IMG/VR virus record: IMGVR_UViG_3300032240_001991 | Location: 248,001 to 312,000 of that record | DNA length: 64,000 nucleotides | Strand: one strand, 5' to 3' | Part shown: one piece after another, positions 1 to 64,000 of the stretch | Layout: each line of letters starts with the position of its first letter | Position numbering within the stretch: position 1 is the first letter of the stretch | Notes under the pieces: model-generated | Seen by the model: only the letters and a program-made list of their open reading frames with translations | What the model was told of the DNA's origin: nothing | Database searches by the model: none | Program-made: the position numbers and the translations under genes

Positions 1-1
1 A

Positions 2-421
2 AACGGTACTCAAGAACTGCACACAGATTTTAAGCAATATCTAAAAAAATGGAATCAGTCTCAATGGCCACATGGGGGGTTTGGAGAAATTACATTTAGT
101 GTCAGCGCAAAACTAAGTTGCAGTGGAGAAAGCAGAGAAGATGCAATTAAGCCAGACATTGTCTGTGAATATGAAGATGTAGGGTTTACATATCTTAAGT
201 TTGTTGTGGCAAGCGAAGAAGATGCACAAGAAGCAATTGAAACTGTAAAAGTCTATCGAGATGCTGGATTTCAAGGTCCAGTATATCTCATGCCTGTGGG
301 CGGTGTAGAAAGTGTGTATTCACTAAATAATCGCCGTGTTGCTGAATTAGCAATGCGTAACGGACTAAGATATAGCGATAGATTGCAGGTACCGTTATTC
401 AAGAACGCATGGGGAACATGA
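2..421 (+). CDS. queE: 7-carboxy-7-deazaguanine synthase QueE-like radical SAM protein, C-terminal part (5' truncated by window)
   Basis: The frame of ORF 206..421 is open back to base 2: NGTQ...ITFSVSAKLSCSGE...YLKFVV...VYLMPVG...RYSDRLQVPLFKNAWGT. This matches the QueE (ET)NGT, S(P)KL, LKFVV, YLMP and RLQ/H motifs. The CxxxCxxC motif would lie upstream of the window. Confidence 0.8.
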   Translation, partial: NGTQELHTDFKQYLKKWNQSQWPHGGFGEITFSVSAKLSCSGESREDAIKPDIVCEYEDVGFTYLKFVVASEEDAQEAIETVKVYRDAGFQGPVYLMPVGGVESVYSLNNRRVAELAMRNGLRYSDRLQVPLFKNAWGT

Positions 422-422
422 T

Positions 423-935
423 ATGAACAAATGGATTAAAAAGTTACTAGGGGTTGATAAAATTGAAGCCGATGTTGCTGCTGCAATTAAAGCCAAGACT
501 GAGTCTGAACAAGCGGCAAAAGAGGCACAAGAACTAGCTGCACAAGCTAGAGCTCTTGCTGAACAAGCTGTAAAAGAATCAGCGGAAGTTGCTGAAACTG
601 CCAAAGCCGCACAGCAGCAAGCTAAAGAATATGCAAAGATGTTGCCTAAAGAAAGAGCAACAGCTAATAAAGAACCTTACGTAGCTGTGCTCGAAACGCA
701 TGTTAATGATCAAAATCCTCGCAACGGATTCTTTGAACTAGATTGGAATGAATATTTTATTATCCAATTAAAGGCCGAAGGATACTTTGGAGAAACAGAC
801 GAAGAAATCATTGACAAATGGTGGCGAGAGATTTGTCGTAATGTTGCAGCAGAAGAAGGAGTTAACATGGATCGACGGGGAAGCGGCTATATTAATGTTA
901 ACGATCTTGGAAACGGAAAATCTGAGATAAGCTAA
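423..935 (+). CDS. hypothetical phage protein (N-terminal coiled coil, C-terminal GFFELDWN domain)
   Basis: 170-aa ORF tightly packed between neighbouring genes. Confidence 0.75.
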   Translation: MNKWIKKLLGVDKIEADVAAAIKAKTESEQAAKEAQELAAQARALAEQAVKESAEVAETAKAAQQQAKEYAKMLPKERATANKEPYVAVLETHVNDQNPRNGFFELDWNEYFIIQLKAEGYFGETDEEIIDKWWREICRNVAAEEGVNMDRRGSGYINVNDLGNGKSEIS

Positions 936-1657
936 TGAACAATTACCATACATATCTAAAATCAAAAGGGCTAGCATCAGATAAAGGACCAGAGCAAGAT
1001 TTAATTACATATCTTAGCTTTTTAAAAAATCAAGGTTTACAAATTGACGTTGTTTATGATATTGGCGCTTGGATGGGCTACTGGAGTCCGCTAATTAAAC
1101 ACAGTGTTTTGCACGATGCAAAGTTTATTATGTTTGAAGCAAACAGCAAATATATTCCCTCTTTGTCTGCATCTGGATTTCCGTTTTTCAATCTTCTTTT
1201 AAGCAACCCTGGAAGAGAATACGTTGAGTTTTATAACGGAACGAATTCGGGCGATAGCTACTATAAAGAAACTACTACTATATATGACAACCAAACAAGT
1301 ATTAAATTACCTTGCACAACACTAGATGAAGTTATTAGGAAGTTTCAGCTCCCATATCCTAATTTCATTAAAATTGATACCCAGGGTTCTGAACTGGACA
1401 TTCTTGCAGGAGCAACTTCAGTACTAGGGTATGTTGATTTAATATATGTAGAATGCCCAATATTAAATTATAATTCAGGTGCGCCCAAAATCCAAGATTA
1501 TCTTGAATTTTTTAAGAAACACGAATTTTTACCAGTTCAACTAATTGAACAACATGTTTCAGAAGATATGTTGATTCAGGTTGACATAATGTTCATGAGA
1601 AAGCAAACTAAGGATCGTATATTGCAGCCTAACGCTACGATTAGACCTTGGGGATAA
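935..1657 (+). CDS. FkbM-family (Methyltransf_21) SAM-dependent methyltransferase
   Basis: VYDIGAWMG motif I, FEAN, TTLD, FIKIDTQGSELDILAGA, Q.D.+F at the C-terminus. Confidence 0.85.
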   Translation: MNNYHTYLKSKGLASDKGPEQDLITYLSFLKNQGLQIDVVYDIGAWMGYWSPLIKHSVLHDAKFIMFEANSKYIPSLSASGFPFFNLLLSNPGREYVEFYNGTNSGDSYYKETTTIYDNQTSIKLPCTTLDEVIRKFQLPYPNFIKIDTQGSELDILAGATSVLGYVDLIYVECPILNYNSGAPKIQDYLEFFKKHEFLPVQLIEQHVSEDMLIQVDIMFMRKQTKDRILQPNATIRPWG

Positions 1658-1658
1658 A

Positions 1659-2651
1659 ATGACATACATCTTAGTTGATACTGCGAACACATTTTTTAGA
1701 GCTCGTCACGTTGTTCGAGGAGAACTTAACGATAAGATTGGTATGAGTATTCATACTGTGTTAAGCAGCATCCGTAAAGCATGGAAAGATTTTGACGGTA
1801 AGCATATTGTTTTTTGCCTTGAAGGACGCAGTTGGCGTAAGGATATATATGCACCTTATAAACGACAACGGGCAGAATCTCAAGCAGCTCTGTCTCCTAA
1901 AGAAGCAGAAGAAGAAAGAGTGTTTTGGGAAACCTTTGATGAATTTAAGAATTTTATCAAAGATAAAACTAACTGCACAGTACTCCAGCATCCTCGACTT
2001 GAAGCGGATGATCTTATTGCTGGATGGATACAAAATCATCCTAATGACGAACACGTAATCATTTCTACGGATGGTGATTTCGCACAATTAATTGCACCCA
2101 ATGTTCGCCAGTATAACGGAGTTACTGGAATAACTACTAGTATCAAAGGTTACTTCGACGAAAAGGGGAAACCAGTGATTGACAATAAAACTAAAGAAGA
2201 AAAAGCTGCTCCTAACCCAGAATGGTTGCTTTTTGAAAAGTGTATGCGCGGTGATACTTCAGACAATATCTTCAGTGCTTATCCTGGTGTTCGTACTAAA
2301 GGTACCAAGAACAAAGTAGGGCTGTTAGAAGCATTTGCAGATCGTACCACTAAAGGTTACAGCTGGAATAATTTAATGTTGCAACGCTGGACCGATCACG
2401 AAGGCCACGAACACCGTGTGTTTGAAGACTATCAACGTAATACTCAACTTTGTGATCTTTCTGCACAGCCTGCTGAAATTAAAGAAATTATAAACGAAAC
2501 AATTCAGAAAGAAATAGCAGCTAATAAGAATATTAGCCAGGTTGGTATTCGGTTAATGAAATTTTGTGCGTCCTATGATTTAGTAAGAATTACGGAACAA
2601 ATTGAAAGCTATGCTAAACCGCTAAATGCAAGATACTTAGAATGTCAATGA
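1659..2651 (+). CDS. rnh: T4 RNase H-like 5'-3' exonuclease (FEN/PIN fold)
   Basis: ILVDTAN, SWRKDIYAPYKRQR, LEADDLIA, IISTDGDFAQL and GDTSDNI acidic active-site motifs. Confidence 0.9.
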   Translation: MTYILVDTANTFFRARHVVRGELNDKIGMSIHTVLSSIRKAWKDFDGKHIVFCLEGRSWRKDIYAPYKRQRAESQAALSPKEAEEERVFWETFDEFKNFIKDKTNCTVLQHPRLEADDLIAGWIQNHPNDEHVIISTDGDFAQLIAPNVRQYNGVTGITTSIKGYFDEKGKPVIDNKTKEEKAAPNPEWLLFEKCMRGDTSDNIFSAYPGVRTKGTKNKVGLLEAFADRTTKGYSWNNLMLQRWTDHEGHEHRVFEDYQRNTQLCDLSAQPAEIKEIINETIQKEIAANKNISQVGIRLMKFCASYDLVRITEQIESYAKPLNARYLECQ

Positions 2652-2707
2652 CTTGCCTATATTATAACGATTGTGAAGCAAAAGTTGACAAATGTAAGGA
2701 GATAACT

Positions 2708-3193
2708 ATGAATGTTACAGCTAAGGTGTTAGTTCCAAATAAAGTTTGGATAGTACAAGAAAAAGGTTCAAAATTAGGAACTCTAAACAAAGAGAAGAAA
2801 GGGTACAGCTTTTTTAAGAAAGGTGTTAAAACTACTCTTAGTGATCTTTCTGCTGTTAAGGAAAGATTTGGATCTGAAATTTTTAAAGAACAGGAACCGG
2901 TAGTTACTTTACCTAAGCCTGAACTTCGCAACATTTATGAGTTTCCATGTGGTTCAAAACCGTATAATCCAGTATATAATATAAGAAAAAGATTACCTAT
3001 CTACGCAAAAAGCTCTAAAAGCAAGAGCCTATATTGTGCAGGTTATTATGTAATTAAGTTCCGTAAAGGTTGGGTTAAAAGTTTCTGTCCTAAGTTAATT
3101 ACTCTTGACAGATATCCTTATCTAGGACCTTATAAAACAGAACAAGATATGAAGAACATGTTAAATTCATTAAATAGATCATGCCACAACTAA
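2708..3193 (+). CDS. hypothetical phage protein
   Basis: ORF 2642..3193; start moved to ATG 2708, which follows an AAGGAG SD. Confidence 0.7.
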   Translation: MNVTAKVLVPNKVWIVQEKGSKLGTLNKEKKGYSFFKKGVKTTLSDLSAVKERFGSEIFKEQEPVVTLPKPELRNIYEFPCGSKPYNPVYNIRKRLPIYAKSSKSKSLYCAGYYVIKFRKGWVKSFCPKLITLDRYPYLGPYKTEQDMKNMLNSLNRSCHN

Positions 3194-3408
3194 ACACATT
3201 ACCTATAGAAATCTTCTTAGAAAAGGCCAGGATTGCGGTCAAAACTAATCAAAAACACCTCAATTTAGATATAAAAGAGGTACAATCTTTATCAGATTGT
3301 CTAGCAGTAGTAATGACTAGATTAGCCGGTGATCTAGATGAAAGATTACAGAATATTCAAAATCAACCATCGAACATTTCTATTAAAATGGATGGGGGAT
3401 CTTTTTAA
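3181..3408 (+). CDS. hypothetical phage protein
   Basis: 75-aa ORF in operon context. Confidence 0.65.
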   Translation: MPQLNTLPIEIFLEKARIAVKTNQKHLNLDIKEVQSLSDCLAVVMTRLAGDLDERLQNIQNQPSNISIKMDGGSF

Positions 3409-3415
3409 TAAATTC

Positions 3416-3425
3416 TAAATAAATA
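3416..3425 (+). promoter_or_regulatory. putative gp55-dependent late promoter (TAAATA core, doubled)
   Basis: TAAATAAATA in the intergenic gap; the same core recurs upstream of many structural genes (T4 late consensus TATAAATA). Confidence 0.5.
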
Positions 3426-3454
3426 TATGTGTAGTTTAAGGAATATTACACATA

Positions 3455-3754
3455 ATGAGTCGCCCAAAGCCAAAGGTATTACTAGAAGTAACTAATAAGA
3501 AAACTTTTAAAACAGAACAGGTTTTAGAAGCAGAGGCTATTTGGGCGGTCTTTTATAAAGACGAACCAGTAAATCTTAAAACAGTTTCGTTAATTGCAGA
3601 ACAGTTAGGGCCAAAGTATAAAAAGGTTTCGTTTTCAAATAGCGGTCATGCTTACAATCTTGCAGAAAAATTAAATAAATTGTATAATTGTAATGATTTT
3701 TCTGTTTACAAACTAACTACGGGCCAAAAGATTTCGGATGGACACCAAACATAA
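3455..3754 (+). CDS. hypothetical phage protein (MSRPKP N-terminus)
   Basis: 99-aa ORF with an upstream AAGGA SD. Confidence 0.75.
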   Translation: MSRPKPKVLLEVTNKKTFKTEQVLEAEAIWAVFYKDEPVNLKTVSLIAEQLGPKYKKVSFSNSGHAYNLAEKLNKLYNCNDFSVYKLTTGQKISDGHQT

Positions 3755-4136
3755 ACTAACTGTAGAATTTTTAACAAACTGGCTTGGGTATAGACCAAAC
3801 GATTTGGTTATTTCTAAGTATTATCAAAAATGGTGGAAAAATATTAGGGCAGCTGAAAATCGCAGTTTACAGTTAACGTATGACGGATTTTCTTTTTTAA
3901 AAAACCGTGATCTTTTGAAATTTTATTCAATCGATACCATAGATACTGTTTATACCAGTAAAGTAATGCTTCAACTAGACAAGTATCTAGATTGTCCCTG
4001 GTATCTCGATACACATAGATGTATTCAGGTAAGTAGAGAAAAAATTGCAGTACAACTAATTTTATTTGGCGGAGACCTGGTAAGGTATGGTAACGCTAAA
4101 GCCAAATCTGAAGAAAACTCGTTGACTTTTACCTAA
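3738..4136 (+). CDS. hypothetical phage protein
   Basis: 132-aa ORF overlapping the previous gene. Confidence 0.65.
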   Translation: MDTKHKLTVEFLTNWLGYRPNDLVISKYYQKWWKNIRAAENRSLQLTYDGFSFLKNRDLLKFYSIDTIDTVYTSKVMLQLDKYLDCPWYLDTHRCIQVSREKIAVQLILFGGDLVRYGNAKAKSEENSLTFT

Positions 4137-4149
4137 ATTCTTGTATAAT
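4122..4149 (+). promoter_or_regulatory. sigma70-type early promoter
   Basis: TTGACT (4122-4127), 16-nt spacer, TATAAT (4144-4149), upstream of the AAA gene. Confidence 0.65.
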
Positions 4150-4185
4150 AGCTCTGTTGGTAAACAATTTTTCTAAAGGTGGTAT

Positions 4186-5268
4186 ATGGCAGAAAAAATC
4201 TCTTCAAATCGCACCGTTAGTCCTAACGAAGCGAAAAAGGCACTTCGCAAGTGCATTAAAATTCAACGCCCAGTTTTTATCTGGGGTCCTCCGGGTATTG
4301 GTAAGAGCGATGTTGTGCACCAAATTGGTAATGAACAAAATCGCGAAGTAATTGATGTTCGGTTGAGTCTTTGGGAACCCACTGACATCAAAGGCATTCC
4401 TTATTATAATTCTACTCTTAACAGCATGGTGTGGGCACCACCTGTTGAATTGCCTACTGATCCAGATAGTACCGCTATTCTTTTCCTTGACGAGCTTAAT
4501 TCTGCTGCACCTGCTACGCAAGCTGCTGCCTACCAGTTAGTTCTCAATCGTCGAGTTGGCACATATGTACTACCTAAAGGTGTTAGTATTGTTGCTGCTG
4601 GTAACCGCGAAACTGACAAGGGTGTTACCTATCGTATGCCAGCGCCGTTGGCTAGTCGATTCTTGCATCTTGAACTGCGTACTGATTTTGAAGATTGGTT
4701 GTATTGGGCTACCTCTAACAACATCCACGAACAGGTTGTAGGTTATCTAGGATTTGCTAAACAAGATCTTTATGATTTTGATCCTCGTGGTTCTAGCCGT
4801 AGTTTCGCTACGCCGCGCACCTGGAGTTTTGTAAGCGATCTTCTTCAGGACGACGATCTTGACGACAATACGCTTACTGATCTTGTTGCTGGTGCAATTG
4901 GTGAAGGACTTGCTGTTAAATTTATGGCGCATCGCAAAGTTGCAAAACAGATGCCAAATCCAACAGACATCCTTAACGGTAAGGTAACTAAATGTTCTAT
5001 TAAAGAAGTATCAGCGATGTACTCGCTTAACATTAGCCTTTGCTACGAACTTCAAGAACTTGATCGTAAGAAAAACAAAGATTGGGACAAGATGGCAGAT
5101 AACTTCTTCCGTTTTATGATGGACAACTTCCCAACTGAGCTAACTGTTATGGGTGCAAAGATTGCTCTTACTAACTACAACTTGCCGTTTGATGCTAGCA
5201 AGCTTAAGAATTTTGACGAGTTCCATCAGAAGTACGGTAAGTACATTATTCAGGCTATGGAGGGTTAA
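4186..5268 (+). CDS. MoxR/dynein-related AAA+ ATPase
   Basis: Walker A GPPGIGKS, Walker B LFLDELN, sensor AAGNR, arginine finger region PLASRF. Confidence 0.9.
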   Translation: MAEKISSNRTVSPNEAKKALRKCIKIQRPVFIWGPPGIGKSDVVHQIGNEQNREVIDVRLSLWEPTDIKGIPYYNSTLNSMVWAPPVELPTDPDSTAILFLDELNSAAPATQAAAYQLVLNRRVGTYVLPKGVSIVAAGNRETDKGVTYRMPAPLASRFLHLELRTDFEDWLYWATSNNIHEQVVGYLGFAKQDLYDFDPRGSSRSFATPRTWSFVSDLLQDDDLDDNTLTDLVAGAIGEGLAVKFMAHRKVAKQMPNPTDILNGKVTKCSIKEVSAMYSLNISLCYELQELDRKKNKDWDKMADNFFRFMMDNFPTELTVMGAKIALTNYNLPFDASKLKNFDEFHQKYGKYIIQAMEG

Positions 5269-5272
5269 TTAA

Positions 5273-6538
5273 ATGTCTAACGTGATGAAACAGGAAAAGA
5301 TTAAAAAATCAGTGAAAACGAAAGAATTTTCGTCAGCTGAAAAAAACAAGATTATAGAAAAACTTGTTACGGCTCGCGTTGGTCTTCTTCTGCGACATCC
5401 GTTTTTTGGCAATATGGCAACTCGTTTGCAACTTATCGATGCCAGTGATTGGTGCCCTACACTGGCTACCGATGGTCGTAAATTTTATTACAACAACGAG
5501 TTTGTGAGCAAACTTAAACCTAAGGAAGCTGAGTTTGGGTTTGCTCATGAGGTATTACACAACGTATTTGATCATTTGGGTCGCCGCAATGATCGAGATC
5601 CTAATCTATCAAATATTGCCGCAGACTTTACCGTTAATCAAATCCTAAAAGATGAAAAAATTGGCGAAGTTCCGTCAATGATTAAAATCTTTCAGGATAA
5701 TAAGTATCGCGGGTGGAGCTACGAACAGGTATATGAAGACCTTGAGTCTCGTTGTACTAAAATTAATATCAATGATCTTGGAGAACTTCTTGACGAACAT
5801 CTCGACGGTGATGGCGAAGGTGATAGTGAAAACGGAAATGACGGTGAAGAAATTGACGGCAACGGAAAAGGACGTCCGCGGTTAACTGCTGAAGAACGTA
5901 AAAAGATCCGAGACGAAATTAAAGAAGCAATGGTTGCGGCTGCGCAAAATGCAGGAGCTGGTAAACTTCCGGCAGGTATTCGTCGTTTAATTAGCGACTT
6001 TACTGAACCAAAAATGGATTGGCGCCAACTGCTTCGTATGAATATTCAAAGCATTATTAAAAATAACTTTAGTTTTAATCGCCCAAATCGTAAAAGTCAA
6101 CATTCGGGTGCTGTTCTTCCGGGAATGGTTAACGAAGAAACTATTGATATTTCAGTAGCCATTGATATGAGCGGTAGTATTACTAACGCGCAAGCTAAGG
6201 ACATGATTAGCGAAGTTAAAGGTATTATGGATGAATACACTGACTTTAAACTGGACTTGTGGTGCTTTGACACTCAGGTTTATAACTATGCTCAGTTTAC
6301 GGGCGATAATGCTGACGAAATTCTTGATTACGAAGTTCACGGCGGAGGCGGCACTAGCTTTGAAGTCAATTGGGAATTTATGAAGGAAAACGGCATTGAA
6401 CCAAAACGATTTGTAATGTTTACTGACGGATATCCTTGCGGTGGTTGGGGTGACTCAGACTATTGCGAAACACTATTCATTATTCACGGCAACGAAACTA
6501 TCGTTGCGCCATTTGGCCAAACTGCATATTATAAATAA
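5273..6538 (+). CDS. DUF2201-type HExxH metallopeptidase-like domain plus vWA domain protein (partner of the AAA ATPase)
   Basis: TLATDG, AHEVLH, acidic linker, MIDAS DMSGS, GGGGTSF, FTDGY. Confidence 0.88.
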   Translation: MSNVMKQEKIKKSVKTKEFSSAEKNKIIEKLVTARVGLLLRHPFFGNMATRLQLIDASDWCPTLATDGRKFYYNNEFVSKLKPKEAEFGFAHEVLHNVFDHLGRRNDRDPNLSNIAADFTVNQILKDEKIGEVPSMIKIFQDNKYRGWSYEQVYEDLESRCTKININDLGELLDEHLDGDGEGDSENGNDGEEIDGNGKGRPRLTAEERKKIRDEIKEAMVAAAQNAGAGKLPAGIRRLISDFTEPKMDWRQLLRMNIQSIIKNNFSFNRPNRKSQHSGAVLPGMVNEETIDISVAIDMSGSITNAQAKDMISEVKGIMDEYTDFKLDLWCFDTQVYNYAQFTGDNADEILDYEVHGGGGTSFEVNWEFMKENGIEPKRFVMFTDGYPCGGWGDSDYCETLFIIHGNETIVAPFGQTAYYK

Positions 6539-6550
6539 ACTAGGTACTTT

Positions 6551-6844
6551 ATGGCTTTATTAAAAGGTTCAGTAAATCCATTAAATGTTGTAGGACAGCG
6601 CAGACTGTCCTACATTCCTGAGCATTTTTCAAAAATGAAAATTAGTGACGCTTACCAGATAGAAAAAATTGACCAGTGGATATATTATAACTTAAATAGT
6701 AGGTATTGCGTTAAACTAAAATGGGATCTAGATGACAGTAGAAAGTTTGCAGACGTCTGCGAAATTGGAGTTGAAGATCCTAAAGAGTTAACAATGCTTA
6801 GTTTAGCGTGCCCATATTTAAATAGAAATAAGAAGGAGTATTAA
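6551..6844 (+). CDS. hypothetical phage protein
   Basis: 97-aa ORF in operon. Confidence 0.7.
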   Translation: MALLKGSVNPLNVVGQRRLSYIPEHFSKMKISDAYQIEKIDQWIYYNLNSRYCVKLKWDLDDSRKFADVCEIGVEDPKELTMLSLACPYLNRNKKEY

Positions 6845-7066
6845 ATGTCAGAAAATAACACAGAAACCGCACAGACCTCGCCAGAGCTAACTGTAGTTGA
6901 TCTACAAAATTTGAGATCTATTATTGATGTTGCGTCTCGTCGTGGTGCTTTTGGTGCGGCAGAAATGTCTGCAGTTGGAAGTGTATACGGTCGTTTAGAA
7001 GCATTTCTTAACGCTGTAGCACCGCCACAGGCATCAGCAGATGCTACGACACAGCCAACCTCATAA
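6845..7066 (+). CDS. hypothetical phage protein
   Basis: 73-aa ORF with AAGGAG SD. Confidence 0.75.
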   Translation: MSENNTETAQTSPELTVVDLQNLRSIIDVASRRGAFGAAEMSAVGSVYGRLEAFLNAVAPPQASADATTQPTS

Positions 7067-7075
7067 GGAGTTTTT

Positions 7076-7678
7076 ATGAAACATGTCGGTAAGATGAAAA
7101 ATAATTCAGCTAGACTAGCTGTAGTTTATAGGACGTTACCGGGTGAACCGCTCAATGCCCTTGTTGTTGGAACACAGGGACTTGCGGATAGCTACCATGA
7201 TACACTTATGAGCTTGATTGAAACGCCTGCTGCTCAACAGGCTAACGAACTTGCAGATATTTTAGCAGTTCGCAAATTTCCAGACGGTAACGTAATGTTA
7301 GGGTATCTTCATAGTAAGGGGCACCTAAAGAAGGTTCCTACTAATATGGTACTTATGACTCCGGACAGTCAAACGCAGCTTCCGTTAGATGAGCTTAACA
7401 GACTTATCGCACAACAGAAAGGCATTTCAATTGAGGATCTTGCAGTTAATGACGGCACAGAAAAATCTACTAAAAAAGTAGAAACTATCGACATTGCTGA
7501 AGTTAAAGAACCAGTTCTTGAAAGTAAGACGGTTGAGAAAAAGATCTTTGATCTTTCTCCAGAAGAAATGCGTAGTCGCGCTGATGCGCTTTATAAAGAA
7601 GCTGCAAGACTTCGTAAAGAAGCCGATGCGCTCGATCCACCTAAGTCTAAAAAGAAAGCGGCTAAAGTCGAAGTCTAA
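7076..7678 (+). CDS. hypothetical phage protein (basic C-terminus)
   Basis: 200-aa ORF with TAAGGAG SD. Confidence 0.8.
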   Translation: MKHVGKMKNNSARLAVVYRTLPGEPLNALVVGTQGLADSYHDTLMSLIETPAAQQANELADILAVRKFPDGNVMLGYLHSKGHLKKVPTNMVLMTPDSQTQLPLDELNRLIAQQKGISIEDLAVNDGTEKSTKKVETIDIAEVKEPVLESKTVEKKIFDLSPEEMRSRADALYKEAARLRKEADALDPPKSKKKAAKVEV

Positions 7679-8166
7679 TGATTGTTGGATTAGTTGCTGT
7701 AGATCAGAAACAAGGCATAGGGTTTGATAATTCTATGCCTTGGCCTCAACTGATTGACGATCTAAAATGGTTTAAAAAAAGAACTGATAATAATGTTGTT
7801 TTGATGGGTTCAAAAACCTGGAAAAGTATCGGAAAACCTCTCCCCGGTAGAATTAATGTTGTTATCAGTTCTCAACTATATACTAACGCAGACTTAACGC
7901 TCTCAGATCCTGTTGAAGCTATAACAGAATTATCTGAAAGATACAGAAATAAAGATATCTGTATAATTGGCGGTCAGGCTGTATTTGATTCTGTAAAACA
8001 TTTAATAGACGTTTTTTATATTACAGAGATTGAAGCCACATACGAATGTGATCGACAATTTGACTTAGAATATGTCACAAGAAAATTTAAAAATGTTTCT
8101 GAGTTAGAGCACATTGATGCAACAGAAACAACGCCTGCATACACAATAAAAGAATACAAAAAATGA
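7678..8166 (+). CDS. frd: dihydrofolate reductase
   Basis: GIGFDNSMPW, DLKWFK, VLMGSKTWKSI, PLPGRINVVIS, IIGG. Confidence 0.95.
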   Translation: MIVGLVAVDQKQGIGFDNSMPWPQLIDDLKWFKKRTDNNVVLMGSKTWKSIGKPLPGRINVVISSQLYTNADLTLSDPVEAITELSERYRNKDICIIGGQAVFDSVKHLIDVFYITEIEATYECDRQFDLEYVTRKFKNVSELEHIDATETTPAYTIKEYKK

Positions 8167-9035
8167 AAGAATACCATGAAATACTTTGCGACGTTTTAGA
8201 AAACGGCGAGGAGCGTCCTGACCGTACCGGGAAAGGAACTCTTAGTAAGTTTGGAATGCAAACTAGGTTTGATCTTACTAAAGGATTTCCTGCAGTTACT
8301 ACTAAAAAACTTGCTTGGAAAGCCGTAGTTAGCGAACTACTTTGGTTTATTGAAGGTAGCGGTGATGAGAATCGTTTAAAAGAAATTTTACACGGCGATC
8401 GAAATAGTGACAAAAAAACTATCTGGACTGATAATGCTAATGCCGATTATTGGGTCAATCGTAGACTTAAACGCCATGTAGGAGATCTAGGTCGCATCTA
8501 CGGAGTACAATGGCGTAAATGGCGTAGACCATTGGTTAGAATCAATAAGGTAGTGTTGCAAAATCATGACCAATTAATGGATTTAATTAATGGAATTATG
8601 GAAGATCCTTACGGACGTAGGCACATTATTACTGCGTGGAACCCTGGCGAATTAGAATTAATGGCATTACCTCCTTGTCATGTTATGGCTCAGTTTTACG
8701 TAAGTAACGGAAAATTAAGCTGCCAAATGTATCAGAGATCTGCAGATTTATTTCTAGGTGTTCCTTTTAATATTGCTAGCTATGCTTTGTTTACTCACAT
8801 GATTGCACAGGTTTGCAAATTAGAAGTAGGTGAATTAATTCTTACGTTAGGCGATGCTCACATATATAAAGATCATATTGAACAAGTTAAAGAGCAACTT
8901 TCAAGAAAGATTCTACCTCTACCAACTTTAAAATTAAATTCTGAAATTGATCGAATTGACGATTTTTCAATGCGTGATATAGAACTAATTGATTATCAAT
9001 GTCACGAACCAATCAAAGCCCAAATGGCTGTTTGA
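8163..9035 (+). CDS. td: thymidylate synthase (ThyA type, no intron)
   Basis: DRTGKGT, ELLWF, YGVQWR, catalytic LPPCH, YQRSADLFLGVPFNIASY, GDAHIY. Confidence 0.97.
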   Translation: MKEYHEILCDVLENGEERPDRTGKGTLSKFGMQTRFDLTKGFPAVTTKKLAWKAVVSELLWFIEGSGDENRLKEILHGDRNSDKKTIWTDNANADYWVNRRLKRHVGDLGRIYGVQWRKWRRPLVRINKVVLQNHDQLMDLINGIMEDPYGRRHIITAWNPGELELMALPPCHVMAQFYVSNGKLSCQMYQRSADLFLGVPFNIASYALFTHMIAQVCKLEVGELILTLGDAHIYKDHIEQVKEQLSRKILPLPTLKLNSEIDRIDDFSMRDIELIDYQCHEPIKAQMAV

Positions 9036-9554
9036 TTATAAAAACTTAATTGTGGTAGTTGGATAAGACCAAGAGACATTTGCATTAGTCCAGGACCATA
9101 ACCCTGACGAATAAGTTGCACTAGCTCTAAGATATGGTGCTTTATCAATATATAAAGCAGTCCACCCGCTATTGGTTGCGCCAGTAATTTTTAATACTAA
9201 TGTATTAGCATTATCATTAGTATACAGATCAGTTAATGCAGCGCCGCTGTAAATACTAGAAGTCGTTGGCGTTATAGCACCAAACGGAATCGCTCCGCCT
9301 ATATGAATAACTCCATTTAAACTATATCCCGAATAGCTCCAATCAAATGTAAAACCAGGACCACTAGTAACACTTCCGCTATCATTTCCAACTGTTAATA
9401 CATGAGATTCTAATGGAGAATCGAGCTGTGTATCGAGCCAAACACTACCATTCCAAGTAAAAAAATTAGTAGATGTTAACCATGAAGATCCCTTCCAAGT
9501 TTTTATTCCTATATCTGCCCATGCAGTTCCATTCCAAATTTTTGGAATTGACAT
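9036..9554 (-). CDS. small tail-fibre-associated protein / putative adhesin (three W-x-G-x-x-W repeats)
   Basis: KIWNGTAW, KTWKGSSW, FTWNGSVW followed by a beta-rich domain; directly downstream of a fibre gene; paralog of 11087..11647. Confidence 0.6.
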   Translation of the reverse strand: MSIPKIWNGTAWADIGIKTWKGSSWLTSTNFFTWNGSVWLDTQLDSPLESHVLTVGNDSGSVTSGPGFTFDWSYSGYSLNGVIHIGGAIPFGAITPTTSSIYSGAALTDLYTNDNANTLVLKITGATNSGWTALYIDKAPYLRASATYSSGLWSWTNANVSWSYPTTTIKFL

Positions 9555-9555
9555 T

Positions 9556-11055
9556 TTATGCTCCGTAGGCTAGGTAATAAACAGGCATTAAACCGCTAGA
9601 ATTACTGCTCTGTAGCATTGCTACAAAAGATGTTGTACCAAAGCTTACTAATTGCGCCCACAAATCTCCTCCAGAACCTGAATTAGCAGAAGAATTTTGA
9701 ATAGTTAATTGTACGCCAAAGACAGTTGAAAAATTAACTCCAGACGCATAAGTTATAGTAGTTGAAGGAGTAGTAGATACTGTTGCGTATCCCCATGCTA
9801 TCTTTATTCCGGTTGGAAGTATGGCCCATCCATTAGTTGCTAAACTAGAAGATACTGCGGTATCAAACCAAACATCTCCAATGTTAGTGGCTGTTGGCTG
9901 TGTTGAGGTTGTATATACTCTACCGCCTGCGGTATAAGGTGCTGTAACATTGAATAATACCGGAGGTGCTGCAGATGCTGCGCTACCTTGACTACCTGTG
10001 TATCCAGTGCCTTTGCTACCAATATACCCAACTGAACCCCAGTATCCTGCGCCGCCTCCGCCTCCGCCTGCGCTACCGGTATACCCAATTGATGTGCTAG
10101 CAGATCCTGTATAACCTGAGCCACCACCACCAGCACCACTTCCTGTATAACCTAAAGGACCTGTTGGACCAGTGCCACCTTGGGAGCCTATATATCCGTC
10201 TAATCCATTACTACCAGTGTAGCCTGCTCCTCTGCTTCCAGAATAGCCAACACTTCCCCAGTACCCTTGACCAATAACACCAATATCGTTGTAAAAATTA
10301 GTGGCTCTTATTTCGCCTAAGTTTCCTCTAGCAACTACTGTATTTGCAGTTGTTCCAGTAGTAGCACTAAAGAAAGTTGATGTGCTATCAACTAATAGTT
10401 TATCCGACGTAAGCGATGTTGCGGCCGTTCCCCAAACTACGATACCGGCTGTATTGCTTGTTGACCTACCTATAGAATCAGAATTAGCTAATGTTAATCC
10501 TGTTTTAATATAAGAAAAGTTTGAATATATAGATTCTGTTGTATTAACTGCAAAAGAATCATAAGAAAAAATAGAAACAACACTACTGTTAATAACTGTT
10601 TTTAAAATTGAGTGAGAATTACCGTCAGTATCTTTTACCGATACCGCAATTAATCCCGATCCTGATGAAACTCCTCCGCCTGAGATTTTAGTAAAAGTAG
10701 ATCCAACTTTAATAGATAATGTACTATCTACTGTATTAAACCAAAAGTCTCCTTCTTGAGCAGTAGTAGGTTGGCCAGTAGATAATGTAGTAAAACTAAT
10801 ACCTTTAAAATCAGTGCCATCGTAGACTTTTAATTTTAATTTTCCAGAATCAAACCATAACTGTCCTTGGACTGGGTTTGTTGGGGAAGTAATATTTGAA
10901 AAATTTTCTAACATGTAAAGCAGGTCTTGCTGAAGTATTTGTCCGTAACCTGCGTAGTTTTGACCAATAAAGGTCAAAGAGCTAGAATTATCTATAGATC
11001 CATCTTGAATCGTAACAAAAGTTTGGCCGTTTGATTTCTGGAGTACGTAAGACAT
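9556..11055 (-). CDS. tail fibre protein (shared N-terminal anchor, Gly-rich collagen-like segment, C-terminal fibre-tip domain)
   Basis: LENF..P.NP..GQLWFD N-domain; GYTGS repeats; C-terminal GWAILPTGIKIAWG...YYLAYG tip domain. Confidence 0.8.
   Translation of the reverse strand: MSYVLQKSNGQTFVTIQDGSIDNSSSLTFIGQNYAGYGQILQQDLLYMLENFSNITSPTNPVQGQLWFDSGKLKLKVYDGTDFKGISFTTLSTGQPTTAQEGDFWFNTVDSTLSIKVGSTFTKISGGGVSSGSGLIAVSVKDTDGNSHSILKTVINSSVVSIFSYDSFAVNTTESIYSNFSYIKTGLTLANSDSIGRSTSNTAGIVVWGTAATSLTSDKLLVDSTSTFFSATTGTTANTVVARGNLGEIRATNFYNDIGVIGQGYWGSVGYSGSRGAGYTGSNGLDGYIGSQGGTGPTGPLGYTGSGAGGGGSGYTGSASTSIGYTGSAGGGGGGAGYWGSVGYIGSKGTGYTGSQGSAASAAPPVLFNVTAPYTAGGRVYTTSTQPTATNIGDVWFDTAVSSSLATNGWAILPTGIKIAWGYATVSTTPSTTITYASGVNFSTVFGVQLTIQNSSANSGSGGDLWAQLVSFGTTSFVAMLQSSNSSGLMPVYYLAYGA
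9982..10266 (-). repeat. GY[TWSI]GS collagen-like Gly-X-Y repeats
   Basis: About 10 GYxGS units within the fibre ORF. Confidence 0.8.
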
Positions 11056-11059
11056 GTTG

Positions 11060-11065
11060 TATTTA
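11060..11065 (-). promoter_or_regulatory. putative late promoter TAAATA, 4 nt before ATG 11055
   Basis: AATAAATA-CAAC-ATG on the - strand, no SD. Confidence 0.55.
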
Positions 11066-11086
11066 TTCTTTCTAAAATTTTAAAAA

Positions 11087-11647
11087 TTATGCAAATGTAA
11101 CCTGAATATTAGCTCCTAACGACGTTCCAAAAGGATTTATTGGCGCATTCCATTGCCAAGTTGTAGTATTTCCAACTACTGAAACTGTAGCATTTGATGC
11201 TAAAAATTGCGTTGATCCAATAGTAACAGATGTCCAAAAGTTTCCTAGAGACGAAGGATAAGAAAATACCAACGTATCGGTTACAAAATAACCTCTAGCA
11301 CCATCTCTTACTTGATCAAGCCAATATAAACTAGTAATAGATGTATTTGCACTTGTGCCAAATGGAGTTGTAGTTCCTACGCTTGCAGGAGCAATTGAAG
11401 AAAACCCGTAAAAAGTGTCGTAAAATGCTCCTCCTCCGTTCGTTAAATTAGTAAAAATTAACGAAGCTGCGGTGCTACCCACAGTAACATTAAACGAGCC
11501 GCTCGATAGGTCTACAAATCTCCACTGAGAACCGTCCCAATAATTAGGTTTTACGTATACCCAATCAGTGCCATTCCACAGCTTAGGATATAAGAAGTAC
11601 GGAGATCTCCATACGCCTCCTGTATCATAGTAGTGAAGTATAGCCAT
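11087..11647 (-). CDS. small tail-fibre-associated protein / putative adhesin (paralog of 9036..9554)
   Basis: YYDTGGVW, KLWNGTDW, NYWDGSQW repeats; shared VTVG, ITSLY, W..+.I and AT...W.W motifs. Confidence 0.6.
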   Translation of the reverse strand: MAILHYYDTGGVWRSPYFLYPKLWNGTDWVYVKPNYWDGSQWRFVDLSSGSFNVTVGSTAASLIFTNLTNGGGAFYDTFYGFSSIAPASVGTTTPFGTSANTSITSLYWLDQVRDGARGYFVTDTLVFSYPSSLGNFWTSVTIGSTQFLASNATVSVVGNTTTWQWNAPINPFGTSLGANIQVTFA

Positions 11648-12012
11648 TATGGAGTTCCAGGAAAGACCACATCTGCAGGATTAGCATATGATTGTGGAAT
11701 ATCTCTTAATACTTTACGATACGTAGCCCAAGCAGTTTGGTCAACTGGAGCATCAGATAACTGTGTCCAATCAGATAAAGCTAACAAATCGTCCCTCTTT
11801 TTTCTAATATCGTCCCATGTTAACGGCATAACATCTCGATCTACAAGACTAGGAACGCCGTTATTAATTACAATTCTTTTTCCTTGATTAGATATTCCGT
11901 CTAAAAGTTCTAAATAGTGATCGGTTACATCGATAATATCCGGAGGATACGACGAATAACCAACTCCTGTATCATAAAATCCATTATTCATTGGGCTATA
12001 ATAAATCGTCAT
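11647..12012 (-). CDS. tail fibre assembly chaperone
   Basis: YYSP..NGFYD N-terminus; WDDIRKKRDDLLALSDWTQLSDAP...WATYRKVLRDIPQ C-terminus typical of phage tail assembly chaperones. Confidence 0.85.
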   Translation of the reverse strand: MTIYYSPMNNGFYDTGVGYSSYPPDIIDVTDHYLELLDGISNQGKRIVINNGVPSLVDRDVMPLTWDDIRKKRDDLLALSDWTQLSDAPVDQTAWATYRKVLRDIPQSYANPADVVFPGTP

Positions 12013-12022
12013 TTAACTCCCC

Positions 12023-13861
12023 TTATCCTTGACCAATCGCTATCCAAGTAAATCCATCTAATCCGTAGCTAGGACTTGTTGCACGCTGGTAGTAAACATA
12101 GAACTGAGAAGCAGTAATACTATTTGTCACAACCTGTAACCAAACATCTGCTCCTGCCTGCGTATTCAATGTATAAGGAGTTGCTACGACAGTCCAAGGA
12201 ACTCCAACAAAGTTTGTATTAAAGTTGAATGGGCCTCTGTAGCCTTCTCCTAGGTTTGTGCCAGGTGATGCTCTGCCCCATTGTATTAATATTCCGTTAG
12301 GTAACTTTGTCCACCCATTTTGTGATGCTAATTGTGTATACCCTGTACCTGCTGACGGATCAAACCAAATATCACCTTGTTCTATAACTGTTCCAGGAAA
12401 ATCAGAAGCTAATGGTGCTGTATTTTTAACAACAACTCTTCCGCCTCCGGTATATCCAGAAGTAACATGAAATAGTGTTGGAGGGGTAACAATTGAACCT
12501 GTACTAATAGCAGTTACTCTACCGTAGGTATCAACTGTTACGCTAGATATTCCAGAGTTAATTCCGCCGTATGTACCTGCAGATGTTGTTGGAGACATTG
12601 AGATATTTGGAGTACTTCCTCCAGAAGATACCAATGGAGTCGAAGCTGTAACTGCTGTTATACTTCCGCCACCACCGCCTCCACTTCCTGTATATCCAAC
12701 TGACCCTCGGCTTCCAACATATCCGTTACCGCCACCGCCACCACTACCAGCACTGCCTGTATAACCAAATCCTTGACTACCAGTATAACCAGATTGTAGA
12801 GAGATTGTTGAAATTGCATTGTCTACATATGTTTTTACAGCTCGTTGAGTTGAAAGCCTATTATTAGCGTTTGCCGCTAGTGTAACGTCTGTATCAAATC
12901 TATTAATAGTTGATAAGGTTAAATCAGTTAATGCACTAAAGTTAACTATATCAATGTTAGCAGTTGGTGAATCAACTAATGTAGAATAAACATTTGCCCA
13001 TCTTAAATCTTGGGTGCCTAAATTAACACCGTTATCTCTGTTAGGTATAAAATCATTATTAAGATTCCAAACACCAGAGAATGTTCCACTTGATGCCGCA
13101 GTAAGAGAAGACGCATTAATTCCGTTAACAGTAATATCTGCTGAACCGTCTCTTTGAACTATTGTATTTGCTAAATTTGTAGTTGATGCAGCAATATACC
13201 CTGTACCTGCTTCGTTTAACAGATAATTTGCATACTGTGTTGATGTACTAGCTCCGTATAAAGTTACATCATTAGAATTTACATTTTTAAACGTTAAACC
13301 TCTAACTAAATTAGTAAATCCAGGAACTGGAGTTGTAATTCCTAATGTAAAAGCACTAGCTGATAATATTGAAACTACTTCGCCGTCAACATAAAATAAT
13401 ATTACTGGATGCGCAGTAGGAGTTCCGTCATTTAATGTAGTTGACATCATCCGGGTTGTTCCATATCCTGGAACTCCTTCCGGACCTATCAATGCTAAAC
13501 TTGAACCTGTATTAATTGATAATTGTCCGTTAACAGTATCGTACCAAAATGTTCCTGTATTAGTAGCAGCCGCTGAACTACTCGATAACGAAATTCCTGC
13601 AAGAGATCGCCACAAAGAACCAGTGTAAACTTTTAACGAATTTACTGAAGTATCAAACCAAAGTTGACCACGCATCTGATTAACTGGTGCGGTAGTTTTT
13701 GCAAAATTTTCTAATAGATAGACAAAATTTTCATTTTGTAATTGGCCGTAATTAAAGAGGTTCTTACCTATCAGTGATAAACTTGTAGTGGTATCATCAT
13801 ACTGTCCATCTTGGACCGTTGTTAGTGTAGTACCGTCGCTCTTTGTAATAATATATGCCAT
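12023..13861 (-). CDS. tail fibre protein (paralog of 9556..11055)
   Basis: Shared N-domain, GYTGS repeats, TVDTYGRVT motif, C-terminal NGWTKLPNGILIQWG...TWIAIG tip. Confidence 0.8.
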   Translation of the reverse strand: MAYIITKSDGTTLTTVQDGQYDDTTTSLSLIGKNLFNYGQLQNENFVYLLENFAKTTAPVNQMRGQLWFDTSVNSLKVYTGSLWRSLAGISLSSSSAAATNTGTFWYDTVNGQLSINTGSSLALIGPEGVPGYGTTRMMSTTLNDGTPTAHPVILFYVDGEVVSILSASAFTLGITTPVPGFTNLVRGLTFKNVNSNDVTLYGASTSTQYANYLLNEAGTGYIAASTTNLANTIVQRDGSADITVNGINASSLTAASSGTFSGVWNLNNDFIPNRDNGVNLGTQDLRWANVYSTLVDSPTANIDIVNFSALTDLTLSTINRFDTDVTLAANANNRLSTQRAVKTYVDNAISTISLQSGYTGSQGFGYTGSAGSGGGGGNGYVGSRGSVGYTGSGGGGGGSITAVTASTPLVSSGGSTPNISMSPTTSAGTYGGINSGISSVTVDTYGRVTAISTGSIVTPPTLFHVTSGYTGGGRVVVKNTAPLASDFPGTVIEQGDIWFDPSAGTGYTQLASQNGWTKLPNGILIQWGRASPGTNLGEGYRGPFNFNTNFVGVPWTVVATPYTLNTQAGADVWLQVVTNSITASQFYVYYQRATSPSYGLDGFTWIAIGQG

Positions 13862-13874
13862 TTACAATTTTCCT

Positions 13875-15785
13875 TTAAAAGCTATGTATTGGATTGGCCC
13901 CGGTATCTATCCACTGACCTCCCGACACACGAAACTCATAAACATCCCGTGTGGTTACTGTGTATGATGGTGTTACATTAAACAACGCCTCATTAGGGAT
14001 CGATGTAACAAATTGTTCTGTTGATTGGTTACCATTAATAGTAACATAATCTACACCTGGTGGATTGATAGTTGCAGCACCAGATGCTACAATAGTTATT
14101 TTTGTACACAACACTCTTACCCAAGATCCATCTGGAATGACCTTAGTAGGATCGTAAGGATCTACTACTGGTAAAAGATAAGAATTAAGCATTTGAGGAA
14201 TAGTTACAGACGGACTTGTAATTCCCGTAATATCCATACTCAAGACGTAACCTCTTGCTACAAATTCAGCTACTCTTTTGTTAACATATCCAATATTAGC
14301 CGCATCGTATGCATTACTACCTGTTGATACACTACTAATTACACTGTAACTTACGTCAACAGTGCCAGTTCCTGCTGGATTTAAATATAAATTTGCTGGG
14401 CCAACCGCAGCAACTGTTGAAATAGTGCCGGTAGTAATTAATATATTGGTTACTGTTAGATAACTTAAGGTACCTAAGCGAGTAACTCCTGGCGCTGAAG
14501 TAATTACAGAACCTAAGGATGTAGCATTAATTACTGGCTGGTTGCTGATCTTATATGATCCGCCTGCACTTAAATTAAAGTTAGTATTTGACTCCCAAGC
14601 ACTATTAGTATTAGACCAAGTTAATGTATGGTTTGTTGACCCTATTAGTGTAATGCCACCACCATTAACAAACGTATCACTTGGAGCAGACTGGCCGTAT
14701 CCTATGTTAATGCCCTTATTAATTACATTTAATCCAGTAGTTAATATGTTTGTTGCTGTTAGCGATCCTCTAACTAGTACATCAGAAGAAATATCAACAA
14801 AACTAGCACTTGGTGCTAATGTTGGCCAAATGTATATAGTAGGAGCAGGTGATCTTGGATCAGCTTGTAGGGCGGTTATTTCACCTAATCCTGTTTTATG
14901 TACGTCTAAAACTAATGGAATGTCGTCAGTTACTGATCTAACTCTTGCTCCTACATTAAAATAATCTCCACCTATAGTATCTGCATTGTCTAGACTTAAT
15001 TGATAGGCTAGATTAGTTCCATCAAAAATAGTAAGTCCGCTGTCGCTAGCAATTGATAGGCTTCCGTTTGTAGTTTGGAATCCTCCAACAGGACTAACTT
15101 GTAAATATACACCGGTAACAGTGGTTACTGCACCAGCAACGGTTGCGGTATTAGCATTATCTGCATGAGTAGCAGTACCAAAGAACTTAGTTCCAGGTAC
15201 TAGATTAATACCAGGATATACTGTAGATAAACCACTGTGAGCAACTGAAAATATAGATGTAGTTGAACTTGCAATAGCTATTCTTGTGTTATTATTATAA
15301 AGAACAGGAAAGTTAGCTAATGTTGTATTTGAAAGAACTATACTTTCTTCAAACCATCCATTCTTAACGGAAGATGTAGAAGTTGCTGTAGAAGCAACGG
15401 GAACTGAAACAAATGTTAATCCGTCTACTGAAAAGTTTAATTGATTCTTACTACTGTCAATCCATAAATCGCCAATATTAGGCGCAGTAGGTTCGCTAGG
15501 TGATACTACTGGGACTCCTACTGGTCTAAAAACATTCTGTAATGTATAAACATACAATCTTGCATCGTTTCTATTATACCATAATTGTCCAGTCAGAGGT
15601 GAACGAGGAGGAATTCCATTTGATGCAAAGTTTTCTAACATCACTACTAGGTTATCGTTGTAATACTGACCGTAAGAATTATAATTTTTACCAATTAAAG
15701 TAACACTAGTCGCAACCTGATCAATTGTTGCATCAGGAAGTGTTAGTAAAACTGTGCCATCTGAATTTCTAATAGTGTATGCCAT
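13875..15785 (-). CDS. tail fibre / baseplate-attached structural protein
   Basis: Same N-terminal anchor domain; beta-rich; DAANIGYV motif. Confidence 0.75.
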   Translation of the reverse strand: MAYTIRNSDGTVLLTLPDATIDQVATSVTLIGKNYNSYGQYYNDNLVVMLENFASNGIPPRSPLTGQLWYNRNDARLYVYTLQNVFRPVGVPVVSPSEPTAPNIGDLWIDSSKNQLNFSVDGLTFVSVPVASTATSTSSVKNGWFEESIVLSNTTLANFPVLYNNNTRIAIASSTTSIFSVAHSGLSTVYPGINLVPGTKFFGTATHADNANTATVAGAVTTVTGVYLQVSPVGGFQTTNGSLSIASDSGLTIFDGTNLAYQLSLDNADTIGGDYFNVGARVRSVTDDIPLVLDVHKTGLGEITALQADPRSPAPTIYIWPTLAPSASFVDISSDVLVRGSLTATNILTTGLNVINKGINIGYGQSAPSDTFVNGGGITLIGSTNHTLTWSNTNSAWESNTNFNLSAGGSYKISNQPVINATSLGSVITSAPGVTRLGTLSYLTVTNILITTGTISTVAAVGPANLYLNPAGTGTVDVSYSVISSVSTGSNAYDAANIGYVNKRVAEFVARGYVLSMDITGITSPSVTIPQMLNSYLLPVVDPYDPTKVIPDGSWVRVLCTKITIVASGAATINPPGVDYVTINGNQSTEQFVTSIPNEALFNVTPSYTVTTRDVYEFRVSGGQWIDTGANPIHSF

Positions 15786-15789
15786 ATTT

Positions 15790-16551
15790 TTAATACTTTA
15801 TAATATATTTTGTTGTAACTACTGTTCCAGTAGTTACTGGTCCAGCTAAATTTGGAACCTTAAAATTAGTAGAATCTGTATATCCGTATCTAGTACCAAT
15901 TACTGCAAATAAATTGTTGTAAGTTGTTCTAGGATATAAAGTTCCATCACACATCAACCACCCGGTTGGAGTATAATCCATTGACCATAATGTTATCATA
16001 CCAGTTTGAACTAAGTACGGAGTCACAGTATCTGCTAAGAAATTTGACTTTGTAATACTCTGTAAAATTCCCCCGTCTGAAATAACTAGGTAAGCATTTG
16101 AAGTTGCAGTTGTTTTTTCAGGCTGGCCTGTGATTGACGAGCTGGTAAGATCTACGTTAGCAGGAATAGTCCATGCTGTACCGGTGTAAATTTTAATTTG
16201 ATTGGTAGTAGTATCAACAAATATATCACCTACTTCAAAGTTAGTAGTAACGCCGGTTACTGTTTTATAAACAGAATTAATCTGATTCCAATGAATGCCG
16301 TCAAACACCTTAAGCTTATAATGAGTGCTAGAAGAATCGTACCATATCTGTCCTGTTATAGGATTGTTTGGAGATGTTGTATTAGAAAAATTTTCTAACA
16401 TATGTAGAAAATTTTCTGCAATCTTAGGAACATAGTTAGGATCATTTCTCCCAACTAGAGATAAACTAGTGTCGTTAGTGTTCCCAATAACCTCACGTAA
16501 GACAATGTCAGGTAAAGAAGGGTTTGATCTTGGTATATTATAATCAGGCAT
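15790..16551 (-). CDS. short fibre with phage tail collar domain
   Basis: Shared N-domain; GMITLW....PTGWLMCDG.LY.RTTY..LFAVIGTRYG....FKVPNL tail-collar motif; start set to ATG 16551. Confidence 0.8.
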   Translation of the reverse strand: MPDYNIPRSNPSLPDIVLREVIGNTNDTSLSLVGRNDPNYVPKIAENFLHMLENFSNTTSPNNPITGQIWYDSSSTHYKLKVFDGIHWNQINSVYKTVTGVTTNFEVGDIFVDTTTNQIKIYTGTAWTIPANVDLTSSSITGQPEKTTATSNAYLVISDGGILQSITKSNFLADTVTPYLVQTGMITLWSMDYTPTGWLMCDGTLYPRTTYNNLFAVIGTRYGYTDSTNFKVPNLAGPVTTGTVVTTKYIIKY

Positions 16552-16553
16552 AA

Positions 16554-17222
16554 TCAACTTCCACTAGTTAAGCTTTGAATTCTAATCGTATAATCAATTT
16601 GTATTAATCTGTTTAATGCTTTCTGTACAGGATGAAAGATAACGTGCGTTAACAATAATCCTGTATTCTCGCCTGCAGGATTATAACTCTTAAGTCCTAA
16701 TTCATCAAAAACAAAGGTTCCGGATGAATCTGTAACATTAGCATCAAATGCTGGTTGTCCTTGAGGTTCTCCAAAGTCTAGTAAGCAACTTACTAATAGA
16801 TCTGAGTAGTATGTGCCAGCTACGTGTCTTACTTCCATAAAATTTCTTGAAGGATCAAGATCGTAAGGATTATTTGCATCAATAACTTTATAATATGTTT
16901 GATTATATAGAGATGCATTACTACCTACATTATTGGGTGTAAGGTATGTAATAATTCCTGTAGGATCAATTCTACTACCACCGTTGCCAAACGCCATTTC
17001 AGAGATAAAATTTTGACCTATATTACCAACTCCGCTTGCTAATGCGATAGAAAAATTTTCATAATGAATGGCGTTTCTTTTATCTACGTATACTTCTTTG
17101 GTTGTTGGATCAAATATTTTAATATGTCCCTGAAGGCGAATAGACCCTGTTTCATTAGGGTCTTTATTATTTTGACGGTTTTGTGTATTTTCAATCATTT
17201 TAGTACTCTTGATATTATCCAT
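16554..17222 (-). CDS. baseplate/tail structural protein (fibre-attachment type)
   Basis: GHIKIFD, MAFGNGG, FDELGL, THVIFHPVQK, IDYTIRIQ; located between the wedge and fibre genes. Confidence 0.65.
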   Translation of the reverse strand: MDNIKSTKMIENTQNRQNNKDPNETGSIRLQGHIKIFDPTTKEVYVDKRNAIHYENFSIALASGVGNIGQNFISEMAFGNGGSRIDPTGIITYLTPNNVGSNASLYNQTYYKVIDANNPYDLDPSRNFMEVRHVAGTYYSDLLVSCLLDFGEPQGQPAFDANVTDSSGTFVFDELGLKSYNPAGENTGLLLTHVIFHPVQKALNRLIQIDYTIRIQSLTSGS

Positions 17223-20200
17223 AGTAATATTTATCCGGTAGCGTTGCCTGTTTATCTCTCAAGAACTGAGCTATCTTTCCAGTGTCGTCAATTAAAGGAG
17301 TATTGTTTAATTCGTAAAAATTTGTACTCGCAATTCTTTGCACTATCTCAATTCTAACACCAGTTGAGGTAGAAAGAGTAGGTAAATTCAACACTAGTGT
17401 TGCAGTACTCCATTGTCCTACTGTAACCACATTAGTTAGAGTAAACTGCGGTTCAACCCATCTTACGCCAGTAAAACTATAGCCGTTGGTAGCTGTAGAG
17501 CTTTCTGATTTAGAGGCGGTGTACGACCAAATTTCATTGGTTGAAGTTACAAGATAGGCAGTTCCAATAACAGTTGTTGGAGGAAGGTCATATTGTGTAG
17601 CAACTGTTGATCTGTTTAGTGTATACGCAGGAGTATCATAAGAAACTGTAATATCGTGTTGATAAAATCCAGTTTTTCTTAGAGGTGTGCCACCGTATAG
17701 AACTGTAATTTGATTCGTTGCAGTAACAAATCCCGTAGTTGTATTCAATGATAGTGCAGAAATAGTATAACTCGTAGCTCCTGTAGCTGTCATTATTGAA
17801 GTAACCGTTGTAATTTCTCTAAATGGCGTATGCGATAGATATAGATTTTGGCGTGCTCCTTGATCTATAACTGAGGTTCCAATCGCATATACTGATTTTG
17901 CTCCAGTTCCTAAAGTAGCTCTTGTAAGATTTCCTAATACATTTTCATTAACTGATCTATATTCAATACGTTCTCCTCCAATAAAAATTACACCTGGTAT
18001 TTTAAGTGCTAGGTTTGGCAGTGCTAGTTTTCCAGCATCAGCAACTGTGATTATTTTATCTGTTGGATAGAGAGGTTCTGCCAATACTGTTGAGCTATCT
18101 TTTGATAATCTTAAGAATTCGGTTCTGTTTAGCATGTCTCTAAACATTCTGTAACCGATTGTGTTTCCTACTGACGTATCGTACATGCTCATTATTGTTA
18201 CTATATCTGAAGGATTGTAAGGGTACGAATCTCTTAAAACTATCGTAACACGGTCAGCGTCTACATAAAAATCAATACCTTTAACAAGAGGTTTACGGTT
18301 TACAGTTACCCAAACATAGTTATTATTAAAAATTGGTCTACTTACTTCGTAACGGCGTGATCCTCTTCCTTGGAAAGTTTCTAACTCTATTAACGGCTCT
18401 TTTTTAATACCATCCTCAACTGTTATGTTGTTAATTGTAATAATTCTCATAATCTTTGTATAAGTAAAATCTGCCGACGGTCTAACAACAATTGTATTCC
18501 TTGATTCATTAAAGTAGTAATCACTAAATTCGTGATTTGTGATTGCTATTACATCATTAAGCTGTAGCAATCCTACTCTAAATTTAACTTTATTTTCAAC
18601 AGAGTTAACTACATAATCTGTTAAAGGAATCATGCGTAACCCATTTACATATACATCTAACGAACTTAAGCCAAACGAGTTAGGCGGATATGAATTATTT
18701 GGATCTATTGAAAATTTAAGATCTACACCAGTGAATAAGTGATATGATGTATTAGGTGGTATTAAGATTCTACTATCAACTTCTACAATAGCTTGCGAAT
18801 CCGCAGACCAGTTATCGTTTAGAGGATAGAATAAATCCCACTCAACTCTTGCAGGATCATTATTAAAAATAGATTGTTCTCTCACAGCACTATACGGTCT
18901 GTTTGTTCCAAAGAATACCCACGACTGCAATACATTTGTAATAGCAGGGTTAACTCCGGTTACAGTTAGCAATCCTTGTCCTAGTGTATATTGAGATGGT
19001 AATAGTTCTTGTCCGTTTAGTGTTGCATATATTGTGTTATACTCAGCGTTAACTCCTACACTAACACTTATTGTGCTAGTATTTGAAAGTGCGGTATATC
19101 CAGAACTGACATAATCGTATCCTCCTACTCCAATAACAGATACTCCTACCAGTCCTGTTGTTGTTTGGGTTCCTATTACAATAGTACTGTTAACAAGATC
19201 AAACTCATAGTCTACACCGGGTACTAATAATTCGTTGTTAAAGGACACAATAGCAGACGCAGTTGTTGGCGGTACTGTCAATAATCTCAGTACTGTAGTC
19301 TGTGTTGTTTGTGTAATCTCACCAAAAGTTTCAGAAACAACTGGAGCTCCTGTTTGTGGATCTCGTGCATAAACACTCATACCCAAGCTTTCGTGTATTT
19401 CTCCCTTAATCATCTCCTCGGGAGCATGACTAATGTTAGGAGATATAAACCCTTCACCGTCGACAATTATATCTTCTGGATTTAATCCCGAAGCAAGTGT
19501 ATAAGCTAAGTCGCCGCCGTCTAATATTGTATCTAAAACTCCAGGGACCATATTAAATTCCCAGAATTCAATCAATGTTCCTAGGCCAACAGTACTAATA
19601 GTTGAAGTACTAAATGTAACTAGTTGACTAGCTGTGTTAACACTTACTACAGTAACAATAGGATCTACAAACTTGTTATAAGGAGTAGACGTACTAACTG
19701 TATTAATACGTAATCCTGGGTATATTCCTGCTAAGTTATCTAACATTAATGTATCTGTACCTGTAACGGCTACAGAAATTACACTAGCAGTTGTATAATA
19801 ATACACATCATCGCCGTATAGAGACTGACCAAACGGTGTTAATCCCCAATTTGTACTATAATCAAACATTAGCCCTTGTTTCTGTGCAGCTGGATATTCT
19901 ACACCTGTCATTAATTGTGCAGGATCAACGCCTGGCATATTAATAGAAGGTTGATAATAACTATAAATTCTATCAACTGCAGAATATAAGTTAATATTTT
20001 TATTATAAGTTATTTGTATAACTTTTCCTTGCGCTGGAGCAGAGGTTAAGACTAAATCAGAAAATAGTTTTTTATAACTATAACCAAACCCAGATGATGT
20101 TTTTCTATAAGTTTCAATATTATAATCAGTAGCTAGAACCCGTACCCCGCCTAATGTTATGTTAATATTAGCCTTTTTATTTTCTGCAGCCCATCCTAAT

Positions 20201-23200
20201 GTAAATCTAAATGTTTCTCCGTCACAGATAAAACTTTCTGTAACAGTAGAAGTATTAATTTGCTGATTAGAGCTAATACGATCAAATTTCATTTCAACAG
20301 TATTGTTTCTAACTTTACCGTTAATCATAACCGGATAGGCTTTAGCAGTAACTAGTTCAGTTGAACCCCCGCCTACAATTATAACGCTTGGAGTTTGAAG
20401 GTATCCGCTGCCACCATTAGTAACTACAACTCCAGTAACCTTACCGAGAGAAATTCTTGCTTCTGCTGTTGCACCTGAGCCAGTGTCTCCTAGGGCTGGT
20501 ATAATCTCTACTGTAGGAACCGAAGTATAACCAGCACCCGGCTTTTCTACAATTATACTACCAACAGAGAGTTTGTAGTTGTCTGTCCACGATTTCCAAG
20601 GATAGACACCTGATAATTCGTCTCCTGGATTGACTGTTAAAAATTGATCAGTATCTCTATCATAGTATGCTGGAGAATCAAAATCAGTAATATAAGAGTT
20701 TGAAGGTTCAAGTAAGTTATAGTTAACTTGATAATTTCTTATCTTAGTATGATAAGGTTTAACTTCTTCTATGTACTGCTCGTAATATTGACTGTTTTGG
20801 AATTTAAAAACAGGACGTTGATCTAATGTTCCTGCAAGATTCCTTACATTAATAAACGCTGTCTTAAATGCCCAATCTACAAATTTCTGTTCACTCATTG
20901 CATATCTTACTGCTTTAAAGAATAAGTGATTCCAGTAAACTTTTAAAGAACCTATAAAAATATCTTCTTTAATTGCCTTTAAGATATTAATTAACTCCAT
21001 TTCTGGTGTTTGATCGTATAATGTTTGATCGTATGTGAAGTGGTAATCAAAGTTATACCAATTGTTAGTTATATTCCATAAGTTATCTTTAAACTTAATA
21101 GTTCCGTTTTCATTAACCATTAGATTATATTTGTCAGTGTAGTCTCCTGCTGACGACACTTTCTGTAGAATAATGTATCTTCCGTTGCCTTGATTTTTAA
21201 CTTTAACGTAATCACCGTTATTGACTGTTATCTCGGCTAATTGATAAGTTTCTTCTACAGTCTCAGCTAATGGCTTTAGGCTATCAAAGTCTTGACTTAC
21301 CCAGTTTATGTAATCCCAATACTGAGTAGTGTCAAAGTCTTGCGTAAAGACTTTGACCCAAGATTTTCCTTGCCATTCGTATTTTGCCCAACGATTGTTA
21401 CTATTTTCGTCAGTTTTTACAATAACTGTATATGGTCTAACTTTAAGTTCTGGTGCTTTTAAGTATCCCTTTCCTGAATTTTTAATAGTAGCCGCAGTAA
21501 CTCGGCCGTATTGATTTATTACTAGATCAATTTCTGCATCTGAAGTATCGTTTACAACGGTTACTAGCGGTCCTGCCCATGATGTTGCCGTGCTTCCTGT
21601 ATAGGTAACAGGCAATAACGGTGCATATCCTGTACCAGAATTAACAATGTTAATTGTTGTAATAGTACCAGTTGTAGAGCTAATTGAACAAGTTAATTTT
21701 GCTTGTACTAGATCAGCTGTTTTAATAGAACTTAAATCTCCGTAGCTATCTACAATTTGATCATATTCTCTAGAATATACATCAGGAATCTCTCTCTTAG
21801 AGTTTAAATTTTTAAAATTTACCTGATCCGTTATCAAATATCCTGCTACTACGCCGTTAACATAATCAATAACGTTACGTAGAGCTTGGTTTCTATCAAC
21901 AAACATACCCTGTCTTGGTCTAACTTCAATTCCATACTTTACTCGATTGCTTAAAGATGGATCAGGTACTAAGTTACCTAAACTATCTCTTCCTACTAAG
22001 CTATCTAATAGCTTTTTATCAAGCATTTCTGTAGGCATGTTGGCAGAATTGCCTTCACCTAACAACAGCCATTCTGTATGTCGAGTAACTGAATTGTTTA
22101 GAGTATCTTTTGAAATATTAAGATAAATTTGATTTCCAACAAGAGTATTCTTAACATTAGCAACTGCTATTGCATTTGGTGCTAATATTGAAACAAACTT
22201 TGAACCGTAACTAGCAGGATCAAAGATTAAGCTTGCTACGGTACTTGCAGGAATCTTTCTTCCCTTTGCATTAGGTAACAATACTTTATTTTTTACCCAG
22301 TAAAAATATACATTAGTAGCCTGACCAGTTGACGGATTGTAATATTGTTTGATGCTCATTACACTATTATCTGGGTACTTAGGTTGTCCGCTAATACCTT
22401 TTGATAGCCCGTCAGTAGTATCTGCTAATGCACTCCATTGACTAGGCAAATACTCTGTTTGTACCCATTCGTAAACATCAATACTTGCACCAGGGAATAG
22501 AGTTCCCCAAGAATTCTTTCGATATTCTAAATCGCTCTGTTCATACCAAACATACTTGACTGTGGACAGATCCCACCATAATTCTCCAACACGATCTTCA
22601 ATCCAACTAGTCTTAGTATTAACTACAACTCCTTGAGTTCCAACACTATAAGTTGCAGGATCAAACGCTGTTTTATATCTAATTTCCTGATCTGCTAATC
22701 CTGAAATTTTTCCTTTAACTGGATCAATAATATCGAGATAATCTACAAGTTGTTCAGATTCTGTATTAACAGTAACTGATCTTTTGATCTTAGTTAAGTC
22801 AATTAAATCTTCTTGCTGTCTAAATATTGACCAACATGTTTGAGAAGCATCAATTACATTGTACTGAAAAACTGCACCTAAAGTTACAAAATTATTAGAA
22901 ATTATCCCCAAAGTATCAGGCGCGCCTATGAAAATATTTCCGTTGTTAACAGCAATAGATTTTCCGTAATTATTTCCGCCGTATAACTCTCCGTTAAGGA
23001 TAGTTAAAGAATTTGCATCAAATAATTCTGTTGCATAAACAAAATATTTGTTTTTTCTTTCATATGTGTAAACTGTTCCTGAATTATTAATATAATCAGT
23101 AAATCTAGTTGATAATCCATCAAACACTGTACCGTCATTAAACGTTAAGGAGTTTTCCTGTATACCGCTTAAGGAAATAATAACTTTTTTAGCATCAACA

Positions 23201-26200
23201 GTTGTTTTTAATTCTGTTCCAAAATTTAAATTGTTATTTTTTAACGGATTATGAATAGTTTGTACCAATGAATAAGATGTTGCTGTACTTACATATTCGT
23301 AAACATAAACACATCCTGGTCCATAGTTATCGTTAATCAAAAACGGCGACGACGCAAACAAATATCCACCATCGTCAGACATAGAAACTGATGTACCAAA
23401 CTGATCACCTATTGTTCCTGTTGGAGGCGTGATAGTCTGTAATAACGAATATGACGATGTACCGGTTGAATACTGGTAAATGTAAACAACCCCTGTTCCG
23501 GTAGACATTGCAGGATTTGCAATCGCTAAGATAGTACCGTCAATATTTCCTGCTAACGAGCAGTTAACTGTCGATGTTCCTAAAGATATTGGAGGCATTG
23601 GTACCGTAATTGCAGTTGTTGAATTAACTGTTAACGTATAAGGGAACACTACTCCTAATGTAGGAGCAGAAACAACCAATGCCTTCCCACCTGTAGTAAA
23701 TTGTGTTTTAGCTACAAATATATCACTACCGTATCTAGATGCTGTGCTAGTGTTTAACACAGAGAGTGTTTTCTCTTCTCCTGTTGCTGGAATAATAGTT
23801 GAAATTTGTACTCTATCTACTGCAGGTGCACCGGCTACAATAACTTGATATTCAGTGTCGTATGCTAGTCCTTTTCCAAATTCAGTAGGTATAGTGATAA
23901 CGTCAATTCCAGAAGCCACCATATTAAGTGTGTAACTAGTAATTGGATAATGGGTTCCGTTAAGTAACCCTAAAACAAATACTCGACCGTGTCCAGAACT
24001 TGAGAAATAATCCGGAGCGGATATTATAAGCTTATCTGCATCCTCTTGAGTTGCAATATTGTATCCGTATCGTTGACCCGGATGATTTACACCACTAAGT
24101 ATTTCTGTTGAAGTAGAATAGTTATGATTCTTCTTATATACTGTCCACGGAGACCAATCATATGTTGCATCACCGGTATCAGTCCAGATTAGTTCGTTAT
24201 CTGCAAAATCAATTTGATCCTGTAGTGCAACTGTATCATCAAAAGATTTAACTCTTACACTAATAAATTTGAACAACAATGCCTGTGTAGTTGCCGGCGA
24301 AACAGTGGCTAATGTTGAATTCACAGAAAAAGAAGTTAACGAAGGTATTTCAATAATTTCATATATTCCGTCAGTTCCGTTATCTAAACCATAAACTGAA
24401 ACAATGTCTCCTACATTTAATTTATGAAAAATATCTGTATAGAAAGTTAATTTAACAGCAGGGATATCTATGTCTGACCCAATTACTTTAATCTGTTGTT
24501 TTGAGTAACGGTAGACGTCCCAATCTCCATTAGGTTTAAATCCTAACCATACAGTGTTACCATCTTGCAAGTTTCCTGCATTTGCAACATCAAACAAGCT
24601 TTGTTTGTTGTACGCTGTTGCAGTTATGTCATCTGATCTAACATATCCTGCTGTTGGCAATAATAGATTATTATTTTTATATGTAGACGATGTGTATGTT
24701 AAAAATACATTATTAGAAGAATAATCATAATTTTTAATTGTTACATCATTAGGAGTAACGTAAGAGATAACATCATTAGCTGTCTTAGGAGCAACATCAA
24801 CAAACTTAATAATTTGATTATTTTCTATAAAATCAGATTCTCTAAGTGGTAATTCAATTTCGTTATAAGAAATAAAATTGCCGTAAGAGCCTACTCTAAA
24901 TGCCCATTCTTCGTCAAATTCAATTTGACCATTTAAATTATGTATACTTGCTTTAGATAGTTTTGATATTGAATTTGCTGTTCCTTTTTCTCTTATAAAT
25001 CCTTGATAGAATTTATATTGAGCAATAGGATCTACTATAATGTTTGTAAGATAACCTCTTGGTGTATAACCGGTTAAATGTTGGGCCATTTTTTGTTGGC
25101 CAATGTCAAAGTTATCTATATCTAAACTATAAAAATCTTCAAATTGATTAATTTTATAATCAAAATTAGGTAACAACTGCGCAATAGGAGAAGACCCTAA
25201 TAAATTCCATTTTGTGAAATTAAAATTAGATGTTCCTGTAATATTTTCATTTGCAGAATAATATTTTCCAGAATATTTTACAACACTAGAAATATCATAA
25301 TCTTTATTTGCTTGCCAAGCTTCAATAGTTACATCGTCGTAAACAAATCCAGGACTTAAGAAATCACCATTCCAGTCTCCTGTAATGAATCCTGAAATTT
25401 TCATTCTAGCCTGACGATAACCTGTTTGTGTGTCATAGACTACATCTCCAAACATACTTGAATTTGCCATAACAATTGCATGTTCTTTCTGTATGAGATT
25501 TAATCTAGCAAAATATAAACCTGCAGGAGTATCTTCGGCACTTATTTTACAAATGCCATTTTCTCTACTTAAACTAAAGTTTTTTGGAGGAAACGGAGTT
25601 CCGTTTGCTGTTAATAAACTATAATCGTAAAAACTATTAAGTACATTATCAACAACAGCATCTGTAAATTTGTATTGTATTTTTCCTGAAAAAGGACTTA
25701 GTGTAATTACTGAGCCGTTAGACCAATTTTGAGTAGTCCAATATAAAAATTCTTTTCCTGAAAAATTCCAATCTAGTACTTGCTCTAAATCTGAATTATA
25801 TTCGTTAAAAATAAATCCTTGATTAGTTAGATATTTCCCGTATCCAACAATTAAATCGTAAACTTCTTGTGTTGTTGAATATTGTGTTCCGTAAGGAATA
25901 ATCGTTTGATTTTGATCAAAATCTTTAGTGATCGATACCGTTGCTCCGCCTATTGTTGGTAAGTTTGCTAGTTTGATATAAGCAGTAACATCAAAAGAGG
26001 ACCCAGAATTGGTACTAGTTGCAACAGAATAATAAGAATTTTCATACTTTACATACTGACCTGCTTGATAGAATGTATTTTCTGTCCAGGTTAGTACTGG
26101 CGGAGATTTTCCTCCTACTGATATAGATGCGTCGTTATTTCTATGTAAAGGAGCATTTATTGTAAAGAATAGATCTTTTTTATCGTAACCCTTAACTAAA

Positions 26201-29200
26201 AATTTTCCATTTTTCTTTTCAACAATTATACCAGAAATTGAAACAAACTTAACCGGATTACTTACATTAAAATGTAAAGCGTAGTCTTCGTTAGGTAGTA
26301 AAACTCCTGGACTTACTGTATTTGGGCTAACTGAATCTATAGTAATCTCTAACTTATCTTTACTTAAAAATCCACCTGCTTTATAAAACAAATTAAAGTT
26401 AACTAATGATAAATCTTGTTTCAGTGCTGCTAGATAATCTAAAGACCTCTTTTTACCAGATTCAATCACCATCACACTATAACCAGATGAAAGAACAGTA
26501 TTTCCATTACTGTCTATATCACTATTAAGATAAACAATTGAAGGATTTAAAAATAAACTATTTTTACCGTACCTGTATTGTCCATCTACATTTTTAACTA
26601 GTCTAATAGGGTCAAACATTTTTGCAGCGTACGATGCTGGCTTAGATAGTGCTAAAATTATTTGCACTGCATACGGCCATATACTGCTACGTCTCCATGC
26701 AGTTTCAGCAGGACCATGATCTCCAAAAGACCAATCTTGATCTGGATTTAATATATTTTCATTCTCAGCAATACTACCCCAGAATCGTAAGTCAATCAAT
26801 TGACCACTATCATCAACTGGAATTATTTTACTTAACCCTGTTCTAACATATGTAGGATCTACTCCAGCACGTTCTCCGTAACGAATTAGTCCTGCTTCTA
26901 AATCTTCCCATAAGTTTAGGTTTCCAGAAGTATAAGGTGCAGGACCATATTCTGATTCCCACCAAGATGGTTTAATACTAAATCCTAACATTTCCCAAGG
27001 ATGTGTATTAGGGCGATCAGTATCAAAGTAAAATTTGTAGATACCTCTCCAATTTCCAGGAACTACAGAATTAAAAAAGTAATCTTGAGTAGATTTATAG
27101 TTATAAGTTTTATGGTTGTCTACGTTATAGTCAACATTTGACGAATAATCTATTCCGTAACTACTGGTCCATTTAATAAAATCTCCTTGTACAATATTAT
27201 AAATTTTATTATAGGAGTTTTTATTATCTCGAAATACTCCCGGAAGTATGTCATTGATATTAATTAAATCAGGATCATATGTTACTTTTATATTATTGAA
27301 CACTCTTCTTTCGTATTCTAAAAGTGCTAGGTCTCTAAAATCGTAATTGCCAATTGCGGCATTTGCAACTGTTGTATATGCCAGCGTAATACTACCATCG
27401 TGGCCTTGTATTACCATGTGGGCATTTACTGCATATGATTCGTCTTTATAAATCATAGGCACATATTTTGGATACAATCCTAATTTGCTAGGAGTTGGCG
27501 GAACGTAGGATCCTACGGTGGTAATATAATCAACCACCGTTATTATGTCACCCCGTGTTAAAGTTGCCGATATTACAACTACAGGGTCTACCAAATCAAA
27601 AGAATAATCAACTCCGTATACTAACAATGAACCGTTTAGGTATATCAATACTGATCTAGTTGAAAGCTGTGTAATATCAAATGTTGAAATTAAAGGATAT
27701 CTAACATTTCTAGCATCTGTAACTGTGTACTTTCTAGTAACATTATTAGTACCATATCCTAGCATATCACTTTGAGAATACGGAAACGTGTAATTTTTAT
27801 TTTTAATAATAGAACTTAACGCTTGATCTAAAACTCCGCTAGGTGATAAAGACGCATCAGATTGGGTGATAAATTTTATTAAATTTAACTTAAATTGATA
27901 ATAATCATTTGCAGTACTACGTGTTGCATTAATTAAATTATGTTCAATGTCAGTTATAAACAGTTGTGCAAACGACATTGGATTATATGATGTAATCATT
28001 CGTGTTCCGTATTTTGTAATAAACGGAAGACTCTTTAGATTACTTACACCAGGGAACACACCAACAAAATTTGGGTCTCGATTAACCATTGTTTGAACAT
28101 GATCACTTAATTCACTAAGAGTAAATTGAGAAATTTGTTCGTTCAGCGGATTGTTAGATGAATTTAAAGGAAATTCATATATACCGTTTTCGTTTGGTGA
28201 CGAAGCGGTATAACATTTAATTAAAACATTTGTTACACTAGTAAACGGTGTAACAAATTGAACATTTAAATTTGTTTTATCTATGACCAATGTATAATCT
28301 ACATCTAACATTAACTTTACATTATTAGAAAATACTTCTATAGTTAGATCTGTAATTAATGCGGCATTATCAAAAACAGTGATAGGTATTAAATTTCCAG
28401 TTGATACAACTTGAAATTGTTGCACCGGCATCTGATACGGCATTCCTTCTTCCCATACGTTCTTATAAGAATATCCAGTATCCTTATTAATTCGTAAGAA
28501 AGTCTTAGATGTAGAAACATCGGTTACTGTATTAGTACCTAATAGAGAAATATTACTTGTATTGAAATAATTTTCAAACAAATAGGATCCTTCAATCCCA
28601 ACATTTTTATAGTTTAACGGAAACCCTAAAACAGGATCAGCTATACCTGTACCTATTGAATATCCAAATAACTTATTTCCTAAAAAGATTGCATTGTAAT
28701 AAGTTTTATCGCTATAACTATGTCCAGTTTCATCAAATAGGTCAAAAAGTGGTGCTTGGTTTAGTACAGTTCTTTGTTGAGAAAGAACCCATTCTAATCC
28801 ATTAAACCAAAATTCCTTTCCTTGTCCCTTAGTTCCTAATAATATTACTGTACTATTACCAAAAATTGGTTCTATTATCTCGGCTAGATTAATCTTTTCA
28901 ACACCGTTAATTAAGCTTAACCCTACTTGAAATATTTTTCCACGAACTAGTGGATCAGGGTCTGCATTAAAAATAATGCGTTGGCCAGGTTCTAATGCAA
29001 CTCCGTCTACAGTATAACTTGTAGAACCTTCAATACTTGAAAATACATCGCTAGTTACTTGGTCAATTAAATCAACTGGATCTAAGCTGTTATTTCCAAA
29101 ATTGTAGAGTTGTATATCTGCTTCAAATTCAACAATAGGACGTCTTGCTCTTAAATTCTGTAAAAGTGTAGGAGTAACACCATTTGCCATTGCTGAAATT

Positions 29201-30405
29201 TCAATAACATCTTGATGGAACCAACGGTTATATCGAGACCAAGGATTAAGATCTTGGGATGATCTATTAATAGTTACATACTCAGGATCAATTGGTAGAT
29301 TTTTAAAACTGTCAAACGGATACTCGTCAAACGGTTCAACGTCAAAATCGTCATCGTATATTGTTGCAAGATTTTCTGGAGTTTGTAATTTAGCAAAATC
29401 AACTAATTTAATAGCATTGCCTACGCCCTCTACTATAAATTCTTTATTATTATAATATTCAGGTGTTACTTGTCCTGCAAATCTAATTTTTAATCCGTTA
29501 ATAAACTCAATACCGTTAGGGGTATTAGTAGTTGGTGCAGTTTTATACGTAACTTTTCCTAATATTTCCTGTTCTACGTCAATTGAAGAATTTTCTTCAA
29601 TGTCTCTAATTAATATAGTTCCTACAACAACATTTTCATTATTACTTGCGTAATATAAAATTCCCGGTAATGTTTCCGGAACAGAAAAAATTATCTGTCC
29701 TTGCTTAATACCGTTATTAAGTATTCCACTAGACTCAGGTAGTGCATCACTATCGCCTGGTAGATTTGTTGTCTTAATATAAAAATTATGAGAAGAATTT
29801 ACATTAAAGACATACGTTACACCTTTATATAAAGTTAATAGCGGGTTTTCAGTTACTCCGTCAGGTGTAAAAATAAAAAAATTCTTATCTGCTGAATCAG
29901 TTACATTATATGTACTAACCGTAGATTTTTGTAACCCAGTTACTGTTATTGTTTCTGGGCCAGTTGTTAGCCAGTAATACTGACTAAAATTTATAAACTT
30001 ATCCCAGTCAATGTGAGGATTGTAAGAATTAACTTCTGGAGAAAATAGAGAATTTAAATTATCCGTTGACCCGCCTTGTACACTTATTTGATTTACTAGA
30101 TCATCAAGTCCAAGTGCTTTCTTAATTGCACCTGATACCGTTTTAATTGTTAACGCAGGCTGAAATTGATATTTGTCTCTGAGAGAATTTTTAGTGCTGT
30201 TAGCATCGTTTACGTAAACATCTGTTACTGAATTATAAGTAGGTGTTAACTTGCTACCAACATATCCGCTAACACGATTAAGCACCGGCACTTTATATAA
30301 TTGATCAATAGTGCTAGATAAAAATTTAGTATTTTTCTTAGTTTGAAAATATGAAGGTAATAAATTTACCGACTTTCTTTCATTTTTTGAAACGTTATTA
30401 GCCAT
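17215..30405 (-). CDS. giant (4396 aa) baseplate wedge protein, T4 gp7-like position
   Basis: Directly after the gp6-like gene; N-terminal LLPSYFQT; YIEEVKPYHTKIR; G.GY...P repeats; FG-GAP-like repeats; AAGGA SD. Confidence 0.7.
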   Translation of the reverse strand: MANNVSKNERKSVNLLPSYFQTKKNTKFLSSTIDQLYKVPVLNRVSGYVGSKLTPTYNSVTDVYVNDANSTKNSLRDKYQFQPALTIKTVSGAIKKALGLDDLVNQISVQGGSTDNLNSLFSPEVNSYNPHIDWDKFINFSQYYWLTTGPETITVTGLQKSTVSTYNVTDSADKNFFIFTPDGVTENPLLTLYKGVTYVFNVNSSHNFYIKTTNLPGDSDALPESSGILNNGIKQGQIIFSVPETLPGILYYASNNENVVVGTILIRDIEENSSIDVEQEILGKVTYKTAPTTNTPNGIEFINGLKIRFAGQVTPEYYNNKEFIVEGVGNAIKLVDFAKLQTPENLATIYDDDFDVEPFDEYPFDSFKNLPIDPEYVTINRSSQDLNPWSRYNRWFHQDVIEISAMANGVTPTLLQNLRARRPIVEFEADIQLYNFGNNSLDPVDLIDQVTSDVFSSIEGSTSYTVDGVALEPGQRIIFNADPDPLVRGKIFQVGLSLINGVEKINLAEIIEPIFGNSTVILLGTKGQGKEFWFNGLEWVLSQQRTVLNQAPLFDLFDETGHSYSDKTYYNAIFLGNKLFGYSIGTGIADPVLGFPLNYKNVGIEGSYLFENYFNTSNISLLGTNTVTDVSTSKTFLRINKDTGYSYKNVWEEGMPYQMPVQQFQVVSTGNLIPITVFDNAALITDLTIEVFSNNVKLMLDVDYTLVIDKTNLNVQFVTPFTSVTNVLIKCYTASSPNENGIYEFPLNSSNNPLNEQISQFTLSELSDHVQTMVNRDPNFVGVFPGVSNLKSLPFITKYGTRMITSYNPMSFAQLFITDIEHNLINATRSTANDYYQFKLNLIKFITQSDASLSPSGVLDQALSSIIKNKNYTFPYSQSDMLGYGTNNVTRKYTVTDARNVRYPLISTFDITQLSTRSVLIYLNGSLLVYGVDYSFDLVDPVVVISATLTRGDIITVVDYITTVGSYVPPTPSKLGLYPKYVPMIYKDESYAVNAHMVIQGHDGSITLAYTTVANAAIGNYDFRDLALLEYERRVFNNIKVTYDPDLININDILPGVFRDNKNSYNKIYNIVQGDFIKWTSSYGIDYSSNVDYNVDNHKTYNYKSTQDYFFNSVVPGNWRGIYKFYFDTDRPNTHPWEMLGFSIKPSWWESEYGPAPYTSGNLNLWEDLEAGLIRYGERAGVDPTYVRTGLSKIIPVDDSGQLIDLRFWGSIAENENILNPDQDWSFGDHGPAETAWRRSSIWPYAVQIILALSKPASYAAKMFDPIRLVKNVDGQYRYGKNSLFLNPSIVYLNSDIDSNGNTVLSSGYSVMVIESGKKRSLDYLAALKQDLSLVNFNLFYKAGGFLSKDKLEITIDSVSPNTVSPGVLLPNEDYALHFNVSNPVKFVSISGIIVEKKNGKFLVKGYDKKDLFFTINAPLHRNNDASISVGGKSPPVLTWTENTFYQAGQYVKYENSYYSVATSTNSGSSFDVTAYIKLANLPTIGGATVSITKDFDQNQTIIPYGTQYSTTQEVYDLIVGYGKYLTNQGFIFNEYNSDLEQVLDWNFSGKEFLYWTTQNWSNGSVITLSPFSGKIQYKFTDAVVDNVLNSFYDYSLLTANGTPFPPKNFSLSRENGICKISAEDTPAGLYFARLNLIQKEHAIVMANSSMFGDVVYDTQTGYRQARMKISGFITGDWNGDFLSPGFVYDDVTIEAWQANKDYDISSVVKYSGKYYSANENITGTSNFNFTKWNLLGSSPIAQLLPNFDYKINQFEDFYSLDIDNFDIGQQKMAQHLTGYTPRGYLTNIIVDPIAQYKFYQGFIREKGTANSISKLSKASIHNLNGQIEFDEEWAFRVGSYGNFISYNEIELPLRESDFIENNQIIKFVDVAPKTANDVISYVTPNDVTIKNYDYSSNNVFLTYTSSTYKNNNLLLPTAGYVRSDDITATAYNKQSLFDVANAGNLQDGNTVWLGFKPNGDWDVYRYSKQQIKVIGSDIDIPAVKLTFYTDIFHKLNVGDIVSVYGLDNGTDGIYEIIEIPSLTSFSVNSTLATVSPATTQALLFKFISVRVKSFDDTVALQDQIDFADNELIWTDTGDATYDWSPWTVYKKNHNYSTSTEILSGVNHPGQRYGYNIATQEDADKLIISAPDYFSSSGHGRVFVLGLLNGTHYPITSYTLNMVASGIDVITIPTEFGKGLAYDTEYQVIVAGAPAVDRVQISTIIPATGEEKTLSVLNTSTASRYGSDIFVAKTQFTTGGKALVVSAPTLGVVFPYTLTVNSTTAITVPMPPISLGTSTVNCSLAGNIDGTILAIANPAMSTGTGVVYIYQYSTGTSSYSLLQTITPPTGTIGDQFGTSVSMSDDGGYLFASSPFLINDNYGPGCVYVYEYVSTATSYSLVQTIHNPLKNNNLNFGTELKTTVDAKKVIISLSGIQENSLTFNDGTVFDGLSTRFTDYINNSGTVYTYERKNKYFVYATELFDANSLTILNGELYGGNNYGKSIAVNNGNIFIGAPDTLGIISNNFVTLGAVFQYNVIDASQTCWSIFRQQEDLIDLTKIKRSVTVNTESEQLVDYLDIIDPVKGKISGLADQEIRYKTAFDPATYSVGTQGVVVNTKTSWIEDRVGELWWDLSTVKYVWYEQSDLEYRKNSWGTLFPGASIDVYEWVQTEYLPSQWSALADTTDGLSKGISGQPKYPDNSVMSIKQYYNPSTGQATNVYFYWVKNKVLLPNAKGRKIPASTVASLIFDPASYGSKFVSILAPNAIAVANVKNTLVGNQIYLNISKDTLNNSVTRHTEWLLLGEGNSANMPTEMLDKKLLDSLVGRDSLGNLVPDPSLSNRVKYGIEVRPRQGMFVDRNQALRNVIDYVNGVVAGYLITDQVNFKNLNSKREIPDVYSREYDQIVDSYGDLSSIKTADLVQAKLTCSISSTTGTITTINIVNSGTGYAPLLPVTYTGSTATSWAGPLVTVVNDTSDAEIDLVINQYGRVTAATIKNSGKGYLKAPELKVRPYTVIVKTDENSNNRWAKYEWQGKSWVKVFTQDFDTTQYWDYINWVSQDFDSLKPLAETVEETYQLAEITVNNGDYVKVKNQGNGRYIILQKVSSAGDYTDKYNLMVNENGTIKFKDNLWNITNNWYNFDYHFTYDQTLYDQTPEMELINILKAIKEDIFIGSLKVYWNHLFFKAVRYAMSEQKFVDWAFKTAFINVRNLAGTLDQRPVFKFQNSQYYEQYIEEVKPYHTKIRNYQVNYNLLEPSNSYITDFDSPAYYDRDTDQFLTVNPGDELSGVYPWKSWTDNYKLSVGSIIVEKPGAGYTSVPTVEIIPALGDTGSGATAEARISLGKVTGVVVTNGGSGYLQTPSVIIVGGGSTELVTAKAYPVMINGKVRNNTVEMKFDRISSNQQINTSTVTESFICDGETFRFTLGWAAENKKANINITLGGVRVLATDYNIETYRKTSSGFGYSYKKLFSDLVLTSAPAQGKVIQITYNKNINLYSAVDRIYSYYQPSINMPGVDPAQLMTGVEYPAAQKQGLMFDYSTNWGLTPFGQSLYGDDVYYYTTASVISVAVTGTDTLMLDNLAGIYPGLRINTVSTSTPYNKFVDPIVTVVSVNTASQLVTFSTSTISTVGLGTLIEFWEFNMVPGVLDTILDGGDLAYTLASGLNPEDIIVDGEGFISPNISHAPEEMIKGEIHESLGMSVYARDPQTGAPVVSETFGEITQTTQTTVLRLLTVPPTTASAIVSFNNELLVPGVDYEFDLVNSTIVIGTQTTTGLVGVSVIGVGGYDYVSSGYTALSNTSTISVSVGVNAEYNTIYATLNGQELLPSQYTLGQGLLTVTGVNPAITNVLQSWVFFGTNRPYSAVREQSIFNNDPARVEWDLFYPLNDNWSADSQAIVEVDSRILIPPNTSYHLFTGVDLKFSIDPNNSYPPNSFGLSSLDVYVNGLRMIPLTDYVVNSVENKVKFRVGLLQLNDVIAITNHEFSDYYFNESRNTIVVRPSADFTYTKIMRIITINNITVEDGIKKEPLIELETFQGRGSRRYEVSRPIFNNNYVWVTVNRKPLVKGIDFYVDADRVTIVLRDSYPYNPSDIVTIMSMYDTSVGNTIGYRMFRDMLNRTEFLRLSKDSSTVLAEPLYPTDKIITVADAGKLALPNLALKIPGVIFIGGERIEYRSVNENVLGNLTRATLGTGAKSVYAIGTSVIDQGARQNLYLSHTPFREITTVTSIMTATGATSYTISALSLNTTTGFVTATNQITVLYGGTPLRKTGFYQHDITVSYDTPAYTLNRSTVATQYDLPPTTVIGTAYLVTSTNEIWSYTASKSESSTATNGYSFTGVRWVEPQFTLTNVVTVGQWSTATLVLNLPTLSTSTGVRIEIVQRIASTNFYELNNTPLIDDTGKIAQFLRDKQATLPDKYYYG
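17228..17233 (-). promoter_or_regulatory. putative late promoter TAAATA, 5 nt before ATG 17222
   Basis: GATAAATA-TTACT-ATG on the - strand. Confidence 0.5.
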
Positions 30406-30419
30406 TATATCAAATTTCC

Positions 30420-33400
30420 TTAGGAACTAGTTATCAGTGTTGTTACGTTAAGCTCAGTTGCTGTTAAACTACTGATAATTTGTATATCGTTAACTGTTGT
30501 CCCGCTTACAAAGATCTCATTGCTTTGGCAGGTTATCTGAAATAAGCTACCAAAACTGCTAGTTGAAGACTTAGGAACTATAACGAAGTTAGTTATATCT
30601 GGTGTCATTATGTTCATAACATAAGTGGTTAATTCACCAAAGTTAAATGTTTGACCAAAGTCCCAATTTTCAATTGCAAAAAAATCATTTATTGCAGATA
30701 GTATTCTTGTTTGAAGACTGGTTGTGCTCTCGGTACTTGAAGCACTTTGCACTGCTTTAAATGTTGCTTGTAAAGATGGCACTGCCTGACTTCCAAACAA
30801 TACTTTGTATCGAGCAGGATGATAGACTATCTCGTCGCTTACGCTCTTTATAGGTTCAAGAAGTGCAGAATAATTTGCTTCTAAGCTTTCTGATGTTGGC
30901 GGAAGAGGTTCAGTCCCTGATCCTGATAGCAACCAAGTTCTGTACTGCGTATCGTATTCGCTACTAAGCAAGTAAACATCCATAATATTCATTTTACTAG
31001 GATCTAAACGGCGTTCATTTCCTGTATTGTGAAGATAATGGAATTTTATTCCTTTTCGTCCTGATCTTGCATAAAACGAAGGTTGAAGAACAAAAGAATA
31101 CGTAGATGCTACCCAGCTTTGAACTACGTTGTCTTCATAAAAATAATACAATCTTCCGTTAATTCTTTCGTTAGTTGTAACCGATGCTGCATTTGGATAT
31201 GGATAAATTGATCCAGTAAACAAAGTATAACGAAGACCATCTGTTGAGACAACGAAATAGACAAATTTATCTTTAAATCCTGTCTGACCGTTAACACTGT
31301 CAGGAGCAACAATATTATCAAACATGTCTGGGTCATCAATTTGACCGCTTTGACTATGGTCGTAAAAACTTACAAGAACTTTCTTAGGTTCAATATACCC
31401 GTCAGGTTCAATTACCGCACTGTCAATTTGCCAAGAATAATCAATGCCTAATGCATTTGAATTAGTAGGATTTTTGTTTATTGAAAGAACATCAACTTTA
31501 TCTTTAATTACTGTATCAGTAACAAAATCATAATTTTTCTTAGAAGGATCAACAAAAAATGCTGTTTGTGCTTGACTTTCAAATAGATATTCAGTAACTC
31601 GATAACGTACTGAGTAGTTTTTTCCTGTCCACTGGAATGCAACTAGCCAGCTTGAATCTAGATTAGTATTTGATACATCTTTCTGATAAGTTAAACTAAA
31701 TCCGTTAACAAGATCTAAATTTGTATCGGCTATGATATACCAAGATCTAGTATCATTAGCAAACGCTAATCCAAAATTTCTCTTTGACAAAGCTAAATTG
31801 ACTATCTCTGTTTCTAAACTATAAGATAAAATATTATCAAAAGGAGGAATAACCTCATAAGGAACAGCACCAGATGGTACAGATCCAGATAAAATTACAG
31901 GACCGGTTCCGTCACTAAGATTTCCTAGTCCACTATTTGATCCGTCTCCAATTACATTAACAACCTTTGCCCATATATATTCTACAGTAGTGTCATCTGC
32001 GATTGCGGTTAAGCTTCCAGAAGGTGTAAAATATCCTAGCGGGCTAAAGAATTTAACTAAAGATCCTGGTTCAATGAAAATTAAATTATTGCTGCCAAAA
32101 GATCCTACCATTGCGGGATTATTATTAGCGTCAAGAAAATATCCTCTAGTTTGATTTGTAGTTAAATTTGATTGATTCCACGATAAGCTATATCCGCTTA
32201 GATCAATTCTAGGATAATTCTTTTTATCAAGATAGAAGTTCTTTAATCCAGGAGAATTTATAATAGGTTCTATCTTAGACTTAACTATTGAAAAAATTTC
32301 GTTTCTAGTTGTGAAAGAAAATTGAAAATTATATTCATTATTTTCTTTATAAAGTATTCCGTCACTAGCAAAGATATCTGTTGAGCTATAAGCTCCGCTT
32401 ACATCACTTAATTCATAATATTTGCTAATGCCGCTGCTAACTCTATTAATACTTTTAACTTTAACAATATCAGGACTTACATTAAGAGGAGCTATGTTAT
32501 AATCTTCCCCTGTTATCATTCTATTCTGTGTATAATATACCTGCGGCGCTTTTAATTTAATGTCCGCATTTGATTCACTTCCTGTAGAATTAGAAACTGT
32601 ATACTTAAGGCTAACAATTATTGTTAGAGAGTGCGATTGACCATATTGGTTAACATACGGTATTTGAACAGAAATGTTATTCATCTGTTCAGGTTTAATT
32701 GAATAAGTTAGTCCATTGCTTTGACGATAGTATAATTTAAATCCACCTTTAGGTAAATTTCCAAAACTTCCATCAGCAAAGGAAAGATCTATTTGATCAT
32801 TTTGCCTTGTTAGTACTGCATAGAAGTTTCTTTCATCAGCATTGATACTATTATAAATTACATTGTTGCCAGTTACTGCAGAAACTTTGGTCCATAGTGT
32901 TTGAGGAGTTAGGCCATCTTGACTTAACTGCCATAGCCAAACGTCAGTATTGTTAACACCGTTGACATTTACGCCAACTAATTCATTTGGTACTGGACTT
33001 GATATATTAAAATTAGAGCTAGACATTGAGCCTTGCTTAAAGTGTACGAAAAATCCTGTGTTTGAACTGCCACTTCCTTGATTATCATTTTGGAATATAA
33101 TTCCAAATTGGTTCTTTGGCTTAGGTGCTTCTTCGTAAACATAGCTTTCGCCTGCAAATGTAGAGGAAACTAATTCAAAAGCCATTTGCGTACCAGAAAT
33201 GTTTTTACTAAAGGTGTAAATTGGAATATCGTTATTACTAGAGTTAAGTTTGTAAGAGTCCGTAACTATCCCATTTATAACAGTAGATGCTACAGGCTTA
33301 CCAAATTGTGCAGGCTGTGCTATTGCAGCGTTCATTACAGATATAAATTGTTGATACCAATTATCGTTAGATGGATCGTTCCACCCAATGATACTGTTTG

Positions 33401-33809
33401 CAAGATTGATACCGTTAGAATCGATAACACTTTCAGTTGTTGAAACGGATGTAATTTTTAAAAATCCGCTAGCAGGAATGTTACGCTTAGGATTATAACT
33501 TATGAGCTGTGCTAATCTTAATATACTATCTCTATTTTCAGCAGTTTCAAGAAAGTTATTTCTAGCATTTAAATCTATACGAAAACTAAGATTTTGACCT
33601 AAGAATGCAATTAGGTCTACTAATGCAATAAACTCGCTGCTATCAATATAATCGTTAAACTCTTCAGGATAATTCTCTCTAAGATACGTAATCATAGTAC
33701 GACGCAGAGTATCAAAGTCATAACTCTTAAAGTCTGCGTTCTTAAAACTTTGATAAATCTTAGTCCAGTCTTCTGAAACTAACAGCTGATTTGTTGTTGA
33801 TGGTATCAT
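30420..33809 (-). CDS. baseplate wedge subunit, T4 gp6-like
   Basis: DFDTLR..MI.YL, D..ARNNFLETA..RDS+LRLA..+SYNPKR, QNRMITGEDY. Confidence 0.85.
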   Translation of the reverse strand: MIPSTTNQLLVSEDWTKIYQSFKNADFKSYDFDTLRRTMITYLRENYPEEFNDYIDSSEFIALVDLIAFLGQNLSFRIDLNARNNFLETAENRDSILRLAQLISYNPKRNIPASGFLKITSVSTTESVIDSNGINLANSIIGWNDPSNDNWYQQFISVMNAAIAQPAQFGKPVASTVINGIVTDSYKLNSSNNDIPIYTFSKNISGTQMAFELVSSTFAGESYVYEEAPKPKNQFGIIFQNDNQGSGSSNTGFFVHFKQGSMSSSNFNISSPVPNELVGVNVNGVNNTDVWLWQLSQDGLTPQTLWTKVSAVTGNNVIYNSINADERNFYAVLTRQNDQIDLSFADGSFGNLPKGGFKLYYRQSNGLTYSIKPEQMNNISVQIPYVNQYGQSHSLTIIVSLKYTVSNSTGSESNADIKLKAPQVYYTQNRMITGEDYNIAPLNVSPDIVKVKSINRVSSGISKYYELSDVSGAYSSTDIFASDGILYKENNEYNFQFSFTTRNEIFSIVKSKIEPIINSPGLKNFYLDKKNYPRIDLSGYSLSWNQSNLTTNQTRGYFLDANNNPAMVGSFGSNNLIFIEPGSLVKFFSPLGYFTPSGSLTAIADDTTVEYIWAKVVNVIGDGSNSGLGNLSDGTGPVILSGSVPSGAVPYEVIPPFDNILSYSLETEIVNLALSKRNFGLAFANDTRSWYIIADTNLDLVNGFSLTYQKDVSNTNLDSSWLVAFQWTGKNYSVRYRVTEYLFESQAQTAFFVDPSKKNYDFVTDTVIKDKVDVLSINKNPTNSNALGIDYSWQIDSAVIEPDGYIEPKKVLVSFYDHSQSGQIDDPDMFDNIVAPDSVNGQTGFKDKFVYFVVSTDGLRYTLFTGSIYPYPNAASVTTNERINGRLYYFYEDNVVQSWVASTYSFVLQPSFYARSGRKGIKFHYLHNTGNERRLDPSKMNIMDVYLLSSEYDTQYRTWLLSGSGTEPLPPTSESLEANYSALLEPIKSVSDEIVYHPARYKVLFGSQAVPSLQATFKAVQSASSTESTTSLQTRILSAINDFFAIENWDFGQTFNFGELTTYVMNIMTPDITNFVIVPKSSTSSFGSLFQITCQSNEIFVSGTTVNDIQIISSLTATELNVTTLITSS

Positions 33810-33835
33810 AACTCAAATGTTCTCAATGATACCGT

Positions 33836-33841
33836 TATTTA
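33836..33841 (-). promoter_or_regulatory. putative late promoter TAAATA
   Basis: AATAAATA in the gap upstream of the gp6-like gene. Confidence 0.5.
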
Positions 33842-33863
33842 TTGGTTTTAATATATTGGTATT

Positions 33864-34304
33864 TTATTGAGGTACCAATCCAATCTCTTTATCAAAAGCC
33901 AATCTCATAGCAATAGTTTGATCAGAACCAATAACCTGTAGCGTTAACTCTAAAAGCATGCCGTATTCTTGCTCATCAATAAGAATTTGTATAGGTATTA
34001 CCCTAGGGTCTGACCTGCATATTCTATTAATATCGTCTGCTATAGCCTGTTTTACATCTTCAGTAAAAGGTTCAAAAATTAAAGACCAAATAATAGTACC
34101 ATATTTTGGCAGCATTACCCGCTCACCTTGTTTAGTATTGAACTGATTTAGGAAGTCCTGTTTTACTAACTCAAAATCATAAAGTGAAGTAGACCCTAAT
34201 GCGCCTACATTAATAGAGCTATATCCTTTGTAAAACTGACTTTCTTGCTTAGTATAGCTTGTATTATACTGGGCAGGATTTAATTCAATATTTTTATATG
34301 GCAT
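33864..34304 (-). CDS. baseplate wedge subunit gp25 (GPW/gp25 family)
   Basis: DFELVKQD..N.F.T..GERVM.P.YG..IW.LIFEP, DPRV; TAAATA (34309-34314) lies 4 nt before the ATG. Confidence 0.9.
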   Translation of the reverse strand: MPYKNIELNPAQYNTSYTKQESQFYKGYSSINVGALGSTSLYDFELVKQDFLNQFNTKQGERVMLPKYGTIIWSLIFEPFTEDVKQAIADDINRICRSDPRVIPIQILIDEQEYGMLLELTLQVIGSDQTIAMRLAFDKEIGLVPQ

Positions 34305-34311
34305 AAAGTAT

Positions 34312-35841
34312 TTATTTGCTGGCTGGATTAGCTGTAGGCTGCGTTATATCGGTTGCTGCAGGAGCAAATTTTTGAGGGTCAATATTTTCATGCTGATCCC
34401 ACGGTTCATGTGTTGGCACTCGTTGAAGAATAGTACTAATTCCGTCAGACTTATAAAATTTACCATTAGTCCAACCAGCATCAACTGTTCTATTTGGTAC
34501 AGTAAACAAGATTAACGGATCTGGCTGAGTCGCTATTTCTGCTGCTGTAGCTGCTTCTGCAGAAGGCCCATTAAAATGTATTTTTGCTGCCGTTGCAATT
34601 AAACTGCCAACGGAGCCTAAATGTGTAGAACCACCTGTGCTTATTCTTACATGACTTTCGCCCGAGAGATCCATACCCGCACCTGCAGTTTCTGAGATCC
34701 CTTTAGTAACAGATAGATTGTAATCTTCGCCTACTGCTAATTTTAATGTTTTTCCTACAGTTTCATCCTTAGTATTAGTAACTAATATTTTAGCAGAATC
34801 TCCTACAATTAAATTATAATTTCCTGTAATGTTTGTTTCCATCTTTCCGCTAGCACGAAAATTAATATTTCTTCCTGCTTCAATATTAACATCTCTATCT
34901 GCCCTAAAATTAAAATCTGTTTCTGTGTGAATGCTTACGCTATCATGTGCAAAAATATCTATCTTGCCATTTGATGTTAATTCTATCCATGCAGTTCCTT
35001 GGCTATTAGCGATATAAATTAAATCACTACTATTATGTAATAATATCTGGTGTCCGGTTCGTGTTCTAATACGAACTAATTCATTTTGTCCAGATTCGTC
35101 ACCATCGTCCATTACAAATTGAGAACCGCCTAATCTACTAACAGGAGTAATAACTTTATTTTTATATCCAATTGCGGCTTTTTTTCCGTTAGGATTAATA
35201 GGCCCAGGAGTGCTAATGCCAAAGACTTTGCTTGGTACTTCTCTTCTTGCAGAACTTGACGTTACTCCTCGGATATTATCAAGTAATAGGCCCTGGGCCA
35301 ACAATCTATCAGCAAAAGGATGAACAGGTTTTTTTTGAGAATTAGGACTTAATAAATCTTTTGCATTTCTTTTAAGAAATTCTGCTACAGGAAGATTTTT
35401 AGTACCATATTTTAATTCTTCTTCAGGCGTCAAATGAGAATTCTGACTAGCTGCTAGCCCGGGAATCATGTGATTTTGGAACTGATCTGGAAGACAACCT
35501 ATCCAATAACCTAGAGGATGTCCTTCAATGAACATTACTAAAACTTTAGTTCCTACGTCAGGAGGTACCATCCAGAACCCATAGCTCTTTTGTACATCAT
35601 TAAACTTTGTAGGATCAGTTCCTTCAAAATCTACGTTTGTAACTCCATAAAAAGGACTTACGTATTGAACAGGGAAAACTTCGTTTTCTAAGTTTGCATT
35701 ATTAGTAAAGCCTCTTTCAATTGCAACTTCAACAGCTCCCATATACGTAGGATCTTTTAAATTTGTAATTCTGCCAATATAGGTACCGGGTTTTGGTGTC
35801 CCTCCTCTAAATTGACTTCTAGTTCGTTGTTGTATTGGCAT
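34312..35841 (-). CDS. baseplate central spike, gp5/VgrG-like (OB fold plus beta-helix, no lysozyme domain seen)
   Basis: DPTYMGAVEV, YGFWMVPPDVGTKVLV.F..G, RIRTRTGHQI, beta-helix repeats, RVPTHEPW. Confidence 0.8.
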   Translation of the reverse strand: MPIQQRTRSQFRGGTPKPGTYIGRITNLKDPTYMGAVEVAIERGFTNNANLENEVFPVQYVSPFYGVTNVDFEGTDPTKFNDVQKSYGFWMVPPDVGTKVLVMFIEGHPLGYWIGCLPDQFQNHMIPGLAASQNSHLTPEEELKYGTKNLPVAEFLKRNAKDLLSPNSQKKPVHPFADRLLAQGLLLDNIRGVTSSSARREVPSKVFGISTPGPINPNGKKAAIGYKNKVITPVSRLGGSQFVMDDGDESGQNELVRIRTRTGHQILLHNSSDLIYIANSQGTAWIELTSNGKIDIFAHDSVSIHTETDFNFRADRDVNIEAGRNINFRASGKMETNITGNYNLIVGDSAKILVTNTKDETVGKTLKLAVGEDYNLSVTKGISETAGAGMDLSGESHVRISTGGSTHLGSVGSLIATAAKIHFNGPSAEAATAAEIATQPDPLILFTVPNRTVDAGWTNGKFYKSDGISTILQRVPTHEPWDQHENIDPQKFAPAATDITQPTANPASK

Positions 35842-35842
35842 A

Positions 35843-38800
35843 TTATCCCGACAAATTGCTTTGAATTAAGGTTTTTAAAGGACTAAAGGCTGCATTACTG
35901 GCGCTTCCGTATTTACTAACTACCGACGATGCTACACTTGATACGTTAGGAACCCCAGAAGGAACAAACGAGCTAATATTATTTAAACTCGCTTCTATGC
36001 TAGGTGCCGAATTAGTTAACTTACCTAATCCAGCTTGTAAAGTAACAGCTTTGTCTGCAAGAGATGCTGCTCCAAGTGTAGAGTTTTTTACTAATGAAGG
36101 AACAGGCTGATTTTTTAATAAATCAGTAACTCCAGGAATAAGAGAAGCACCAGGAAGATTATCTAGTTTTCCGCCTCTATCTACAATATACTTAATGTCC
36201 TTAAGGTTAAACGCAGGAGCAGGTGCTGTTGCATCTGGTTGTGTAGCCGGAATATTAGGTAAATTAGCTGTTGGTATGTTATTGAAAATAAGACCTTTAT
36301 CAATTGCAGCTCCAAGATTAACATCGCTTGGTAAAGACTTAGCTGCGGAAGAAATTTGATTAACAATACTTGCCTGTAAATTTGGGCTTAACCCAGCTAA
36401 ACTACTAGGTGTAATACCTAATTGTGCTGCTAACGCCGCATCTTGTCCGTTTATTCCGTCTAATTTAGAAGCAGCTTGCGAAACTAACCCTGCAGCACTT
36501 TGCCCAAGGCTTCCTACTGCTGCAATTGCACTTTTTCCTAATGTCTCTACTGTTCCATTGCCTGTAGCTAGTAATGAACTTCCTAAATTTGTAGGAGTAA
36601 TTTTGCTTAATCCAACTGAATTAGCAGTTGCAGCAAGTTGATTAACTGATCCGCCCGCACTGTTAATATTGGTAGAAAACGTTGATAATCCAGAATTTGT
36701 TAATCTTAAGGCTGAAGAGACATTAGTTAACCCTTGTGATATAGGGCCAGAACCTTGACTTATAAAAGAACCCAATGCACTAGTTGCACCTGCTGCTAAA
36801 CTTGCAACTGAATTTACAAGAGATCCAATTGCCGTTCGGCCAGGAAATGACCCAGCTAACCCTCCTAAATTCCCTGGAATTAAATTTGACAATTGATTAG
36901 GTAATCCTGTAAGTGGTAGCCCTGCAGCAATCTGCGATATTAAATTATCAGCTGACGGTGTTACGGTTGACACTGGAGGAGTCGGCGTTGGAGTTGATGC
37001 CTTTAATGGATCAGGAACCGATCCAACTAGGGATATAGGTTTCTTTGTTGGTTCTTGATTAGTATCCTCAAGCTGGTAAGGCATTCTAATTAGTTGTAAT
37101 GTTTGTAGGAACTCTCCGTTTCTAAATTCGCTCTTTAAACTTATAACTCTAAATACTCCGCTGTACAAAGCAGACCTGTTATCAAAGTAAGCAAACCCTG
37201 TATCAGCATCAATATCTATAGGATTCCTAAACATAATTAAAATATGTATATCTCCCATATATGCATTAGCCTCGCCCTCTCCTGCGCTGCCATCAGGATT
37301 TGTTACTAGTTTTTGATTTCCTACTCCGTTAGTAACTAGGTAAAAGGGATCTCCAACAATTTGTAGTTCTGCTTGGCACTGATCAACATTTTCAAGTATT
37401 GCTTGATGCATGCCTTTAGCTAAATCAGCATAAGGATCTACCTGCGGGAATGTAGCGTTTTGATTTCCACTTTGTATTGGTGTACTTCTCAAAGCTGAAG
37501 CAGTAACTGGCGCATTGCCCATAGCACTATTATTAGGAGAACCTTCTGGCATAGATGCTTTAGAAGGATCTGTAGATTGAAGAGAATTTTCAGTTGCAGG
37601 CATACTAGGCTTGTTTCCCATAGCTCTAGGAATAGCCTGAAAGAATAATGTATTAAATTTTAAATTAAAGTTTCTAATGTCAACGTTTTGACCTGTATAA
37701 AAATAATTATATTCTCTAAGAACTGCTTGTTTGATGTTAGAAGTATCAACTACATCAGCAGGTCTTGGTTGAATTCTAGTATAATGCAGATCGTATTCTA
37801 TAACCACATATCGATAATGTAGGCAATCATGATTTCTTTTCTTATCAAAGATTCCTCTTTTTGTAATTTCGGCATGTACCATAAAATACTTAACCATGCC
37901 AGTATTAGGATCAATCCTAGATGCAAAATTGTTTAATATTTCTTTAGTGTAACTACTATCTCTAATAATTGAAGTAATACAATCATATATATCTGCACTC
38001 TTAGCAAATTGTATTACAGGCTTTGTAGGATCAAGCCTTACTACTTCTCCCTGCTCTGATTCTGGATTAGGAAATGCATAGACACTATTACTTTTTAACA
38101 ATTCAGCTACCGTTGCATTTGCTATTTTGTTTTTATTATATCCATCTTTATTAGTTAGATACTCAGGATCAATACCTGTATCTGATCTTGTTGGAAAAAC
38201 AATTTCGTAAGTATCGTACTTGTTTCTATCTTCTGAATTTCCTTCAGTCCCTATATCTGATTGAATTGTCTGATTTACACCATCAATAAAATTTATTAAA
38301 ATTTCTCCTACGCTACTGCCGGAAGTTTTAATATCATGATCTAAAATAGCAGGAGATCCCATAGCCTTTTCATTAAAAGGAACGCATTTACATCTGTACC
38401 TTGCACCAGATTCCGTTACATCAATATCAAGACCAGTAAATCCCATTACAAAGAATCTAGTAGAATTTGGAACTCTTTCTGCGTCTACGAGATCATCGCT
38501 ATCCTTGTATCCAATAAATTCCATTTTAAGAAGATAAGGACAATTTATGTAACTATCATGTCCGGCAGCAACTGCGGACACCTGCAGTGCTTCGATAAAT
38601 CCAGTCATACTGTATGGTTCAAAAACGTCAAATTCAATTTTAGTAGCAATACTCATGCTAGTTACTTCACCGCCACCAATTAAGGTTTCAAGGTGAACAT
38701 TGTCAATAAAAAAATCAAATCTTCCGGGGCTTTGAGCATTGAATCCGTCAACAAGCGCCTGAACATCTTGGGGTTGCATTAATCCGGTATCAGGATTAGC

Positions 38801-39112
38801 AGAAGTGACCGGTGTTCCTTGCTGAGGAGGCGCTCCCAAATCAGTTGGTGTCTGCATTCCAGACGAGCCTTTTCCTCCTGACTTTGCAATAACAAAATAA
38901 TCTTGATTAACAGTATATGTACTAGGATCTTCTAATGCTCTACTTTTTAAAGATGCCAATGTAAAAATATAATTGTATGATCGATAAGCGTTTAAGGGAT
39001 TTTTAGCATTGCTTCTAACTATTCCAGGCATCTTTGTTGTATTGTCAGCCTGCTTCGCTGGAGTTTTATTTTCAACTGTGGTTGAATTTGTTGTTTGCGA
39101 AACGTCGGCCAT
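35843..39112 (-). CDS. baseplate hub protein (gp27/gpD-like) with long low-complexity C-terminal extension
   Basis: NPL..Y.SYNY.FTL, F.V.EPYS..F, L.IVGDPFYL, YSGVFRV....SEF.NG.F.Q.L.L+R; adjacent to gp5 and gp53. Confidence 0.65.
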   Translation of the reverse strand: MADVSQTTNSTTVENKTPAKQADNTTKMPGIVRSNAKNPLNAYRSYNYIFTLASLKSRALEDPSTYTVNQDYFVIAKSGGKGSSGMQTPTDLGAPPQQGTPVTSANPDTGLMQPQDVQALVDGFNAQSPGRFDFFIDNVHLETLIGGGEVTSMSIATKIEFDVFEPYSMTGFIEALQVSAVAAGHDSYINCPYLLKMEFIGYKDSDDLVDAERVPNSTRFFVMGFTGLDIDVTESGARYRCKCVPFNEKAMGSPAILDHDIKTSGSSVGEILINFIDGVNQTIQSDIGTEGNSEDRNKYDTYEIVFPTRSDTGIDPEYLTNKDGYNKNKIANATVAELLKSNSVYAFPNPESEQGEVVRLDPTKPVIQFAKSADIYDCITSIIRDSSYTKEILNNFASRIDPNTGMVKYFMVHAEITKRGIFDKKRNHDCLHYRYVVIEYDLHYTRIQPRPADVVDTSNIKQAVLREYNYFYTGQNVDIRNFNLKFNTLFFQAIPRAMGNKPSMPATENSLQSTDPSKASMPEGSPNNSAMGNAPVTASALRSTPIQSGNQNATFPQVDPYADLAKGMHQAILENVDQCQAELQIVGDPFYLVTNGVGNQKLVTNPDGSAGEGEANAYMGDIHILIMFRNPIDIDADTGFAYFDNRSALYSGVFRVISLKSEFRNGEFLQTLQLIRMPYQLEDTNQEPTKKPISLVGSVPDPLKASTPTPTPPVSTVTPSADNLISQIAAGLPLTGLPNQLSNLIPGNLGGLAGSFPGRTAIGSLVNSVASLAAGATSALGSFISQGSGPISQGLTNVSSALRLTNSGLSTFSTNINSAGGSVNQLAATANSVGLSKITPTNLGSSLLATGNGTVETLGKSAIAAVGSLGQSAAGLVSQAASKLDGINGQDAALAAQLGITPSSLAGLSPNLQASIVNQISSAAKSLPSDVNLGAAIDKGLIFNNIPTANLPNIPATQPDATAPAPAFNLKDIKYIVDRGGKLDNLPGASLIPGVTDLLKNQPVPSLVKNSTLGAASLADKAVTLQAGLGKLTNSAPSIEASLNNISSFVPSGVPNVSSVASSVVSKYGSASNAAFSPLKTLIQSNLSG

Positions 39113-39113
39113 G

Positions 39114-39416
39114 TTAGGTTCCTAAGACTGACTTTAACGTAGCCATCTGTGGCAAATAAATTTCTTGCCCTGCATATAGGTCATAGACTGGATCTTTTAT
39201 TACATCTTTATTTCTAACAGCAAATACCCACCAAAGATTTACGTCGCCGTATAAATCATAAGCTAGTAAATCAGGTCTATTAGAATATTGACTAGTAACT
39301 GTAAATTTAACATCGTTAGTGACATTTGGAATATTTCTAAAATTGATAAGGTCTAGATAAGAACCAACAACAGGAGTTGTGTAATACGGACTAGTCTTTG
39401 CATAGTTATTTGCCAT
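39114..39416 (-). CDS. baseplate wedge protein gp53-like (LysM-type)
   Basis: YSNRPDLLAYDLYG...LWWVFA.RN; true start MANNY at 39416 (TAATG overlap with the upstream stop). Confidence 0.85.
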   Translation of the reverse strand: MANNYAKTSPYYTTPVVGSYLDLINFRNIPNVTNDVKFTVTSQYSNRPDLLAYDLYGDVNLWWVFAVRNKDVIKDPVYDLYAGQEIYLPQMATLKSVLGT

Positions 39417-40672
39417 TATAGATATCCTTGCTCTCTTTGTCCACCAATTAACCATCCGGTAGTTGTTGCTTTTAGCATTTCATTTCTGCTGTAAATTGGA
39501 ATTAAATTCAATGTGATTGATGTAACGATTGGAACCGATGTTAATCCATATCCCCAATCTTTTTCTAACGTAAAATAGTCAACTGCGTCTGGGTATTCCA
39601 TTTTAAAACTTTTAACAGCTACGGGTGCTCCGTCAAGTTGATAGTCGCCGTAGGCGAATAATCTGCATACTGGGGGAGGACTTCCTGCGTTTGGATCATC
39701 TCCAAACGGCATTTTTGTTAATGCTCTGCATAAATGTTGTACCGCTAATAGTACCGCAGCATCAAAAGAATTCTGCACGGTAAATTTTCCCGTTAGTGAG
39801 ATTTCTCCTACTGCACTATTTTTATAAAAGTACTGAGTATAATTAGAATGAATTGCATTATTTGCTTGGTAACTTGCAGAATGCTCAATGCTAATAGATG
39901 GAGTGTAAGGAAAAATAATGCCACCGTTTAACGATAATATCCCGCGGGTAGTATTTTTACCTGCAGGAGGTCCGCTAGCAGGCCCAACAAGATATGACGG
40001 AGGTACAATTAATCTCACACGGTTATCGCCGTTTTTAAATTTTGCAAAAGCTGGAGTAACATTTGCAGGATTGGCACTAGGTTTGGCATCAGCTGGAATC
40101 TTTGTTGCTGTTACCTTTACTTCTTCTATTGTACCCCCTCCTACAATATTTTGCGGATTGGACATTTTAGCTGCTGACGCAGCACCGGATGCACTAGGGT
40201 TAGTAGTTGAAGTGCCTGTTGATGCATACGTAGTTGTTTTTTGTGTACCGGATGCACTTGTAGTATTTGTTGTACCGTTGGAACTTACTTGCGTTGAAGA
40301 TCCTGCAGGCGGAGTTGCAGATGCTGCTTGAGTTGCAGCGGCTTTAGCATCGTTTAACGCTGTTTGGGCTGTCCTAACTTTATATTGTGCATCTTGAACT
40401 GCGTTCAGTGCATCTTCCGCAGCTTTAGCTAAAGGAACAAACGCTGCTTCAGCCTGTTTTCTTGCATTTGTTGCTGCGGTAACCTGAGCCTCTGTTCCGG
40501 TTCCATTATTAAATGCTGCAATAGCAGCGTCTTCCGCATCGCTAGCTGCAAGAGCAGCGGCTTTTGCTTTATCTCTCGCTGCGTTGGCTGACGCAGAGGT
40601 GCTCTGTGCAGCAGTTAATGCTGATTGTGCAGCAGTTAATGCTGATTGTGCAGTATCTATAGATGACGCCAT
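39416..40672 (-). CDS. tail tube initiator / baseplate protein (gp48/gp54-like C-domain) with Ala-rich coiled-coil N-terminus
   Basis: GIIFPYTPSI...A.Y....HSNY...Y.NS, GSPPPVCRL.AYG, P..VDY; start moved to ATG 40672 (AAGGA SD, TAAATA at 40692-40697). Confidence 0.65.
   Translation of the reverse strand: MASSIDTAQSALTAAQSALTAAQSTSASANAARDKAKAAALAASDAEDAAIAAFNNGTGTEAQVTAATNARKQAEAAFVPLAKAAEDALNAVQDAQYKVRTAQTALNDAKAAATQAASATPPAGSSTQVSSNGTTNTTSASGTQKTTTYASTGTSTTNPSASGAASAAKMSNPQNIVGGGTIEEVKVTATKIPADAKPSANPANVTPAFAKFKNGDNRVRLIVPPSYLVGPASGPPAGKNTTRGILSLNGGIIFPYTPSISIEHSASYQANNAIHSNYTQYFYKNSAVGEISLTGKFTVQNSFDAAVLLAVQHLCRALTKMPFGDDPNAGSPPPVCRLFAYGDYQLDGAPVAVKSFKMEYPDAVDYFTLEKDWGYGLTSVPIVTSITLNLIPIYSRNEMLKATTTGWLIGGQREQGYL
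40605..40653 (-). repeat. 21-nt tandem repeat (2.3 copies) encoding the heptad AQSALTA
   Basis: tgtgcagcagttaatgctgat twice, then tgtgcag. Confidence 0.85.
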
Positions 40673-40725
40673 ACTAATAATCCTTATGTCATATTTACCT
40701 AATAAATAATCTACGCAGATAATGG

Positions 40726-40754
40726 TTGACACATTGTTGTGTTTTTGCTACACT
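40726..40754 (+). promoter_or_regulatory. sigma70-type promoter of the late sigma gene
   Basis: TTGACA, 17-nt spacer, TACACT with extended -10 TGc. Confidence 0.7.
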
Positions 40755-40767
40755 ACTATGATAGGAG

Positions 40768-41685
40768 ATGTTTATAAGAATGACAACAGTAACAACATCA
40801 GGAAAAAAAGTAAAATACTTAAACAATAGAGATTTATTAGCAGAGATACATAAAAGCAAATGTAGTTTTTCTAGTTTTACCAAACCAGAATATAACCAAT
40901 ACGATGTTATTTTAACTGACCTAGATAAAATAAACATTAGAACTATTGCAGATGCCAAAAGAAATCGTGCTAAAAGAATTGGATTAGAAACATTTAATGC
41001 CGCAAGAGCAGCAGGCGATAAAAAAATTAAACTAATAGAGTGTACTCCAGACTACACTGAAATTAAAAAAGGTGACATTGTCATTAGGATAATGACCTTT
41101 GATCATATTCCGCTTGCACCGGGCAGAAAAAAGACTACTAAAACTCGAGCAGATTCCCACGAAAAAATTAATTTTCCTCCGTTCCAACATTGGAAGTTTA
41201 ACGAAGCTGGAGAACTAGAATGCGTAGGCAAAAGTCACTGGAAAGGTGGTTTAGAAAAAGGCAAGTTTAGCAAAGATCACGGACGGATTACTGAAGAACT
41301 TGGCAAGATGTTTATTAAATTAAGTGAACGCTACGCACAGCGCAGTAACTGGCGCGGCTATACATATGTTGACGAAATGCGGGGGCAGGCTATATTACAG
41401 TTAAGTCAAATCGGATTGCAATTTGACGAGTCAAAATCAGAAAACCCGTTTGCTTATTATACTGCCGCAGTAACTAATTCTTTTACTAGAATTTTAAACT
41501 TAGAAAAGAAAAGCCAAAACATTCGTGACGATCTACTTGAAGTGCACGGACTAACGCCTAGCCTAACTCGTCAATCTAAGGACGAATTTGCAGACGAAGT
41601 TGCCAAGCAAGCAGAAATCTATAAAAATACTAGATTACCAAAGAGTCAAGATACTGACTTTTTTGAAGAAGAAAGCGACGAATAA
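40768..41685 (+). CDS. late-transcription sigma factor, T4 gp55-like
   Basis: YLNNRDLLAEI, LG.MFIKLSERYA..SNWRGYTY.DEM, FDE.KSENPFAYYT....NSF.R....EKK.Q; directly upstream of gp47/gp46 as in T4-like phages. Confidence 0.85.
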   Translation: MFIRMTTVTTSGKKVKYLNNRDLLAEIHKSKCSFSSFTKPEYNQYDVILTDLDKINIRTIADAKRNRAKRIGLETFNAARAAGDKKIKLIECTPDYTEIKKGDIVIRIMTFDHIPLAPGRKKTTKTRADSHEKINFPPFQHWKFNEAGELECVGKSHWKGGLEKGKFSKDHGRITEELGKMFIKLSERYAQRSNWRGYTYVDEMRGQAILQLSQIGLQFDESKSENPFAYYTAAVTNSFTRILNLEKKSQNIRDDLLEVHGLTPSLTRQSKDEFADEVAKQAEIYKNTRLPKSQDTDFFEEESDE

Positions 41686-41687
41686 AC

Positions 41688-41717
41688 TTGATTTAGTTTT
41701 AGCTTTTCTGCTAAAAT
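41688..41717 (+). promoter_or_regulatory. possible sigma70-type promoter for gp47/46
   Basis: TTGATT, 18-nt spacer, TAAAAT with extended -10 TGc. Confidence 0.45.
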
Positions 41718-41740
41718 TACGTCTAGGAGAATAACGTCTT

Positions 41741-42754
41741 ATGGGATTATTCAAAAAAATTGCAGCATTTACTGATCTTCATGTTGGCCTTAAGAGCAAC
41801 AGTTTAGTTCATTTAAAAGACTGCGAAGAGTTTGTTGATTGGTTTATAGCCAAAGCTAAGGAAGAAAACTGTGATACAGGAATCTTCCTTGGTGATTGGC
41901 ATCATCATCGCAATGCCATTAATCTAATGACCCTTGATACCAGCATTAGGTGTTTGGAGAAATTAGGTCAGGCGTTTGACCAATTCTTTTGGTTTCCAGG
42001 AAACCACGATCTATTCTATAAGGATAAACGTGAAATCCATAGCTCGGCCTTTGGGCGACATATCCCAGGAGTAACAGTTGTTGAATCCCCTACAACCATC
42101 GATAACGTAACACTTGTACCTTGGTTAATTGGTGAAGAATGGAAGACTGTTAGTTCTTTTAAAAGCAAATATGTATTTGGTCATTTTGAACTACCGCTAT
42201 TTTACATGAACGCTATGGTTCAGATGCCTGATCATGGAGAACTGCAAATATCACATTTTAATACCCCCGACTATGTATTCTCTGGTCATTTTCATAAAAG
42301 GCAACACCAAGGAAAGATTTGGTATATTGGTAATGCGTTTCCTCACAACTATGCAGATGCATGGGATGACGACAGAGGAATGATGACCCTTGAATGGGGC
42401 GGCAAACCTGTGTTTCACAACTGGGAAAATTGTCCTAAATTTAGAACAATTAAGCTTAGTAAGCTGATTGATGGTAAAGATGAAATTATGAAATCTAAGA
42501 TGTATCTTAGAGTCAATCTAGACATCGATGTTACCTATGAAGAAGCTAACTTCCTTAAAGAAACATTTTTAAGTGAATACGATATTCGTGAAATTAGCAT
42601 GATACAAGATAAAACAAATATTGACCTTGCTATTGATGCAGCGATTGATACAAAATTTGAAAGTGTTGATCAGATTGTTACTGAAGAATTGTTAAACATT
42701 AAAAGCGAACAGTTTGATCAAAAAATTCTACTAGACATTTATCACAACCTATGA
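41741..42754 (+). CDS. recombination nuclease gp47 (Mre11/SbcD family)
   Basis: FTDLHVG, FLGDWHH, PGNHD, GHFE, FSGHFH. Confidence 0.93.
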   Translation: MGLFKKIAAFTDLHVGLKSNSLVHLKDCEEFVDWFIAKAKEENCDTGIFLGDWHHHRNAINLMTLDTSIRCLEKLGQAFDQFFWFPGNHDLFYKDKREIHSSAFGRHIPGVTVVESPTTIDNVTLVPWLIGEEWKTVSSFKSKYVFGHFELPLFYMNAMVQMPDHGELQISHFNTPDYVFSGHFHKRQHQGKIWYIGNAFPHNYADAWDDDRGMMTLEWGGKPVFHNWENCPKFRTIKLSKLIDGKDEIMKSKMYLRVNLDIDVTYEEANFLKETFLSEYDIREISMIQDKTNIDLAIDAAIDTKFESVDQIVTEELLNIKSEQFDQKILLDIYHNL

Positions 42755-44541
42755 TGTTTAAAATTAAAAATATTACTGTGAAAAATTTTATGAGCGTGGG
42801 CAATCAAACCCAAGCCGTTGATTTTGATCGAGAGCATCTCACGCTAGTACTAGGTGAAAATTTAGACTTAGGGGGCGACGACTCTGGTTCTCGAAACGGA
42901 ACTGGAAAAACTACCATTATCAATTCATTGAGTTATGCTCTATACGGACAGGCACTAACAAATATTAGAAAAGAAAATCTTATCAATAAAATTAATGGTA
43001 AGAACATGTTGGTTACTGTTGAATTTGAAAAGGACGGTATTAAGTATCGTATTGAGAGAGGACGCAAACCTAATGTTCTAAGACTCTTTATTAACGACAA
43101 AGAGCAGGAGTCAGCTGGAATTGATGACGATGCTCAGGGCGATAGTAGAGAGACACAGAAATTTATCGACCAATGTTTAGGTATGAGCCACACTATGTTT
43201 AAACATCTAGTGGCATTAAACACCTATACCGAACCTTTCCTTAGTATGAAAGCTGCCGATCAACGAGAAGTCATTGAACAACTTCTTGGCATTACTATGC
43301 TAAGTGAAAAGGCAGAAGCATTGAAGTTGCAGGCTAAAGAAGTACGTGACACTATTCAGATTGAACAAATTAAAATTGAAACTACTAAAAGTGCCAACGA
43401 AAGCGTACAAAAAAGTATAGACTCGTTAGTAATTAAGAGTAAGGCATGGGATTCAAAGAAAGAAACAGATCTAGAAAATCTAGCTAAAGCTATTGCTACC
43501 CTTGAATCCGTTGATATTGCAGAAGAAATTAATAAGCATGCTGCACTTAAGATTTGGGAAGAAAAGAATTCTCAATTAAATGATCTTAAGAGACAACGTG
43601 CGACTTATCAAACAGCACACGGTCAAGCTGAAAAAAATGTCAAACGGTATCAACGAGATTCTGCGGCATTGGGAGACAAAAAATGTCCTCAGTGCGAACA
43701 AAACTTGCAAGACCATACTCACCAAAATCTGATTGCAGATGCTGCTCGTAATCTCAAAGATTCTAGCGAGTACCTAGATTCTATAAACAAGAATTTAGAA
43801 ACAATTGAAAATAAAATTAAAGACATTAATAACATCGGCCATAGGCCAATTACATTTTATGACTCAGAAGCTGATGCTCTTAATCATAAAAATCAATTAG
43901 ATAATTTAGAAAAAGCATTAGAAGCTAAAGCTAACGAATCTAATCCTTATCAAGAACAAATCGAAGAGCTACAAAAAACAGCTATTCAAGAAATTAATTG
44001 GGATACAATTAACTCATTGACTAAGGTTAAAGACCATCAAGAATTTTTATTGAAACTTCTTACTAATAAAGAAAGTTTTATTCGTAAAAAAATTATTGAT
44101 CAAAATCTTAATTACTTAAACAAACGATTGAGTTACTACATTGATGTGCTAGGATTACCTCACTTAGTTGTTTTTCAAAATGATCTTAATGTAGAGATTA
44201 CAAATTTTGGGCAAGATTTGGATTTTGATAATCTATCTCGAGGAGAAAGAAATCGGCTTATACTAGGGATGAGTTTTGCTTTCCGCGATGTATGGGAAAA
44301 TCTTTACCAAAATATTAATTTACTTTTTATTGACGAATTAATTGACTCTGGAATGGACAGCGCAGGCGTTGAAGCAGGACTAGGTGTTTTGAAAAAAATT
44401 GCCCGTGAAAGAAATAAGAATATATATCTTATATCCCATAAAGAAGAATTAATTGGTAGAGTTAACAAGGTGCTTAGGGTTATTAAAGAATCCGGATTTA
44501 CTTCGTATTCAAATTCTGCCGAGTATATAGAGACGCAATGA
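42751..44541 (+). CDS. recombination ATPase gp46 (Rad50/SbcC family)
   Basis: KNFMSVGN, NGTGKT Walker A, CPQC zinc hook, LSRGE signature, LFIDE, ISHK. Confidence 0.93.
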   Translation: MMFKIKNITVKNFMSVGNQTQAVDFDREHLTLVLGENLDLGGDDSGSRNGTGKTTIINSLSYALYGQALTNIRKENLINKINGKNMLVTVEFEKDGIKYRIERGRKPNVLRLFINDKEQESAGIDDDAQGDSRETQKFIDQCLGMSHTMFKHLVALNTYTEPFLSMKAADQREVIEQLLGITMLSEKAEALKLQAKEVRDTIQIEQIKIETTKSANESVQKSIDSLVIKSKAWDSKKETDLENLAKAIATLESVDIAEEINKHAALKIWEEKNSQLNDLKRQRATYQTAHGQAEKNVKRYQRDSAALGDKKCPQCEQNLQDHTHQNLIADAARNLKDSSEYLDSINKNLETIENKIKDINNIGHRPITFYDSEADALNHKNQLDNLEKALEAKANESNPYQEQIEELQKTAIQEINWDTINSLTKVKDHQEFLLKLLTNKESFIRKKIIDQNLNYLNKRLSYYIDVLGLPHLVVFQNDLNVEITNFGQDLDFDNLSRGERNRLILGMSFAFRDVWENLYQNINLLFIDELIDSGMDSAGVEAGLGVLKKIARERNKNIYLISHKEELIGRVNKVLRVIKESGFTSYSNSAEYIETQ

Positions 44542-44792
44542 TAAACAAGTACAAAGAGCTACATGAACAATTACTAGACTTATTAGTAGAGTATCATAAT
44601 GCTCATGTTAGATTTTTAGATAGACAGAATAGTTATAATTGCAGCCACTTGATTCCTATAACAAAAAAAATAGGAAGACTTGTTAAAGAAATGAGAAAAC
44701 ATAATTTTGAGCTACGGCAAAGTTTATTAGCAGAAAAACGTAGTAGAATATCAAAACAAAAGGAAAAAAAGAAAAATGTCAAACACACTTGA
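44538..44792 (+). CDS. basic helical protein, possible divergent Hc1-like paralog
   Basis: IGRLVKEMRK aligns with VGKLVKARRN of the next gene; Lys-rich tail. Confidence 0.55.
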   Translation: MINKYKELHEQLLDLLVEYHNAHVRFLDRQNSYNCSHLIPITKKIGRLVKEMRKHNFELRQSLLAEKRSRISKQKEKKKNVKHT

Positions 44793-44973
44793 AAATTTAA
44801 AACAGGCACTTGAATCAGCTCTAGCAGAAGATGCTAAGTTTTCTGGCGGCAATAATGCAGCAGGAACACGAGCTCGTAAAGCGTTGGCAGAAGTTGGTAA
44901 ATTAGTTAAGGCACGCCGTAATGAAATTACCGCAGAAAAGAACGCTCGAAAGGATGCTAAGGCAACAAAGTAA
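44776..44973 (+). CDS. histone H1-like protein (Hc1 family)
   Basis: KFSGGNNAAGTRARKAL.E+.KL.K..R.E motif characteristic of Hc1-like proteins. Confidence 0.8.
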   Translation: MSNTLENLKQALESALAEDAKFSGGNNAAGTRARKALAEVGKLVKARRNEITAEKNARKDAKATK

Positions 44974-44974
44974 G

Positions 44975-45400
44975 TTGACCTGGCTGTATCAAGGCAAAGA
45001 AGTTACAGAACTTCCTGAGGATTGTGTTGGATTTATCTATTTGATTACTAATACAATCTCAGGAAGGATGTATGTTGGAAAAAAATTAGCAAAATTCTCA
45101 AAAACAAAATACAAAACAGTAAAACTTAAAAACGGCAACAAGAAAAGAAAGAAAATTAAAAGCAAAATAGAATCAGACTGGCAAACTTATTATGGCTCCT
45201 CAGACGAATTAAACGAAGACATTAAACAACTAGGCAACGAACATTTTAAACGCGAAATACTATACTACTGCACAAGTAAGGCACAAACTTCATATCTTGA
45301 AGCAAAAGAACAATTTGACAGGCGTGTTTTAGAAACAAATCAATACTATAACGGACATATACGTGTTCGTGTCCATGGCTCACACATAATCAAAAAATAA
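44975..45400 (+). CDS. stand-alone GIY-YIG (Seg-like) nuclease domain protein
   Basis: GFIYLITN..SGRMYVGKK, YYGSS, FKREIL, SYLE, YYNG; probable TTG start at 44975 (MTWLYQG) right after the Hc1 stop; no C-terminal NUMOD/HTH domain. Confidence 0.8.
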   Translation: MTWLYQGKEVTELPEDCVGFIYLITNTISGRMYVGKKLAKFSKTKYKTVKLKNGNKKRKKIKSKIESDWQTYYGSSDELNEDIKQLGNEHFKREILYYCTSKAQTSYLEAKEQFDRRVLETNQYYNGHIRVRVHGSHIIKK

Positions 45401-45429
45401 CATCAAGGCACATTAAACAGCACTAAAGG

Positions 45430-45770
45430 TTGACGGGCCAGTTATAATACCGTTGTGGAAAAAGCGGGGAGTAACCGCACACGTAACACGTTGAGCCGCT
45501 TTGCTGCATGCAAAGATAGGATTGGCGTAGGATGAATGCTGTCATTCGTAAAACACTGCTCTAAAACACCTTGGGGATCAGGAACGAGCCCAGGGCATTA
45601 TACATATATAATGTGTCGCAGTAGGTAAGGAAAAGTGCAGAGTCCTTAGAGCTACAGTGTATAAACACCTACTTCCACGTCTTGGCTAGTGAAACTCACA
45701 TGAAAACCGTCCAAGAATAGACAGGAACCAGTAAAAAGGTTCCGTCTGACCAGCTCAATCTACATGAATA
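45430..45770 (+). ncRNA. candidate large structured non-coding RNA (multi-helix, pseudoknotted), family unassigned
   Basis: No ORF of 60 aa or more in the track; about 44% GC by hand count; more than 10 helices, including long-range GUGGAA/UUCCAC, UUGAGC/GCUCAA, ACACU-GCUCUAA/UUAGAGC-AGUGU and AGUAGGU/ACCUACU. Strand inferred from the upstream operon and 3' hairpins. Confidence 0.65.
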
Positions 45771-45784
45771 TCTTAAAAAGAAAA

Positions 45785-45834
45785 CTGCTTCGAGCTGATA
45801 AGCGAAGAAGCAGGTGAGCGTTAGCTCACCTTTC
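45785..45834 (+). terminator. double hairpin closing the ncRNA region (possible intrinsic terminator)
   Basis: CTGCTTC...GAAGCAG stem, then AGGTGAGC-GTTA-GCTCACCT followed by a short TTC. Confidence 0.5.
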
Positions 45835-45836
45835 AG

Positions 45837-45844
45837 TATAAATA
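45837..45844 (+). promoter_or_regulatory. T4-type late promoter TATAAATA
   Basis: Exact T4 late consensus upstream of 45871. Confidence 0.7.
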
Positions 45845-45870
45845 AAACATACTATTAGGATTTTATAGTC

Positions 45871-46731
45871 ATGCGTATTACCCAATTGCTTAATGAAGAA
45901 GAATTAGATGAAATAGGAATGAAAAGTATTGGCTCAGCTGCTGCTAAATTAGGCAGAGGTGCAGCCCTTGGAGTTGGAGCAGTAGCAGGTGGACTAAGAG
46001 GCATGGCTACCGCAGCTAAACAAGGGTATGATGTTGGCAAAGCTGCAACTGGACAAGGACGATTACCAGCAGCAGGAACAACATGGGGATTTGGGAATCA
46101 ATACGTAGGACCAGCAGGCGCACAGGCACCAAGCGGAGGTGGAGCTGCACAGCCAGCAGGTGGCCAAGCACCTAATTTACAAGATCAAATTAAAGATAAA
46201 CAAAAGCAGAGAGACGCAATTGATCAAGAAATTCAACAGTTAAGATCTCAAATGTCTGCTGCTCCGCAAGGACCTTCGGGCACTACAGGTACCACTGGAC
46301 CATCAAGTACTACAAATGCGCCAACCGGACCATCAAGTACTCCTAATGCACCAAATACACCGCCAGCACCTAATGCGCCAAATACACCGCCAGCACCTAA
46401 TGCACCAAATGCTCCAAAACCACCAAAGACTCCAAAACCTAAAGCACCGCCAGCACCTAATGCGCCAAATACACCGCCAGCACCTAATGCACCAAATGCT
46501 CCAAAACCACCAAAGACTCCAAAACCTAAAGCACCGCCAGCACCTAATGCGCCAAATACACCACCGGCACCAAAACCACCAAAGACTCCAAAGACTCCGC
46601 AGCCTAATCTCAATGTACAGCCTGGCGGAAAGAATGCGCCACTGGCACCAAATGCGCCAAAGACTCCGGGAACCTCTACAGCTGAGAGCTTTGATCGTTT
46701 ATTAGATTTGGTTAAGAAATTACAACGTTAA
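45871..46731 (+). CDS. Pro/Ala/Gly-rich low-complexity protein, probable internal virion protein
   Basis: MRITQLLNEEELDE N-terminus, short coiled coil, PNAPNTPPA / PKPPKTPKP repeats; late promoter and AGGA SD. Confidence 0.7.
   Translation: MRITQLLNEEELDEIGMKSIGSAAAKLGRGAALGVGAVAGGLRGMATAAKQGYDVGKAATGQGRLPAAGTTWGFGNQYVGPAGAQAPSGGGAAQPAGGQAPNLQDQIKDKQKQRDAIDQEIQQLRSQMSAAPQGPSGTTGTTGPSSTTNAPTGPSSTPNAPNTPPAPNAPNTPPAPNAPNAPKPPKTPKPKAPPAPNAPNTPPAPNAPNAPKPPKTPKPKAPPAPNAPNTPPAPKPPKTPKTPQPNLNVQPGGKNAPLAPNAPKTPGTSTAESFDRLLDLVKKLQR
46360..46562 (+). repeat. 87-nt perfect tandem repeat (about 2.3 copies) in coding sequence
   Basis: Units start at 46360, 46447 and 46534 and encode a 29-aa Pro-rich unit. 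Confidence 0.9.
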
Positions 46732-46958
46732 AAGTATGGTAATCCGGACTTATTAGTTGTTTCAAGATTTTCTTCAATGATCTTGGAGATTATTTCTCTG
46801 CTTTCGTAATCAAGCTGAAAGGCTTCATCAAAAGTCAAAGATCCTCGCATATGCCAGCACATTCTAAACAGTGCTTTCTTTAAATCTTTGCTTTCGTTTT
46901 CTAGGCCCTTAACGAGGTCTTCAATTTCAGGTATGGTTAGAGTTAAGAGCCTTGCCCG
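46728..46958 (-). CDS. -1 frame extension of the tail-assembly chaperone (not in ORF track)
   Basis: Open frame RARLLTLTIPEIEDLVKGLENESKDLKKALFRMCWHMRGSLTFDEAFQLDYESREIISKIIEENLETTNKSGLPYF*. It begins at slippery T TTT TTC (46964-46958), has no start codon or SD near its 5' end, and fills the gap exactly. Confidence 0.75.
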   Translation of the reverse strand, partial: RARLLTLTIPEIEDLVKGLENESKDLKKALFRMCWHMRGSLTFDEAFQLDYESREIISKIIEENLETTNKSGLPYF

Positions 46959-47830
46959 AAAAAATCTGAATTATCAAAGCTAATTGGCAACTCATAAGTT
47001 TCAGGAGCACCTAACGCAATAAGGTCAGGGGTAGATTTTATCAATAACGGTTTTAGATCGTTAGTCTTCTTAAGTTCTGTGATACGTTCTTGTACTTTCT
47101 GAAATACATCTTTATCAGCATTTTGAACAAACTCTTTAATAAACTCAGAATCTTCTACTACTGTTTCAGGTGTCTGTACAGCATAAATGCTGTCTGCAAC
47201 TAGTTCTACAGTGATATCAGTCATTTTATTAAAGCTTTGATTAAAGATTTCTAGTTTACGTTCGTCACTTAATGCTTCATCGTTAACAGCCTGCATTAAT
47301 CTTTGTGTTTCAAAAGTTTTTAAACTGGTTAAAGATAGATGTCTGTAAGTTAGTGGCCTAATAAAACAAGACAGCTGATCATTAATTACAACTTTTTCGT
47401 CCCAACGTGTATTATTTGATAGCTGATCTAAAATTAGTCTTAAGTCAACAATATGTGTTACTTGTTCTGTTGTATTAGGAACAGTATGTGTAACATCCAT
47501 TTTTTCGCCGTAAGTAGCAATTCTAATAGCAGCTAAGATAGAGTCAAGATCAATGTTAGGTGTTTTCCATGCATCTTTAATTGCAGGAATGCAGCTCTGA
47601 ATTACGTCAACAACTGCTTGACCATTGAGTAAAGCGTCTGGGGTTTTAAATGCTAATTCGTCTTTAGCAGTCATAGAGTAAACAGCCAATTCACCGTTGG
47701 CTGGCCATTCAATACTACCTTTTTCCCAATAGGCTCCATTACTTGGCAAGCGAACATAAATCTTAGCCTGCCTCATAAAACTAGTTAACGGGTTTGGTTT
47801 CTTAAATGTTGACTGCTGAAAATTACTCAC
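46943..47830 (-). CDS. baseplate hub / tail assembly chaperone (T4 gp26-like)
   Basis: NPL..FMRQ.KIY+.LPS.G, V..MTA.DE...KTPDALLNG, D.D.IL.AIR.ATYG; start moved to GTG 47830 (GGAG SD); ends D.SDFF. Confidence 0.75.
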   Translation of the reverse strand: MSNFQQSTFKKPNPLTSFMRQAKIYVRLPSNGAYWEKGSIEWPANGELAVYSMTAKDELAFKTPDALLNGQAVVDVIQSCIPAIKDAWKTPNIDLDSILAAIRIATYGEKMDVTHTVPNTTEQVTHIVDLRLILDQLSNNTRWDEKVVINDQLSCFIRPLTYRHLSLTSLKTFETQRLMQAVNDEALSDERKLEIFNQSFNKMTDITVELVADSIYAVQTPETVVEDSEFIKEFVQNADKDVFQKVQERITELKKTNDLKPLLIKSTPDLIALGAPETYELPISFDNSDFFGQGS

Positions 47831-47842
47831 ATGTAACTCCAA

Positions 47843-47883
47843 TAAATATGGTTAATAAATACTATTACTAACTTGGGTATTTA
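47843..47883. promoter_or_regulatory. cluster of divergent late promoters
   Basis: TAAATA on + at 47843-47848 and 47856-47861; TAAATA on - at 47878-47883. Confidence 0.55.
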
Positions 47884-47912
47884 TCTAGGTATAAAATGGC
47901 GAAAATTATAAT

Positions 47913-50555
47913 ATGAACGGCGCATCTGAGGCATTATTAGAAGAAATTTTAAGAGCTAATCAAGCCCAGGCGGCAGCCCTTAACAGACTAGCCAGTGGAG
48001 GTGGCGGAAGTGGAGGTGGCGGAGGAGCCGCAGCAGCTAACAAAGGCCTTCAAAGTTTAGGCGAAAGCTCCTTATCAGCAGTAGCGTCTTTGAATCCTCT
48101 ACGTGCAGGACTAAGTGCAGTAGCACTTGGAGTAAATGCAGCCAGTAAAGCTATAGGTGTTATGGCCGGAGCTACGGTTGGCGTTACATCAATATTAATT
48201 GAGTTTGGTAAAGCAGCAGCTAACGGTAAAGCCAGCATTTCTCAAGTTACAGGTGTATTAAGTGGATTACCGGGTCCATTTGGAATGATTGCAAGGGCAG
48301 CAACATTTGCTGCTCAGGTATTAGATACTAATGTTGCTACTCAACAAAAACTAGCAGCATCAGGAGCAAGTTTTGGCGGCAGTCTAACCCAGATGAGAGA
48401 CGCTGCTGCAAGAAGTTATCTAAGCTTAGATGAATTTGCAGGAGTGGTTGCTAAAAATGGCGATGTATTCCGCACTATGGGCGGTGATGTTCAAAGCGGT
48501 GTAAATCAATTTACTGCAATACAAGGCAAGTTAATGAGAGGTGAATATGCTAATAATCTAGCAACACTAGGTTATAGTATGAAAGACGCCGCAGATTTGA
48601 CTGCTAGCTACATGCGTGCCCAGGGTAGCATGAATAAACAAGGGTTACAAGATACTAATAAAGTTGCAGCAGGTGTTGCCCAGTATGCTCAAGAACTAAG
48701 CATGTTAAGTAGATTAACAGGTGAAAGTAGAGAAGCTCTGCAAAAGAAACTAGACGAAGAAAATCAAGAAGCACAATGGCAAGCTATGCTAGCTACTATG
48801 AGTCCTGAAAAAGCAGAGAAAATGAGACAAGGCATGCAGTTAGCCATGGCACAGGGAGGTAAAGGTGCAGTAGATGCCTTTAAGTCTATGGCTATGGGTT
48901 TGCCTCCAATGACTGAAGGTGCTAGATTGTATACTGCTACGCAGCAAGCTGGTGTAAAAACACTAGAAAAATATAATCAAAATGCAAATAATGCATCTCT
49001 TAGTACAGCACAAGCTGCGGCATTAAACAGAAAAGCATTAGCTGAACAGATAGCAACTGGTGCAAAAGATCAACAGAAGCTGCAAACAGTGTTAAGAGCT
49101 AGTGCGATGTCAGGCGGAGAATTAGCAAAGGTATTTGCTGACACCACTAAACTACAGACTTCATTTATGAAAGACGGTAAAATGATGTCAGAGAAGGAAA
49201 TTGAAGCTCAACTAGCTAAAATGGAAGCTGATTCAAAAAAATCAGACAGCGAAGCGTCCAATGCACAAGATATGCAAAAAGCTACAATGGATTTAACTAA
49301 TACCATTCTTGCTAAAATGATGCCGGCATTTAACTTCCTTTTAAACATTACTATGAAGACAGCAATGTTCCTTGGTACGTTATTTGATCCTATTATGAGT
49401 TTTGGAACTGACTTACTTAATAAAGTAATCATGCCTGCCTTTACAGAAATATTTGGAGCAATAGATCCCTCTGAAATAATGAAACCGTTTAAAGATTTTT
49501 TCAAAGGTCTAGTAGGCGGAGGAGGAATTGACTTCAAGGCCATTAAAGATACGCTAGTTACTATTCTTAAACCTATTGTTGCGTTCGGAAAAGAGTTGAT
49601 GTCGGCGATTAACTTTGAAGCAATTGGAAATTCGTTTCGAACTGTGTTTAGTAGTATCGGTAGATTGTTTACTTCTCTTTCAAATGTATTTTCAAAAGTA
49701 TTTGGTAGCACAGGAGGAGGAGAAGGATTTGCTACTAAGTTAGGTAATGCGGTTACAACATTTTTTACAACACTAGGTGACATTGTTGGTGGAATAATTG
49801 ACATTGTTACTTGGATTGTTGATAGTCCAGTTGGTACCTTTTTAATGACGACATTAAAAGCTGTGTTTGGATTTTTTATAGAAAGAATAGAGCAACTAGT
49901 TTCGTTTATTAGTGGTGTAGTTGATATAGTAAAAGGTATTGTTAAGTTTGTTAGCGGAGACTTTACAGGTGCATGGGAGAATATTAAAGGCGGATTAGGA
50001 AAAATAGTTACTTCTATTAAGAACTTTTTTGTCTCACTTGGTAAATTAATTTCAACAGTTTTTTCTGGTGGTTGGGAATTAATTAAAGGAGCCTTTATGG
50101 GTATACTAACATCCTTTATTGACGGCGTTAAGTCTATTGGAAAAGGAATTTGGAATTGGGTTACTGGTAAAAAAGAAGAAACGAAACCACCTGCTCCAAC
50201 ACCTGCTCCTGCTCCAACACCTGCCAAAGCTGCTCCTGCTAGAGCGGTTACTGCTCAACCAACTCCACCTGCTACCACACCCCCTGCTACGCCAGCGGAT
50301 CAAAAAGCTAAGGAAGATAGACAGGCTCAGGCACAGCAGCAAGCTGCTACTACAGCAGCAAAAGAGCAAGCAAAAGAACAAAAACAAGCCCAGGAGTCAA
50401 AACCAAAGACTCCGGATGAAATTATGCAAACTGAGTTAGGTACGTTAAATAAGAATATGGCTGCGTTACTTACATACGCTAGAGATACTCTAGGAGCTAC
50501 AAGAGATAACGTTAGTGCAATTAAAGCATTGAATAGAAATCTTTACCCGAGTTAA
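47913..50555 (+). CDS. tape measure protein
   Basis: 880 aa, Ala/Gly-rich and helical; LSMLSRLTGESREAL motif; amphipathic F/W-spaced repeats; adjacent to the frameshifting chaperone. Confidence 0.75.
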   Translation: MNGASEALLEEILRANQAQAAALNRLASGGGGSGGGGGAAAANKGLQSLGESSLSAVASLNPLRAGLSAVALGVNAASKAIGVMAGATVGVTSILIEFGKAAANGKASISQVTGVLSGLPGPFGMIARAATFAAQVLDTNVATQQKLAASGASFGGSLTQMRDAAARSYLSLDEFAGVVAKNGDVFRTMGGDVQSGVNQFTAIQGKLMRGEYANNLATLGYSMKDAADLTASYMRAQGSMNKQGLQDTNKVAAGVAQYAQELSMLSRLTGESREALQKKLDEENQEAQWQAMLATMSPEKAEKMRQGMQLAMAQGGKGAVDAFKSMAMGLPPMTEGARLYTATQQAGVKTLEKYNQNANNASLSTAQAAALNRKALAEQIATGAKDQQKLQTVLRASAMSGGELAKVFADTTKLQTSFMKDGKMMSEKEIEAQLAKMEADSKKSDSEASNAQDMQKATMDLTNTILAKMMPAFNFLLNITMKTAMFLGTLFDPIMSFGTDLLNKVIMPAFTEIFGAIDPSEIMKPFKDFFKGLVGGGGIDFKAIKDTLVTILKPIVAFGKELMSAINFEAIGNSFRTVFSSIGRLFTSLSNVFSKVFGSTGGGEGFATKLGNAVTTFFTTLGDIVGGIIDIVTWIVDSPVGTFLMTTLKAVFGFFIERIEQLVSFISGVVDIVKGIVKFVSGDFTGAWENIKGGLGKIVTSIKNFFVSLGKLISTVFSGGWELIKGAFMGILTSFIDGVKSIGKGIWNWVTGKKEETKPPAPTPAPAPTPAKAAPARAVTAQPTPPATTPPATPADQKAKEDRQAQAQQQAATTAAKEQAKEQKQAQESKPKTPDEIMQTELGTLNKNMAALLTYARDTLGATRDNVSAIKALNRNLYPS

Positions 50556-50561
50556 TAACAT

Positions 50562-52292
50562 ATGAGCTGGAAACGTCATTTTACCCCCGTTACATCAGGA
50601 TCAATGAGTCCACTGAGTACTTCTGGTCGAACAAATCCTACCAGAACAAACTACTCGTCGTACTTGCCTGATGTTTATAGCGGACATCCTAACCGTTTAG
50701 AACGATATGCGCAGTACGATACTATGGACATGGATCCTGAAGTTAATGCTGCCTTTGATATTCTTGCAGAATTTTGCACACAAACTAACGAAGAAAACGG
50801 AACACCGTTTCAGGTCTTTTTTAAAGAACAAGCAACTGCAACTGAAGTTAAAATTATCAAAAAGTACATGCAGCAATGGACCAAATTAAACAAGTTTGGT
50901 AATAGAATTTTTAAAATTATTCGCAACACATTTAAGTACGGTGACTGTTTCTTTATCCGTGATCCTGAAACACAATCTTGGTTTTATATTGATCCAAGTA
51001 AGGTTGACAAAATTATTGTTAACGAAAGTGAAGGCAAAGCGCCAGAGCAATATGTTATACGTGACATGAATGTTAATTTTCAAAACTTAACAGTTACGCA
51101 AATTAATCCAAGTAATCAAAATACTACTCCTGGCGGTACAACATATGTTACAGGTGGAGTACATCAGCGAGGTATGGTAGGTGCATATCCGCAGAGTTCT
51201 AGCAGCAGATTTACAATCAATCAGAACCAATGGGCTATTGATGCAAAACATGTTATTCATCTAAGCCTAAGCGAAGGATTAGATAATAACTTTCCGTTTG
51301 GCAACAGCTTAATGGAAACAATTTTTAAAGTTTATAAACAGAAAGAATTACTTGAAGATGCTATCATTATCTATCGTGTACAACGTGCACCTGAGCGTCG
51401 TGTATTTTATATTGACGTAGGTAACATGCCTAGTCATCTAGCAATGAGCTTTGTTGAGCGTGTTAAGAATGAAGTAAATCAACGTCGTATTCCTAGTGTT
51501 ACCGGCGGTGGCCAAAGTGTTATTGATTCGGGATACAATCCGTTAAGCATTAACGAAGATTACTTCTTTCCACAAACTAGCGAAGGACGAGGTAGCAAAG
51601 TAGAAATATTACCGGGTGGCACTAACTTAGGTGAGATTAGCGACTTGTTATTCTTTACACAAAAGTTAATGCGTGCGTTGCGTATTCCTAGCAGCTACTT
51701 ACCAACAGGTGTAGATGATAGCCAAGCAGTGTTTAGTGACGGTAAAGTTGGTACAGCGTATATTCAAGAATTAAGATTTAACAACTATTGCGAACGTCTA
51801 CAAAGCTTATTAAATGATCAATTTGATAGTGAATTTAAGTTATATCTTTATAGCAAGGGTATTAACATAGATCCTAATTTATTTGATGTTAGATTTAATC
51901 CACCTCAAAACTTTGCTTCTCATAGACAAGCAGAAATGGATTCTGCACGAGTTTCAACATATAGTGCTGTTGCTGAAATACCGTATCTCAGCAAAAGATT
52001 TGCATTAAAGCGTTTCTTAGGATTAACAGCAGAAGAGATTGCAGAAAATGAATCATTATGGCGAGAAGAAAACGTTGATAGTGACAGTGCAGGTAGCTCA
52101 AGTGCTCAATCAGATATGAGAACTATGGGCATAACTTCAGCCGGATTAGGCGCAGATGCAAATACATTAGGTCAGGCAGACTTAGGATCAGAAGAAATGC
52201 AAGGAGCCGGAGCTGTACCAGGTGCGCCTCCACCAGCTGCACCCGGTAGCGCGCCTGCAGCACCTGGGGGCAGTGCTCCTACTCCGGTATAA
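50562..52292 (+). CDS. portal protein, T4 gp20-like
   Basis: YKQKELLEDAIIIYRVQRAPERRVFYIDVGNMP, EDYFFP..EGRGSKVEILPGG.NLGEI.D. Confidence 0.95.
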   Translation: MSWKRHFTPVTSGSMSPLSTSGRTNPTRTNYSSYLPDVYSGHPNRLERYAQYDTMDMDPEVNAAFDILAEFCTQTNEENGTPFQVFFKEQATATEVKIIKKYMQQWTKLNKFGNRIFKIIRNTFKYGDCFFIRDPETQSWFYIDPSKVDKIIVNESEGKAPEQYVIRDMNVNFQNLTVTQINPSNQNTTPGGTTYVTGGVHQRGMVGAYPQSSSSRFTINQNQWAIDAKHVIHLSLSEGLDNNFPFGNSLMETIFKVYKQKELLEDAIIIYRVQRAPERRVFYIDVGNMPSHLAMSFVERVKNEVNQRRIPSVTGGGQSVIDSGYNPLSINEDYFFPQTSEGRGSKVEILPGGTNLGEISDLLFFTQKLMRALRIPSSYLPTGVDDSQAVFSDGKVGTAYIQELRFNNYCERLQSLLNDQFDSEFKLYLYSKGINIDPNLFDVRFNPPQNFASHRQAEMDSARVSTYSAVAEIPYLSKRFALKRFLGLTAEEIAENESLWREENVDSDSAGSSSAQSDMRTMGITSAGLGADANTLGQADLGSEEMQGAGAVPGAPPPAAPGSAPAAPGGSAPTPV

Positions 52293-52308
52293 TTGAATAA
52301 ATAACTTT

Positions 52309-52560
52309 ATGTTACTAAACGAATTCATTTATTTTAACGACAACGAACGGGAGATGCCTGATAAAAATCGTTATGATCCCAAGCATGACACTGGTGTTAT
52401 TAAAATGAGTGATCTGCGTAAAAGCAGACTAACGCTGCGTATGCTCAATGACCTACGAAAATCAAGTGAAGCTCACGAAAGAGAAAAGAAAGAAGATCTA
52501 GAGTTAGTTAGACAGATGTATGCAGCACCAAAACCTGAAGTTGGACCTGGGCTAATTTAA
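52309..52560 (+). CDS. small head-module protein
   Basis: 83-aa ORF between portal and core genes; TAAATA (52298-52303) lies 5 nt before the ATG. Confidence 0.75.
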   Translation: MLLNEFIYFNDNEREMPDKNRYDPKHDTGVIKMSDLRKSRLTLRMLNDLRKSSEAHEREKKEDLELVRQMYAAPKPEVGPGLI

Positions 52561-52585
52561 GGTTTTTGAAAAATTATCTAATCTA

Positions 52586-52645
52586 AGGCCAAAACGGCTC
52601 GTTTTTGGCCTATTTCGCATAAGTATTCCACAATGGTTGTAAATA
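52586..52645 (+). promoter_or_regulatory. inverted repeat/hairpin followed by the late promoter of the core-protease-scaffold-capsid operon
   Basis: AGGCCAAAACG-GCT-CGTTTTTGGCCT (52586-52611); TAAATA at 52640-52645. Confidence 0.55.
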
Positions 52646-52691
52646 ATAGTACAGCCTTGCCAAGTTTTAAAAAAAATAAGGAGAACCCGCA

Positions 52692-53687
52692 ATGTCTAAC
52701 AAGTTTGAAAAACTACTAGACTATTTGGTAAACGAAGAAATGGAAAAAGCTAATGAACTTTTCCACGAAATCGTTGTAGAAAAGTCTAGAACAATTTACG
52801 AAACTCTAATTGCTGAAGAAGCAGAAGATGAAGAAATGGATGAATCTAAAATGTGCTCATCTTGCCACAAGGCACCATGTGAGTGCGATGAATCTGTAGA
52901 AGAAGATTCAGAAGAAGAAGATGAATCCGTAGAAGAAGGAGTTTACGACGAAGAAGAAAGCATGATGGAAATTGGAGGAGATTCTTCCGATGACTTCGTT
53001 GACAGCGTTGTTGATCGCGGTGCTATGGATTCCGACGGTGCTATGGATGCTGGCCAACGTATGGGTGGCGGCATGGACGGCATGGATTCTGATGACGAAG
53101 AACCAGCTACAAAAGACGACATTCAGCGAGTTGAAGATGCTCTAGAGCAACTAACTGCAGAATTTGAAGCTCTATTAGCTGATAAAACTGAAGATGACTC
53201 AGAATTTGACGACGAAGATGACATGGACATGGACATGGACTTTGACAGCGAAGACGACGGCGAAGAAGACAGCGAAGAAGACGATGAAGAAGACGCTGAC
53301 GAATTTGACGACGAGGAAGATGCTGACGAATCATTTGTTCGTGAATATCGCGAAGTTGTTGCAAAAGGCACCTATGACAAGTTTGGAAAGAACTCAGAAG
53401 ACAGTGTTAACGCTAAGAGTGCAGTAAATGCTAACCCAAGCGATCGTCCAGTAACCAAAGCAAATGCTAAAAACATTGCTCAGAGTAATGGCGGCGAAGG
53501 CAAAATGGACGGCACAAAGACCAATATGGGCGCAAATGCTAAGAGTCTAGCAGGTAGTGTTAAAGGCAAGTTTACCGACGGCAGCACATTAAATGTTGAC
53601 GGTAAGCAGACTAAGGGCTACGACAAGAGCACTAAGAAGCCATCAAAGGAATCAAACGTTAATACTAAAGACGTTCTTCCTAAGTAA
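52692..53687 (+). CDS. acidic prohead core protein
   Basis: Very D/E-rich; upstream of the protease; AAGGAG SD. Confidence 0.7.
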   Translation: MSNKFEKLLDYLVNEEMEKANELFHEIVVEKSRTIYETLIAEEAEDEEMDESKMCSSCHKAPCECDESVEEDSEEEDESVEEGVYDEEESMMEIGGDSSDDFVDSVVDRGAMDSDGAMDAGQRMGGGMDGMDSDDEEPATKDDIQRVEDALEQLTAEFEALLADKTEDDSEFDDEDDMDMDMDFDSEDDGEEDSEEDDEEDADEFDDEEDADESFVREYREVVAKGTYDKFGKNSEDSVNAKSAVNANPSDRPVTKANAKNIAQSNGGEGKMDGTKTNMGANAKSLAGSVKGKFTDGSTLNVDGKQTKGYDKSTKKPSKESNVNTKDVLPK

Positions 53688-53696
53688 GGAACAGGG

Positions 53697-54329
53697 ATGA
53701 AAAACTTATCATATCTAAGAGAACACCTAAGCTTTGATCAAGCCCAAGTTGTTCTTGAATCAGACGATAAAGAAGGCAAGAGCCTTTATCTTAAAGGTAT
53801 TGCCATTCAAGGCGGTATTCGCAACGCTAATCAGCGGGTTTATCCAGTTGGTGAAATCGCTAATGCTGTCAAGACTCTTAATGATCAAATACAAAACGGG
53901 TATTCTGTGCTAGGAGAAGTTGATCATCCCGATGACCTAAAAGTAAATTTAGACCGTGTTAGTCACATGATCACAAACATGTGGATGGACGGTCCTAACG
54001 GATATGGGAAGATGAAAATTCTTCCCACTCCAATGGGTAATTTAATTCGTACAATGCTCGAATCAGGTGTGAAGCTCGGAGTTAGTAGTCGTGGTAGCGG
54101 AAACGTTGACGACCGTACAGGCCAAGTAGCTGACTTTGAGATTATTACAGTTGATATCGTTGCCCAACCTAGTGCACCAGGAGCTTATCCTACACCAGTC
54201 TACGAACACCTAATGAACGCAAGAGGTGGTAATAGAGCGGTTAGGGTGGCGCATGAGGTTAAACAAGATCCTAAAGCACAGCAGTACTTAAAAGAGTCGC
54301 TGCTGAAAATAATATCCGGTTTGAAATAA
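53697..54329 (+). CDS. prohead protease, T4 gp21-like
   Basis: NANQRVYP, LGEVDHP, RVSH, TPMG, LGVSSRGSG, DIVAQPSAPGAY. Confidence 0.95.
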   Translation: MKNLSYLREHLSFDQAQVVLESDDKEGKSLYLKGIAIQGGIRNANQRVYPVGEIANAVKTLNDQIQNGYSVLGEVDHPDDLKVNLDRVSHMITNMWMDGPNGYGKMKILPTPMGNLIRTMLESGVKLGVSSRGSGNVDDRTGQVADFEIITVDIVAQPSAPGAYPTPVYEHLMNARGGNRAVRVAHEVKQDPKAQQYLKESLLKIISGLK

Positions 54330-54342
54330 CCGTAAGGAGATA

Positions 54343-55443
54343 GTGATGTTGGACGCATTCAAACAATTAGTAGAATCAGGCGTGATGACAGAAGAGACAA
54401 AATCAGTTGTTGAAGCTGCATTTGCTGCTAAGATTCAAGAGAATCGCGACCAAATCACCGCTGAACTTCGTGAAGAATTCGCTCAAAAGTACAGTCATGA
54501 CAAGACTGTAATGGTTGAAGCAATTGACAAGATGTTAAGCGAGCGATTGGCCGCAGAAATGGCTGAGCTTGCAGAAGATAAGAATGCACTAGTTGAGGCT
54601 CGTGTTGCTTATCAGCAAAAAATGAAGGGTGACGCTAAGGTATTAGAGTCATTCATCGTTGGCCAGCTAGCAAAAGAAATGGTTGAATTCCAGAGCGATC
54701 GTAAGAAAGTTTCTGAAAATTTTTCCAAGTTAGAAAAATTCGTTGTTCATGCATTGGCAAAAGAGATTTCAGAATTTGCTACAGATAAAAAAGATCTAGC
54801 AGAAACTAAAGTTAAACTCGTAAGAGAAGCCAGAGCAAAGTTTGACGAAATAAAGACAGAGTTTATTAAGCGTAGTGCAAAGGTAGTTGAGAACGCAGTT
54901 ACTAAGAAATTAACATCAGAAATCAAGCAATTGAAAGAAGATATTGATAGTGCTCGTAGCAACGACTTTGGACGTCGTTTATTTGAAGCATTTGCCCAAG
55001 AGTATTCTAATTCTTACCTAAACGAGAAGTCCGAAACAAGTAAATTGTTAAAGATTATTGAAAAGAAAGAACTAGAATTGCACGAAGCAAAAACAGCTAT
55101 AGAAGAAAAGCAGCGTATCGTTGAGTCCCGCGAGAAAGAAATCCGTATCGCTAAGGACACAGCCGAGAGAAGAGCTATTCTAGGCGAAATGTTGGCTCCG
55201 TTAGGTGCTGACAAAAGAGAATTAATGCGCAGTTTACTTGAGAATGTACACACAAACAAGTTAGCTGTTGCATTTGACAAATACCTACCCGCAGTGATGG
55301 AAGGCGAGACAAAGAAAGTGGCGAAAGCTACTTTGACGGAATCGACTGCTGTAACAGGCGATCGTGAAGTGAAGGCTGCTCAGCCACAACAGGTAGGCTC
55401 AGATAACATTTTAGAAATCCGCAAGTTAGCGGGTCTAAAATAA
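54343..55443 (+). CDS. prohead scaffolding protein, T4 gp22-like
   Basis: Coiled coil located between protease and MCP; FGRRLFEAF; C-terminal IRKLAGL. Confidence 0.85.
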   Translation: MMLDAFKQLVESGVMTEETKSVVEAAFAAKIQENRDQITAELREEFAQKYSHDKTVMVEAIDKMLSERLAAEMAELAEDKNALVEARVAYQQKMKGDAKVLESFIVGQLAKEMVEFQSDRKKVSENFSKLEKFVVHALAKEISEFATDKKDLAETKVKLVREARAKFDEIKTEFIKRSAKVVENAVTKKLTSEIKQLKEDIDSARSNDFGRRLFEAFAQEYSNSYLNEKSETSKLLKIIEKKELELHEAKTAIEEKQRIVESREKEIRIAKDTAERRAILGEMLAPLGADKRELMRSLLENVHTNKLAVAFDKYLPAVMEGETKKVAKATLTESTAVTGDREVKAAQPQQVGSDNILEIRKLAGLK

Positions 55444-55467
55444 TTTTTACTATTCAAGGAGACATTA

Positions 55468-56643
55468 ATGTCACAGTTATTAAATGAAAGATGGTCCGAG
55501 ACAAAGGAAGCTCTGCTTGAAGGCCTATCGGGTAATCGCCGCGCTTCAATGCAGGTTTGCTTAGAAAATACACGCCGTCACTTGGCAGAAGCCGCAACAA
55601 GCGGTGCAACTAGCGCAGGCAACGTTGCAACACTTAACCGTGTAATTCTTCCAGTAATTAGACGTGTTATGCCAACAGTTATTGCTAATGAAATCATTGG
55701 CGTTCAGCCAATGACCGGTCCTGTTGGTCAGATCCACACTCTACGTGTTCGTTACGCAGACAGTGGAGACGGAGTAGTAGCAGGTGAAGAAGCACTAAGC
55801 CCATTCAAGATTGCTGCTGCTTATTCTGGTAACAATGTGGATTCAAATCCAAAGGCTGCTTCAACAAGCAACTTAGAAGGTGTACCAGGTAAGAGAATGA
55901 GCATCCAGATCCTCAAAGCTCCAGTAGAAGCTAAGAGCCGCAAGCTATCAGCTCGTTGGACATTTGAGGCTGCACAGGATGCACAGGCTCAGCAGGGCAT
56001 TGACATCGAAGCAGAAATCATGGCAGCACTAGCTCAGGAAATCACAGTTGAAATTGACCAAGAAATCCTAGCTTCACTACGTGGTCTAGCTTCAGTAGAA
56101 GAAACATATGACCAGGCACTAGTTTCTGGTACAGCAACATTCGTCGGTGACGAACATGCTGCACTAGCAATTCAGATCAACCGCGTCAGCAACCTAATTG
56201 CACAGCGTACACGTCGTGGCGCAGGCAACTGGGCTGTAGTTTCTAACCAGGCTCTAACAATTCTTCAGAGCGCAACAACAAGTGCATTCGCACGTACCAC
56301 AGAAGGTACATTTGAAGCACCAACAAACACTAAGTTCGTTGGTACACTAAACGGCGCTATGAAGATCTATGTTGACAGCTACAAGGCTGATACAGACAAC
56401 AACAACCAGGTTCTAATTGGATATAAGGGTGGAAGCGAAGCTGATGCACCAGCATTCTACTGCCCATACATCCCGCTAATGAGCTCAGGTGTTGTACTAG
56501 ATCCAACCACATTCGAGCCAGTCGTAGGCTTCCTAACACGCTACGGTTATGTTGAACTCAGCAACACCGCAAGCAGCTTAGGTAACGCTGCCGACTACCT
56601 CGGTAAGGTTGCAATCAACAACGCAACAGTAAGCTTCAAGTAA
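55468..56643 (+). CDS. major capsid protein, T4 gp23-like
   Basis: PVIRRVMP..IA.EIIGVQPMTGPVGQI..LR, KSRKL.A.WT.E.AQD, EI..EIDQEI, FYCPYIPL, DP.TFEP..G..TRYG. Confidence 0.97.
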   Translation: MSQLLNERWSETKEALLEGLSGNRRASMQVCLENTRRHLAEAATSGATSAGNVATLNRVILPVIRRVMPTVIANEIIGVQPMTGPVGQIHTLRVRYADSGDGVVAGEEALSPFKIAAAYSGNNVDSNPKAASTSNLEGVPGKRMSIQILKAPVEAKSRKLSARWTFEAAQDAQAQQGIDIEAEIMAALAQEITVEIDQEILASLRGLASVEETYDQALVSGTATFVGDEHAALAIQINRVSNLIAQRTRRGAGNWAVVSNQALTILQSATTSAFARTTEGTFEAPTNTKFVGTLNGAMKIYVDSYKADTDNNNQVLIGYKGGSEADAPAFYCPYIPLMSSGVVLDPTTFEPVVGFLTRYGYVELSNTASSLGNAADYLGKVAINNATVSFK

Positions 56644-56667
56644 TAGAATTACTTGCAATAGCATACA

Positions 56668-56697
56668 GGAAACCCGCCGCAAGGCGGGTTTTCTTTT
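56668..56697 (+). terminator. intrinsic terminator after MCP
   Basis: AAACCCGCC-GCAA-GGCGGGTTT followed by TCTTTT. Confidence 0.9.
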
Positions 56698-56714
56698 GTC
56701 CAAATAAATAGTTA

Positions 56715-56936
56715 ATGCGAATTAACGAGATATTAAACGAATTAGGTGTTGGAGGAGGCAGGTCTTTTAAAGGCAGTCCTTGTACCAAAGATTGTTCAGG
56801 ACATTCAGCCGGATATACCTGGGCTAAAAAGAAAGGCGTTAAAAATAGAAATCAATGTCCTGTTAAACCATCACATCAAAGTTTTTCAAACGGTTGCAGA
56901 ATCGCAGGCGATGAAGAAAGCGAAGACACAGAATAA
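56715..56936 (+). CDS. small Cys-containing protein
   Basis: MRINEILNE N-terminus; CTKDCSGH.AGY.WA...C....SF.NGC; TAAATA lies 4 nt before the ATG. Confidence 0.7.
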   Translation: MRINEILNELGVGGGRSFKGSPCTKDCSGHSAGYTWAKKKGVKNRNQCPVKPSHQSFSNGCRIAGDEESEDTE

Positions 56937-56946
56937 ATAGCTTGTC

Positions 56947-57019
56947 AGCCTACATAGGGTAGGTTTATGCAGAACCTAACTGCGTATCGACATAGAACGT
57001 CAACATAAGGAGAAAACAA
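56947..57019 (+). promoter_or_regulatory. candidate structured 5' leader RNA
   Basis: Follows TAAATA (56934-56939). Hairpins 56947-56965 and 56966-56986 have complementary loops UAGG/CCUA, then a small GAC/GUC hairpin and SD AAGGAG. Confidence 0.55.
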
Positions 57020-57706
57020 ATGGGACGTCCAATTAAGAAGAAATATTTTGGATTTGGAAATCCAGACGGTGTAGGTGGAGAAGCGTTTGCATCTCTCGTT
57101 GTAACTAACACCGCAACAAACGCAGGATACAGTACAACTACAGCAGTTACATGGGTTGCATCAAGCCCGCAGTTAGTAGGAGGCACTCCTGCTGCTGGTA
57201 CCGCTGCTGTTTCTTTTGTTACTGGTCAAGGCCGTATACAATCCTTAGGCATCACTACTGCGGGTACAGGTTATACCAGCACCGCTAGTGTAACACTAAC
57301 TTTTACACCTGCTCGAGTAGGCGGCACTGCTGCAACATTTGTACTAAACTTATCATCTGCTGTAACAAATACTATAGCTGCAAATGCATGGGTTCCAGTA
57401 TCAGGAACTCAGTCATTAATAGCAGAGATTTTAAAGCAGAAAGCTTCACATCGTTATCGTGTAGCAACTTCAGAAGGTACTGGAGTTTGCCAACTAGTTG
57501 CTAGAGCGCCGGCAGCTGGCGGCGAAATGACGATTATTGCAACTGATAGTGCAAGTAATCAATACTATGTTACTAAATTAACTGCACGCAAGGCTGTAGT
57601 TTATCAGAAGTCAGGTTCAGGATATCAGTTTACAAACGGTACTGAAGTAGGCTGGAACTTAACCGCAGCACAAGCTAACGTCTCAGTTCTAGTAGCATCT
57701 AACTAA
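57020..57706 (+). CDS. virion structural protein
   Basis: MGRPIKKKYFG N-terminus, Thr/Ala-rich, ILKQKA..RY.V motif; late promoter. Confidence 0.7.
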   Translation: MGRPIKKKYFGFGNPDGVGGEAFASLVVTNTATNAGYSTTTAVTWVASSPQLVGGTPAAGTAAVSFVTGQGRIQSLGITTAGTGYTSTASVTLTFTPARVGGTAATFVLNLSSAVTNTIAANAWVPVSGTQSLIAEILKQKASHRYRVATSEGTGVCQLVARAPAAGGEMTIIATDSASNQYYVTKLTARKAVVYQKSGSGYQFTNGTEVGWNLTAAQANVSVLVASN

Positions 57707-57725
57707 GATTAATATCTTAGAAAAG

Positions 57726-57751
57726 ATAGCCGCTTTGGCGGCTATTTTTTT
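57726..57751 (+). terminator. intrinsic terminator
   Basis: ATAGCCGC-TTTG-GCGGCTAT followed by a T run; preceded by a second hairpin at 57703-57720. Confidence 0.88.
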
Positions 57752-57766
57752 GGTTAAATAATCTAT

Positions 57767-58282
57767 ATGGCTACTGACTGGTTTTATTGTAACAACGTAA
57801 CTCAAACCTATGAGGTTATTGAACATATACCTTGGGTTGATACTGATGATTATTTTCCTATAAAACATGCTAACGGAATGTTTTTAAGTTTATCTGCACC
57901 TTTACTGCATATAGCTAATTCTGTAGTTAATGACGTAAAAATGAAAACATATTTTTTAAATCTTTCAGATTTTCAAATTAAAGGACTCCCTGATATTATC
58001 TCAGGAGTTGAAGTTGAGATTAATATGAACAGGGGCGGACGAATTACAGACGAAACAATACAGCTTATGTACAATGGAGCGTTTATTGGCGAAAATCGAG
58101 CTAACTTTGATTTATCTCCTGATAAACTTTATGGCAGTAACACTGACCTTTGGGGCACAGTGTTAACTTCTGCAATTTTATCAAGTAGCACCTTTGGAAT
58201 AGGGGTCAGATTTCAAAGCCATCCAAGCTGGCCTCATAGTGAATATCCTAGAATTGATTACATCAGGATAAGAGTTCACTAA
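57767..58282 (+). CDS. hypothetical protein, beta-rich, probably virion
   Basis: I.GVEV.I, YG...DLWG, FGIG+RF, IDYIRIRV; TAAATA lies 6 nt before the ATG. Confidence 0.7.
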   Translation: MATDWFYCNNVTQTYEVIEHIPWVDTDDYFPIKHANGMFLSLSAPLLHIANSVVNDVKMKTYFLNLSDFQIKGLPDIISGVEVEINMNRGGRITDETIQLMYNGAFIGENRANFDLSPDKLYGSNTDLWGTVLTSAILSSSTFGIGVRFQSHPSWPHSEYPRIDYIRIRVH

Positions 58283-58310
58283 TAAAATAAATACAAGAAA
58301 GGAAACTTCG

Positions 58311-59318
58311 ATGGCCACAGATGTCTTAAAAGTACCGGGAGATTATAAAGTTATCGCTAAAAATGGCGATATTATCTTTGATCTTTACGGAACAACTACC
58401 GGTACTGTAAGAATCTACGGTAACTTAGATATATTTGGCACATCTACGTATGTGGTTAGTACAAACACTTTTATTACAGATAAAATAATTGTACTTAACT
58501 ATCAAGAAAATTCTAATCCACCTGAGCCTACAGGTAACGTTGGCGGTATATTAATTGACTCGTTCTCTGGTAATCCAAATGAATATGCGTCAATATTGTT
58601 TAACTATGATTCGGCGTGGAGTAACGGTCTAATATCAAGAGACGGTGTATTTGAATTTAAAGTAGGTAACACCGGTTCGTCAATTTTAACAAATGCTATC
58701 AGAATTGATCCAGGAACTGCTTTAGTTAATAGTGCTAACACTACTACACTGAATTTCCTTGGTGCAGAAAATCCAAACTCTGTGTTAAGCGTAAGCGGAA
58801 CATACAATTACGAAATTAATGTTATTGACGATGACGATATTCCTAATAAGAAATATGTAGACGATCGCATTTATACCGGAACAGTATTTGCTCAAAAATT
58901 GCAGGTTGGAAATTCATTTATTGAAATAAATGATAATAGTGTAGTAGGACCTTTTTACAATTCTACAGACAGAATTATTGCAGCACTTAGTAATCAAGAA
59001 GTGTTTAGATTAGAAGGATCAACTGCTAGAATTCAAGGATTGATGATAAACAACACTACAGTAGAAATAAACACTTTTACTACAACTGCTACAAGCATTG
59101 CACTACAACCTCTTCCAGGCGGAAAGATTGTAATGAATGGTGCACTAACTTTAGTTAATCAATCAACTTCAACTTTTGCTGCTGTGTCTAATCAAACGAC
59201 TCTTTATTATTCAGAACCCATAGGTGGCGGAGGCACTGGCCTACATTTTGTAAATAGCAGTGTATCGGACGAATTAGTTAGCCGTAGAAAAGCAATCATT
59301 TACGGTATTATATTTTAA
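58311..59318 (+). CDS. virion structural protein (fibre-like)
   Basis: V.I.GNL.+.G, I.DK.I.LN, DDIPNKKYVD, GTGL.FVN....DELVS..KA. Confidence 0.7.
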   Translation: MATDVLKVPGDYKVIAKNGDIIFDLYGTTTGTVRIYGNLDIFGTSTYVVSTNTFITDKIIVLNYQENSNPPEPTGNVGGILIDSFSGNPNEYASILFNYDSAWSNGLISRDGVFEFKVGNTGSSILTNAIRIDPGTALVNSANTTTLNFLGAENPNSVLSVSGTYNYEINVIDDDDIPNKKYVDDRIYTGTVFAQKLQVGNSFIEINDNSVVGPFYNSTDRIIAALSNQEVFRLEGSTARIQGLMINNTTVEINTFTTTATSIALQPLPGGKIVMNGALTLVNQSTSTFAAVSNQTTLYYSEPIGGGGTGLHFVNSSVSDELVSRRKAIIYGIIF

Positions 59319-59329
59319 GGTTTAAAAAA

Positions 59330-59647
59330 ATGGCACTATCAAACAAATATGTAAAAGCTGGAACAATTACACCAATATTCACTGCAACTGGCGAAGTAGC
59401 AGTGACTAATATGTTTTTCTGTAATAATTCAGCAACCGTTGACACAGAATTAGACATTTATTTTACACCAATTGCAAAGTCTGCAGGCACTGCAACTATA
59501 GTTATTAAATCGTTATCATTGCCTGCAACAGAAACGTTTGTATTTGATGCAGAAAAGTTAATTTTAGCTAACGGAGACGAAATTGGTGCAAAGGCAACTG
59601 TAGATAGTATTGTTGTTGCAACTGTGAGCTCGGTACAAACAGGATGA
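59330..59647 (+). CDS. small virion structural protein
   Basis: 105-aa beta-rich ORF; FCN, ETFVF..EKLIL..GD. Confidence 0.7.
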   Translation: MALSNKYVKAGTITPIFTATGEVAVTNMFFCNNSATVDTELDIYFTPIAKSAGTATIVIKSLSLPATETFVFDAEKLILANGDEIGAKATVDSIVVATVSSVQTG

Positions 59648-60474
59648 AATATATAAAGAAACTTGCTCTTTATACTAAGAGCCCAATGAACGATAGATTA
59701 TCTGTTTTAGACGATAATCGAATTGTTACGACTAGTAAAACTACAATGCAACTTCCTGCTGGAGTTAAGACAGATCGTCCTTCTACAGATTTGTTAACGA
59801 CAGGCACCATTAGGTACAATTATTCTCTTAGAGAGTTTGAAGTTTATAATCCTGAGCCATATAATACAGGTGCAAGTAACACTAAATGGGAAATTATAAG
59901 AACAGTTCGACAAGCAACAATTACTCGTCAAACATTAGGCTACGGTACATATGAAGACACTATTTTTGGACCGTTAGCTTACAACGTTGATGTTAATAAA
60001 CCACAAAATGTTTTTGTATTTGTAGAAAATGTATATCAACTTCCAGTTACTGACTACACGCTGATACAAGATCCTGCAAGTTCAACTTCAACCGTGGCAC
60101 TAACAACTAGTAGTGGTGTTACAACTCTTTATCTTAACACATTAACTAACGTTGATGTTGGCATTGACGGACACTGGAGAACAATCAGTGCGCCAAGTGG
60201 AATACAAGTTGGCACAACCGTTACCAATGTTTCAAATGTGTGGAATAATATTTTTTACGGATATCCTATAGAAATAAGCTTACCAACCACTGGATCAATA
60301 GGACAAGGAACCATAGTGTCTTTTGATTACCAAGCTGGCGTGTATATTCAATTTACACCTGGTGGATTAGGTGCTCCTTTCATGAAACCAGTAACAGCAT
60401 TGCTTGGATTTGATGGTTATTTCCCTGCCGGTCCTTACGGTACATCTTGGGAAGTTGACGGTAATACACCCTAA
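59644..60474 (+). CDS. virion structural protein
   Basis: LP.G....RP, G.IRYN....FEVY, VFVENVYQ.P..DYTL. Confidence 0.7.
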   Translation: MKYIKKLALYTKSPMNDRLSVLDDNRIVTTSKTTMQLPAGVKTDRPSTDLLTTGTIRYNYSLREFEVYNPEPYNTGASNTKWEIIRTVRQATITRQTLGYGTYEDTIFGPLAYNVDVNKPQNVFVFVENVYQLPVTDYTLIQDPASSTSTVALTTSSGVTTLYLNTLTNVDVGIDGHWRTISAPSGIQVGTTVTNVSNVWNNIFYGYPIEISLPTTGSIGQGTIVSFDYQAGVYIQFTPGGLGAPFMKPVTALLGFDGYFPAGPYGTSWEVDGNTP

Positions 60475-60498
60475 CTGATCTCTTTACTCAAACAGTAA

Positions 60499-60597
60499 TA
60501 AATAGTATCGATACTGAAGAAATTCAGTAGGAACATACTGTGGTAAACCCGCAATGTAAGGTGGTTGCCCGTGTAACACGGTGTATGAGGAGTGTCA
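60499..60597 (+). promoter_or_regulatory. late promoter plus candidate structured 5' leader RNA
   Basis: TAAATA 60499-60504; GAAA-tetraloop hairpin 60512-60529; three-way junction closed by CAUAC/GUAUG abutting SD GAGGAG. Confidence 0.55.
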
Positions 60598-63500
60598 ATG
60601 GCCATCGGTCGAATCTCAGGTCCGCTATTAGCTAAAAATCTTTTAAGAGATGGCATAGACCTTGCATTTGAAACAGATTTATTATACTTAGATGTAGCCA
60701 ATGGGCGCATCGGTGTAAGAAAAAATAATCCTTCGTACGAACTTGATGTTAACGGTACTATCAATGCTAAAAATTTAAGAGTAGTATATACCGGACCAGG
60801 CAGCGGGAAAGCAACGCTTGGCAAGTTAGAAATTACATCAGGCACTATTACTACTACAGTTGGCCCAATAAACATTCAACCAAGTGGTAATGAAACGATC
60901 AATCTTGTTGGCGACACAACTGTTACCGGAAATCTTCACGCTACTGGAAATATAACAGCTGATGGTAATATTACTTTAGGAAATAATACCGCAACTGACG
61001 TTGTTATATTTGAATCTGAAATTGGATCCTCTTTAATACCGGCAGCAGATCAACAATATTCGTTAGGTAGTCAAGAACGTGCATGGCTTGATGCCTATGT
61101 GTCAACATTAGTTGCAAATCAACTTTCAAGCACCAGCACATTAAACATTAACTCTGGTGCCAATCTTGTACAGATTAATTCAGACCTTAAGGTAAATGGA
61201 CAAAATCCCTTAGGCACCGCTCCAGTTATCACTAATGTCTTGTTTGTTACAATGGACGGTAATGACACTAATGATGGACGAGCAGCTGACGCAAGTCGTG
61301 CCTGTAAAACAATTTCAGGAGCAATACGTAGTCCTTATTATCGACCAGGTACTTTAATTAAAGTATATAGCGGACATTATTTAGAGAATAATCCGTTATT
61401 ATTACAACCAAATACAGCAGTTGTAGGAGACGATCTAAGAACAACATCTATTGAACCAATTAATAAGACACAGGACTTATTCCATGTTCAAAGCGGTTGC
61501 TATATTGCGCAAGTGCAATTTTATAATGGACGCAGCGGATTATTACCCGGACCATATGTTAACGGTACTAATAGAGGTGCATATTGCACAGCATTTCCTC
61601 CACAAGTAGGAGGAAATAAGATTGACGTTTATCAATCACCTTACATACAGAACTGTACTAATCAAAGCGGTCCGTGGTTAGTTGACGGAACAATGTTTGT
61701 ACCTAACCAAACGGTACAAATTCCTCAAGCAGTTGGTACAACAGTATTTGACTCTAACACAACTACCATTGTTGTTACAATAACAACAGGCACAGTTGTT
61801 CCGGGGTTACATGTTATTAGCGGACCCCAAGACGTAGGATTTACTAATGCGAGAACATTATTATTGTCAAATCTTGCATTTATACAAGACCAAACTGTTG
61901 CTTGGGTAAATCATCAGGTAAAAACTAGTAGCACAGTTTACATACCTCAGCTAGCTACCACAACAAATTTTACAAATTTTACATACGATCAAGCTAAATG
62001 TTATCGCGATGTAGGATTAATTTTACAAAATGTAGCCTACGACGCAACTTTTGGCGGAAACGAAAAAGCCGTTGAAGCTGGGTTAGCTTATTGGAACGGC
62101 GTTATTAACTTAATTGAAGGGCAGCAAGGACAAACTACTGCGGCAATTAATTACATCAATACATTAAGTCAAGCAATTATCACAAATACTACTGTAACAA
62201 ATCTATACAGTTCATCAACTGCACAGATTATTAATACAGCGTTAGTGAACGGTGTTATTGCTAGCGAAGAAATTACTAGCGCAATTGGCACTATAATTAC
62301 AATTATCAATGACGGACCTATTGCCGCACCGCCTATCTTTATAAGCTGCGGACCTGAAACGCCGTTAGTTAGCGCAGAACTATTATTACAACAAAATCGT
62401 AAATTCTTGCAAGGCGAAGTTACTGCCTATGTAGATGCAACCTATCCAACATTTGAATACAAGAAAGATTATTGCTATCGTGATGTTGGATTGATTGTTG
62501 ATGCAGTAGCTCAAGACATTATTGTAGGCGGCAACACAAAATCTATTGAAGCAGCATTAAGTTATTATACAGGCGGTAAAGGTGATAGCAGCGTAGCTGA
62601 AACAGCAATAGTCAACAACTTTAATTTAATTAAAAATATTATACAAAATGGTCCATCAGTAGCTCCAGATCCTGTAAGCGGTCCTAATTTAGGGACAGGA
62701 TTTTCTAACGCACAGGATATATTACTTGCTAATATCTTCTTTGTGCAAACAGAAGTTAGCGCATATGTAAGAAGCTTATTTGACAACACATTTAGATTAA
62801 CACAATTACAACAAAATTTATGCTACAGAGACATTGGCACTATACTTACTGCAATTGCTGAAGATACAGCAGCTGGCGGTAATGTTAATACTGTTTACGC
62901 AGGATTACAATATTTTAATGGTTCTGTAAGTGTGCTACCAGGCAATCAAACAGAAAAAACAATTCTCACTTTAAACTATATGCAACAGCTCTGTGTTAAT
63001 ATTATTAAAAATATTCAAAACACAGGGCTGTATCAAGTTTTAATTCCGCAGGTATTTGGAGATTATACCGGTACTGATCAAGCTAACGCAGTTAACGCTA
63101 ATATTGAATTGATCACTGACATTATAACATTGGGACCAACCGTTGTTACATCGTTGTACCCAATCTCTCAATCGATGACAACTGATGTTAGAAACATAAA
63201 TGCATTTAATTTATTAACAGCAAACAAATCTTTTCTTGCTGCAGAATTAACCGGTTGGGTTGACACTACTTTTTCAAAAGGTTTTAATTATAATACAGCA
63301 ACTTGCTATAGAGATACTGGGTTAATTGTTGACAGTTTAGCTTGGGACTTGTTACAACAAGACACTAGTCAATCAATCTTCTCAGGACTTCAATACTATA
63401 ATAAATCAGGATACACTGGTTCAATTAATAAAGAATTGACAACAACTACCGCAGCTATTAACTATGCTAAAGAATTAGCAATGAAGGTAGTTGTCAACAG

Positions 63501-64000
63501 TACAGTAACTAATTTACAAACAGCAACTCTACAGGTATTTAATTTAGTTAATCCTGGATCGCCGGTAACAACTGGTACTGTTGGAACACTGTTCAATACT
63601 GTTACTAACATATTAGTAAATGGCACTGCTGGAGTTACTAATCAAATCATACCTAACAATACAGCATCTGTTGTAACCGGTATTGTTAATGCTTACAATT
63701 TATTACAGGCTAATAAATCCTTTATAGAAGACGAAGTTATTGCTTATGTAGACTTGACTACTGGCGGATTTAGTTATGATCAACCTAAGTGTTATAGAGA
63801 TGTTGGGTTAATTGTTGATAGTTTAGCAGAAGACTTGTTATTCAACGGAAGTAGTCAGAGTAATTTTTCTGGATTACAATATTGGGCACAAGGATCTACA
63901 AGTATCCCAGGAGAACTTAATACAACAACTGCGGCAATTAGTTACGTAAGAGACCTTGCAGTAAAAGTTGTTGTTGGTGATACAAGTGGCACAAGATATC
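60598..64000 (+). CDS. giant virion fibre/structural protein (over 1134 aa, 3' truncated; absent from ORF track) with a beta-helix start and tandem CYRD repeats
   Basis: ATG 60598 after GAGGAG; no stop in this frame in the translated stretches or the ORF track. Sequence includes MAIGRISGPLL..., FVTMDGNDTNDG...KTISGA...GHYLE.NP...VVGDDLR (pectin-lyase-like start), SPYIQNCT, then helical repeats. Confidence 0.85.
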   Translation, partial: MAIGRISGPLLAKNLLRDGIDLAFETDLLYLDVANGRIGVRKNNPSYELDVNGTINAKNLRVVYTGPGSGKATLGKLEITSGTITTTVGPINIQPSGNETINLVGDTTVTGNLHATGNITADGNITLGNNTATDVVIFESEIGSSLIPAADQQYSLGSQERAWLDAYVSTLVANQLSSTSTLNINSGANLVQINSDLKVNGQNPLGTAPVITNVLFVTMDGNDTNDGRAADASRACKTISGAIRSPYYRPGTLIKVYSGHYLENNPLLLQPNTAVVGDDLRTTSIEPINKTQDLFHVQSGCYIAQVQFYNGRSGLLPGPYVNGTNRGAYCTAFPPQVGGNKIDVYQSPYIQNCTNQSGPWLVDGTMFVPNQTVQIPQAVGTTVFDSNTTTIVVTITTGTVVPGLHVISGPQDVGFTNARTLLLSNLAFIQDQTVAWVNHQVKTSSTVYIPQLATTTNFTNFTYDQAKCYRDVGLILQNVAYDATFGGNEKAVEAGLAYWNGVINLIEGQQGQTTAAINYINTLSQAIITNTTVTNLYSSSTAQIINTALVNGVIASEEITSAIGTIITIINDGPIAAPPIFISCGPETPLVSAELLLQQNRKFLQGEVTAYVDATYPTFEYKKDYCYRDVGLIVDAVAQDIIVGGNTKSIEAALSYYTGGKGDSSVAETAIVNNFNLIKNIIQNGPSVAPDPVSGPNLGTGFSNAQDILLANIFFVQTEVSAYVRSLFDNTFRLTQLQQNLCYRDIGTILTAIAEDTAAGGNVNTVYAGLQYFNGSVSVLPGNQTEKTILTLNYMQQLCVNIIKNIQNTGLYQVLIPQVFGDYTGTDQANAVNANIELITDIITLGPTVVTSLYPISQSMTTDVRNINAFNLLTANKSFLAAELTGWVDTTFSKGFNYNTATCYRDTGLIVDSLAWDLLQQDTSQSIFSGLQYYNKSGYTGSINKELTTTTAAINYAKELAMKVVVNSTVTNLQTATLQVFNLVNPGSPVTTGTVGTLFNTVTNILVNGTAGVTNQIIPNNTASVVTGIVNAYNLLQANKSFIEDEVIAYVDLTTGGFSYDQPKCYRDVGLIVDSLAEDLLFNGSSQSNFSGLQYWAQGSTSIPGELNTTTAAISYVRDLAVKVVVGDTSGTRY
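61840..64000 (+). repeat. five helical protein repeats with invariant CYRD
   Basis: Cys codons at 61999, 62473, 62821, 63304 and 63790 (spacing 158, 116, 161, 162 aa). Confidence 0.9.

What the first reader, a model, noticed from the sequence alone, without database searches (positions are those of the whole stretch)
44776..45834. Candidate ribonucleoprotein system: minimal GIY-YIG nuclease + adjacent large RNA (+ Hc1)
Seen: a 141-aa GIY-YIG protein with only the catalytic domain plus a Lys-rich insert (KFSKTKYKTVKLKNGNKKRKKIKSK) and none of the C-terminal DNA-recognition modules of Seg/I-TevI homing endonucleases. The structured element starts about 30 nt after its stop with no evident terminator in between, at the end of the gp55-gp47-gp46 operon. 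Established: compact nucleases such as IscB and TnpB are encoded next to their structured RNA partner, although T4 endonuclease II shows a lone GIY-YIG domain can work without RNA. Inference: the RNA may be a scaffold, guide or regulator for this nuclease. Alternatively the nuclease nicks the element as a replication/recombination origin used with gp46/47.
Basis: inference. Interest (0 to 1): 0.75.

Follow-up and report, generated by a model that had tools for sequence, protein, structure and literature searches.

The report
New large phage RNA beside nuclease gene
Right after a small DNA-cutting enzyme gene, this aquatic T4-like phage encodes a roughly 415-base, intricately folded RNA of a family absent from Rfam 15, and the evidence argues against it being a guide RNA for that enzyme.

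Summary
Window 44975-45400 (+) encodes a 141-aa single-domain GIY-YIG nuclease. Conserved RNA structure starts 16 nt after its stop codon and runs to a terminator-like hairpin (about 45416-45834, + strand).

The RNA is real. It has 12 or more helices and at least two covariation-supported pseudoknots. In the 5' domain 17 of 25 pairs show compensatory changes, and G.U outnumbers A.C 326 to 6, which fixes the strand. No Rfam 15 family matches the window's element or ten short loci holding homologous elements. No cultured phage holds the RNA, yet two exact patterns each found 120 or more viral contigs.

Linkage is strong. The gene directly upstream is this GIY-YIG in 168 of 185 loci.

The guide/RNP reading is weak for four reasons:
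- There is no variable unpaired segment.
- The nuclease family occurs in 459 cultured-phage records; the two inspected have no room for such an RNA.
- In 8 loci an unrelated PD-(D/E)XK nuclease holds the same slot next to the same RNA.
- Near-identical nucleases sit beside different RNA classes.

An unexplained feature is a pair of 10-11-nt direct-repeat motifs whose variable positions are always identical.

Best reading: a new trans-acting structured ncRNA co-transcribed at the end of the gp47/gp46-nuclease operon, with partner and function unknown. The replication-origin alternative is not supported.

The parts
41741..44541 (+). gp47-like (41741-42754) and gp46-like (42751-44541) recombination nuclease subunits that head the operon.
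   Evidence: Pfam Metallophos 1.3e-07; AAA_23 5.9e-10 and SMC_N. A gp46 homologue is the upstream neighbour of the nuclease in 53 of 82 RNA-bearing loci. The 'gp55' ORF had no Pfam hit.
44538..44792 (+). 84-aa ORF of unknown function
   Evidence: No Pfam or PHROG hit.
44776..44973 (+). Hc1-like small basic protein; a lineage-specific neighbour, not part of the conserved unit
   Evidence: Pfam Hc1 7.4e-13. Found near the GIY-YIG gene in 30 of 80, 2 of 120 and 18 of 119 loci.
44975..45400 (+). 141-aa single-domain GIY-YIG endonuclease (TTG start) with a long basic beta-hairpin
   Evidence: PF19835 2.4e-33. phrog_447 1.2e-37, which carries the label 'NAD synthetase'. Model pLDDT 93. Fold matches: I-TevI catalytic domain Z 8.8, T4 EndoII Z 5.5, UvrC N-domain Z 5.3. 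Y22, Y33, R93, E94 and N126 are invariant or nearly so. Single copy in the 326.7-kb record.
45416..45834 (+). The structured ncRNA as a whole, about 415 nt: 5' domain 45416-45552, 3' core 45553-45772, 3' hairpins 45785-45834
   Evidence: Covariation. nhmmer E 5e-29 to 7e-23 against four marine loci. One copy in its genome. No Rfam match.
45417..45547 (+). 5' domain helices: pseudoknot PKa 45417-22 with 45537-42 (the loop of Pd); Pa 45431-36/45450-55; Pb 45454-57/45480-83 with inner hairpin 45464-67/45475-78; Pc 45488-94/45522-28; Pd 45530-34/45543-47
   Evidence: Pairs with compensatory changes: PKa 4 of 6, Pd 4 of 5, Pc 3 of 7. Model R1 and the count of structure pairs on 65 distinct sequences: 97.1% paired against 81.6% shuffled, 17 of 25 pairs compensatory, 27-51% when partners are slid.
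45553..45686 (+). 3' core helices: Pe 45553-58/45655-60 (long-range, crosses Pi and Ph, so a pseudoknot); Pf 45569-75/45589-95 with conserved loop GGAACGA; Pg 45596-602/45607-13 (variable); Ph 45615-18/45683-86; Pi 45621-26/45667-72; Pj 45627-31/45643-47 with an 11-nt conserved loop
   Evidence: Pe 4 of 4, Pj 2 of 4 and Pi 1 of 6 pairs compensatory. For the window row, Pe, Pf and Pg registers were read directly from the sequence. Ph and other pairings among invariant bases are ambiguous: RNAalifold offers an alternative.
45694..45768 (+). Twin-motif module: motif 1 ACTCACATGAA (45694-45704), hairpin Pk 45724-29/45738-43, TCTGAC 45745-50 (of which TCTG 45745-48 is complementary to CAGA 45638-41 in the Pj loop, giving candidate pseudoknot PKb), motif 2 ATCTACATGAA (45758-45768)
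   Evidence: The variable motif positions are identical in both copies in 18 of 18 loci chosen without regard to identity and in 235 of 239 loci overall. MI with the sister position is 0.71-0.75 and no complementary partner column exists. Six motif variants were seen. PKb pairs: C-G 51, U.G 3.
45787..45834 (+). 3' hairpins: a hairpin with tandem G.A/A.G pairs (stem 45787-91/45807-11; GA pairs 45792-93/45804-05; GC pairs 45794-95/45802-03), then a terminator-like hairpin 45813-19/45824-30 followed by TTTC
   Evidence: G.A and A.G in 52 of 54 sequences. All 7 terminator-stem pairs show compensatory changes.
45836..45843 (+). TATAAATA, the T4 late-promoter consensus, ahead of the next gene (45871-46731)
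   Evidence: Read from the sequence. An exact TATAAATA lies 40-260 nt after motif 2 in 18 of 86 and 14 of 97 loci, against 1 of 86 and 0 of 97 control windows. The downstream protein's N-terminus is conserved between the window and the marine loci.

Best explanation
Window 45416-45834 (+) is the gene for a roughly 415-nt, multiply pseudoknotted, trans-acting noncoding RNA. It belongs to a family absent from Rfam 15 and, so far, confined to uncultivated marine and freshwater T4-like phages.

Shown:
- The RNA structure, its strand and its boundaries.
- It begins 16 nt after the stop codon of the upstream nuclease gene, with no terminator between, and ends in a terminator-like hairpin just before a late-promoter consensus. 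It is therefore most likely made as the last segment of the gp47-gp46-(small ORFs)-nuclease transcript, or from a promoter inside the nuclease ORF.
- It is single-copy and has no guide-like variable segment.

Inferred:
- The adjacency to the nuclease gene reflects co-transcription and co-expression in the DNA recombination/processing module, not a specific guide-nuclease pairing.
- The upstream protein is a housekeeping DNA endonuclease (GIY-YIG, or a PD-(D/E)XK enzyme in about 4% of loci). It may be structure-specific, which was not tested.
- The RNA acts as a folded scaffold, sponge or possibly a catalyst. Its two identical 10-11-nt motifs are twin docking sites for one sequence-specific partner that is not the nuclease.

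What it binds and what it does remain unknown.
For: - Structure: the top MI pairs are Watson-Crick stacks. Nine helices are 92-100% paired against 2-92% (mostly under 66%) when partners are slid, with 21 of 48 pairs compensatory and G.U 326 against A.C 6. Tool counts agree: 17 of 25 compensatory pairs, 0 of 500 shuffles as high; the 3' core is 98.6% paired.
- Boundaries and terminator.
- Late promoter enrichment.
Only 4 hits in 185,579 species genomes, all on MAG contigs.
- No Rfam hit for the window or for ten short loci holding homologous elements.
- No guide-like run.
- The nuclease is replaceable by PF24608 in the same slot. L108 and L141 score 133 bits with the 5'-domain model.
- RNA class is uncoupled from nuclease identity.
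- The GIY family occurs in 459 cultured-phage records; the two inspected have no room for such an RNA and blastn with two elements finds none in that collection.
- Twin-motif identity with no internal or nearby complement.
Against: - No transcript evidence: no RNA run was listed.
- The nuclease-RNA junction is much more stable than the neighbouring junctions: about 91% GIY-YIG and 95% any nuclease upstream, against 65% for gp46 upstream of the nuclease. This could mean a functional tie beyond co-transcription.
- Replacement of one nuclease by another nuclease, rather than by a random gene, also hints that 'a nuclease' matters.
- The trans-acting role and the protein-docking role of the twin motifs are inference only.
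- Several tertiary pairings among invariant bases are ambiguous.
Confidence: 0.45

Rival explanations
1. Nuclease-RNA ribonucleoprotein. The RNA binds the upstream endonuclease, for example through the basic beta-hairpin, and scaffolds, restrains or times its activity. It could act as a decoy that keeps a DNA endonuclease off phage DNA until needed. It would not be a programmable guide.
For: - 168 of 185 RNA-defined loci have the GIY-YIG gene directly upstream and 8 more have a PD-(D/E)XK nuclease.
- This junction survives where the flanks change: 16 upstream and 24 downstream neighbour clusters.
- The two are co-transcribed with no gap.
- 55 of the 73 nearest GIY-YIG loci, plus L031 after an inserted ORF, carry a homologous downstream element.
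- The protein has a long Lys/Arg-rich beta-hairpin.
Against: - The family occurs in 459 cultured-phage records, and neither of the two inspected has room for such an RNA.
- Two unrelated nuclease folds share the same RNA class.
- Proteins 91-93% identical pair with different RNA classes, and the window's nearest relatives in the RNA-linked set carry a different 5' domain altogether.
- The length of the basic hairpin does not track RNA presence: L056 is RNA-linked and has the short form.
- There is no guide-like segment.
- Nine loci have the RNA with no adjacent nuclease. The two checked have an aldolase and an unknown protein upstream.
Confidence: 0.25
2. Free-standing homing endonucleases parked next to their target. 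The very conserved RNA gene would be the cleavage site of mobile GIY-YIG or PD-(D/E)XK endonuclease genes, which spread by cutting nuclease-less alleles, as T4 Seg and Mob genes do.
For: - The best Pfam match is the SegE-type GIY-YIG domain.
- Different nuclease families occupy the same slot.
- There is recombination or mosaicism at the nuclease/RNA boundary.
- Conserved RNA genes are classical homing targets (established knowledge; T4 SegB in the tRNA cluster).
Against: - Occupancy is about 95%, not sporadic.
- The protein lacks any DNA-recognition domain.
- It is single-copy in a 326.7-kb record.
- The family is near-universal in cultured cyanomyoviruses, where the two records inspected have no adjacent RNA.
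Confidence: 0.1
3. Cis-acting 3'-UTR element. The fold would control stability or translation of the nuclease/operon mRNA and would have no trans function. The 5' pseudoknot strand lies within a ribosome footprint of the stop codon.
For: The structure starts 8-22 nt after the stop codon in most type-1 loci. There is no separate promoter space. The element always lies on the same strand as the upstream gene.
Against: - About 415 nt with 12 or more helices and long invariant loops is far more than known 3' stabilisers need.
- The element persists when the upstream gene is a different nuclease, an aldolase or an inserted ORF.
- The twin motifs and invariant loops point to external partners.
Confidence: 0.1
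4. Self-processing ribozyme or RNA substrate. The two identical motifs would be cleavage or ligation sites, cut by the RNA itself or by one sequence-specific RNase, releasing the roughly 65-nt hairpin module.
For: Identity, not complementarity, of the two motifs across six variants is what repeated cleavage sites of one enzyme would show, as in type III antitoxin repeats (established knowledge). The highly conserved pseudoknotted core resembles catalytic RNAs in complexity.
Against: No match to any ribozyme family in Rfam. No experimental or read-end data.
Confidence: 0.07
5. DNA-level element: a replication or recombination origin nicked by the nuclease and used with gp46/47.
For: Its position next to gp46/47 and a nuclease. 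The two direct repeats could be read as iterons.
Against: - G.T tolerated 326 times against A.C 6 times on one strand.
- Pseudoknots, tandem G.A pairs and UUCG/GNNA-type loops are RNA hallmarks.
- The GC-skew turning point lies at 38-40 kb, at the gene-orientation switch.
Confidence: 0.03

Closest known systems
HEARO / omega-RNA with IscB, and TnpB omega-RNA (OMEGA systems)
   Same: A large structured, pseudoknotted RNA encoded immediately next to, and co-oriented with, a compact nuclease gene. It is abundant in environmental sequence and was noticed first by comparative genomics.
   Different: - No Rfam HEARO match.
- The nuclease is GIY-YIG or PD-(D/E)XK, not RuvC/HNH.
- There is no variable guide at either end.
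- No transposon ends were noticed.
- The RNA class is uncoupled from the nuclease sequence.
Large ornate phage-associated ncRNAs of unknown function (GOLLD, ROOL; also OLE, raiA)
   Same: Size over 400 nt, many helices and pseudoknots, invariant loops, phage or aquatic-metagenome distribution, function unknown.
   Different: No sequence or structure match to those Rfam families. A fixed position at the 3' end of a nuclease gene. A twin identical-motif module not described for those RNAs (my knowledge).
Group I introns with GIY-YIG homing endonucleases (T4 td/I-TevI)
   Same: A GIY-YIG gene next to a pseudoknotted RNA of a few hundred nt in a T4-like phage. The protein's closest solved fold is the I-TevI catalytic domain (Z 8.8).
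   Different: - The RNA interrupts no gene: the upstream ORFs are complete and the downstream gene has its own promoter and start.
- The ORF is not inside the RNA.
- No RF00028 hit even at E up to 10.
- The helix order differs from P3-P9.
- The protein lacks the I-TevI linker and DNA-binding domains.
T4 endonuclease II (DenA) and other lone GIY-YIG domains
   Same: About 140 aa, catalytic domain only, with an extra hairpin. Encoded by a T4-like phage and working, in T4, without RNA. Fold match Z 5.5.
   Different: No detectable sequence similarity. The closest Pfam model is SegE-type. A different genomic position, next to gp46/47.
Type III toxin-antitoxin RNAs (ToxI/ToxN)
   Same: A structured RNA with repeated identical motifs encoded next to a nuclease gene in a phage-related context.
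   Different: The RNA lies downstream, not upstream. There are only two short repeats inside a large unique fold. The nuclease folds are DNases rather than ToxN-type RNases.

Membership tests
Any Rfam 15 family (4227 models) | Covariance-model match at the gathering score, or a consistent weak match across homologues | tested here: not met
   The window at gathering threshold yields only freshwater-2, which lies elsewhere. For 45300-45950 at E up to 10 there are only four chance-level hits of 16-18 bits. Ten short loci holding homologous elements at E up to 5 gave two unrelated hits.
Group I intron | Interrupts a host gene, with exons flanking the ribozyme | tested here: not met
   The upstream ORFs end in stop codons. 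The downstream ORF has its own ATG and TATAAATA.
Group I intron | Match to the RF00028 core (P3-P8, P4-P6) | tested here: not met
   No hit at E up to 10 in the window or at E up to 5 in ten short loci holding homologous elements. The order of helices differs.
OMEGA-type guide RNA (IscB/TnpB omega-RNA) | A variable, unpaired guide segment of about 16 nt or more at one end of a conserved scaffold | tested here: not met
   The only high-entropy runs are 6 columns long and sit in hairpin tips. All length variation lies in helical inserts.
OMEGA-type guide RNA (IscB/TnpB omega-RNA) | A RuvC (with or without HNH) nuclease partner | tested here: not met
   The partner gene is GIY-YIG (PF19835) or PDDEXK_15 (PF24608).
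OMEGA-type guide RNA (IscB/TnpB omega-RNA) | RNA encoded adjacent to, or overlapping, the nuclease gene on the same strand | tested here: met
   The structure starts 16 nt after the stop codon, and 8-22 nt after it in most type-1 loci.
GIY-YIG nuclease superfamily (the protein) | GIY...YIG motifs, conserved Arg/Glu/Asn, and the alpha/beta GIY-YIG fold | tested here: met
   PF19835 2.4e-33. Y22, Y33, R93 and N126 are invariant and E94 nearly so. The top fold matches are I-TevI, PD-T4-3, T4 EndoII and UvrC.
Seg-type free-standing homing endonuclease | A C-terminal DNA-binding region after the GIY-YIG domain | tested here: not met
   The 141-aa protein is filled by the 123-position catalytic profile. 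The model shows no further domain.
Seg-type free-standing homing endonuclease | Sporadic, often multi-copy distribution among related phages | tested here: not met
   Single copy in the record. Present in 459 cultured-phage records and in about 91% of RNA-bearing loci.
RNA-guided or RNA-dependent nuclease (functional claim) | Physical protein-RNA complex and RNA-dependent activity | not testable with these tools
   Complex prediction did not fold a protein-RNA job. No RNA-seq run was listed.
Type III toxin-antitoxin | Tandem antitoxin RNA repeats upstream of an endoribonuclease toxin, with a terminator between them | tested here: not met
   The RNA is downstream. There are two short repeats only, and no terminator between gene and RNA.
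Hc1 histone-like protein (44776-44973) | Pfam PF07432 match above the cut-off | tested here: met
   48.6 bits against a cut-off of 23.5, E 7.4e-13.

The most novel reading that the evidence does not exclude
The RNA is an obligate partner of the minimal DNA endonuclease encoded upstream (GIY-YIG, or PD-(D/E)XK where that replaces it). This would be an RNA-nuclease system in T4-like phages in which a large folded RNA controls where or when a domain-less nuclease cuts, for instance by discriminating host from phage DNA or by gating junction resolution. It would be the first RNA-dependent GIY-YIG enzyme, with the twin motifs as its operating sites.
Probability: 0.15. Interest if true: 0.9.

Novelty: new variant of a known kind. 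Interest (0 to 1): 0.68.

Why it matters
Large, intricately folded bacterial and phage RNAs are rare. Each class characterised so far has opened new biology: RNase P, group I/II introns, and HEARO, which turned out to be the IscB guide RNA. GOLLD and ROOL form RNA-only assemblies.

This family is about 415 nt long and has covariation-supported pseudoknots. It is absent from Rfam 15 and from the cultured-phage collection searched, yet it occurs in hundreds of marine and freshwater T4-like phage contigs at a fixed place in the recombination-nuclease operon.

Even if it is not a guide RNA, it is a well-defined target for structure determination and for asking what a lytic phage needs such an RNA for. 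The twin motifs that co-vary for identity give a concrete handle for finding its partner.

The work also corrects an annotation. The widespread phage protein family labelled 'NAD synthetase' (phrog_447) is a single-domain GIY-YIG nuclease.

Tried and rejected
- Known RNA families. Rfam was searched at the gathering threshold over the window and at E up to 10 or 5 over the element and ten short loci holding homologous elements. Nothing matched. ARAGORN found no tRNA or tmRNA.
- Cultured phages. blastn with the window element and with a marine homologue found no match.
- Transcription. One 'any' and one 'rna' run search gave only DNA runs of the source study.
- Protein-RNA complex prediction. 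The job was counted but not folded, so it is no evidence either way.
- Group I intron reading. Rejected on gene context, the Rfam result and helix order.
- Origin reading. Rejected on GC skew and on strand-asymmetric G.U pairing.
- Internal or nearby complement of the twin motifs. None within the RNA, within the loci or by mutual information. Pairing of the two motifs with each other fits the CATG variant but not the GATGA variant (my reading).
- A possible resemblance of motif and flanks to 16S rRNA, C/D boxes, anticodon loops or RNase P P4 was considered from memory only. None is supported by any tool result.
- First attempts. RNAalifold on the mixed 42-sequence alignment gave few pairs because two 5'-domain types were mixed. 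A loose compensatory-pair scan was uninformative. Two regex versions for the motifs failed before the correct one.
- Literature. Four full-text searches and two papers read found no description of this RNA.
- Not resolved. The secondary structure of the G-variant class, and the exact tertiary pairings among invariant bases of the 3' core.
Full report
**What is at the coordinates**

The window is bases 248001-312000 of a 326.7-kb IMG/VR virus record. On the + strand lies a run of genes:
- gp47 (41741-42754; Metallophos);
- gp46 (42751-44541; AAA_23/SMC_N);
- an 84-aa ORF;
- a 65-aa Hc1-like ORF (44776-44973; Pfam E 7.4e-13);
- a GIY-YIG ORF ending at 45400.

Homologues start M-(T/D)-W-x-Y, so the TTG at 44975 is the start and the protein has 141 aa. 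The Pfam SegE_GIY-YIG profile is matched end to end (123 of 123 positions, E 2.4e-33), which leaves no room for a DNA-binding module.

The stretch 45401-45870 has no ORF of 60 aa or more and is GC-richer than its flanks. It has no terminator-like site before its 3' end. It ends in a GC-rich hairpin (45813-45830), followed by TTTC and a TATAAATA box (45836-45843) ahead of the next gene. One correction: the conserved structure begins about 16 nt after the stop codon, not about 30.

**The RNA is real**

The window element finds full-length relatives directly after the GIY-YIG stop codon in marine contigs whose nuclease is only 58-61% identical (nhmmer E 5e-29 to 7e-23).

An exact pattern taken from the 3' module found 120 or more viral contigs, and a second pattern for a sister variant found another 120 or more. 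The same pattern hits only four contigs among 185,579 species genomes, all in MAGs and probably mis-binned phage. It hits nothing in 50,697 cultured-phage records.

In 54 non-redundant sequences of the window's class, the highest mutual-information column pairs are almost all Watson-Crick pairs arranged in antiparallel stacks. For nine helices:
- pairing is 92-100%, against 2-92% (mostly under 66%) when the partner is slid;
- 21 of 48 pairs show compensatory double changes;
- there are 326 G.U cells against 6 A.C cells, which fixes the + strand as the folded strand.

A covariance model of the 5' domain recovered one hit per locus in 67 of 100 sources. The tool's own count on 65 distinct sequences gives 97.1% paired cells against 81.6% in shuffles (0 of 500 as high). 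It also gives 17 of 25 pairs and 250 cells with changes on both sides, against at most 35 cells when slid.

The 3' core model hits 100 of 100 sources. It is so conserved that only 5 of 24 pairs vary on both sides.

**Anatomy in window coordinates**

5' domain:
- The 5' strand 45417-22 pairs with the loop of hairpin Pd (45537-42). This is pseudoknot PKa, with 4 of 6 pairs compensatory.
- Hairpin Pa is 45431-36/45450-55.
- Pb is 45454-57/45480-83 and has a variable tip.
- Pc is 45488-94/45522-28. It encloses a variable insert of 0-80 nt in relatives.

3' core:
- Pe (45553-58/45655-60) is long-range and crosses Pi and Ph, making a second pseudoknot.
- Pf is 45569-75/45589-95, with an invariant GGAACGA loop.
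- Pg is variable.
- Ph is 45615-18/45683-86.
- Pi is 45621-26/45667-72.
- Pj is 45627-31/45643-47, with an 11-nt nearly invariant loop. The CAGA in that loop is complementary to TCTG at 45745-48 (C-G 51, U.G 3).
- Pk is 45724-29/45738-43.

3' end:
- A hairpin with tandem G.A/A.G pairs spans 45787-45811.
- The terminator hairpin follows; its seven pairs all co-vary.

Some pairings among invariant bases, such as Ph and PKb, have alternatives and are not settled.

**An unexplained feature: twin motifs**

Motif 1 (ACTCACATGAA, 45694-704) and motif 2 (ATCTACATGAA, 45758-768) flank hairpin Pk. Across the family six variants of the core occur: CATGAA, CATGAT, GATAAT, GATGAA, GATGAG and GTATGA. The variable positions are the same in both copies:
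- in 18 of 18 loci selected without regard to identity;
- in 235 of 239 loci overall;
- again in the extra variant of L047.

Each variable position has its highest mutual information with its sister position (0.71-0.75). No column behaves as a complementary partner. No complement lies within the RNA or the surrounding 5-15 kb.

Two sites kept identical rather than complementary suggest one external sequence-specific partner or enzyme acting at both.

**Linkage to the nuclease**

Starting from the RNA alone, the ORF directly upstream on the same strand is the GIY-YIG in 83 of 88 C-variant loci and 85 of 97 G-variant loci.

In 3 + 5 further loci the slot is filled by a different nuclease. For the first three Pfam gives PDDEXK_15 (PF24608, E 1e-24 to 1e-27; phrog_244). 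These loci have gp46 still upstream, and two of them (L108, L141) score about 133 bits with the 5'-domain model as the same RNA class. The five G-variant cases were identified by tblastn only.

In nine loci no nuclease is adjacent. The two checked have an aldolase and an unknown protein upstream.

Starting from the protein, 55 of the 73 nearest relatives have a homologous downstream noncoding element. One more has it after an inserted 342-aa ORF.

Flanks are mostly syntenic: gp46 lies upstream in 53 of 82 loci, and a conserved late protein lies downstream in 40 of 72. They nevertheless fall into 16 and 24 clusters. The nuclease-RNA junction is thus the most stable one.

Hc1 accompanies the pair only in a sublineage.

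**Why it is probably not a guide or specific RNP partner**

1. There is no unpaired hypervariable stretch. The only high-entropy runs are 6 columns long and sit in hairpin tips, and all insertions are helical.
2. The GIY-YIG family (phrog_447, labelled 'NAD synthetase') is found in 459 cultured-phage records. These include most cyanomyoviruses, the OM43 phage Melnitz (55% identity), and Sinorhizobium and Stenotrophomonas phages. The gap after the gene is 148 nt in Melnitz and absent in P-HM1, the two records inspected, and blastn with two elements finds no match in that collection.
3. Two unrelated nuclease folds sit beside the same RNA.
4. RNA class and nuclease sequence are uncoupled. Proteins 91-93% identical flank different classes. 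The window's 11 nearest GIY-YIG relatives in the RNA-linked set (73-85%) all carry the G variant, and the type-1 5' domain gave no credible hit in any of those loci (one 23.6-bit hit at E 0.001 in L249).
5. Its length does not track RNA presence.

The protein itself is a bona fide GIY-YIG enzyme. Its catalytic Tyr, Arg, Glu and Asn are conserved. Fold matches are I-TevI Z 8.8, a 5hmC-specific GIY-YIG restriction enzyme Z 7.4, T4 EndoII Z 5.5 and UvrC Z 5.3. It is single-copy in the record, which shows no T4 EndoVII homologue, although that search's control was silent.

Its exchange with a PD-(D/E)XK nuclease that PHROGs labels RusA-like, next to gp46/47, suggests a housekeeping DNA endonuclease, possibly structure-specific. 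This is inference.

**Most likely mechanism**

The RNA is transcribed as the terminal part of the gp47/gp46-nuclease operon, or from a promoter inside the nuclease ORF. It folds into a compact pseudoknotted body and acts in trans, with the twin motifs as docking or processing sites for an unidentified partner.

The structure, strand, boundaries, linkage and absence of a guide are shown. Co-transcription, the trans action and the role of the motifs are inferred.

Rivals kept open, with my rough probabilities:
- a non-programmable nuclease-RNA complex, acting as regulator or decoy (0.25);
- homing endonucleases parked beside a conserved target (0.10);
- a cis-acting 3' UTR (0.10);
- a self-processing RNA (0.07);
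- a DNA origin (0.03).

The origin idea is contradicted by the skew minimum at 38-40 kb and by RNA-type pairing.

**Comparison with what is known**

It works most like the orphan large structured RNAs (GOLLD, ROOL, and HEARO before IscB was understood). It resembles omega-RNA systems only in lying beside a compact nuclease gene.

It fails the tested membership features of Rfam families, of group I introns (no host gene interrupted, no core match) and of OMEGA guides (no guide, wrong nuclease). Four full-text searches found no description of it.

I rate it a new RNA family of a known general kind. It is of clear interest to RNA and phage biologists, and the more radical RNP reading is unlikely but not excluded.

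**Limits**

- No transcript evidence could be obtained.
- Protein-RNA binding could not be modelled.
- All relatives are metagenomic fragments, so absence of a nuclease elsewhere in a genome cannot be shown.
- The G-variant class was not folded in detail.

Noticed in passing
window 56948-57022 (+): A freshwater-2 RNA motif (Rfam RF02980, 58.7 bits against a gathering score of 49.9). It ends in AAGGAGAAAACAAATG and so runs into the start codon of the 228-aa ORF 57020-57706. It looks like a cis-regulatory leader of that gene.
   Followed up: partly
L108:8216-8725 (+), L141:1520-2071 (-), L191:5250-5762 (+): In loci with the same RNA and gp46 upstream, the GIY-YIG gene is replaced by a 170-184-aa PDDEXK_15 (PF24608) nuclease that PHROGs labels RusA-like resolvase. 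This looks like non-orthologous displacement of one nuclease by another in the same slot.
   Followed up: partly
window 44975-45400, and phrog_447 / RefSeq records such as NC_015280.1 PHM1_182: This GIY-YIG family is annotated 'NAD synthetase' in PHROGs and in many RefSeq phage records. Pfam, the conserved catalytic residues and the predicted fold all say GIY-YIG nuclease, so the label looks like a propagated error.
   Followed up: yes
window 45871-46731 (+), repeats 46342-46592: The gene after the RNA encodes a 286-aa protein. It has a conserved N-terminus (shared with the marine loci) and a Pro/Ala/Asn/Lys-rich tandem-repeat region (87-nt unit, 2.7 copies, 95% matches; also 27- and 9-nt periods). 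It sits behind a TATAAATA late-promoter box. No Pfam or PHROG hit.
   Followed up: partly
L047:4736-4890 (+): A further twin-motif variant (CTCGTATGAA / TCTGTATGAA). The loop of the Pj-like hairpin (GGTACGAG) is complementary to motif 1 in this sequence only. This may be chance, or a clue to an alternative tertiary contact.
   Followed up: no
L031:4390-5418 (+): A 342-aa ORF is inserted between the GIY-YIG gene and the RNA, which then lies at 5458-6006. It shows the pair can be split by an insertion without loss of the RNA.
   Followed up: no
L010, L026, L019, L015, L032, L007, L013, L042, L036 (downstream of the GIY-YIG gene, opposite strand): In GIY-YIG loci that lack the RNA, the Hc1-like gene lies downstream on the opposite strand rather than upstream on the same strand.
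   Followed up: no
window 39416-40732 (-) and 40768 (+): A divergent gene pair marks the switch of gene orientation and the cumulative GC-skew minimum (38-40 kb). The minus-strand ORF encodes a 438-aa protein with a long Ala/Ser/Thr-rich low-complexity N-terminal half.
   Followed up: no
whole record G000 (326,658 bases): CheckV completeness is given as only 36% for a 326.7-kb T4-like record. Several relatives are of similar size (317-347 kb viral contigs and a 335-kb MAG contig carrying the same RNA). These may be jumbo T4-like phages for which the estimate is unreliable.
   Followed up: no

What the first reader, a model, noticed from the sequence alone, without database searches (positions are those of the whole stretch)
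45401..45834. Unassigned ~350-430 nt highly structured, pseudoknotted non-coding element
This is the only long gap in a densely coding window, about 44% GC (160/360 by hand over 45421-45780). Hairpins seen: UGACGG/CCGUUG 45431-45455; GCGG/CCGC 45464-45478; CUUUGC/GCAAAG 45499-45515; AUGAAUG/CAUUCGU 45532-45549; CCUUGGG/CCCAGGG 45569-45595; CAUUAUA/UAUAAUG 45596-45613; AAGGA/UCCUU 45627-45647; UCUUGG/CCAAGA 45680-45716; AGAC-A-GGAACC/GGUUCC-GUCU 45719-45747. Long-range helices seen: GUGGAA 45455-60 with UUCCAC 45673-78; 12 bp 45553-64 with 45646-60 (3-nt bulge); AGUAGGU 45620-26 with ACCUACU 45667-73 (crosses the previous helix); UUGAGC 45491-96 with GCUCAA 45753-58 (crosses the first). There is an ACAUGAA direct repeat at 45698 and 45762, and the joiners are A-rich. 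A few helices share bases and cannot all form fully at once. Inference: a large ornate RNA of ribozyme-like complexity that I cannot match to tRNA, tmRNA, RNase P or group I/II introns.
Basis: partly seen in the sequence, partly recalled or inferred. Interest (0 to 1): 0.85.

Follow-up and report, generated by a model that had tools for sequence, protein, structure and literature searches.

The report
Large pseudoknotted phage RNA, Polynucleobacter-1 relative
The gap holds a real, roughly 430-base folded non-coding RNA of an uncultured T4-like phage; it is a divergent form of a widespread phage RNA whose commoner version begins with the known but function-less "Polynucleobacter-1" motif, and it carries two copies of a 7-base motif that always change together.

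Summary
Window 45405-45835 (+) is a conserved, non-coding, highly structured RNA. It has at least 190 relatives in IMG/VR, and 31 of 59 RNAalifold pairs show compensatory changes. Two pseudoknots have compensatory changes, one of them new (45417-22 with 45537-42). G·U outnumbers A·C 213 to 26 in paired cells, which fixes the + strand.

It is not wholly unassigned. In 73 of 158 relatives the 5' third of the homologous gap is Rfam RF01718 (Polynucleobacter-1, function unknown). The window's own 5' domain does not hit that model, but its 3' module is shared. I file it as a new variant of a known kind.

- **Family architecture:** variable 5' domains, a central pseudoknot domain, and a universal 3' module.
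- **3' module:** a heptamer (ACAUGAA here) occurs twice and is identical in both copies in 166 of 170 loci, across at least 16 variants.
- **Bacterial relatives:** Rhodobacteraceae carry a promoter-bearing relative, often upstream of a 188-aa tyrosine recombinase gene.

Function is unknown. My best guess is a trans-acting RNA that uses the twin heptamers as a bivalent recognition element. No transcript data could be obtained.

The parts
45405..45835 (+). The whole RNA: from the conserved AAGGCA start just after the stop codon of the upstream gene to the U-tract after the terminator
   Evidence: Conserved block in 25 full-length relatives. No ORF. G·U 213 versus A·C 26 in paired cells fixes the + strand.
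45417..45422 (+). 5' strand of pseudoknot PK-A (ACAGCA); pairs with 45537-45542
   Evidence: 6 pairs, 3 with compensatory changes (ACAGCA/UGCUGU, CUAACA/UGUUAG, CCAACA/UGUUGG), 99% canonical.
45428..45431 (+). GGUU, predicted closing helix with GACC at 45748-45751
   Evidence: RNAalifold prediction. It is invariant or changes on one side only, so it is not validated.
45431..45455 (+). Hairpin H1 (UGACGG / CCGUUG) with the conserved loop GCCAGUU..UAAUA
   Evidence: 3 of 6 pairs compensatory, 99% canonical.
45454..45483 (+). H2 (UGUG/CACG) enclosing hairpin H2b (GCGG/CCGC, 45464-45478)
   Evidence: H2 changes UGUG/CACA to GAGU/ACUC in L143 and L158. H2b has 4 of 4 pairs compensatory.
45488..45528 (+). 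H4 (ACGUUGA / UUGGCGU) enclosing a variable hairpin region (CUUUGC/GCAAAG at 45499-45515 in the window)
   Evidence: 4 of 7 pairs compensatory. Relatives carry one to three other hairpins inside it.
45530..45547 (+). H5 (GGAUG / CAUUC); its loop 45535-45542 supplies the 3' strand of PK-A
   Evidence: 4 of 5 pairs compensatory.
45553..45564 (+). 5' strand of the long-range helix H6; pairs with 45646-45660
   Evidence: Cognate duplex energy -11.2 versus non-cognate -6.5 kcal/mol. Only 8% of non-cognate partners do as well.
45569..45595 (+). H7 hairpin with the invariant loop AGGAACGA
   Evidence: 6 of 6 counted pairs compensatory.
45596..45613 (+). H8, a variable A/U-rich hairpin
   Evidence: Relatives have hairpins of very different length at the same place.
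45620..45673 (+). H9 (AGUAGGU 45620-26 / ACCUACU 45667-73), which crosses H6 to form a pseudoknot and encloses H10 (AAGGA/UCCUU, 45627-45647, loop AAAGNNCAGAG) and the 3' strand of H6 (45646-60)
   Evidence: H9 changes U:A to C:G in L199 and L086. H10 changes AAGGA/UCCUU to UGGG/CCCA.
45680..45716 (+). H11 (UCUUGG/CCAAGA); its loop carries repeat copy R1 (ACUC + ACAUGAA, 45694-45704)
   Evidence: U:A changes to C:G in relatives. Support is weak, because the helix is absent in L055.
45719..45747 (+). H12 (AGAC-A-GGAACC / GGUUCC-GUCU)
   Evidence: Conserved, 96% canonical, one-sided changes only in the window's subfamily. MI shows covariation at 45724-26/45740-42 across 133 sequences.
45758..45768 (+). 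Repeat copy R2 (AUCU + ACAUGAA) in the linker after the GUCUGACC element
   Evidence: The R1 and R2 heptamers are identical in 166 of 170 loci, with at least 16 variants. The search pattern did not require identity.
45785..45813 (+). H13: outer stem CUGCUUCG/CGAAGAAGCAG with the family-wide apical motif UGAGCG..AGCGAA
   Evidence: Cognate -5.7 versus non-cognate -2.3 kcal/mol. The motif is conserved in phage and bacterial relatives.
45813..45836 (+). Terminator-like hairpin GGUGAGC-GUUA-GCUCACC followed by UUUCAG
   Evidence: 6 of 6 pairs compensatory. The strict consensus scan did not list it because the U-tract is short.
45837..45844 (+). TATAAATA, the T4 late-promoter consensus, for the downstream gene 45871-46731 (adjacent, not part of the RNA)
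   Evidence: Read from the sequence and conserved in relatives. The consensus itself is established T4 knowledge.
44921..45400 (+). Upstream gene: GIY-YIG nuclease domain protein (SegE-like, catalytic domain only)
   Evidence: PF19835, E = 2.4e-33. Directly upstream of the RNA in 75 of 94 pattern-selected loci.

Best explanation
The gap encodes a roughly 430-nt structured non-coding RNA read on the + strand.

**Transcription.** It is most likely made as the tail of the rightward gp47-gp46-small ORFs-GIY-YIG transcription unit. It ends at the hairpin 45813-30, just before a T4-type late promoter.

**Fold.** It has three parts.
1. A 5' domain (45405-45552), held together by a leader-to-loop pseudoknot.
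2. A central domain (45553-45679), in which two long-range helices cross.
3. A 3' module (45680-45835) shared by the whole family.

**Family.** It is a divergent member of a family of at least 190 RNAs from uncultured T4-like phages. The commonest form begins with the Rfam motif Polynucleobacter-1. A relative with its own promoter lies in Rhodobacteraceae genomic islands.

**How it works (inferred, not shown).** It acts in trans as a folded RNA or RNA-protein particle. Its specificity comes from the two copies of a lineage-specific heptamer (ACAUGAA here). One copy sits in the H11 loop and the other in the linker after H12. Together they would bind two copies, or two identical halves, of one partner, either nucleic acid or protein.
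For: **Real and structured.**
- 166 nhmmer hits in 200 fetched viral loci.
- 31 of 59 RNAalifold pairs have compensatory changes.
- The canonical fraction is 0.955, against 0.832 (maximum 0.849) in 500 column shuffles.
- Cognate beats non-cognate duplex energy for H2b, H4, H5, H6, H7, PK-A and H13.

**Strand.** 213 G·U against 26 A·C in paired cells.

**Family link.**
- The window alone finds the 3' module of L002-L008 at E = 1.8e-12.
- Those loci and others hit RF01718 at 87-115 bits, against a gathering score of 37.
- 73 of 158 loci carry that domain at -300 to -320 from R1.
- The gene order is the same throughout.

**Trans-acting gene.** The bacterial relatives sit in intergenic DNA. Three of them (L247, L259, L297) show by eye a promoter-like TTGNNN-18-GATAAA, and all end in a terminator hairpin.

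**Twin motif.**
- R1 equals R2 in 166 of 170 loci, with at least 16 variants.
- The R1/R2 pairs are among the highest MI pairs of the alignment, next to stem pairs.
- Only 8 of 120 chance pattern hits in bacterial genomes have equal copies, and five of those are true members.
- More distant clades have other motifs, again shared in part between both positions.
Against: - No transcript evidence. Only DNA runs hold the sequence, and no RNA run was listed.
- No promoter was found directly upstream in the phage, so a purely cis role as a 3' UTR is not excluded.
- No partner for the heptamer was found. There is no consistent cis complement, and no cognate enrichment of complements or copies in about 1.2 Mb of flanks.
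- The predicted unpaired probability of R1 and R2 (0.48 and 0.50) is hardly above the RNA's mean of 0.42.
- The variable positions are mostly purine-to-purine changes. That fits a protein reader as well as base pairing.
- The window's 5' domain gives no RF01718 hit even at E = 10. Homology of that part is not shown.
Confidence: 0.45

Rival explanations
1. A cis-acting element at the end of the early/middle operon. On this reading it is a long structured 3' UTR that protects the transcript from exonucleases, or that sets termination versus read-through into the late genes at the early-late boundary.
For: The element lies directly after the last ORF of a co-oriented gene string and ends in a hairpin with compensatory changes, just before a late promoter. 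No separate promoter was found in the phage. Weinberg et al. scored Polynucleobacter-1 as probably cis-regulatory.
Against: About 430 nt with two pseudoknots is far more than a stabiliser or terminator needs. The upstream gene varies: another ORF sits between SegE and the RNA in L012 and L055, and 19 of 94 pattern-selected loci lack SegE directly upstream, though about five of those look like chance matches. The downstream gene is not conserved. The bacterial relatives sit in intergenic DNA, three of them with a promoter-like site read by eye. This reading also does not explain the co-varying heptamers.
Confidence: 0.2
2. A self-assembling RNA-only particle of the kind shown for ROOL, GOLLD and OLE. 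Many copies would join through loop-loop contacts, and the conserved loops and heptamers would be the contact surfaces.
For: The size, the ornate fold, the phage and mobile-island setting, the modular 5' domain (GOLLD also has alternative 5' halves) and the invariant loops GCCAG, AGGAACGA and AAAGNNCAGAG all fit. The precedent is bioRxiv 10.1101/2024.12.08.627333 (abstract seen).
Against: There is no sequence or model similarity to ROOL or GOLLD. The heptamers are not self-complementary in the window's subfamily: only CAUG is (read from the sequence). Nothing here tests oligomerisation.
Confidence: 0.1
3. A guide-bearing RNA that supplies DNA recognition to a neighbouring DNA enzyme lacking its own binding domain. 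The enzyme would be the GIY-YIG nuclease in phages and a 188-aa tyrosine recombinase in bacteria. The twin heptamers would read two identical half-sites or two partner sites.
For: The GIY-YIG protein is catalytic domain only (PF19835 covers residues 21-147 of 159). It is adjacent in 75 of 94 loci. In bacterial relatives, 15 of 25 loci with enough downstream sequence carry the recombinase and/or a cargo gene downstream on the same strand. The recombinase aligns only to the catalytic half of Xer proteins. The R2 core ATGAGAT recurs 3-4 times in the 250 nt upstream of that gene in one clade.
Against: The same short GIY-YIG protein is found in 458 cultured phages, and the closest one (Melnitz) has no such RNA downstream. 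Several metagenomic loci have the protein without the RNA, and others have the RNA without the protein. FimB/E-type invertases of about 200 aa work without RNA (established knowledge; weak match). No cognate target was found in phage flanks. The ATGAGAT cluster is limited to one clade.
Confidence: 0.08
4. A self-processing RNA (ribozyme) that cuts or joins at the two identical heptamers and releases the 64-nt piece between them.
For: The fold has ribozyme-like complexity. Two identical sites 64 nt apart flank a conserved hairpin.
Against: It matches no known ribozyme model. No internal guide co-varies with the heptamers. No read data exist to show ends or joints.
Confidence: 0.07
5. A DNA-level feature rather than an RNA. 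The options are iteron-like protein sites, a recombination or homing site, or the decayed C-terminal half of a once longer SegE gene.
For: Direct repeats that change together are typical of protein-binding iterons. The position beside a GIY-YIG gene would suit a homing target.
Against: Compensatory changes, with G·U strongly favoured over A·C, run through almost the whole element, including around R1 and R2. Indels are not in multiples of three, and no frame is kept. The GIY-YIG protein has the same length where the RNA is absent.
Confidence: 0.04

Closest known systems
Polynucleobacter-1 RNA motif (Rfam RF01718; Weinberg et al. 2010, PMC2864571)
   Same: It occupies the same genomic slot: directly downstream of the same small GIY-YIG-type gene, in uncultured freshwater and estuarine T4-like phage DNA. 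The 2010 paper placed it downstream of gene family GOS11034, with possible homology to PSSM2_218. Sister loci of the window carry RF01718 as the first 140 nt or so of the homologous gap, and they share the window's 3' module. The first hairpin has a similar stem context and a similar G(G)CCA...AUA loop. Function is unknown in both.
   Different: The window's 5' domain does not score against RF01718 even at E = 10. The published motif is 141 nt, and its '3' half is not always detected'. The RNA described here is about 430 nt, with two pseudoknots, a central domain and a 3' module carrying twin heptamers, none of which is in the Rfam model. In 2010 the motif had not been seen in a purified phage. 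Here the context is clearly T4-like: gp46/47, a baseplate hub and a tape-measure-like gene.
GOLLD and ROOL (giant ornate RNAs of phages and prophages)
   Same: They are large, multi-domain RNAs of unknown function, carried by phages and mobile islands. They have a conserved part joined to alternative variable halves.
   Different: There is no detectable similarity. This RNA is smaller, is not next to tRNA genes, and its oligomeric state is unknown.
Guide-bearing RNAs of mobile DNA enzymes (IS110 bridge RNA, IscB/TnpB omega RNA = HEARO)
   Same: A structured RNA is encoded beside a DNA-cutting or DNA-joining enzyme, with short lineage-specific segments displayed in loops. This is a resemblance in layout only.
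   Different: No IS110, IscB or TnpB gene is present. There is no HEARO hit. The two variable segments are identical to each other instead of matching two different DNA partners, and no target was found.
Group I introns with GIY-YIG endonuclease ORFs (T4 td, nrdB)
   Same: A GIY-YIG ORF lies next to a pseudoknotted RNA in a T4-like phage.
   Different: There is no split host gene. The Hc1-like gene upstream is complete (profile positions 2-56 of 57), and the downstream gene has its own late promoter. No structured RNA lies upstream of the ORF, and there is no Intron_gpI hit.

Membership tests
Polynucleobacter-1 RNA (RF01718) | Scores at or above the Rfam gathering threshold (37 bits) against the covariance model | tested here: not met
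   No hit in the window at gathering or at E up to 10 over 45200-46000. None in the eight other window-type loci scanned (L012, L017, L055, L086, L120, L143, L161, L181). Nine sister loci score 87-115 bits.
Polynucleobacter-1 RNA (RF01718) | Lies downstream of the GOS11034 / PSSM2_218-like gene | tested here: inconclusive
   The RNA follows a conserved SegE-like GIY-YIG gene in 75 of 94 unbiased loci, and RF01718 hits start 20-40 nt after that gene. I could not check that this gene is family GOS11034. Its homologues in cyanophages fit the paper's remark.
Polynucleobacter-1 RNA (RF01718) | Homology of the rest of the transcript with RNAs that carry the motif | tested here: met
   A single-sequence nhmmer search with the window hits L002-L008 at E = 1.8e-12 over window 45719-45853. 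Profile hits reach position 180 onward in L021 and L029. The shared features are R1, a hairpin, the UGAC element, R2, H13 and the terminator.
Group I intron | Interrupts a gene (flanking exons), has a P1-P9 core, and matches Rfam Intron_gpI | tested here: not met
   The flanking genes are complete and separate. There is no Rfam hit.
tRNA / tmRNA / RNase P RNA | Detected by ARAGORN or by the Rfam models | tested here: not met
   ARAGORN finds 0 genes in the window. There are no Rfam hits.
GOLLD / ROOL / OLE / HEARO / raiA | Match to the family covariance model | tested here: not met
   No hit at gathering, or at E up to 10 in the region. None in 30 related loci.
Intrinsic terminator (3' end of the RNA) | G+C-rich hairpin followed by a U-tract | tested here: inconclusive
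   The hairpin 45813-30 is strong (-15 kcal/mol) and all 6 counted pairs show compensatory changes. The tail is only UUUCAG in the window, and the consensus scan did not list it. Relatives have longer U/A-rich tails.
Trans-acting small-RNA-like gene | Own promoter and terminator, plus a stable transcript | not testable with these tools
   A promoter-like site was seen by eye in three bacterial relatives only. No RNA run holds the sequence.

The most novel reading that the evidence does not exclude
The RNA is the specificity subunit of a new kind of RNA-directed DNA enzyme. Its twin heptamers would pair with two identical half-sites, or with the shared core of two partner sites. That would aim a catalytic-domain-only GIY-YIG nuclease in T4-like phages, and a 188-aa tyrosine recombinase in Rhodobacteraceae islands, where variable cargo genes lie between the RNA and the recombinase gene.
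Probability: 0.07. Interest if true: 0.93.

Novelty: new variant of a known kind. Interest (0 to 1): 0.62.

Why it matters
Bacterial and phage RNAs above 400 nt with several pseudoknots are rare. Most that have been explained are ribozymes or cores of RNA-protein machines.

This work makes three points.
- The 141-nt Polynucleobacter-1 motif, an orphan since 2010, is only the front third of a much larger RNA.
- That RNA belongs to T4-like phages and also to bacterial islands.
- Its 5' domain can be exchanged, while a 3' module with two co-changing heptamers is kept.

The twin heptamers are a concrete handle for experiments: swap them and look for the partner. One host of the bacterial form, Nereida ignava CECT 5292, is a sequenced isolate, so a test should be possible there. 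If the RNA proves to guide or regulate the neighbouring DNA enzymes, it would be a new class of RNA-directed system. If not, it is still one of the largest structured phage RNAs with strong comparative support.

Tried and rejected
- **Known families.** Rfam at gathering score and at E up to 10, and ARAGORN, found nothing for the window.
- **Cultured phages.** blastn in 'distant' mode, with the window RNA and with a Polynucleobacter-1-type RNA, gave no match. The closest cultured carrier of the upstream gene, Methylophilales phage Melnitz, has only a 148-nt gap there.
- **Pseudogene or decayed C-terminal domain of SegE.** Rejected. The protein has the same length where the RNA is absent, and the gap shows RNA-type covariation.
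- **Group I intron with an ORF.** Rejected, because no gene is split.
- **Small ORFs or translational bypass between the two heptamers.** Rejected. Many heptamer variants have no AUG, and no frame is conserved.
- **Cis partner for the heptamers.** There is no exact reverse complement. The wobble-tolerant matches do peak at one place: a conserved RUUGUUU at the 3' edge of the Polynucleobacter-1 domain, in 32 of 63 loci. That segment is also the 3' strand of a helix with compensatory changes, and it does not vary with the heptamer.
- **Trans partner in the flanks.** Cognate against non-cognate counts were 96 versus 81 for complements and 134 versus 115 for copies, with no positional cluster.
- **Hypervariable arms-race site.** Rejected. 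The heptamer differs in only 1 of 68 pairs of RNAs that are 85% or more identical.
- **Thermodynamic accessibility of R1 and R2.** Uninformative.
- **T4 endonuclease II identity of the upstream protein.** No PDB sequence hit.
- **Defence-system models for the bacterial neighbours.** Only weak P-loop matches.
- **Transcript evidence.** No RNA run was listed.
- **Not done.** I did not build covariance models or run the count of structure pairs. A full-length structure line would have meant typing a very long string, so I computed pair counts, shuffles and cognate/non-cognate duplex tests in scripts instead.
Full report
**1. What is at the coordinates**

The window is part of IMGVR_UViG_3300032240_001991, a 326-kb contig of an uncultured T4-like phage. 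The portal gene is about 80% identical to that of the 121Q-type jumbo phages.

The finding lies between two genes. Upstream is a 159-aa GIY-YIG protein (44921-45400, PF19835 SegE_GIY-YIG, E = 2.4e-33). Downstream is a Pro/Ala/Asn-rich gene (45871-46731). Further upstream, on the same strand, are SbcD/gp47-like and SbcC/gp46-like genes, an 84-aa ORF and an Hc1-like 65-aa ORF. Further downstream are a baseplate-hub gene on the other strand and an 880-aa tape-measure-like gene.

- No + strand ORF of 40 aa or more lies in 45401-45870.
The window as a whole is 0.370.
- The gap is not the only ORF-poor stretch. 60876-62564 and 62790-64000 also lack ORFs of 70 aa or more.

**2. Is it more than chance?**

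The + strand folds to -127.2 kcal/mol, against -110.5 ± 5.0 for dinucleotide shuffles (z = -3.33). The - strand gives z = -2.53.

The decisive evidence is comparative. I fetched loci through the upstream protein and through a degenerate pattern for the two repeat copies. This gave 200 viral loci, of which 166 match an nhmmer profile of the element. Twenty-five distinct sequences align over its full length, at 55-99% pairwise identity (mean 66%).

On a 23-sequence alignment (A2):
- RNAalifold predicts 59 pairs, and 31 of them have changes on both sides that keep the pair.
- Over 14 helices, 95.5% of cells are canonical. In 500 shuffles of the 3' columns the mean is 83.2% and the maximum 84.9%.
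- Paired cells contain 213 G·U but only 26 A·C. The folding strand is therefore the + strand.
- For helices that sit in gappy columns I compared duplex energies. I paired each sequence's own two strands, then strands taken from different sequences. The results are below.

| Helix | Cognate (kcal/mol) | Non-cognate (kcal/mol) |
|---|---|---|
| H6 | -11.2 | -6.5 |
| H7 | -8.8 | -4.8 |
| H2b | -6.0 | -2.9 |
| H4 | -7.0 | -4.1 |
| H5 | -5.4 | -1.5 |
| PK-A | -6.8 | -3.6 |
| H13 | -5.7 | -2.3 |

**3.

*Supported*
- H1, 45431-55.
- H2b, 45464-78, enclosed by a short helix UGUG/CACG (45454-57/45480-83).
- H7, 45569-95, with the invariant loop AGGAACGA.
- H10, 45627-47.
- H11, 45680-716, weakly.
- H12, 45719-47, conserved.
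- The long-range helix 45553-64/45646-60.
- The crossing helix 45620-26/45667-73. This is a true pseudoknot.
- The hairpins at 45499-515 and 45596-613 stand at sites where relatives carry other hairpins of quite different length.

*Corrected*
- The hairpin at 45532-49 has a different register. The pairing is GGAUG 45530-34 with CAUUC 45543-47. Its loop pairs with 45417-22 in the 5' leader. This second pseudoknot has three pairs with compensatory changes.

*Not supported*
- GUGGAA/UUCCAC is conserved but broken without compensation in three sequences.
- UUGAGC/GCUCAA holds in the window and a few relatives only. The 5' strand instead forms a helix with compensatory changes, 45488-94/45522-28, which encloses the variable hairpins.

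*Not validated*
- A closing helix GGUU 45428-31 with GACC 45748-51 is predicted, but it never varies on both sides.

The RNA ends with two hairpins, H13 (45785-813) and a terminator-like hairpin (45813-30), both with good comparative support. TATAAATA, the T4 late-promoter consensus, follows at 45837-44.

**4. What it is related to**

Rfam finds nothing in the window's gap, either at gathering score or at E up to 10. ARAGORN finds nothing either.

A scan of 19 related loci changed the picture. In nine of them, the first 140 nt or so of the homologous gap scores 87-115 bits against RF01718, Polynucleobacter-1 RNA, whose gathering score is 37. The supplement of Weinberg et al. 2010 describes that motif as follows:
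- it comes from freshwater or estuarine metagenomes and from one Polynucleobacter genome;
- it lies mostly downstream of gene family GOS11034, with possible homology to cyanophage gene PSSM2_218;
- its 3' half is not always detected;
- it had not been seen in a purified phage, and no function is known.

No later paper in the library mentions it.

| 5' domain type | Loci |
|---|---|
| Polynucleobacter-1 domain | 73 |
| Window's kind | 27 |
| Third, shorter kind | 42 |
| Mixed or unclassified, including a few chance pattern matches | 16 |

Examples of the mixed forms are L104, L117, L128 and L166, which combine the third 5' domain with the window's central domain.

The 3' module is common to all true members. 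It runs in this order: R1 in a hairpin loop, a hairpin, a UGAC element, R2, H13 with the motif UGAGCG..AGCGAA, and the terminator. The window sequence alone finds this module in Polynucleobacter-1-type loci at E = 1.8e-12.

The window's RNA is therefore a variant of the same family with a different 5' domain. The first hairpins are similar in stem context and loop, but I could not show that the 5' domains are homologous.

**5. Context**

The gene order is kept throughout: gp47, gp46, small ORFs, the GIY-YIG gene, the RNA, a late gene, the hub gene on the other strand, then the tape-measure-like gene. The late gene itself is not conserved.

- Among the 94 loci found by the RNA pattern alone that have enough upstream sequence, 75 have the GIY-YIG gene directly upstream.
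- In some loci another ORF sits between the gene and the RNA.
- Several loci have the gene but coding sequence instead of the RNA.
- The protein has homologues in 458 cultured phages, mostly cyanophages. It has the same short length there. The closest of them, Methylophilales phage Melnitz (55% identity), has no such RNA.

The link between gene and RNA is therefore frequent but not obligatory.

**6. The twin heptamers**

- In 166 of 170 loci, the heptamer after ACUC (R1) equals the heptamer after AUCU (R2). There are at least 16 different heptamers of the form R-S-A-U-R-A-N. The search pattern allowed the two copies to differ.
- In the mutual-information ranking of a 133-sequence alignment, the R1/R2 pairs rank among the very highest, next to stem pairs.
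- Chance pattern hits in bacterial genomes mostly differ between copies. Only 8 of 120 are equal, and five of those eight are true members.
- More distant clades, which my pattern missed, carry other short motifs at both positions: GGCAU, GGUCAA, GGAAAU, UGACA.
- The similarity extends weakly over about 26 nt, so the 3' module looks like an old tandem duplication of a 'site plus hairpin' unit. The neighbouring fixed differences (ACUC versus AUCU) argue against simple gene conversion.
- The heptamer is not hypervariable. It differs in only 1 of 68 pairs of RNAs that are 85% or more identical.

I found no partner. There is no cis complement, and no excess of cognate complements or copies in about 1.2 Mb of flanking DNA. 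One candidate is a conserved RUUGUUU at the edge of the Polynucleobacter-1 domain. It can wobble-pair with most heptamers, but it is itself part of a helix with compensatory changes and does not vary with them.

**7. Relatives in bacteria**

A scan of one genome per species found a window-type copy on a contig binned with a Crocinitomicaceae MAG. That contig is probably phage DNA.

The same scan found a fourth type of about 640 nt in Rhodobacteraceae:
- a Roseicyclus MAG, on an 817-kb contig;
- an Ascidiaceihabitans single-cell genome;
- two small contigs of the isolate Nereida ignava CECT 5292.

A metagenome scan for its heptamer (GGAUGAG) added 56 loci. Together with the four genome loci, 46 are of this type.

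In these loci the RNA sits in intergenic DNA. Three of them (L247, L259, L297) show by eye a promoter-like TTGNNN-18-GATAAA, and all end with H13 and a terminator hairpin.

The neighbours are as follows.
- Upstream there is often a clamp-loader-like AAA ATPase and two unknown proteins.
- Downstream, on the same strand, 15 of 25 loci with enough sequence have a 188-aa tyrosine recombinase and/or a 242-aa protein. The recombinase aligns only to the catalytic half of Xer proteins and has the size of FimB/E invertases.
- Between the RNA and the recombinase gene there are variable cargo genes: ParDE, a nucleotidyl transferase, or the 242-aa protein. The cargo is flanked by what look like inverted repeats, GGGTTGG and CCAACCC.
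- In one clade, the R2 core ATGAGAT recurs 3-4 times in the 250 nt upstream of the recombinase gene.

This is suggestive, but it is limited to one clade and was not tested further.

**8. How it most likely works**

*Shown:* a conserved + strand RNA structure of about 430 nt, a family with modular 5' domains, and a universal 3' module with two co-changing heptamers.

*Inferred:* in the phage it is transcribed as the tail of the early/middle unit. The only promoter-like site nearby is at 44462-91. It then acts in trans as a folded RNA or RNA-protein particle. The intergenic, promoter-like setting of the bacterial form supports this.

The strict identity of R1 and R2, across many variants and next to fixed flanking differences, is best explained by one reader that contacts both copies.

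I give about 0.9 to 'real structured RNA related to the Polynucleobacter-1-bearing family'. I give about 0.3 to the bivalent-recognition mechanism. The 0.45 for the whole statement follows from these two.

The rivals are a cis-acting boundary or 3' UTR element, an RNA-only assembly like ROOL or GOLLD, a guide RNA for the neighbouring DNA enzymes, a self-processing ribozyme, and a DNA-level element. They are weighed in their own sections.

No transcript data could be obtained. Only DNA runs hold the sequence, and no RNA run was listed.

**9. Verdict**

This is a genuine and unusually large structured phage RNA. It is a new variant of a known but unexplained kind. The new content is fourfold:
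- the full extent and fold of the RNA;
- the modular family architecture;
- the T4-like phage and Rhodobacteraceae island settings;
- the co-varying twin heptamers.

Interest is 0.62.

Noticed in passing
window 56948-57022 (+): The only Rfam hit at gathering score in the window is freshwater-2 RNA (RF02980, 58.7 bits, gathering score 49.9). This is another candidate RNA of unknown function from freshwater metagenomes.
   Followed up: no
window 60876-62564 and 62790-64000: About 3.1 kb holds only ORFs of 74 aa or less on either strand. There is no tRNA and no Rfam hit at E up to 0.1, and GC is ordinary (0.34-0.39). It could be a block of very small early genes, or further non-coding RNA.
   Followed up: partly
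window 44776-44973 (+): A 65-aa ORF matches the chlamydial histone H1-like protein Hc1 (PF07432, E = 7e-13) over nearly the full profile. A homologue is found in 30 of the related phage loci.
   Followed up: no
window 45871-46731 (+): The late gene downstream of the RNA encodes a 286-aa protein. Its centre is a tandem array of Pro/Ala/Asn-rich units (87-nt period, 2.7 copies, 95% matches; 27-nt and 9-nt sub-periods). tblastn at E = 1e-5 found no homologue in the related loci, which carry other genes in that slot.
   Followed up: partly
window 45775-45846 versus L002-L008 (about 4800-4870): The last 72 nt of the RNA (H13 plus terminator) are 92% identical to Polynucleobacter-1-type loci whose remaining RNA is far more diverged. 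The RNA looks mosaic, as if its 3' end had been exchanged by recombination.
   Followed up: no
L360:884-5234; also L259, L297, L333, L339, L363: In marine Rhodobacteraceae-type loci the 640-nt relative of the RNA lies in a same-strand string. The order is a clamp-loader-like AAA ATPase, a 263-aa protein, a 244-aa protein, the RNA, variable cargo (ParDE, a nucleotidyl transferase, a 242-aa protein), then a 188-aa tyrosine recombinase. In L360 a 509-aa integrase and metG follow. The cargo seems flanked by inverted GGGTTGG / CCAACCC sites, which suggests an invertible or cassette-capturing segment.
   Followed up: partly
L360:4418-4650 (also L333, L259, L349, L352): The heptamer ATGAGAT, the core of repeat copy R2 of the bacterial-type RNA, occurs 3-4 times in the 250 nt upstream of the recombinase gene. 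Three of the copies are about 100 nt apart, and there is one inverted copy. Other clades have one copy there.
   Followed up: partly
L247 and L311 (Nereida ignava CECT 5292): A sequenced isolate carries two copies of the bacterial-type RNA on two short contigs (1.7 and 4.1 kb). One copy lies about 1.2 kb from a tRNA gene. The short contigs suggest a repeated or mobile region. The strain should offer an experimental handle on the family.
   Followed up: no
window 45437-45449 (loop of H1): The conserved loop GCCAG...UAAUAC, and the later stretch AUGUCGAC...AGGUUG in relatives, recall 16S rRNA segments (the 530 loop and helix 26) as I remember them. This is from memory only. No SSU rRNA model scored in the region, and I did not test it further.
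   Followed up: no
L035, L043, L057, L061, L070 (about 4420-5000): A more distant clade of the RNA was missed by my repeat pattern. It keeps the overall layout but has other motifs at the two repeat positions (UGACA, GGUCAA, GGAAAU, GGCA, GGCAU). In L070 and L061 a third similar copy forms the 3' strand of the closing stem of the Polynucleobacter-1 domain.
   Followed up: partly

Follow-up and report, generated by a model that had tools for sequence, protein, structure and literature searches.

The DNA analyzed here is a 64,000-nucleotide stretch (hereafter the window) covering positions 248,001 to 312,000 of IMG/VR virus record IMGVR_UViG_3300032240_001991, which belongs to a jumbo T4-type phage. 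A minus-strand gene of the T4 gp26/gp51 family lies between a divergent tape-measure-like gene and a convergent gene of unknown function (Table 1). Four codons before its stop, the family gene carries an in-frame T_TTT_TTC heptamer, in which the first T is the third base of a GAT codon. The -1 frame then remains open for 76 sense codons, and the first ATG, GTG, or TTG in this -1 ORF is found only at codon 33. The predicted long product is 291 + 76 = 367 aa, with the junction ...DNSDFF-RARLL..., compared to 295 aa for the product of the 0 frame. These features agree with the preliminary description, which proposed a hidden programmed -1 frameshift at this position.

Table 1. Coordinates of the features at the locus (positions in the window)
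Feature	Position	Strand	Description
Short-product gene (0 frame)	46943..47830	-	295 aa, PF12322 T4_baseplate; GTG start at 47830-47828, TAA stop at 46945-46943
Shine-Dalgarno-like sequence	47837..47840	-	GGAG, 6 nt upstream of the GTG start
Slippery heptamer	46958..46964	-	T_TTT_TTC, in phase X_XXY_YYZ, on the conserved Phe-Phe that ends the PF12322 domain
-1 frame extension	46728..46958	-	76 codons read from C46958, plus TAA at 46730-46728; C-terminal domain of the predicted long product
Candidate stimulatory hairpin	46903..46952	-	Starts 5 nt after the heptamer; 5' arm AGGCUCUUAAC pairs with GUUAAGGGCCU
Divergent neighbor	47913..50555	+	880 aa, tape-measure-like; presumed client of the chaperone
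Convergent neighbor	45871..46731	+	286 aa, function unknown; its stop overlaps the stop of the -1 ORF

Family assignment and predicted structure

The short product matches Pfam PF12322 with 41.6 bits against a cut-off of 24.5 (E 1.5e-10; residues 61-255 on profile positions 35-191 of 219) and phrog_150 "baseplate hub" (E 1e-12). It is the only PF12322 gene in the 326,658-base virus record. The body and the extension were modeled separately with AF2. The model of the body (pLDDT 90.6) matches predicted T4-like baseplate hub assembly proteins in BFVD (TM up to 0.82); in the Foldseek search the top hits, "Baseplate hub assembly protein, bacteriophage T4-like," were found at E 6e-22 and TM 0.81-0.84, with 60 hits at E <= 1e-3. 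The extension was predicted to form three helices (pLDDT 87), and its BFVD search gave only weak hits, the best meaningful one being the small ORF of Atu_ph07 itself. The two CxxC pairs (zinc-ribbon-like) seen in T4 gp26/gp51 and most relatives are missing in the window and its clade, where only C80 is invariant; this is a clade-level loss and does not bar family membership.

Blastn of the locus against GenBank phages found nothing (only protein-level relatives exist), direct BLASTP of the window protein against T4 gp26 gave no significant match, and a search for contigs encoding the exact protein returned no record. NCBIfam had no family for any of these proteins. The divergent neighbor matches the PHROG tape-measure families phrog_58 (E 1.7e-9) and phrog_4200 (E 7e-8) as well as phrog_14121, a virion structural protein family (E 5e-18), and its homologs in PA5oct and CBB are virion proteins by mass spectrometry. 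The convergent neighbor has no Pfam, PHROG, or NCBIfam match.

Conservation of the slippery heptamer and the -1 ORF

We first asked whether such a site could be expected by chance. Among ORFs of at least 150 codons in the window there are 122 in-frame X_XXY_YYZ heptamers, whose -1 read-through has a median of 7 codons and a 95th percentile of 34. The site described here is the maximum (76), the only one of 60 or more, and one of only three lying within 10 codons of the stop.

Among relatives, all 174 loci with this architecture, spanning 25-68% protein identity, keep an in-frame T_TTT_TTN at the same position (C at 121 loci, A at 27, T at 25, G at 1). In the clade of the window, 79 IMG/VR loci at 46-68% identity all have TTTTTTC followed by G. 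Named jumbo phages at 25-33% identity (Phosso, Atu_ph07, PA5oct, CBB, RaK2, 121Q, BF17, Yen9-03, Vibrio 2.275.O, XacN1, Xoo-sp13, RsoM2USA, RAS14) all have T_TTT_TTC or T_TTT_TTT. Of the cyanophage-like loci, 79 of 79 have T_TTT_TTN, even where the amino acids change to Phe-Leu, and the heptamer is also present in Syn1, phiN3, BUCT608, OLIVR6, AsFcp_1, and KVP40/PG216. Importantly, the codon before TTT ends in T in 174 of 174 loci, although ten different codons occur there. The conservation is far beyond what chance allows, although the loci are related by descent and these counts are not independent events. As a control, T4-like gene 26 sequences were collected with an alignment as the query, since a single sequence gave too few loci. 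In 22 unique sequences the same Phe-Phe is encoded by TTC TTT (15), TTC TTC (2), or TTT TTT after GAG (1), or is lost (4). None is slippery there, and gene 25 follows with its own ATG.

The same split at the same codon in 174 independent assemblies, and in cultured, finished phage genomes from many laboratories, effectively refutes an artifact or a decaying gene, in which a sequencing or assembly error or a recent frameshift mutation would have split a single 367-aa gene. Homopolymer runs are error-prone, and the only DNA run containing the sequence may be the source of the assembly itself.

A conserved -1 ORF of 60-90 codons follows the heptamer in these loci and usually lacks a usable start codon. 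The ORF is exactly 76 codons in all 77 complete loci of the clade of the window. There, the first ATG is at codon 7 or later in 57 of 70 unique sequences, and the -1 ORF of PA5oct has no ATG, GTG, or TTG at all. The stretch upstream of any start codon shows coding periodicity, with a codon-position entropy of 1.20/0.86/1.58 in codons 6-31 and no stops, whereas the other two frames carry about 3 stops each.

One could argue that the extension is an ordinary second gene, translated by termination-reinitiation coupling at the overlapping stop or from a noncanonical start, and that the T-run merely encodes a conserved Phe-Phe. Current annotations treat the cyanophage "gp51" and the small hypothetical ORFs in this way, and some records annotate a separate small gene. 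Furthermore, 12 of 70 clade sequences have an ATG in an ATGA overlap, so coupling could contribute in those; Phosso and Atu_ph07 also have such an ATG, Vibrio K441 has TAATG, and both K441 and Ackermannviridae SJ3 have the downstream ORF without a canonical heptamer. However, most loci have no start near the 5' end of the ORF, and periodicity and conservation begin right at the slip site. Phe-Phe coding alone does not explain the invariant T ending the preceding codon, and T4-like gp26 genes keep Phe-Phe with nonslippery codons. Two separately translated genes are therefore considered unlikely.

RNA structure and the nature of the proposed slip

The candidate hairpin downstream of the heptamer has a predicted stability of -14.5 kcal/mol, which is modest in the window itself (z -0.8 to -1.9), and several windows of the same gene fold better. 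RNAalifold on the stacked clade alignment found no fixed-register consensus, and the stability was instead tested for each sequence. In the clade, the 85 nt after the slip site are the most stable window of the whole gene in 54% of 69 sequences (mean -21.8 against -12.4 kcal/mol). The cyanophage-type loci show no such excess; their stop codon abuts the site.

A shift in the RNA rather than on the ribosome was also considered, in which RNA polymerase stutters on the T6-T7 run and a fraction of mRNAs with one fewer or two extra U encodes the fusion. A homopolymeric run is present in every locus, and 25 of 174 have seven or more T. Yet the run is only six T in 149 of 174 loci, while efficient transcriptional slippage in bacteria seems to require, in general, runs of about 8-9 or more. 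What is conserved is the phase-specific X_XXY_YYZ pattern, together with a candidate downstream hairpin or an adjacent stop, which are hallmarks of ribosomal slippage. Transcriptional slippage thus appears improbable, although only DNA metagenome contigs, and no RNA, were found to contain the sequence.

Relationship to T4 gp26 and gp51

T4 gp26 and gp51 are paralogs, both matching PF12322 over its full length (E 9e-64 and 4e-52). The domain ends at the Phe-Phe in gp26 or at a Val-Phe in gp51, and gp51 then continues in frame for 48 aa. Importantly, a gp51 HMM aligns as one domain across the frameshift junction of the fused products of Melnitz (23-276, junction 231), Syn1 (23-284, junction 237), KVP40 (201-322, junction 281), and AsFcp_1 (124-304, junction 257). 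When the extensions were compared to gp51 tails with hhalign, the cyanophage type gave a probability of 96% (E 2e-9), whereas the jumbo type, to which the window belongs, gave a collinear alignment with only a moderate probability of 67% (E 5e-5), and small-ORF homologs of the window extension carry no precomputed hit to PF28602, the Pfam family on gp51 homologs, or any other precomputed Pfam hit. Hhalign of single T4 sequences against the alignments was uninformative, with probability under 10% or misregistered on the internal repeat, and family profiles were needed. These comparisons suggest that the short product corresponds to gp26 and the long product to gp51, although the body in the window is about 85 aa longer than in T4 and the extension has 76 aa against 48 aa.

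Consistently, copy number is linked to the slippery site. T4 has two PF12322 genes, which are divergently transcribed and without a slippery site, whereas KVP40, Syn1, PA5oct, AsFcp_1, and the record of the window have one each. In a phylogenetic tree, T4-type gp26 and gp51 are sister clades (support 92/75) nested among frameshift-type genes. The support for this grouping is only moderate and the tree is midpoint-rooted. The one-gene, frameshift arrangement looks ancestral in T4-related phages, and the T4 subfamily appears to have replaced it by duplication into genes 26 (short) and 51 (long, in frame). If so, this would be a natural example of a frameshift being replaced by gene duplication.

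Cyanophage and KVP40 "gp51" are only about 20% of the length of T4 gp51, and Aeh1 "lacks" it (Sullivan et al. 2010, PMC3037559), which is what a frameshift extension predicts. These small annotated genes are the same -1 ORF described here; they lie directly after gp26 and are similar to the C-terminus of T4 gp51. They have been treated as free-standing truncated genes lacking the first ~200 residues, whereas our evidence indicates that those residues come from gp26 through the frameshift. We found no publication or annotation of this frameshift, and a full-text search for the heptamer strings returned only noise. Hundreds of public phage genomes, including abundant marine cyanophages and therapy-candidate jumbo phages, probably misannotate this locus.

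Proposed expression and role

Taken together, the comparative evidence strongly supports a programmed -1 frameshift, and it is very likely, albeit without experimental demonstration, that one gene gives two proteins. Most ribosomes would read the PF12322 gene to its stop and make the 295-aa protein. A minority would slip back one base on U_UUU_UUC, when tRNA-Phe sits on UUU in the P site and on UUC in the A site and both can re-pair on UUU, and continue in the -1 frame to make the 367-aa protein, with the same body plus a small C-terminal domain predicted to have three helices. The hairpin, and in many relatives a 0-frame stop codon 0-1 codons after the site, may pause the ribosome. T4 gp26 and gp51 are hub-assembly chaperones, and gp51 is absent from virions (PMC3004832). 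The CBB virion mass-spectrometry table lists the tape-measure-like CBB_251 but not the gp26-like CBB_250 (PMC5259590). By analogy with T4 genetics, we infer that both forms act as nonvirion chaperones that build the central baseplate hub around the tape-measure-like protein, with the rare long form supplying the activity that T4 provides from gene 51.

The preliminary description regarded the gene as a gp26-like equivalent of lambda G/GT in this lineage, and noted that T4 itself is not known to use such a frameshift. The G/GT reading holds as an analogy of logic and role, with two nested products and an inferred fixed low ratio of long to short form set by translation, but three corrections are needed. 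First, the protein is not a relative of lambda G/GT. No TAC family matches in Pfam, PHROGs, or NCBIfam, Foldseek against the PDB gave a best E of 0.45, and a VIA-align wide search found only generic helical hairpins at Z < 8. Second, the arrangement is not special to this lineage but is conserved in most T4-related lineages sampled, apart from the T4 subfamily and the two records without a canonical site. Third, T4 does have the equivalent, made from two paralogous genes, so the gene in the window is as much gp51-like as gp26-like.

In a broader reading, which is probable but less secure, the frameshift is an ancient, near-universal feature of T4-related phages, including RaK2/PA5oct/Atu_ph07-type jumbo phages, marine cyanophages, and KVP40-like and Aeh1-like phages, and T4 genes 26 and 51 are the duplicated, hard-wired versions of its two products. 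Tail-chaperone frameshifting is one of the most conserved recoding events in phages, and T4-type phages were the conspicuous gap. Gp26/gp51 would then be the long-missing functional counterpart of lambda G/GT in these phages, built on an unrelated fold, and two poorly understood T4 genes would be the short and long forms of one ancestral gene.

Comparison with other tail chaperone frameshifts

In lambda (Xu, Hendrix and Duda 2004), the -1 slip likewise appears to occur on a canonical heptamer a few codons before the stop of the first ORF, giving a long product with an extra C-terminal domain. The heptamer there is G_GGA_AAG, and the body of the window protein is about twice the size of typical TACs. 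The P2 E / E+E' pair (Christie et al. 2002), from a contractile-tail phage, appears to use a heptamer of the same T_TTT_TTN type, T_TTT_TTG, and its nested products appear to be needed for tail assembly; it belongs, however, to a different protein family and size, and probably sits between the tube and tape-measure genes in one operon. In the window, the gene is adjacent to, but divergent from, the tape-measure-like gene and not upstream of it. In the cyanophage, KVP40, phiN3, and OLIVR6 lineages, the order is a tube-like gene (phrog_45), gp26, the -1 ORF, and then a large protein of unproven identity, which may mirror V-G-T-H of lambda.

Slippery site and its -1 reading frame

The gene of interest is initiated at a GTG codon with GGAG six bases upstream, ends ...GAT TTT TTC GGG CAA GGC TCT TAA, and encodes 295 aa. 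The T_TTT_TTC heptamer lies in the X_XXY_YYZ phase, and the -1 frame stays open for 76 codons after it, which predicts a 367-aa product with the junction ...DNSDFF|RARLL. The coordinates, sequence and product sizes given in the preliminary description, which had proposed a hidden -1 frameshift in this gene, are all correct. To compare this site with others in the window, the in-frame heptamers of this type in long ORFs were collected. Among 122 such heptamers, the -1 read-through has a median of 7 codons and a 95th percentile of 34, whereas the present site, at 76 codons, is the longest and the only one of 60 or more. Another in-frame heptamer, T_TTA_AAA, lies 9 codons before the stop of a 1089-aa ORF with the -1 frame open for 38 codons, which is close to the 95th percentile expected by chance.

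Coordinates of features in the window and in two related loci
Feature	Sequence	Coordinates	Strand
PF12322 gene, 295 aa (GTG at 47830)	window	46943-47830	-
Slippery heptamer T_TTT_TTC	window	46964-46958	-
-1 frame, 76 codons, from C46958 to TAA 46730-46728	window	46958-46728	-
Hairpin starting 5 nt after the heptamer	window	46952-46903	-
Tape-measure-like protein, 880 aa, divergent from the PF12322 gene	window	47913-50555	
ORF of 4396 aa	window	17215-30405	-
ORF of 1129 aa	window	30420-33809	-
gp25-like baseplate gene	window	33864-34304	
gp5-like baseplate gene	window	34312-35841	
ORF of 1089 aa	window	35843-39112	-
In-frame T_TTA_AAA in the 1089-aa ORF	window	35873-35879	-
SegE-like GIY-YIG homing endonuclease	window	44921-45400	+
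HNH endonuclease gene	window	5273-6538	+
Gene 26', internal start in gene 26	T4 locus	3803-4090	-
Large protein downstream of the -1 ORF	Syn1 locus	2392-3711	

The protein matches Pfam PF12322 (T4_baseplate) above the cut-off, and also phrog_150 "baseplate hub." Its neighbors include the tape-measure-like protein, the T4-type portal, prohead protease and major head protein, a gp46-like nuclease, a gp5-like hub protein and a gp25-like wedge protein. Three very large ORFs lie beside the gp25-like and gp5-like genes. The 326,658-base virus record that contains the window holds only this one PF12322 gene. The nearest named relatives, at 25-33% identity, are jumbo phages, i.e., Phosso, Atu_ph07, PA5oct, CBB, GAP32, 121Q, RaK2 and others.

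Conservation of the slippery site

The slippery site is conserved at the nucleotide level. Among 79 IMG/VR loci of the window's clade (46-68% identity), every one has TTTTTTC followed by G at the same place, the 0-frame stop comes 1 or 4 codons later, and in every complete case the -1 ORF is exactly 76 codons with a conserved sequence. The named jumbo phages all have T_TTT_TTC or T_TTT_TTT followed by a -1 ORF of 68-90 codons. A second family scan, seeded from the Kyanoviridae-type phage Melnitz, gave 79 evaluable loci, all of which have T_TTT_TTN (C 28, A 28, T 22, G 1) 0-1 codons before the stop and a -1 ORF of 62-67 codons. The T-run in these loci is kept even where the amino acids change from Phe-Phe to Phe-Leu. 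The same arrangement was observed in Syn1, phiN3, BUCT608, OLIVR6, the Aeh1-like AsFcp_1 and KVP40/PG216. Importantly, over all 174 such loci the codon before TTT is one of ten different codons but always ends in T. A shift arising by transcriptional slippage on the short T-run is unlikely, although it is not excluded.

As a negative control, we examined T4-like gene 26. T4 gene 26 ends ...GAG TTC TTT GAG TTA CTA TAA, and gene 25 starts at the stop. Among 22 unique T4-like gene 26 sequences, the homologous Phe-Phe is encoded as TTC TTT in 15, as TTC TTC in 2 and as TTT TTT after GAG in 1, and it is lost altogether in 4. None is slippery at that position. Interestingly, T4 additionally annotates gene 26', an in-frame internal start giving the C-terminal 95 aa of gp26, and thus already makes nested products from this gene by another route.

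PA5oct's -1 ORF has no ATG, GTG or TTG at all, the first start codon in the window is at codon 33, and in the clade the first ATG is at codon 7 or later in 57 of 70 unique sequences. Furthermore, codons 6-31 already show -1-frame periodicity, with positional entropy of 1.20/0.86/1.58 and no stops, whereas the other two frames carry about three stops each. An AF2 model of the 76 residues predicts a confident three-helix domain (pLDDT 87). These observations indicate that the -1 ORF is not a free-standing gene in most lineages. Nevertheless, a minority of loci have an ATGA overlap that could allow coupling, and two lineages, Ackermannviridae SJ3 (a Salmonella phage) and Vibrio phage K441, have a homologous -1 ORF after the PF12322 gene without a canonical heptamer (GAG ATT TTC ATT TAA and CTT TTC AAG TAATG, respectively). 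The latter could be explained by coupling, by a four-base T_TTC P-site slip, or by a non-canonical start.

The sequence downstream of the heptamer was also examined for RNA structure that may stimulate frameshifting. In the window, the hairpin is modest at -14.5 kcal/mol. Across the clade, the 85 nt after the site are the most stable window of the whole gene in 54% of 69 sequences, with a mean of -21.8 against -12.4 kcal/mol. Different sequences use different 3' partners, so no fixed-register consensus emerges. Cyanophage-type loci show no such excess of stability, and there the stop codon abuts the heptamer.

Relationship of the two predicted products to gp26 and gp51

T4 gp26 (208 aa) and gp51 (249 aa) both match PF12322 over its full length, thus they are paralogues. 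The domain ends at gp26's Phe-Phe, two to three residues before its stop, and at gp51's Val-Phe, after which gp51 continues in frame for 48 residues. Homologues carry a second Pfam family, PF28602, on this tail. A gp51 HMM aligns as a single domain across the frameshift junction of conceptually fused products from Melnitz, Syn1, KVP40, AsFcp_1, BUCT608 and phiN3. Profile-profile comparison against gp51 tails gave a probability of 96% (E 2e-9) for cyanophage-type extensions, and a lower probability of 67% (E 5e-5), with collinear alignment, for jumbo-type extensions including that of the window. Consistently, T4 has two PF12322 genes, whereas KVP40, Syn1, PA5oct, AsFcp_1 and the window's record have one each. 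In a maximum-likelihood tree, T4-type gp26 and gp51 are each monophyletic and are sisters (support 92/75), and they are nested among frameshift-type genes, which lie on both sides of the midpoint root. Thus, the short product corresponds to gp26 and the long product likely to gp51, and the single-gene frameshift arrangement is probably ancestral, with the reservation that all of this evidence is comparative and that frameshifting itself is inferred.

Cyanophage and KVP40 gp51 were previously noted to be only about 20% of T4's length, missing the first ~200 residues, and Aeh1 was noted to lack gp51, but a frameshift was not proposed (Sullivan et al. 2010, PMC3037559). None of the GenBank records inspected annotates a joined CDS at this locus. 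No report of the frameshift was found in the full texts searched, although an earlier report cannot be excluded because most subscription journals fell outside that search.

Functional context and wider family

The gp26 and gp51 proteins are listed as hub assembly chaperones, and gp51 is stated to be required for assembly but absent from the particle (Leiman et al., PMC3004832). NCBI likewise names gp26 a "baseplate hub assembly chaperone." The CBB virion proteome table contains the tape-measure-like CBB_251 but not the gp26-like CBB_250. In several lineages the gene order is a tube-like gene (phrog_45), gp26, the -1 extension and then a large protein, which mirrors lambda V-G-T-H, although the tape-measure identity of those large proteins is not established. 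The large proteins just downstream of the -1 ORF in cyanophage, phiN3, BUCT608, OLIVR6 and KVP40 lineages are of unknown function in PHROGs, and the Syn1 protein has an endolysin-like stretch. They are candidates for the undetected tape measure (gp29 equivalent) of these phages. Together, the chaperone assignments, the virion proteome and the gene order support the G/GT-like logic suggested in the preliminary description. The family, however, is unrelated to known tail assembly chaperones. No such Pfam, PHROG or NCBIfam family matches.

The predicted model of the body (pLDDT 90.6) has no related solved structure, although it does match predicted T4-like hub assembly proteins. In BFVD, the predicted fold also matches uncharacterized proteins of about 450-550 aa in phiKZ-like jumbo phages (Erwinia Special G, Ralstonia RSF1 and RP12) and proteins of Bacillus phages SP-15 and BCD7. 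The chaperone family may therefore be much wider than PF12322. The window's clade has lost both CxxC pairs (zinc-ribbon-like motifs) that T4 gp26/gp51, cyanophages and the named jumbo phages keep, and the window has TVPNT at residues 116-120 and LGAPET at residues 273-278 at those positions. The SegE-like GIY-YIG homing endonuclease sits between the gp46-like nuclease gene and a 286-aa unknown ORF, and the HNH endonuclease gene lies further upstream.
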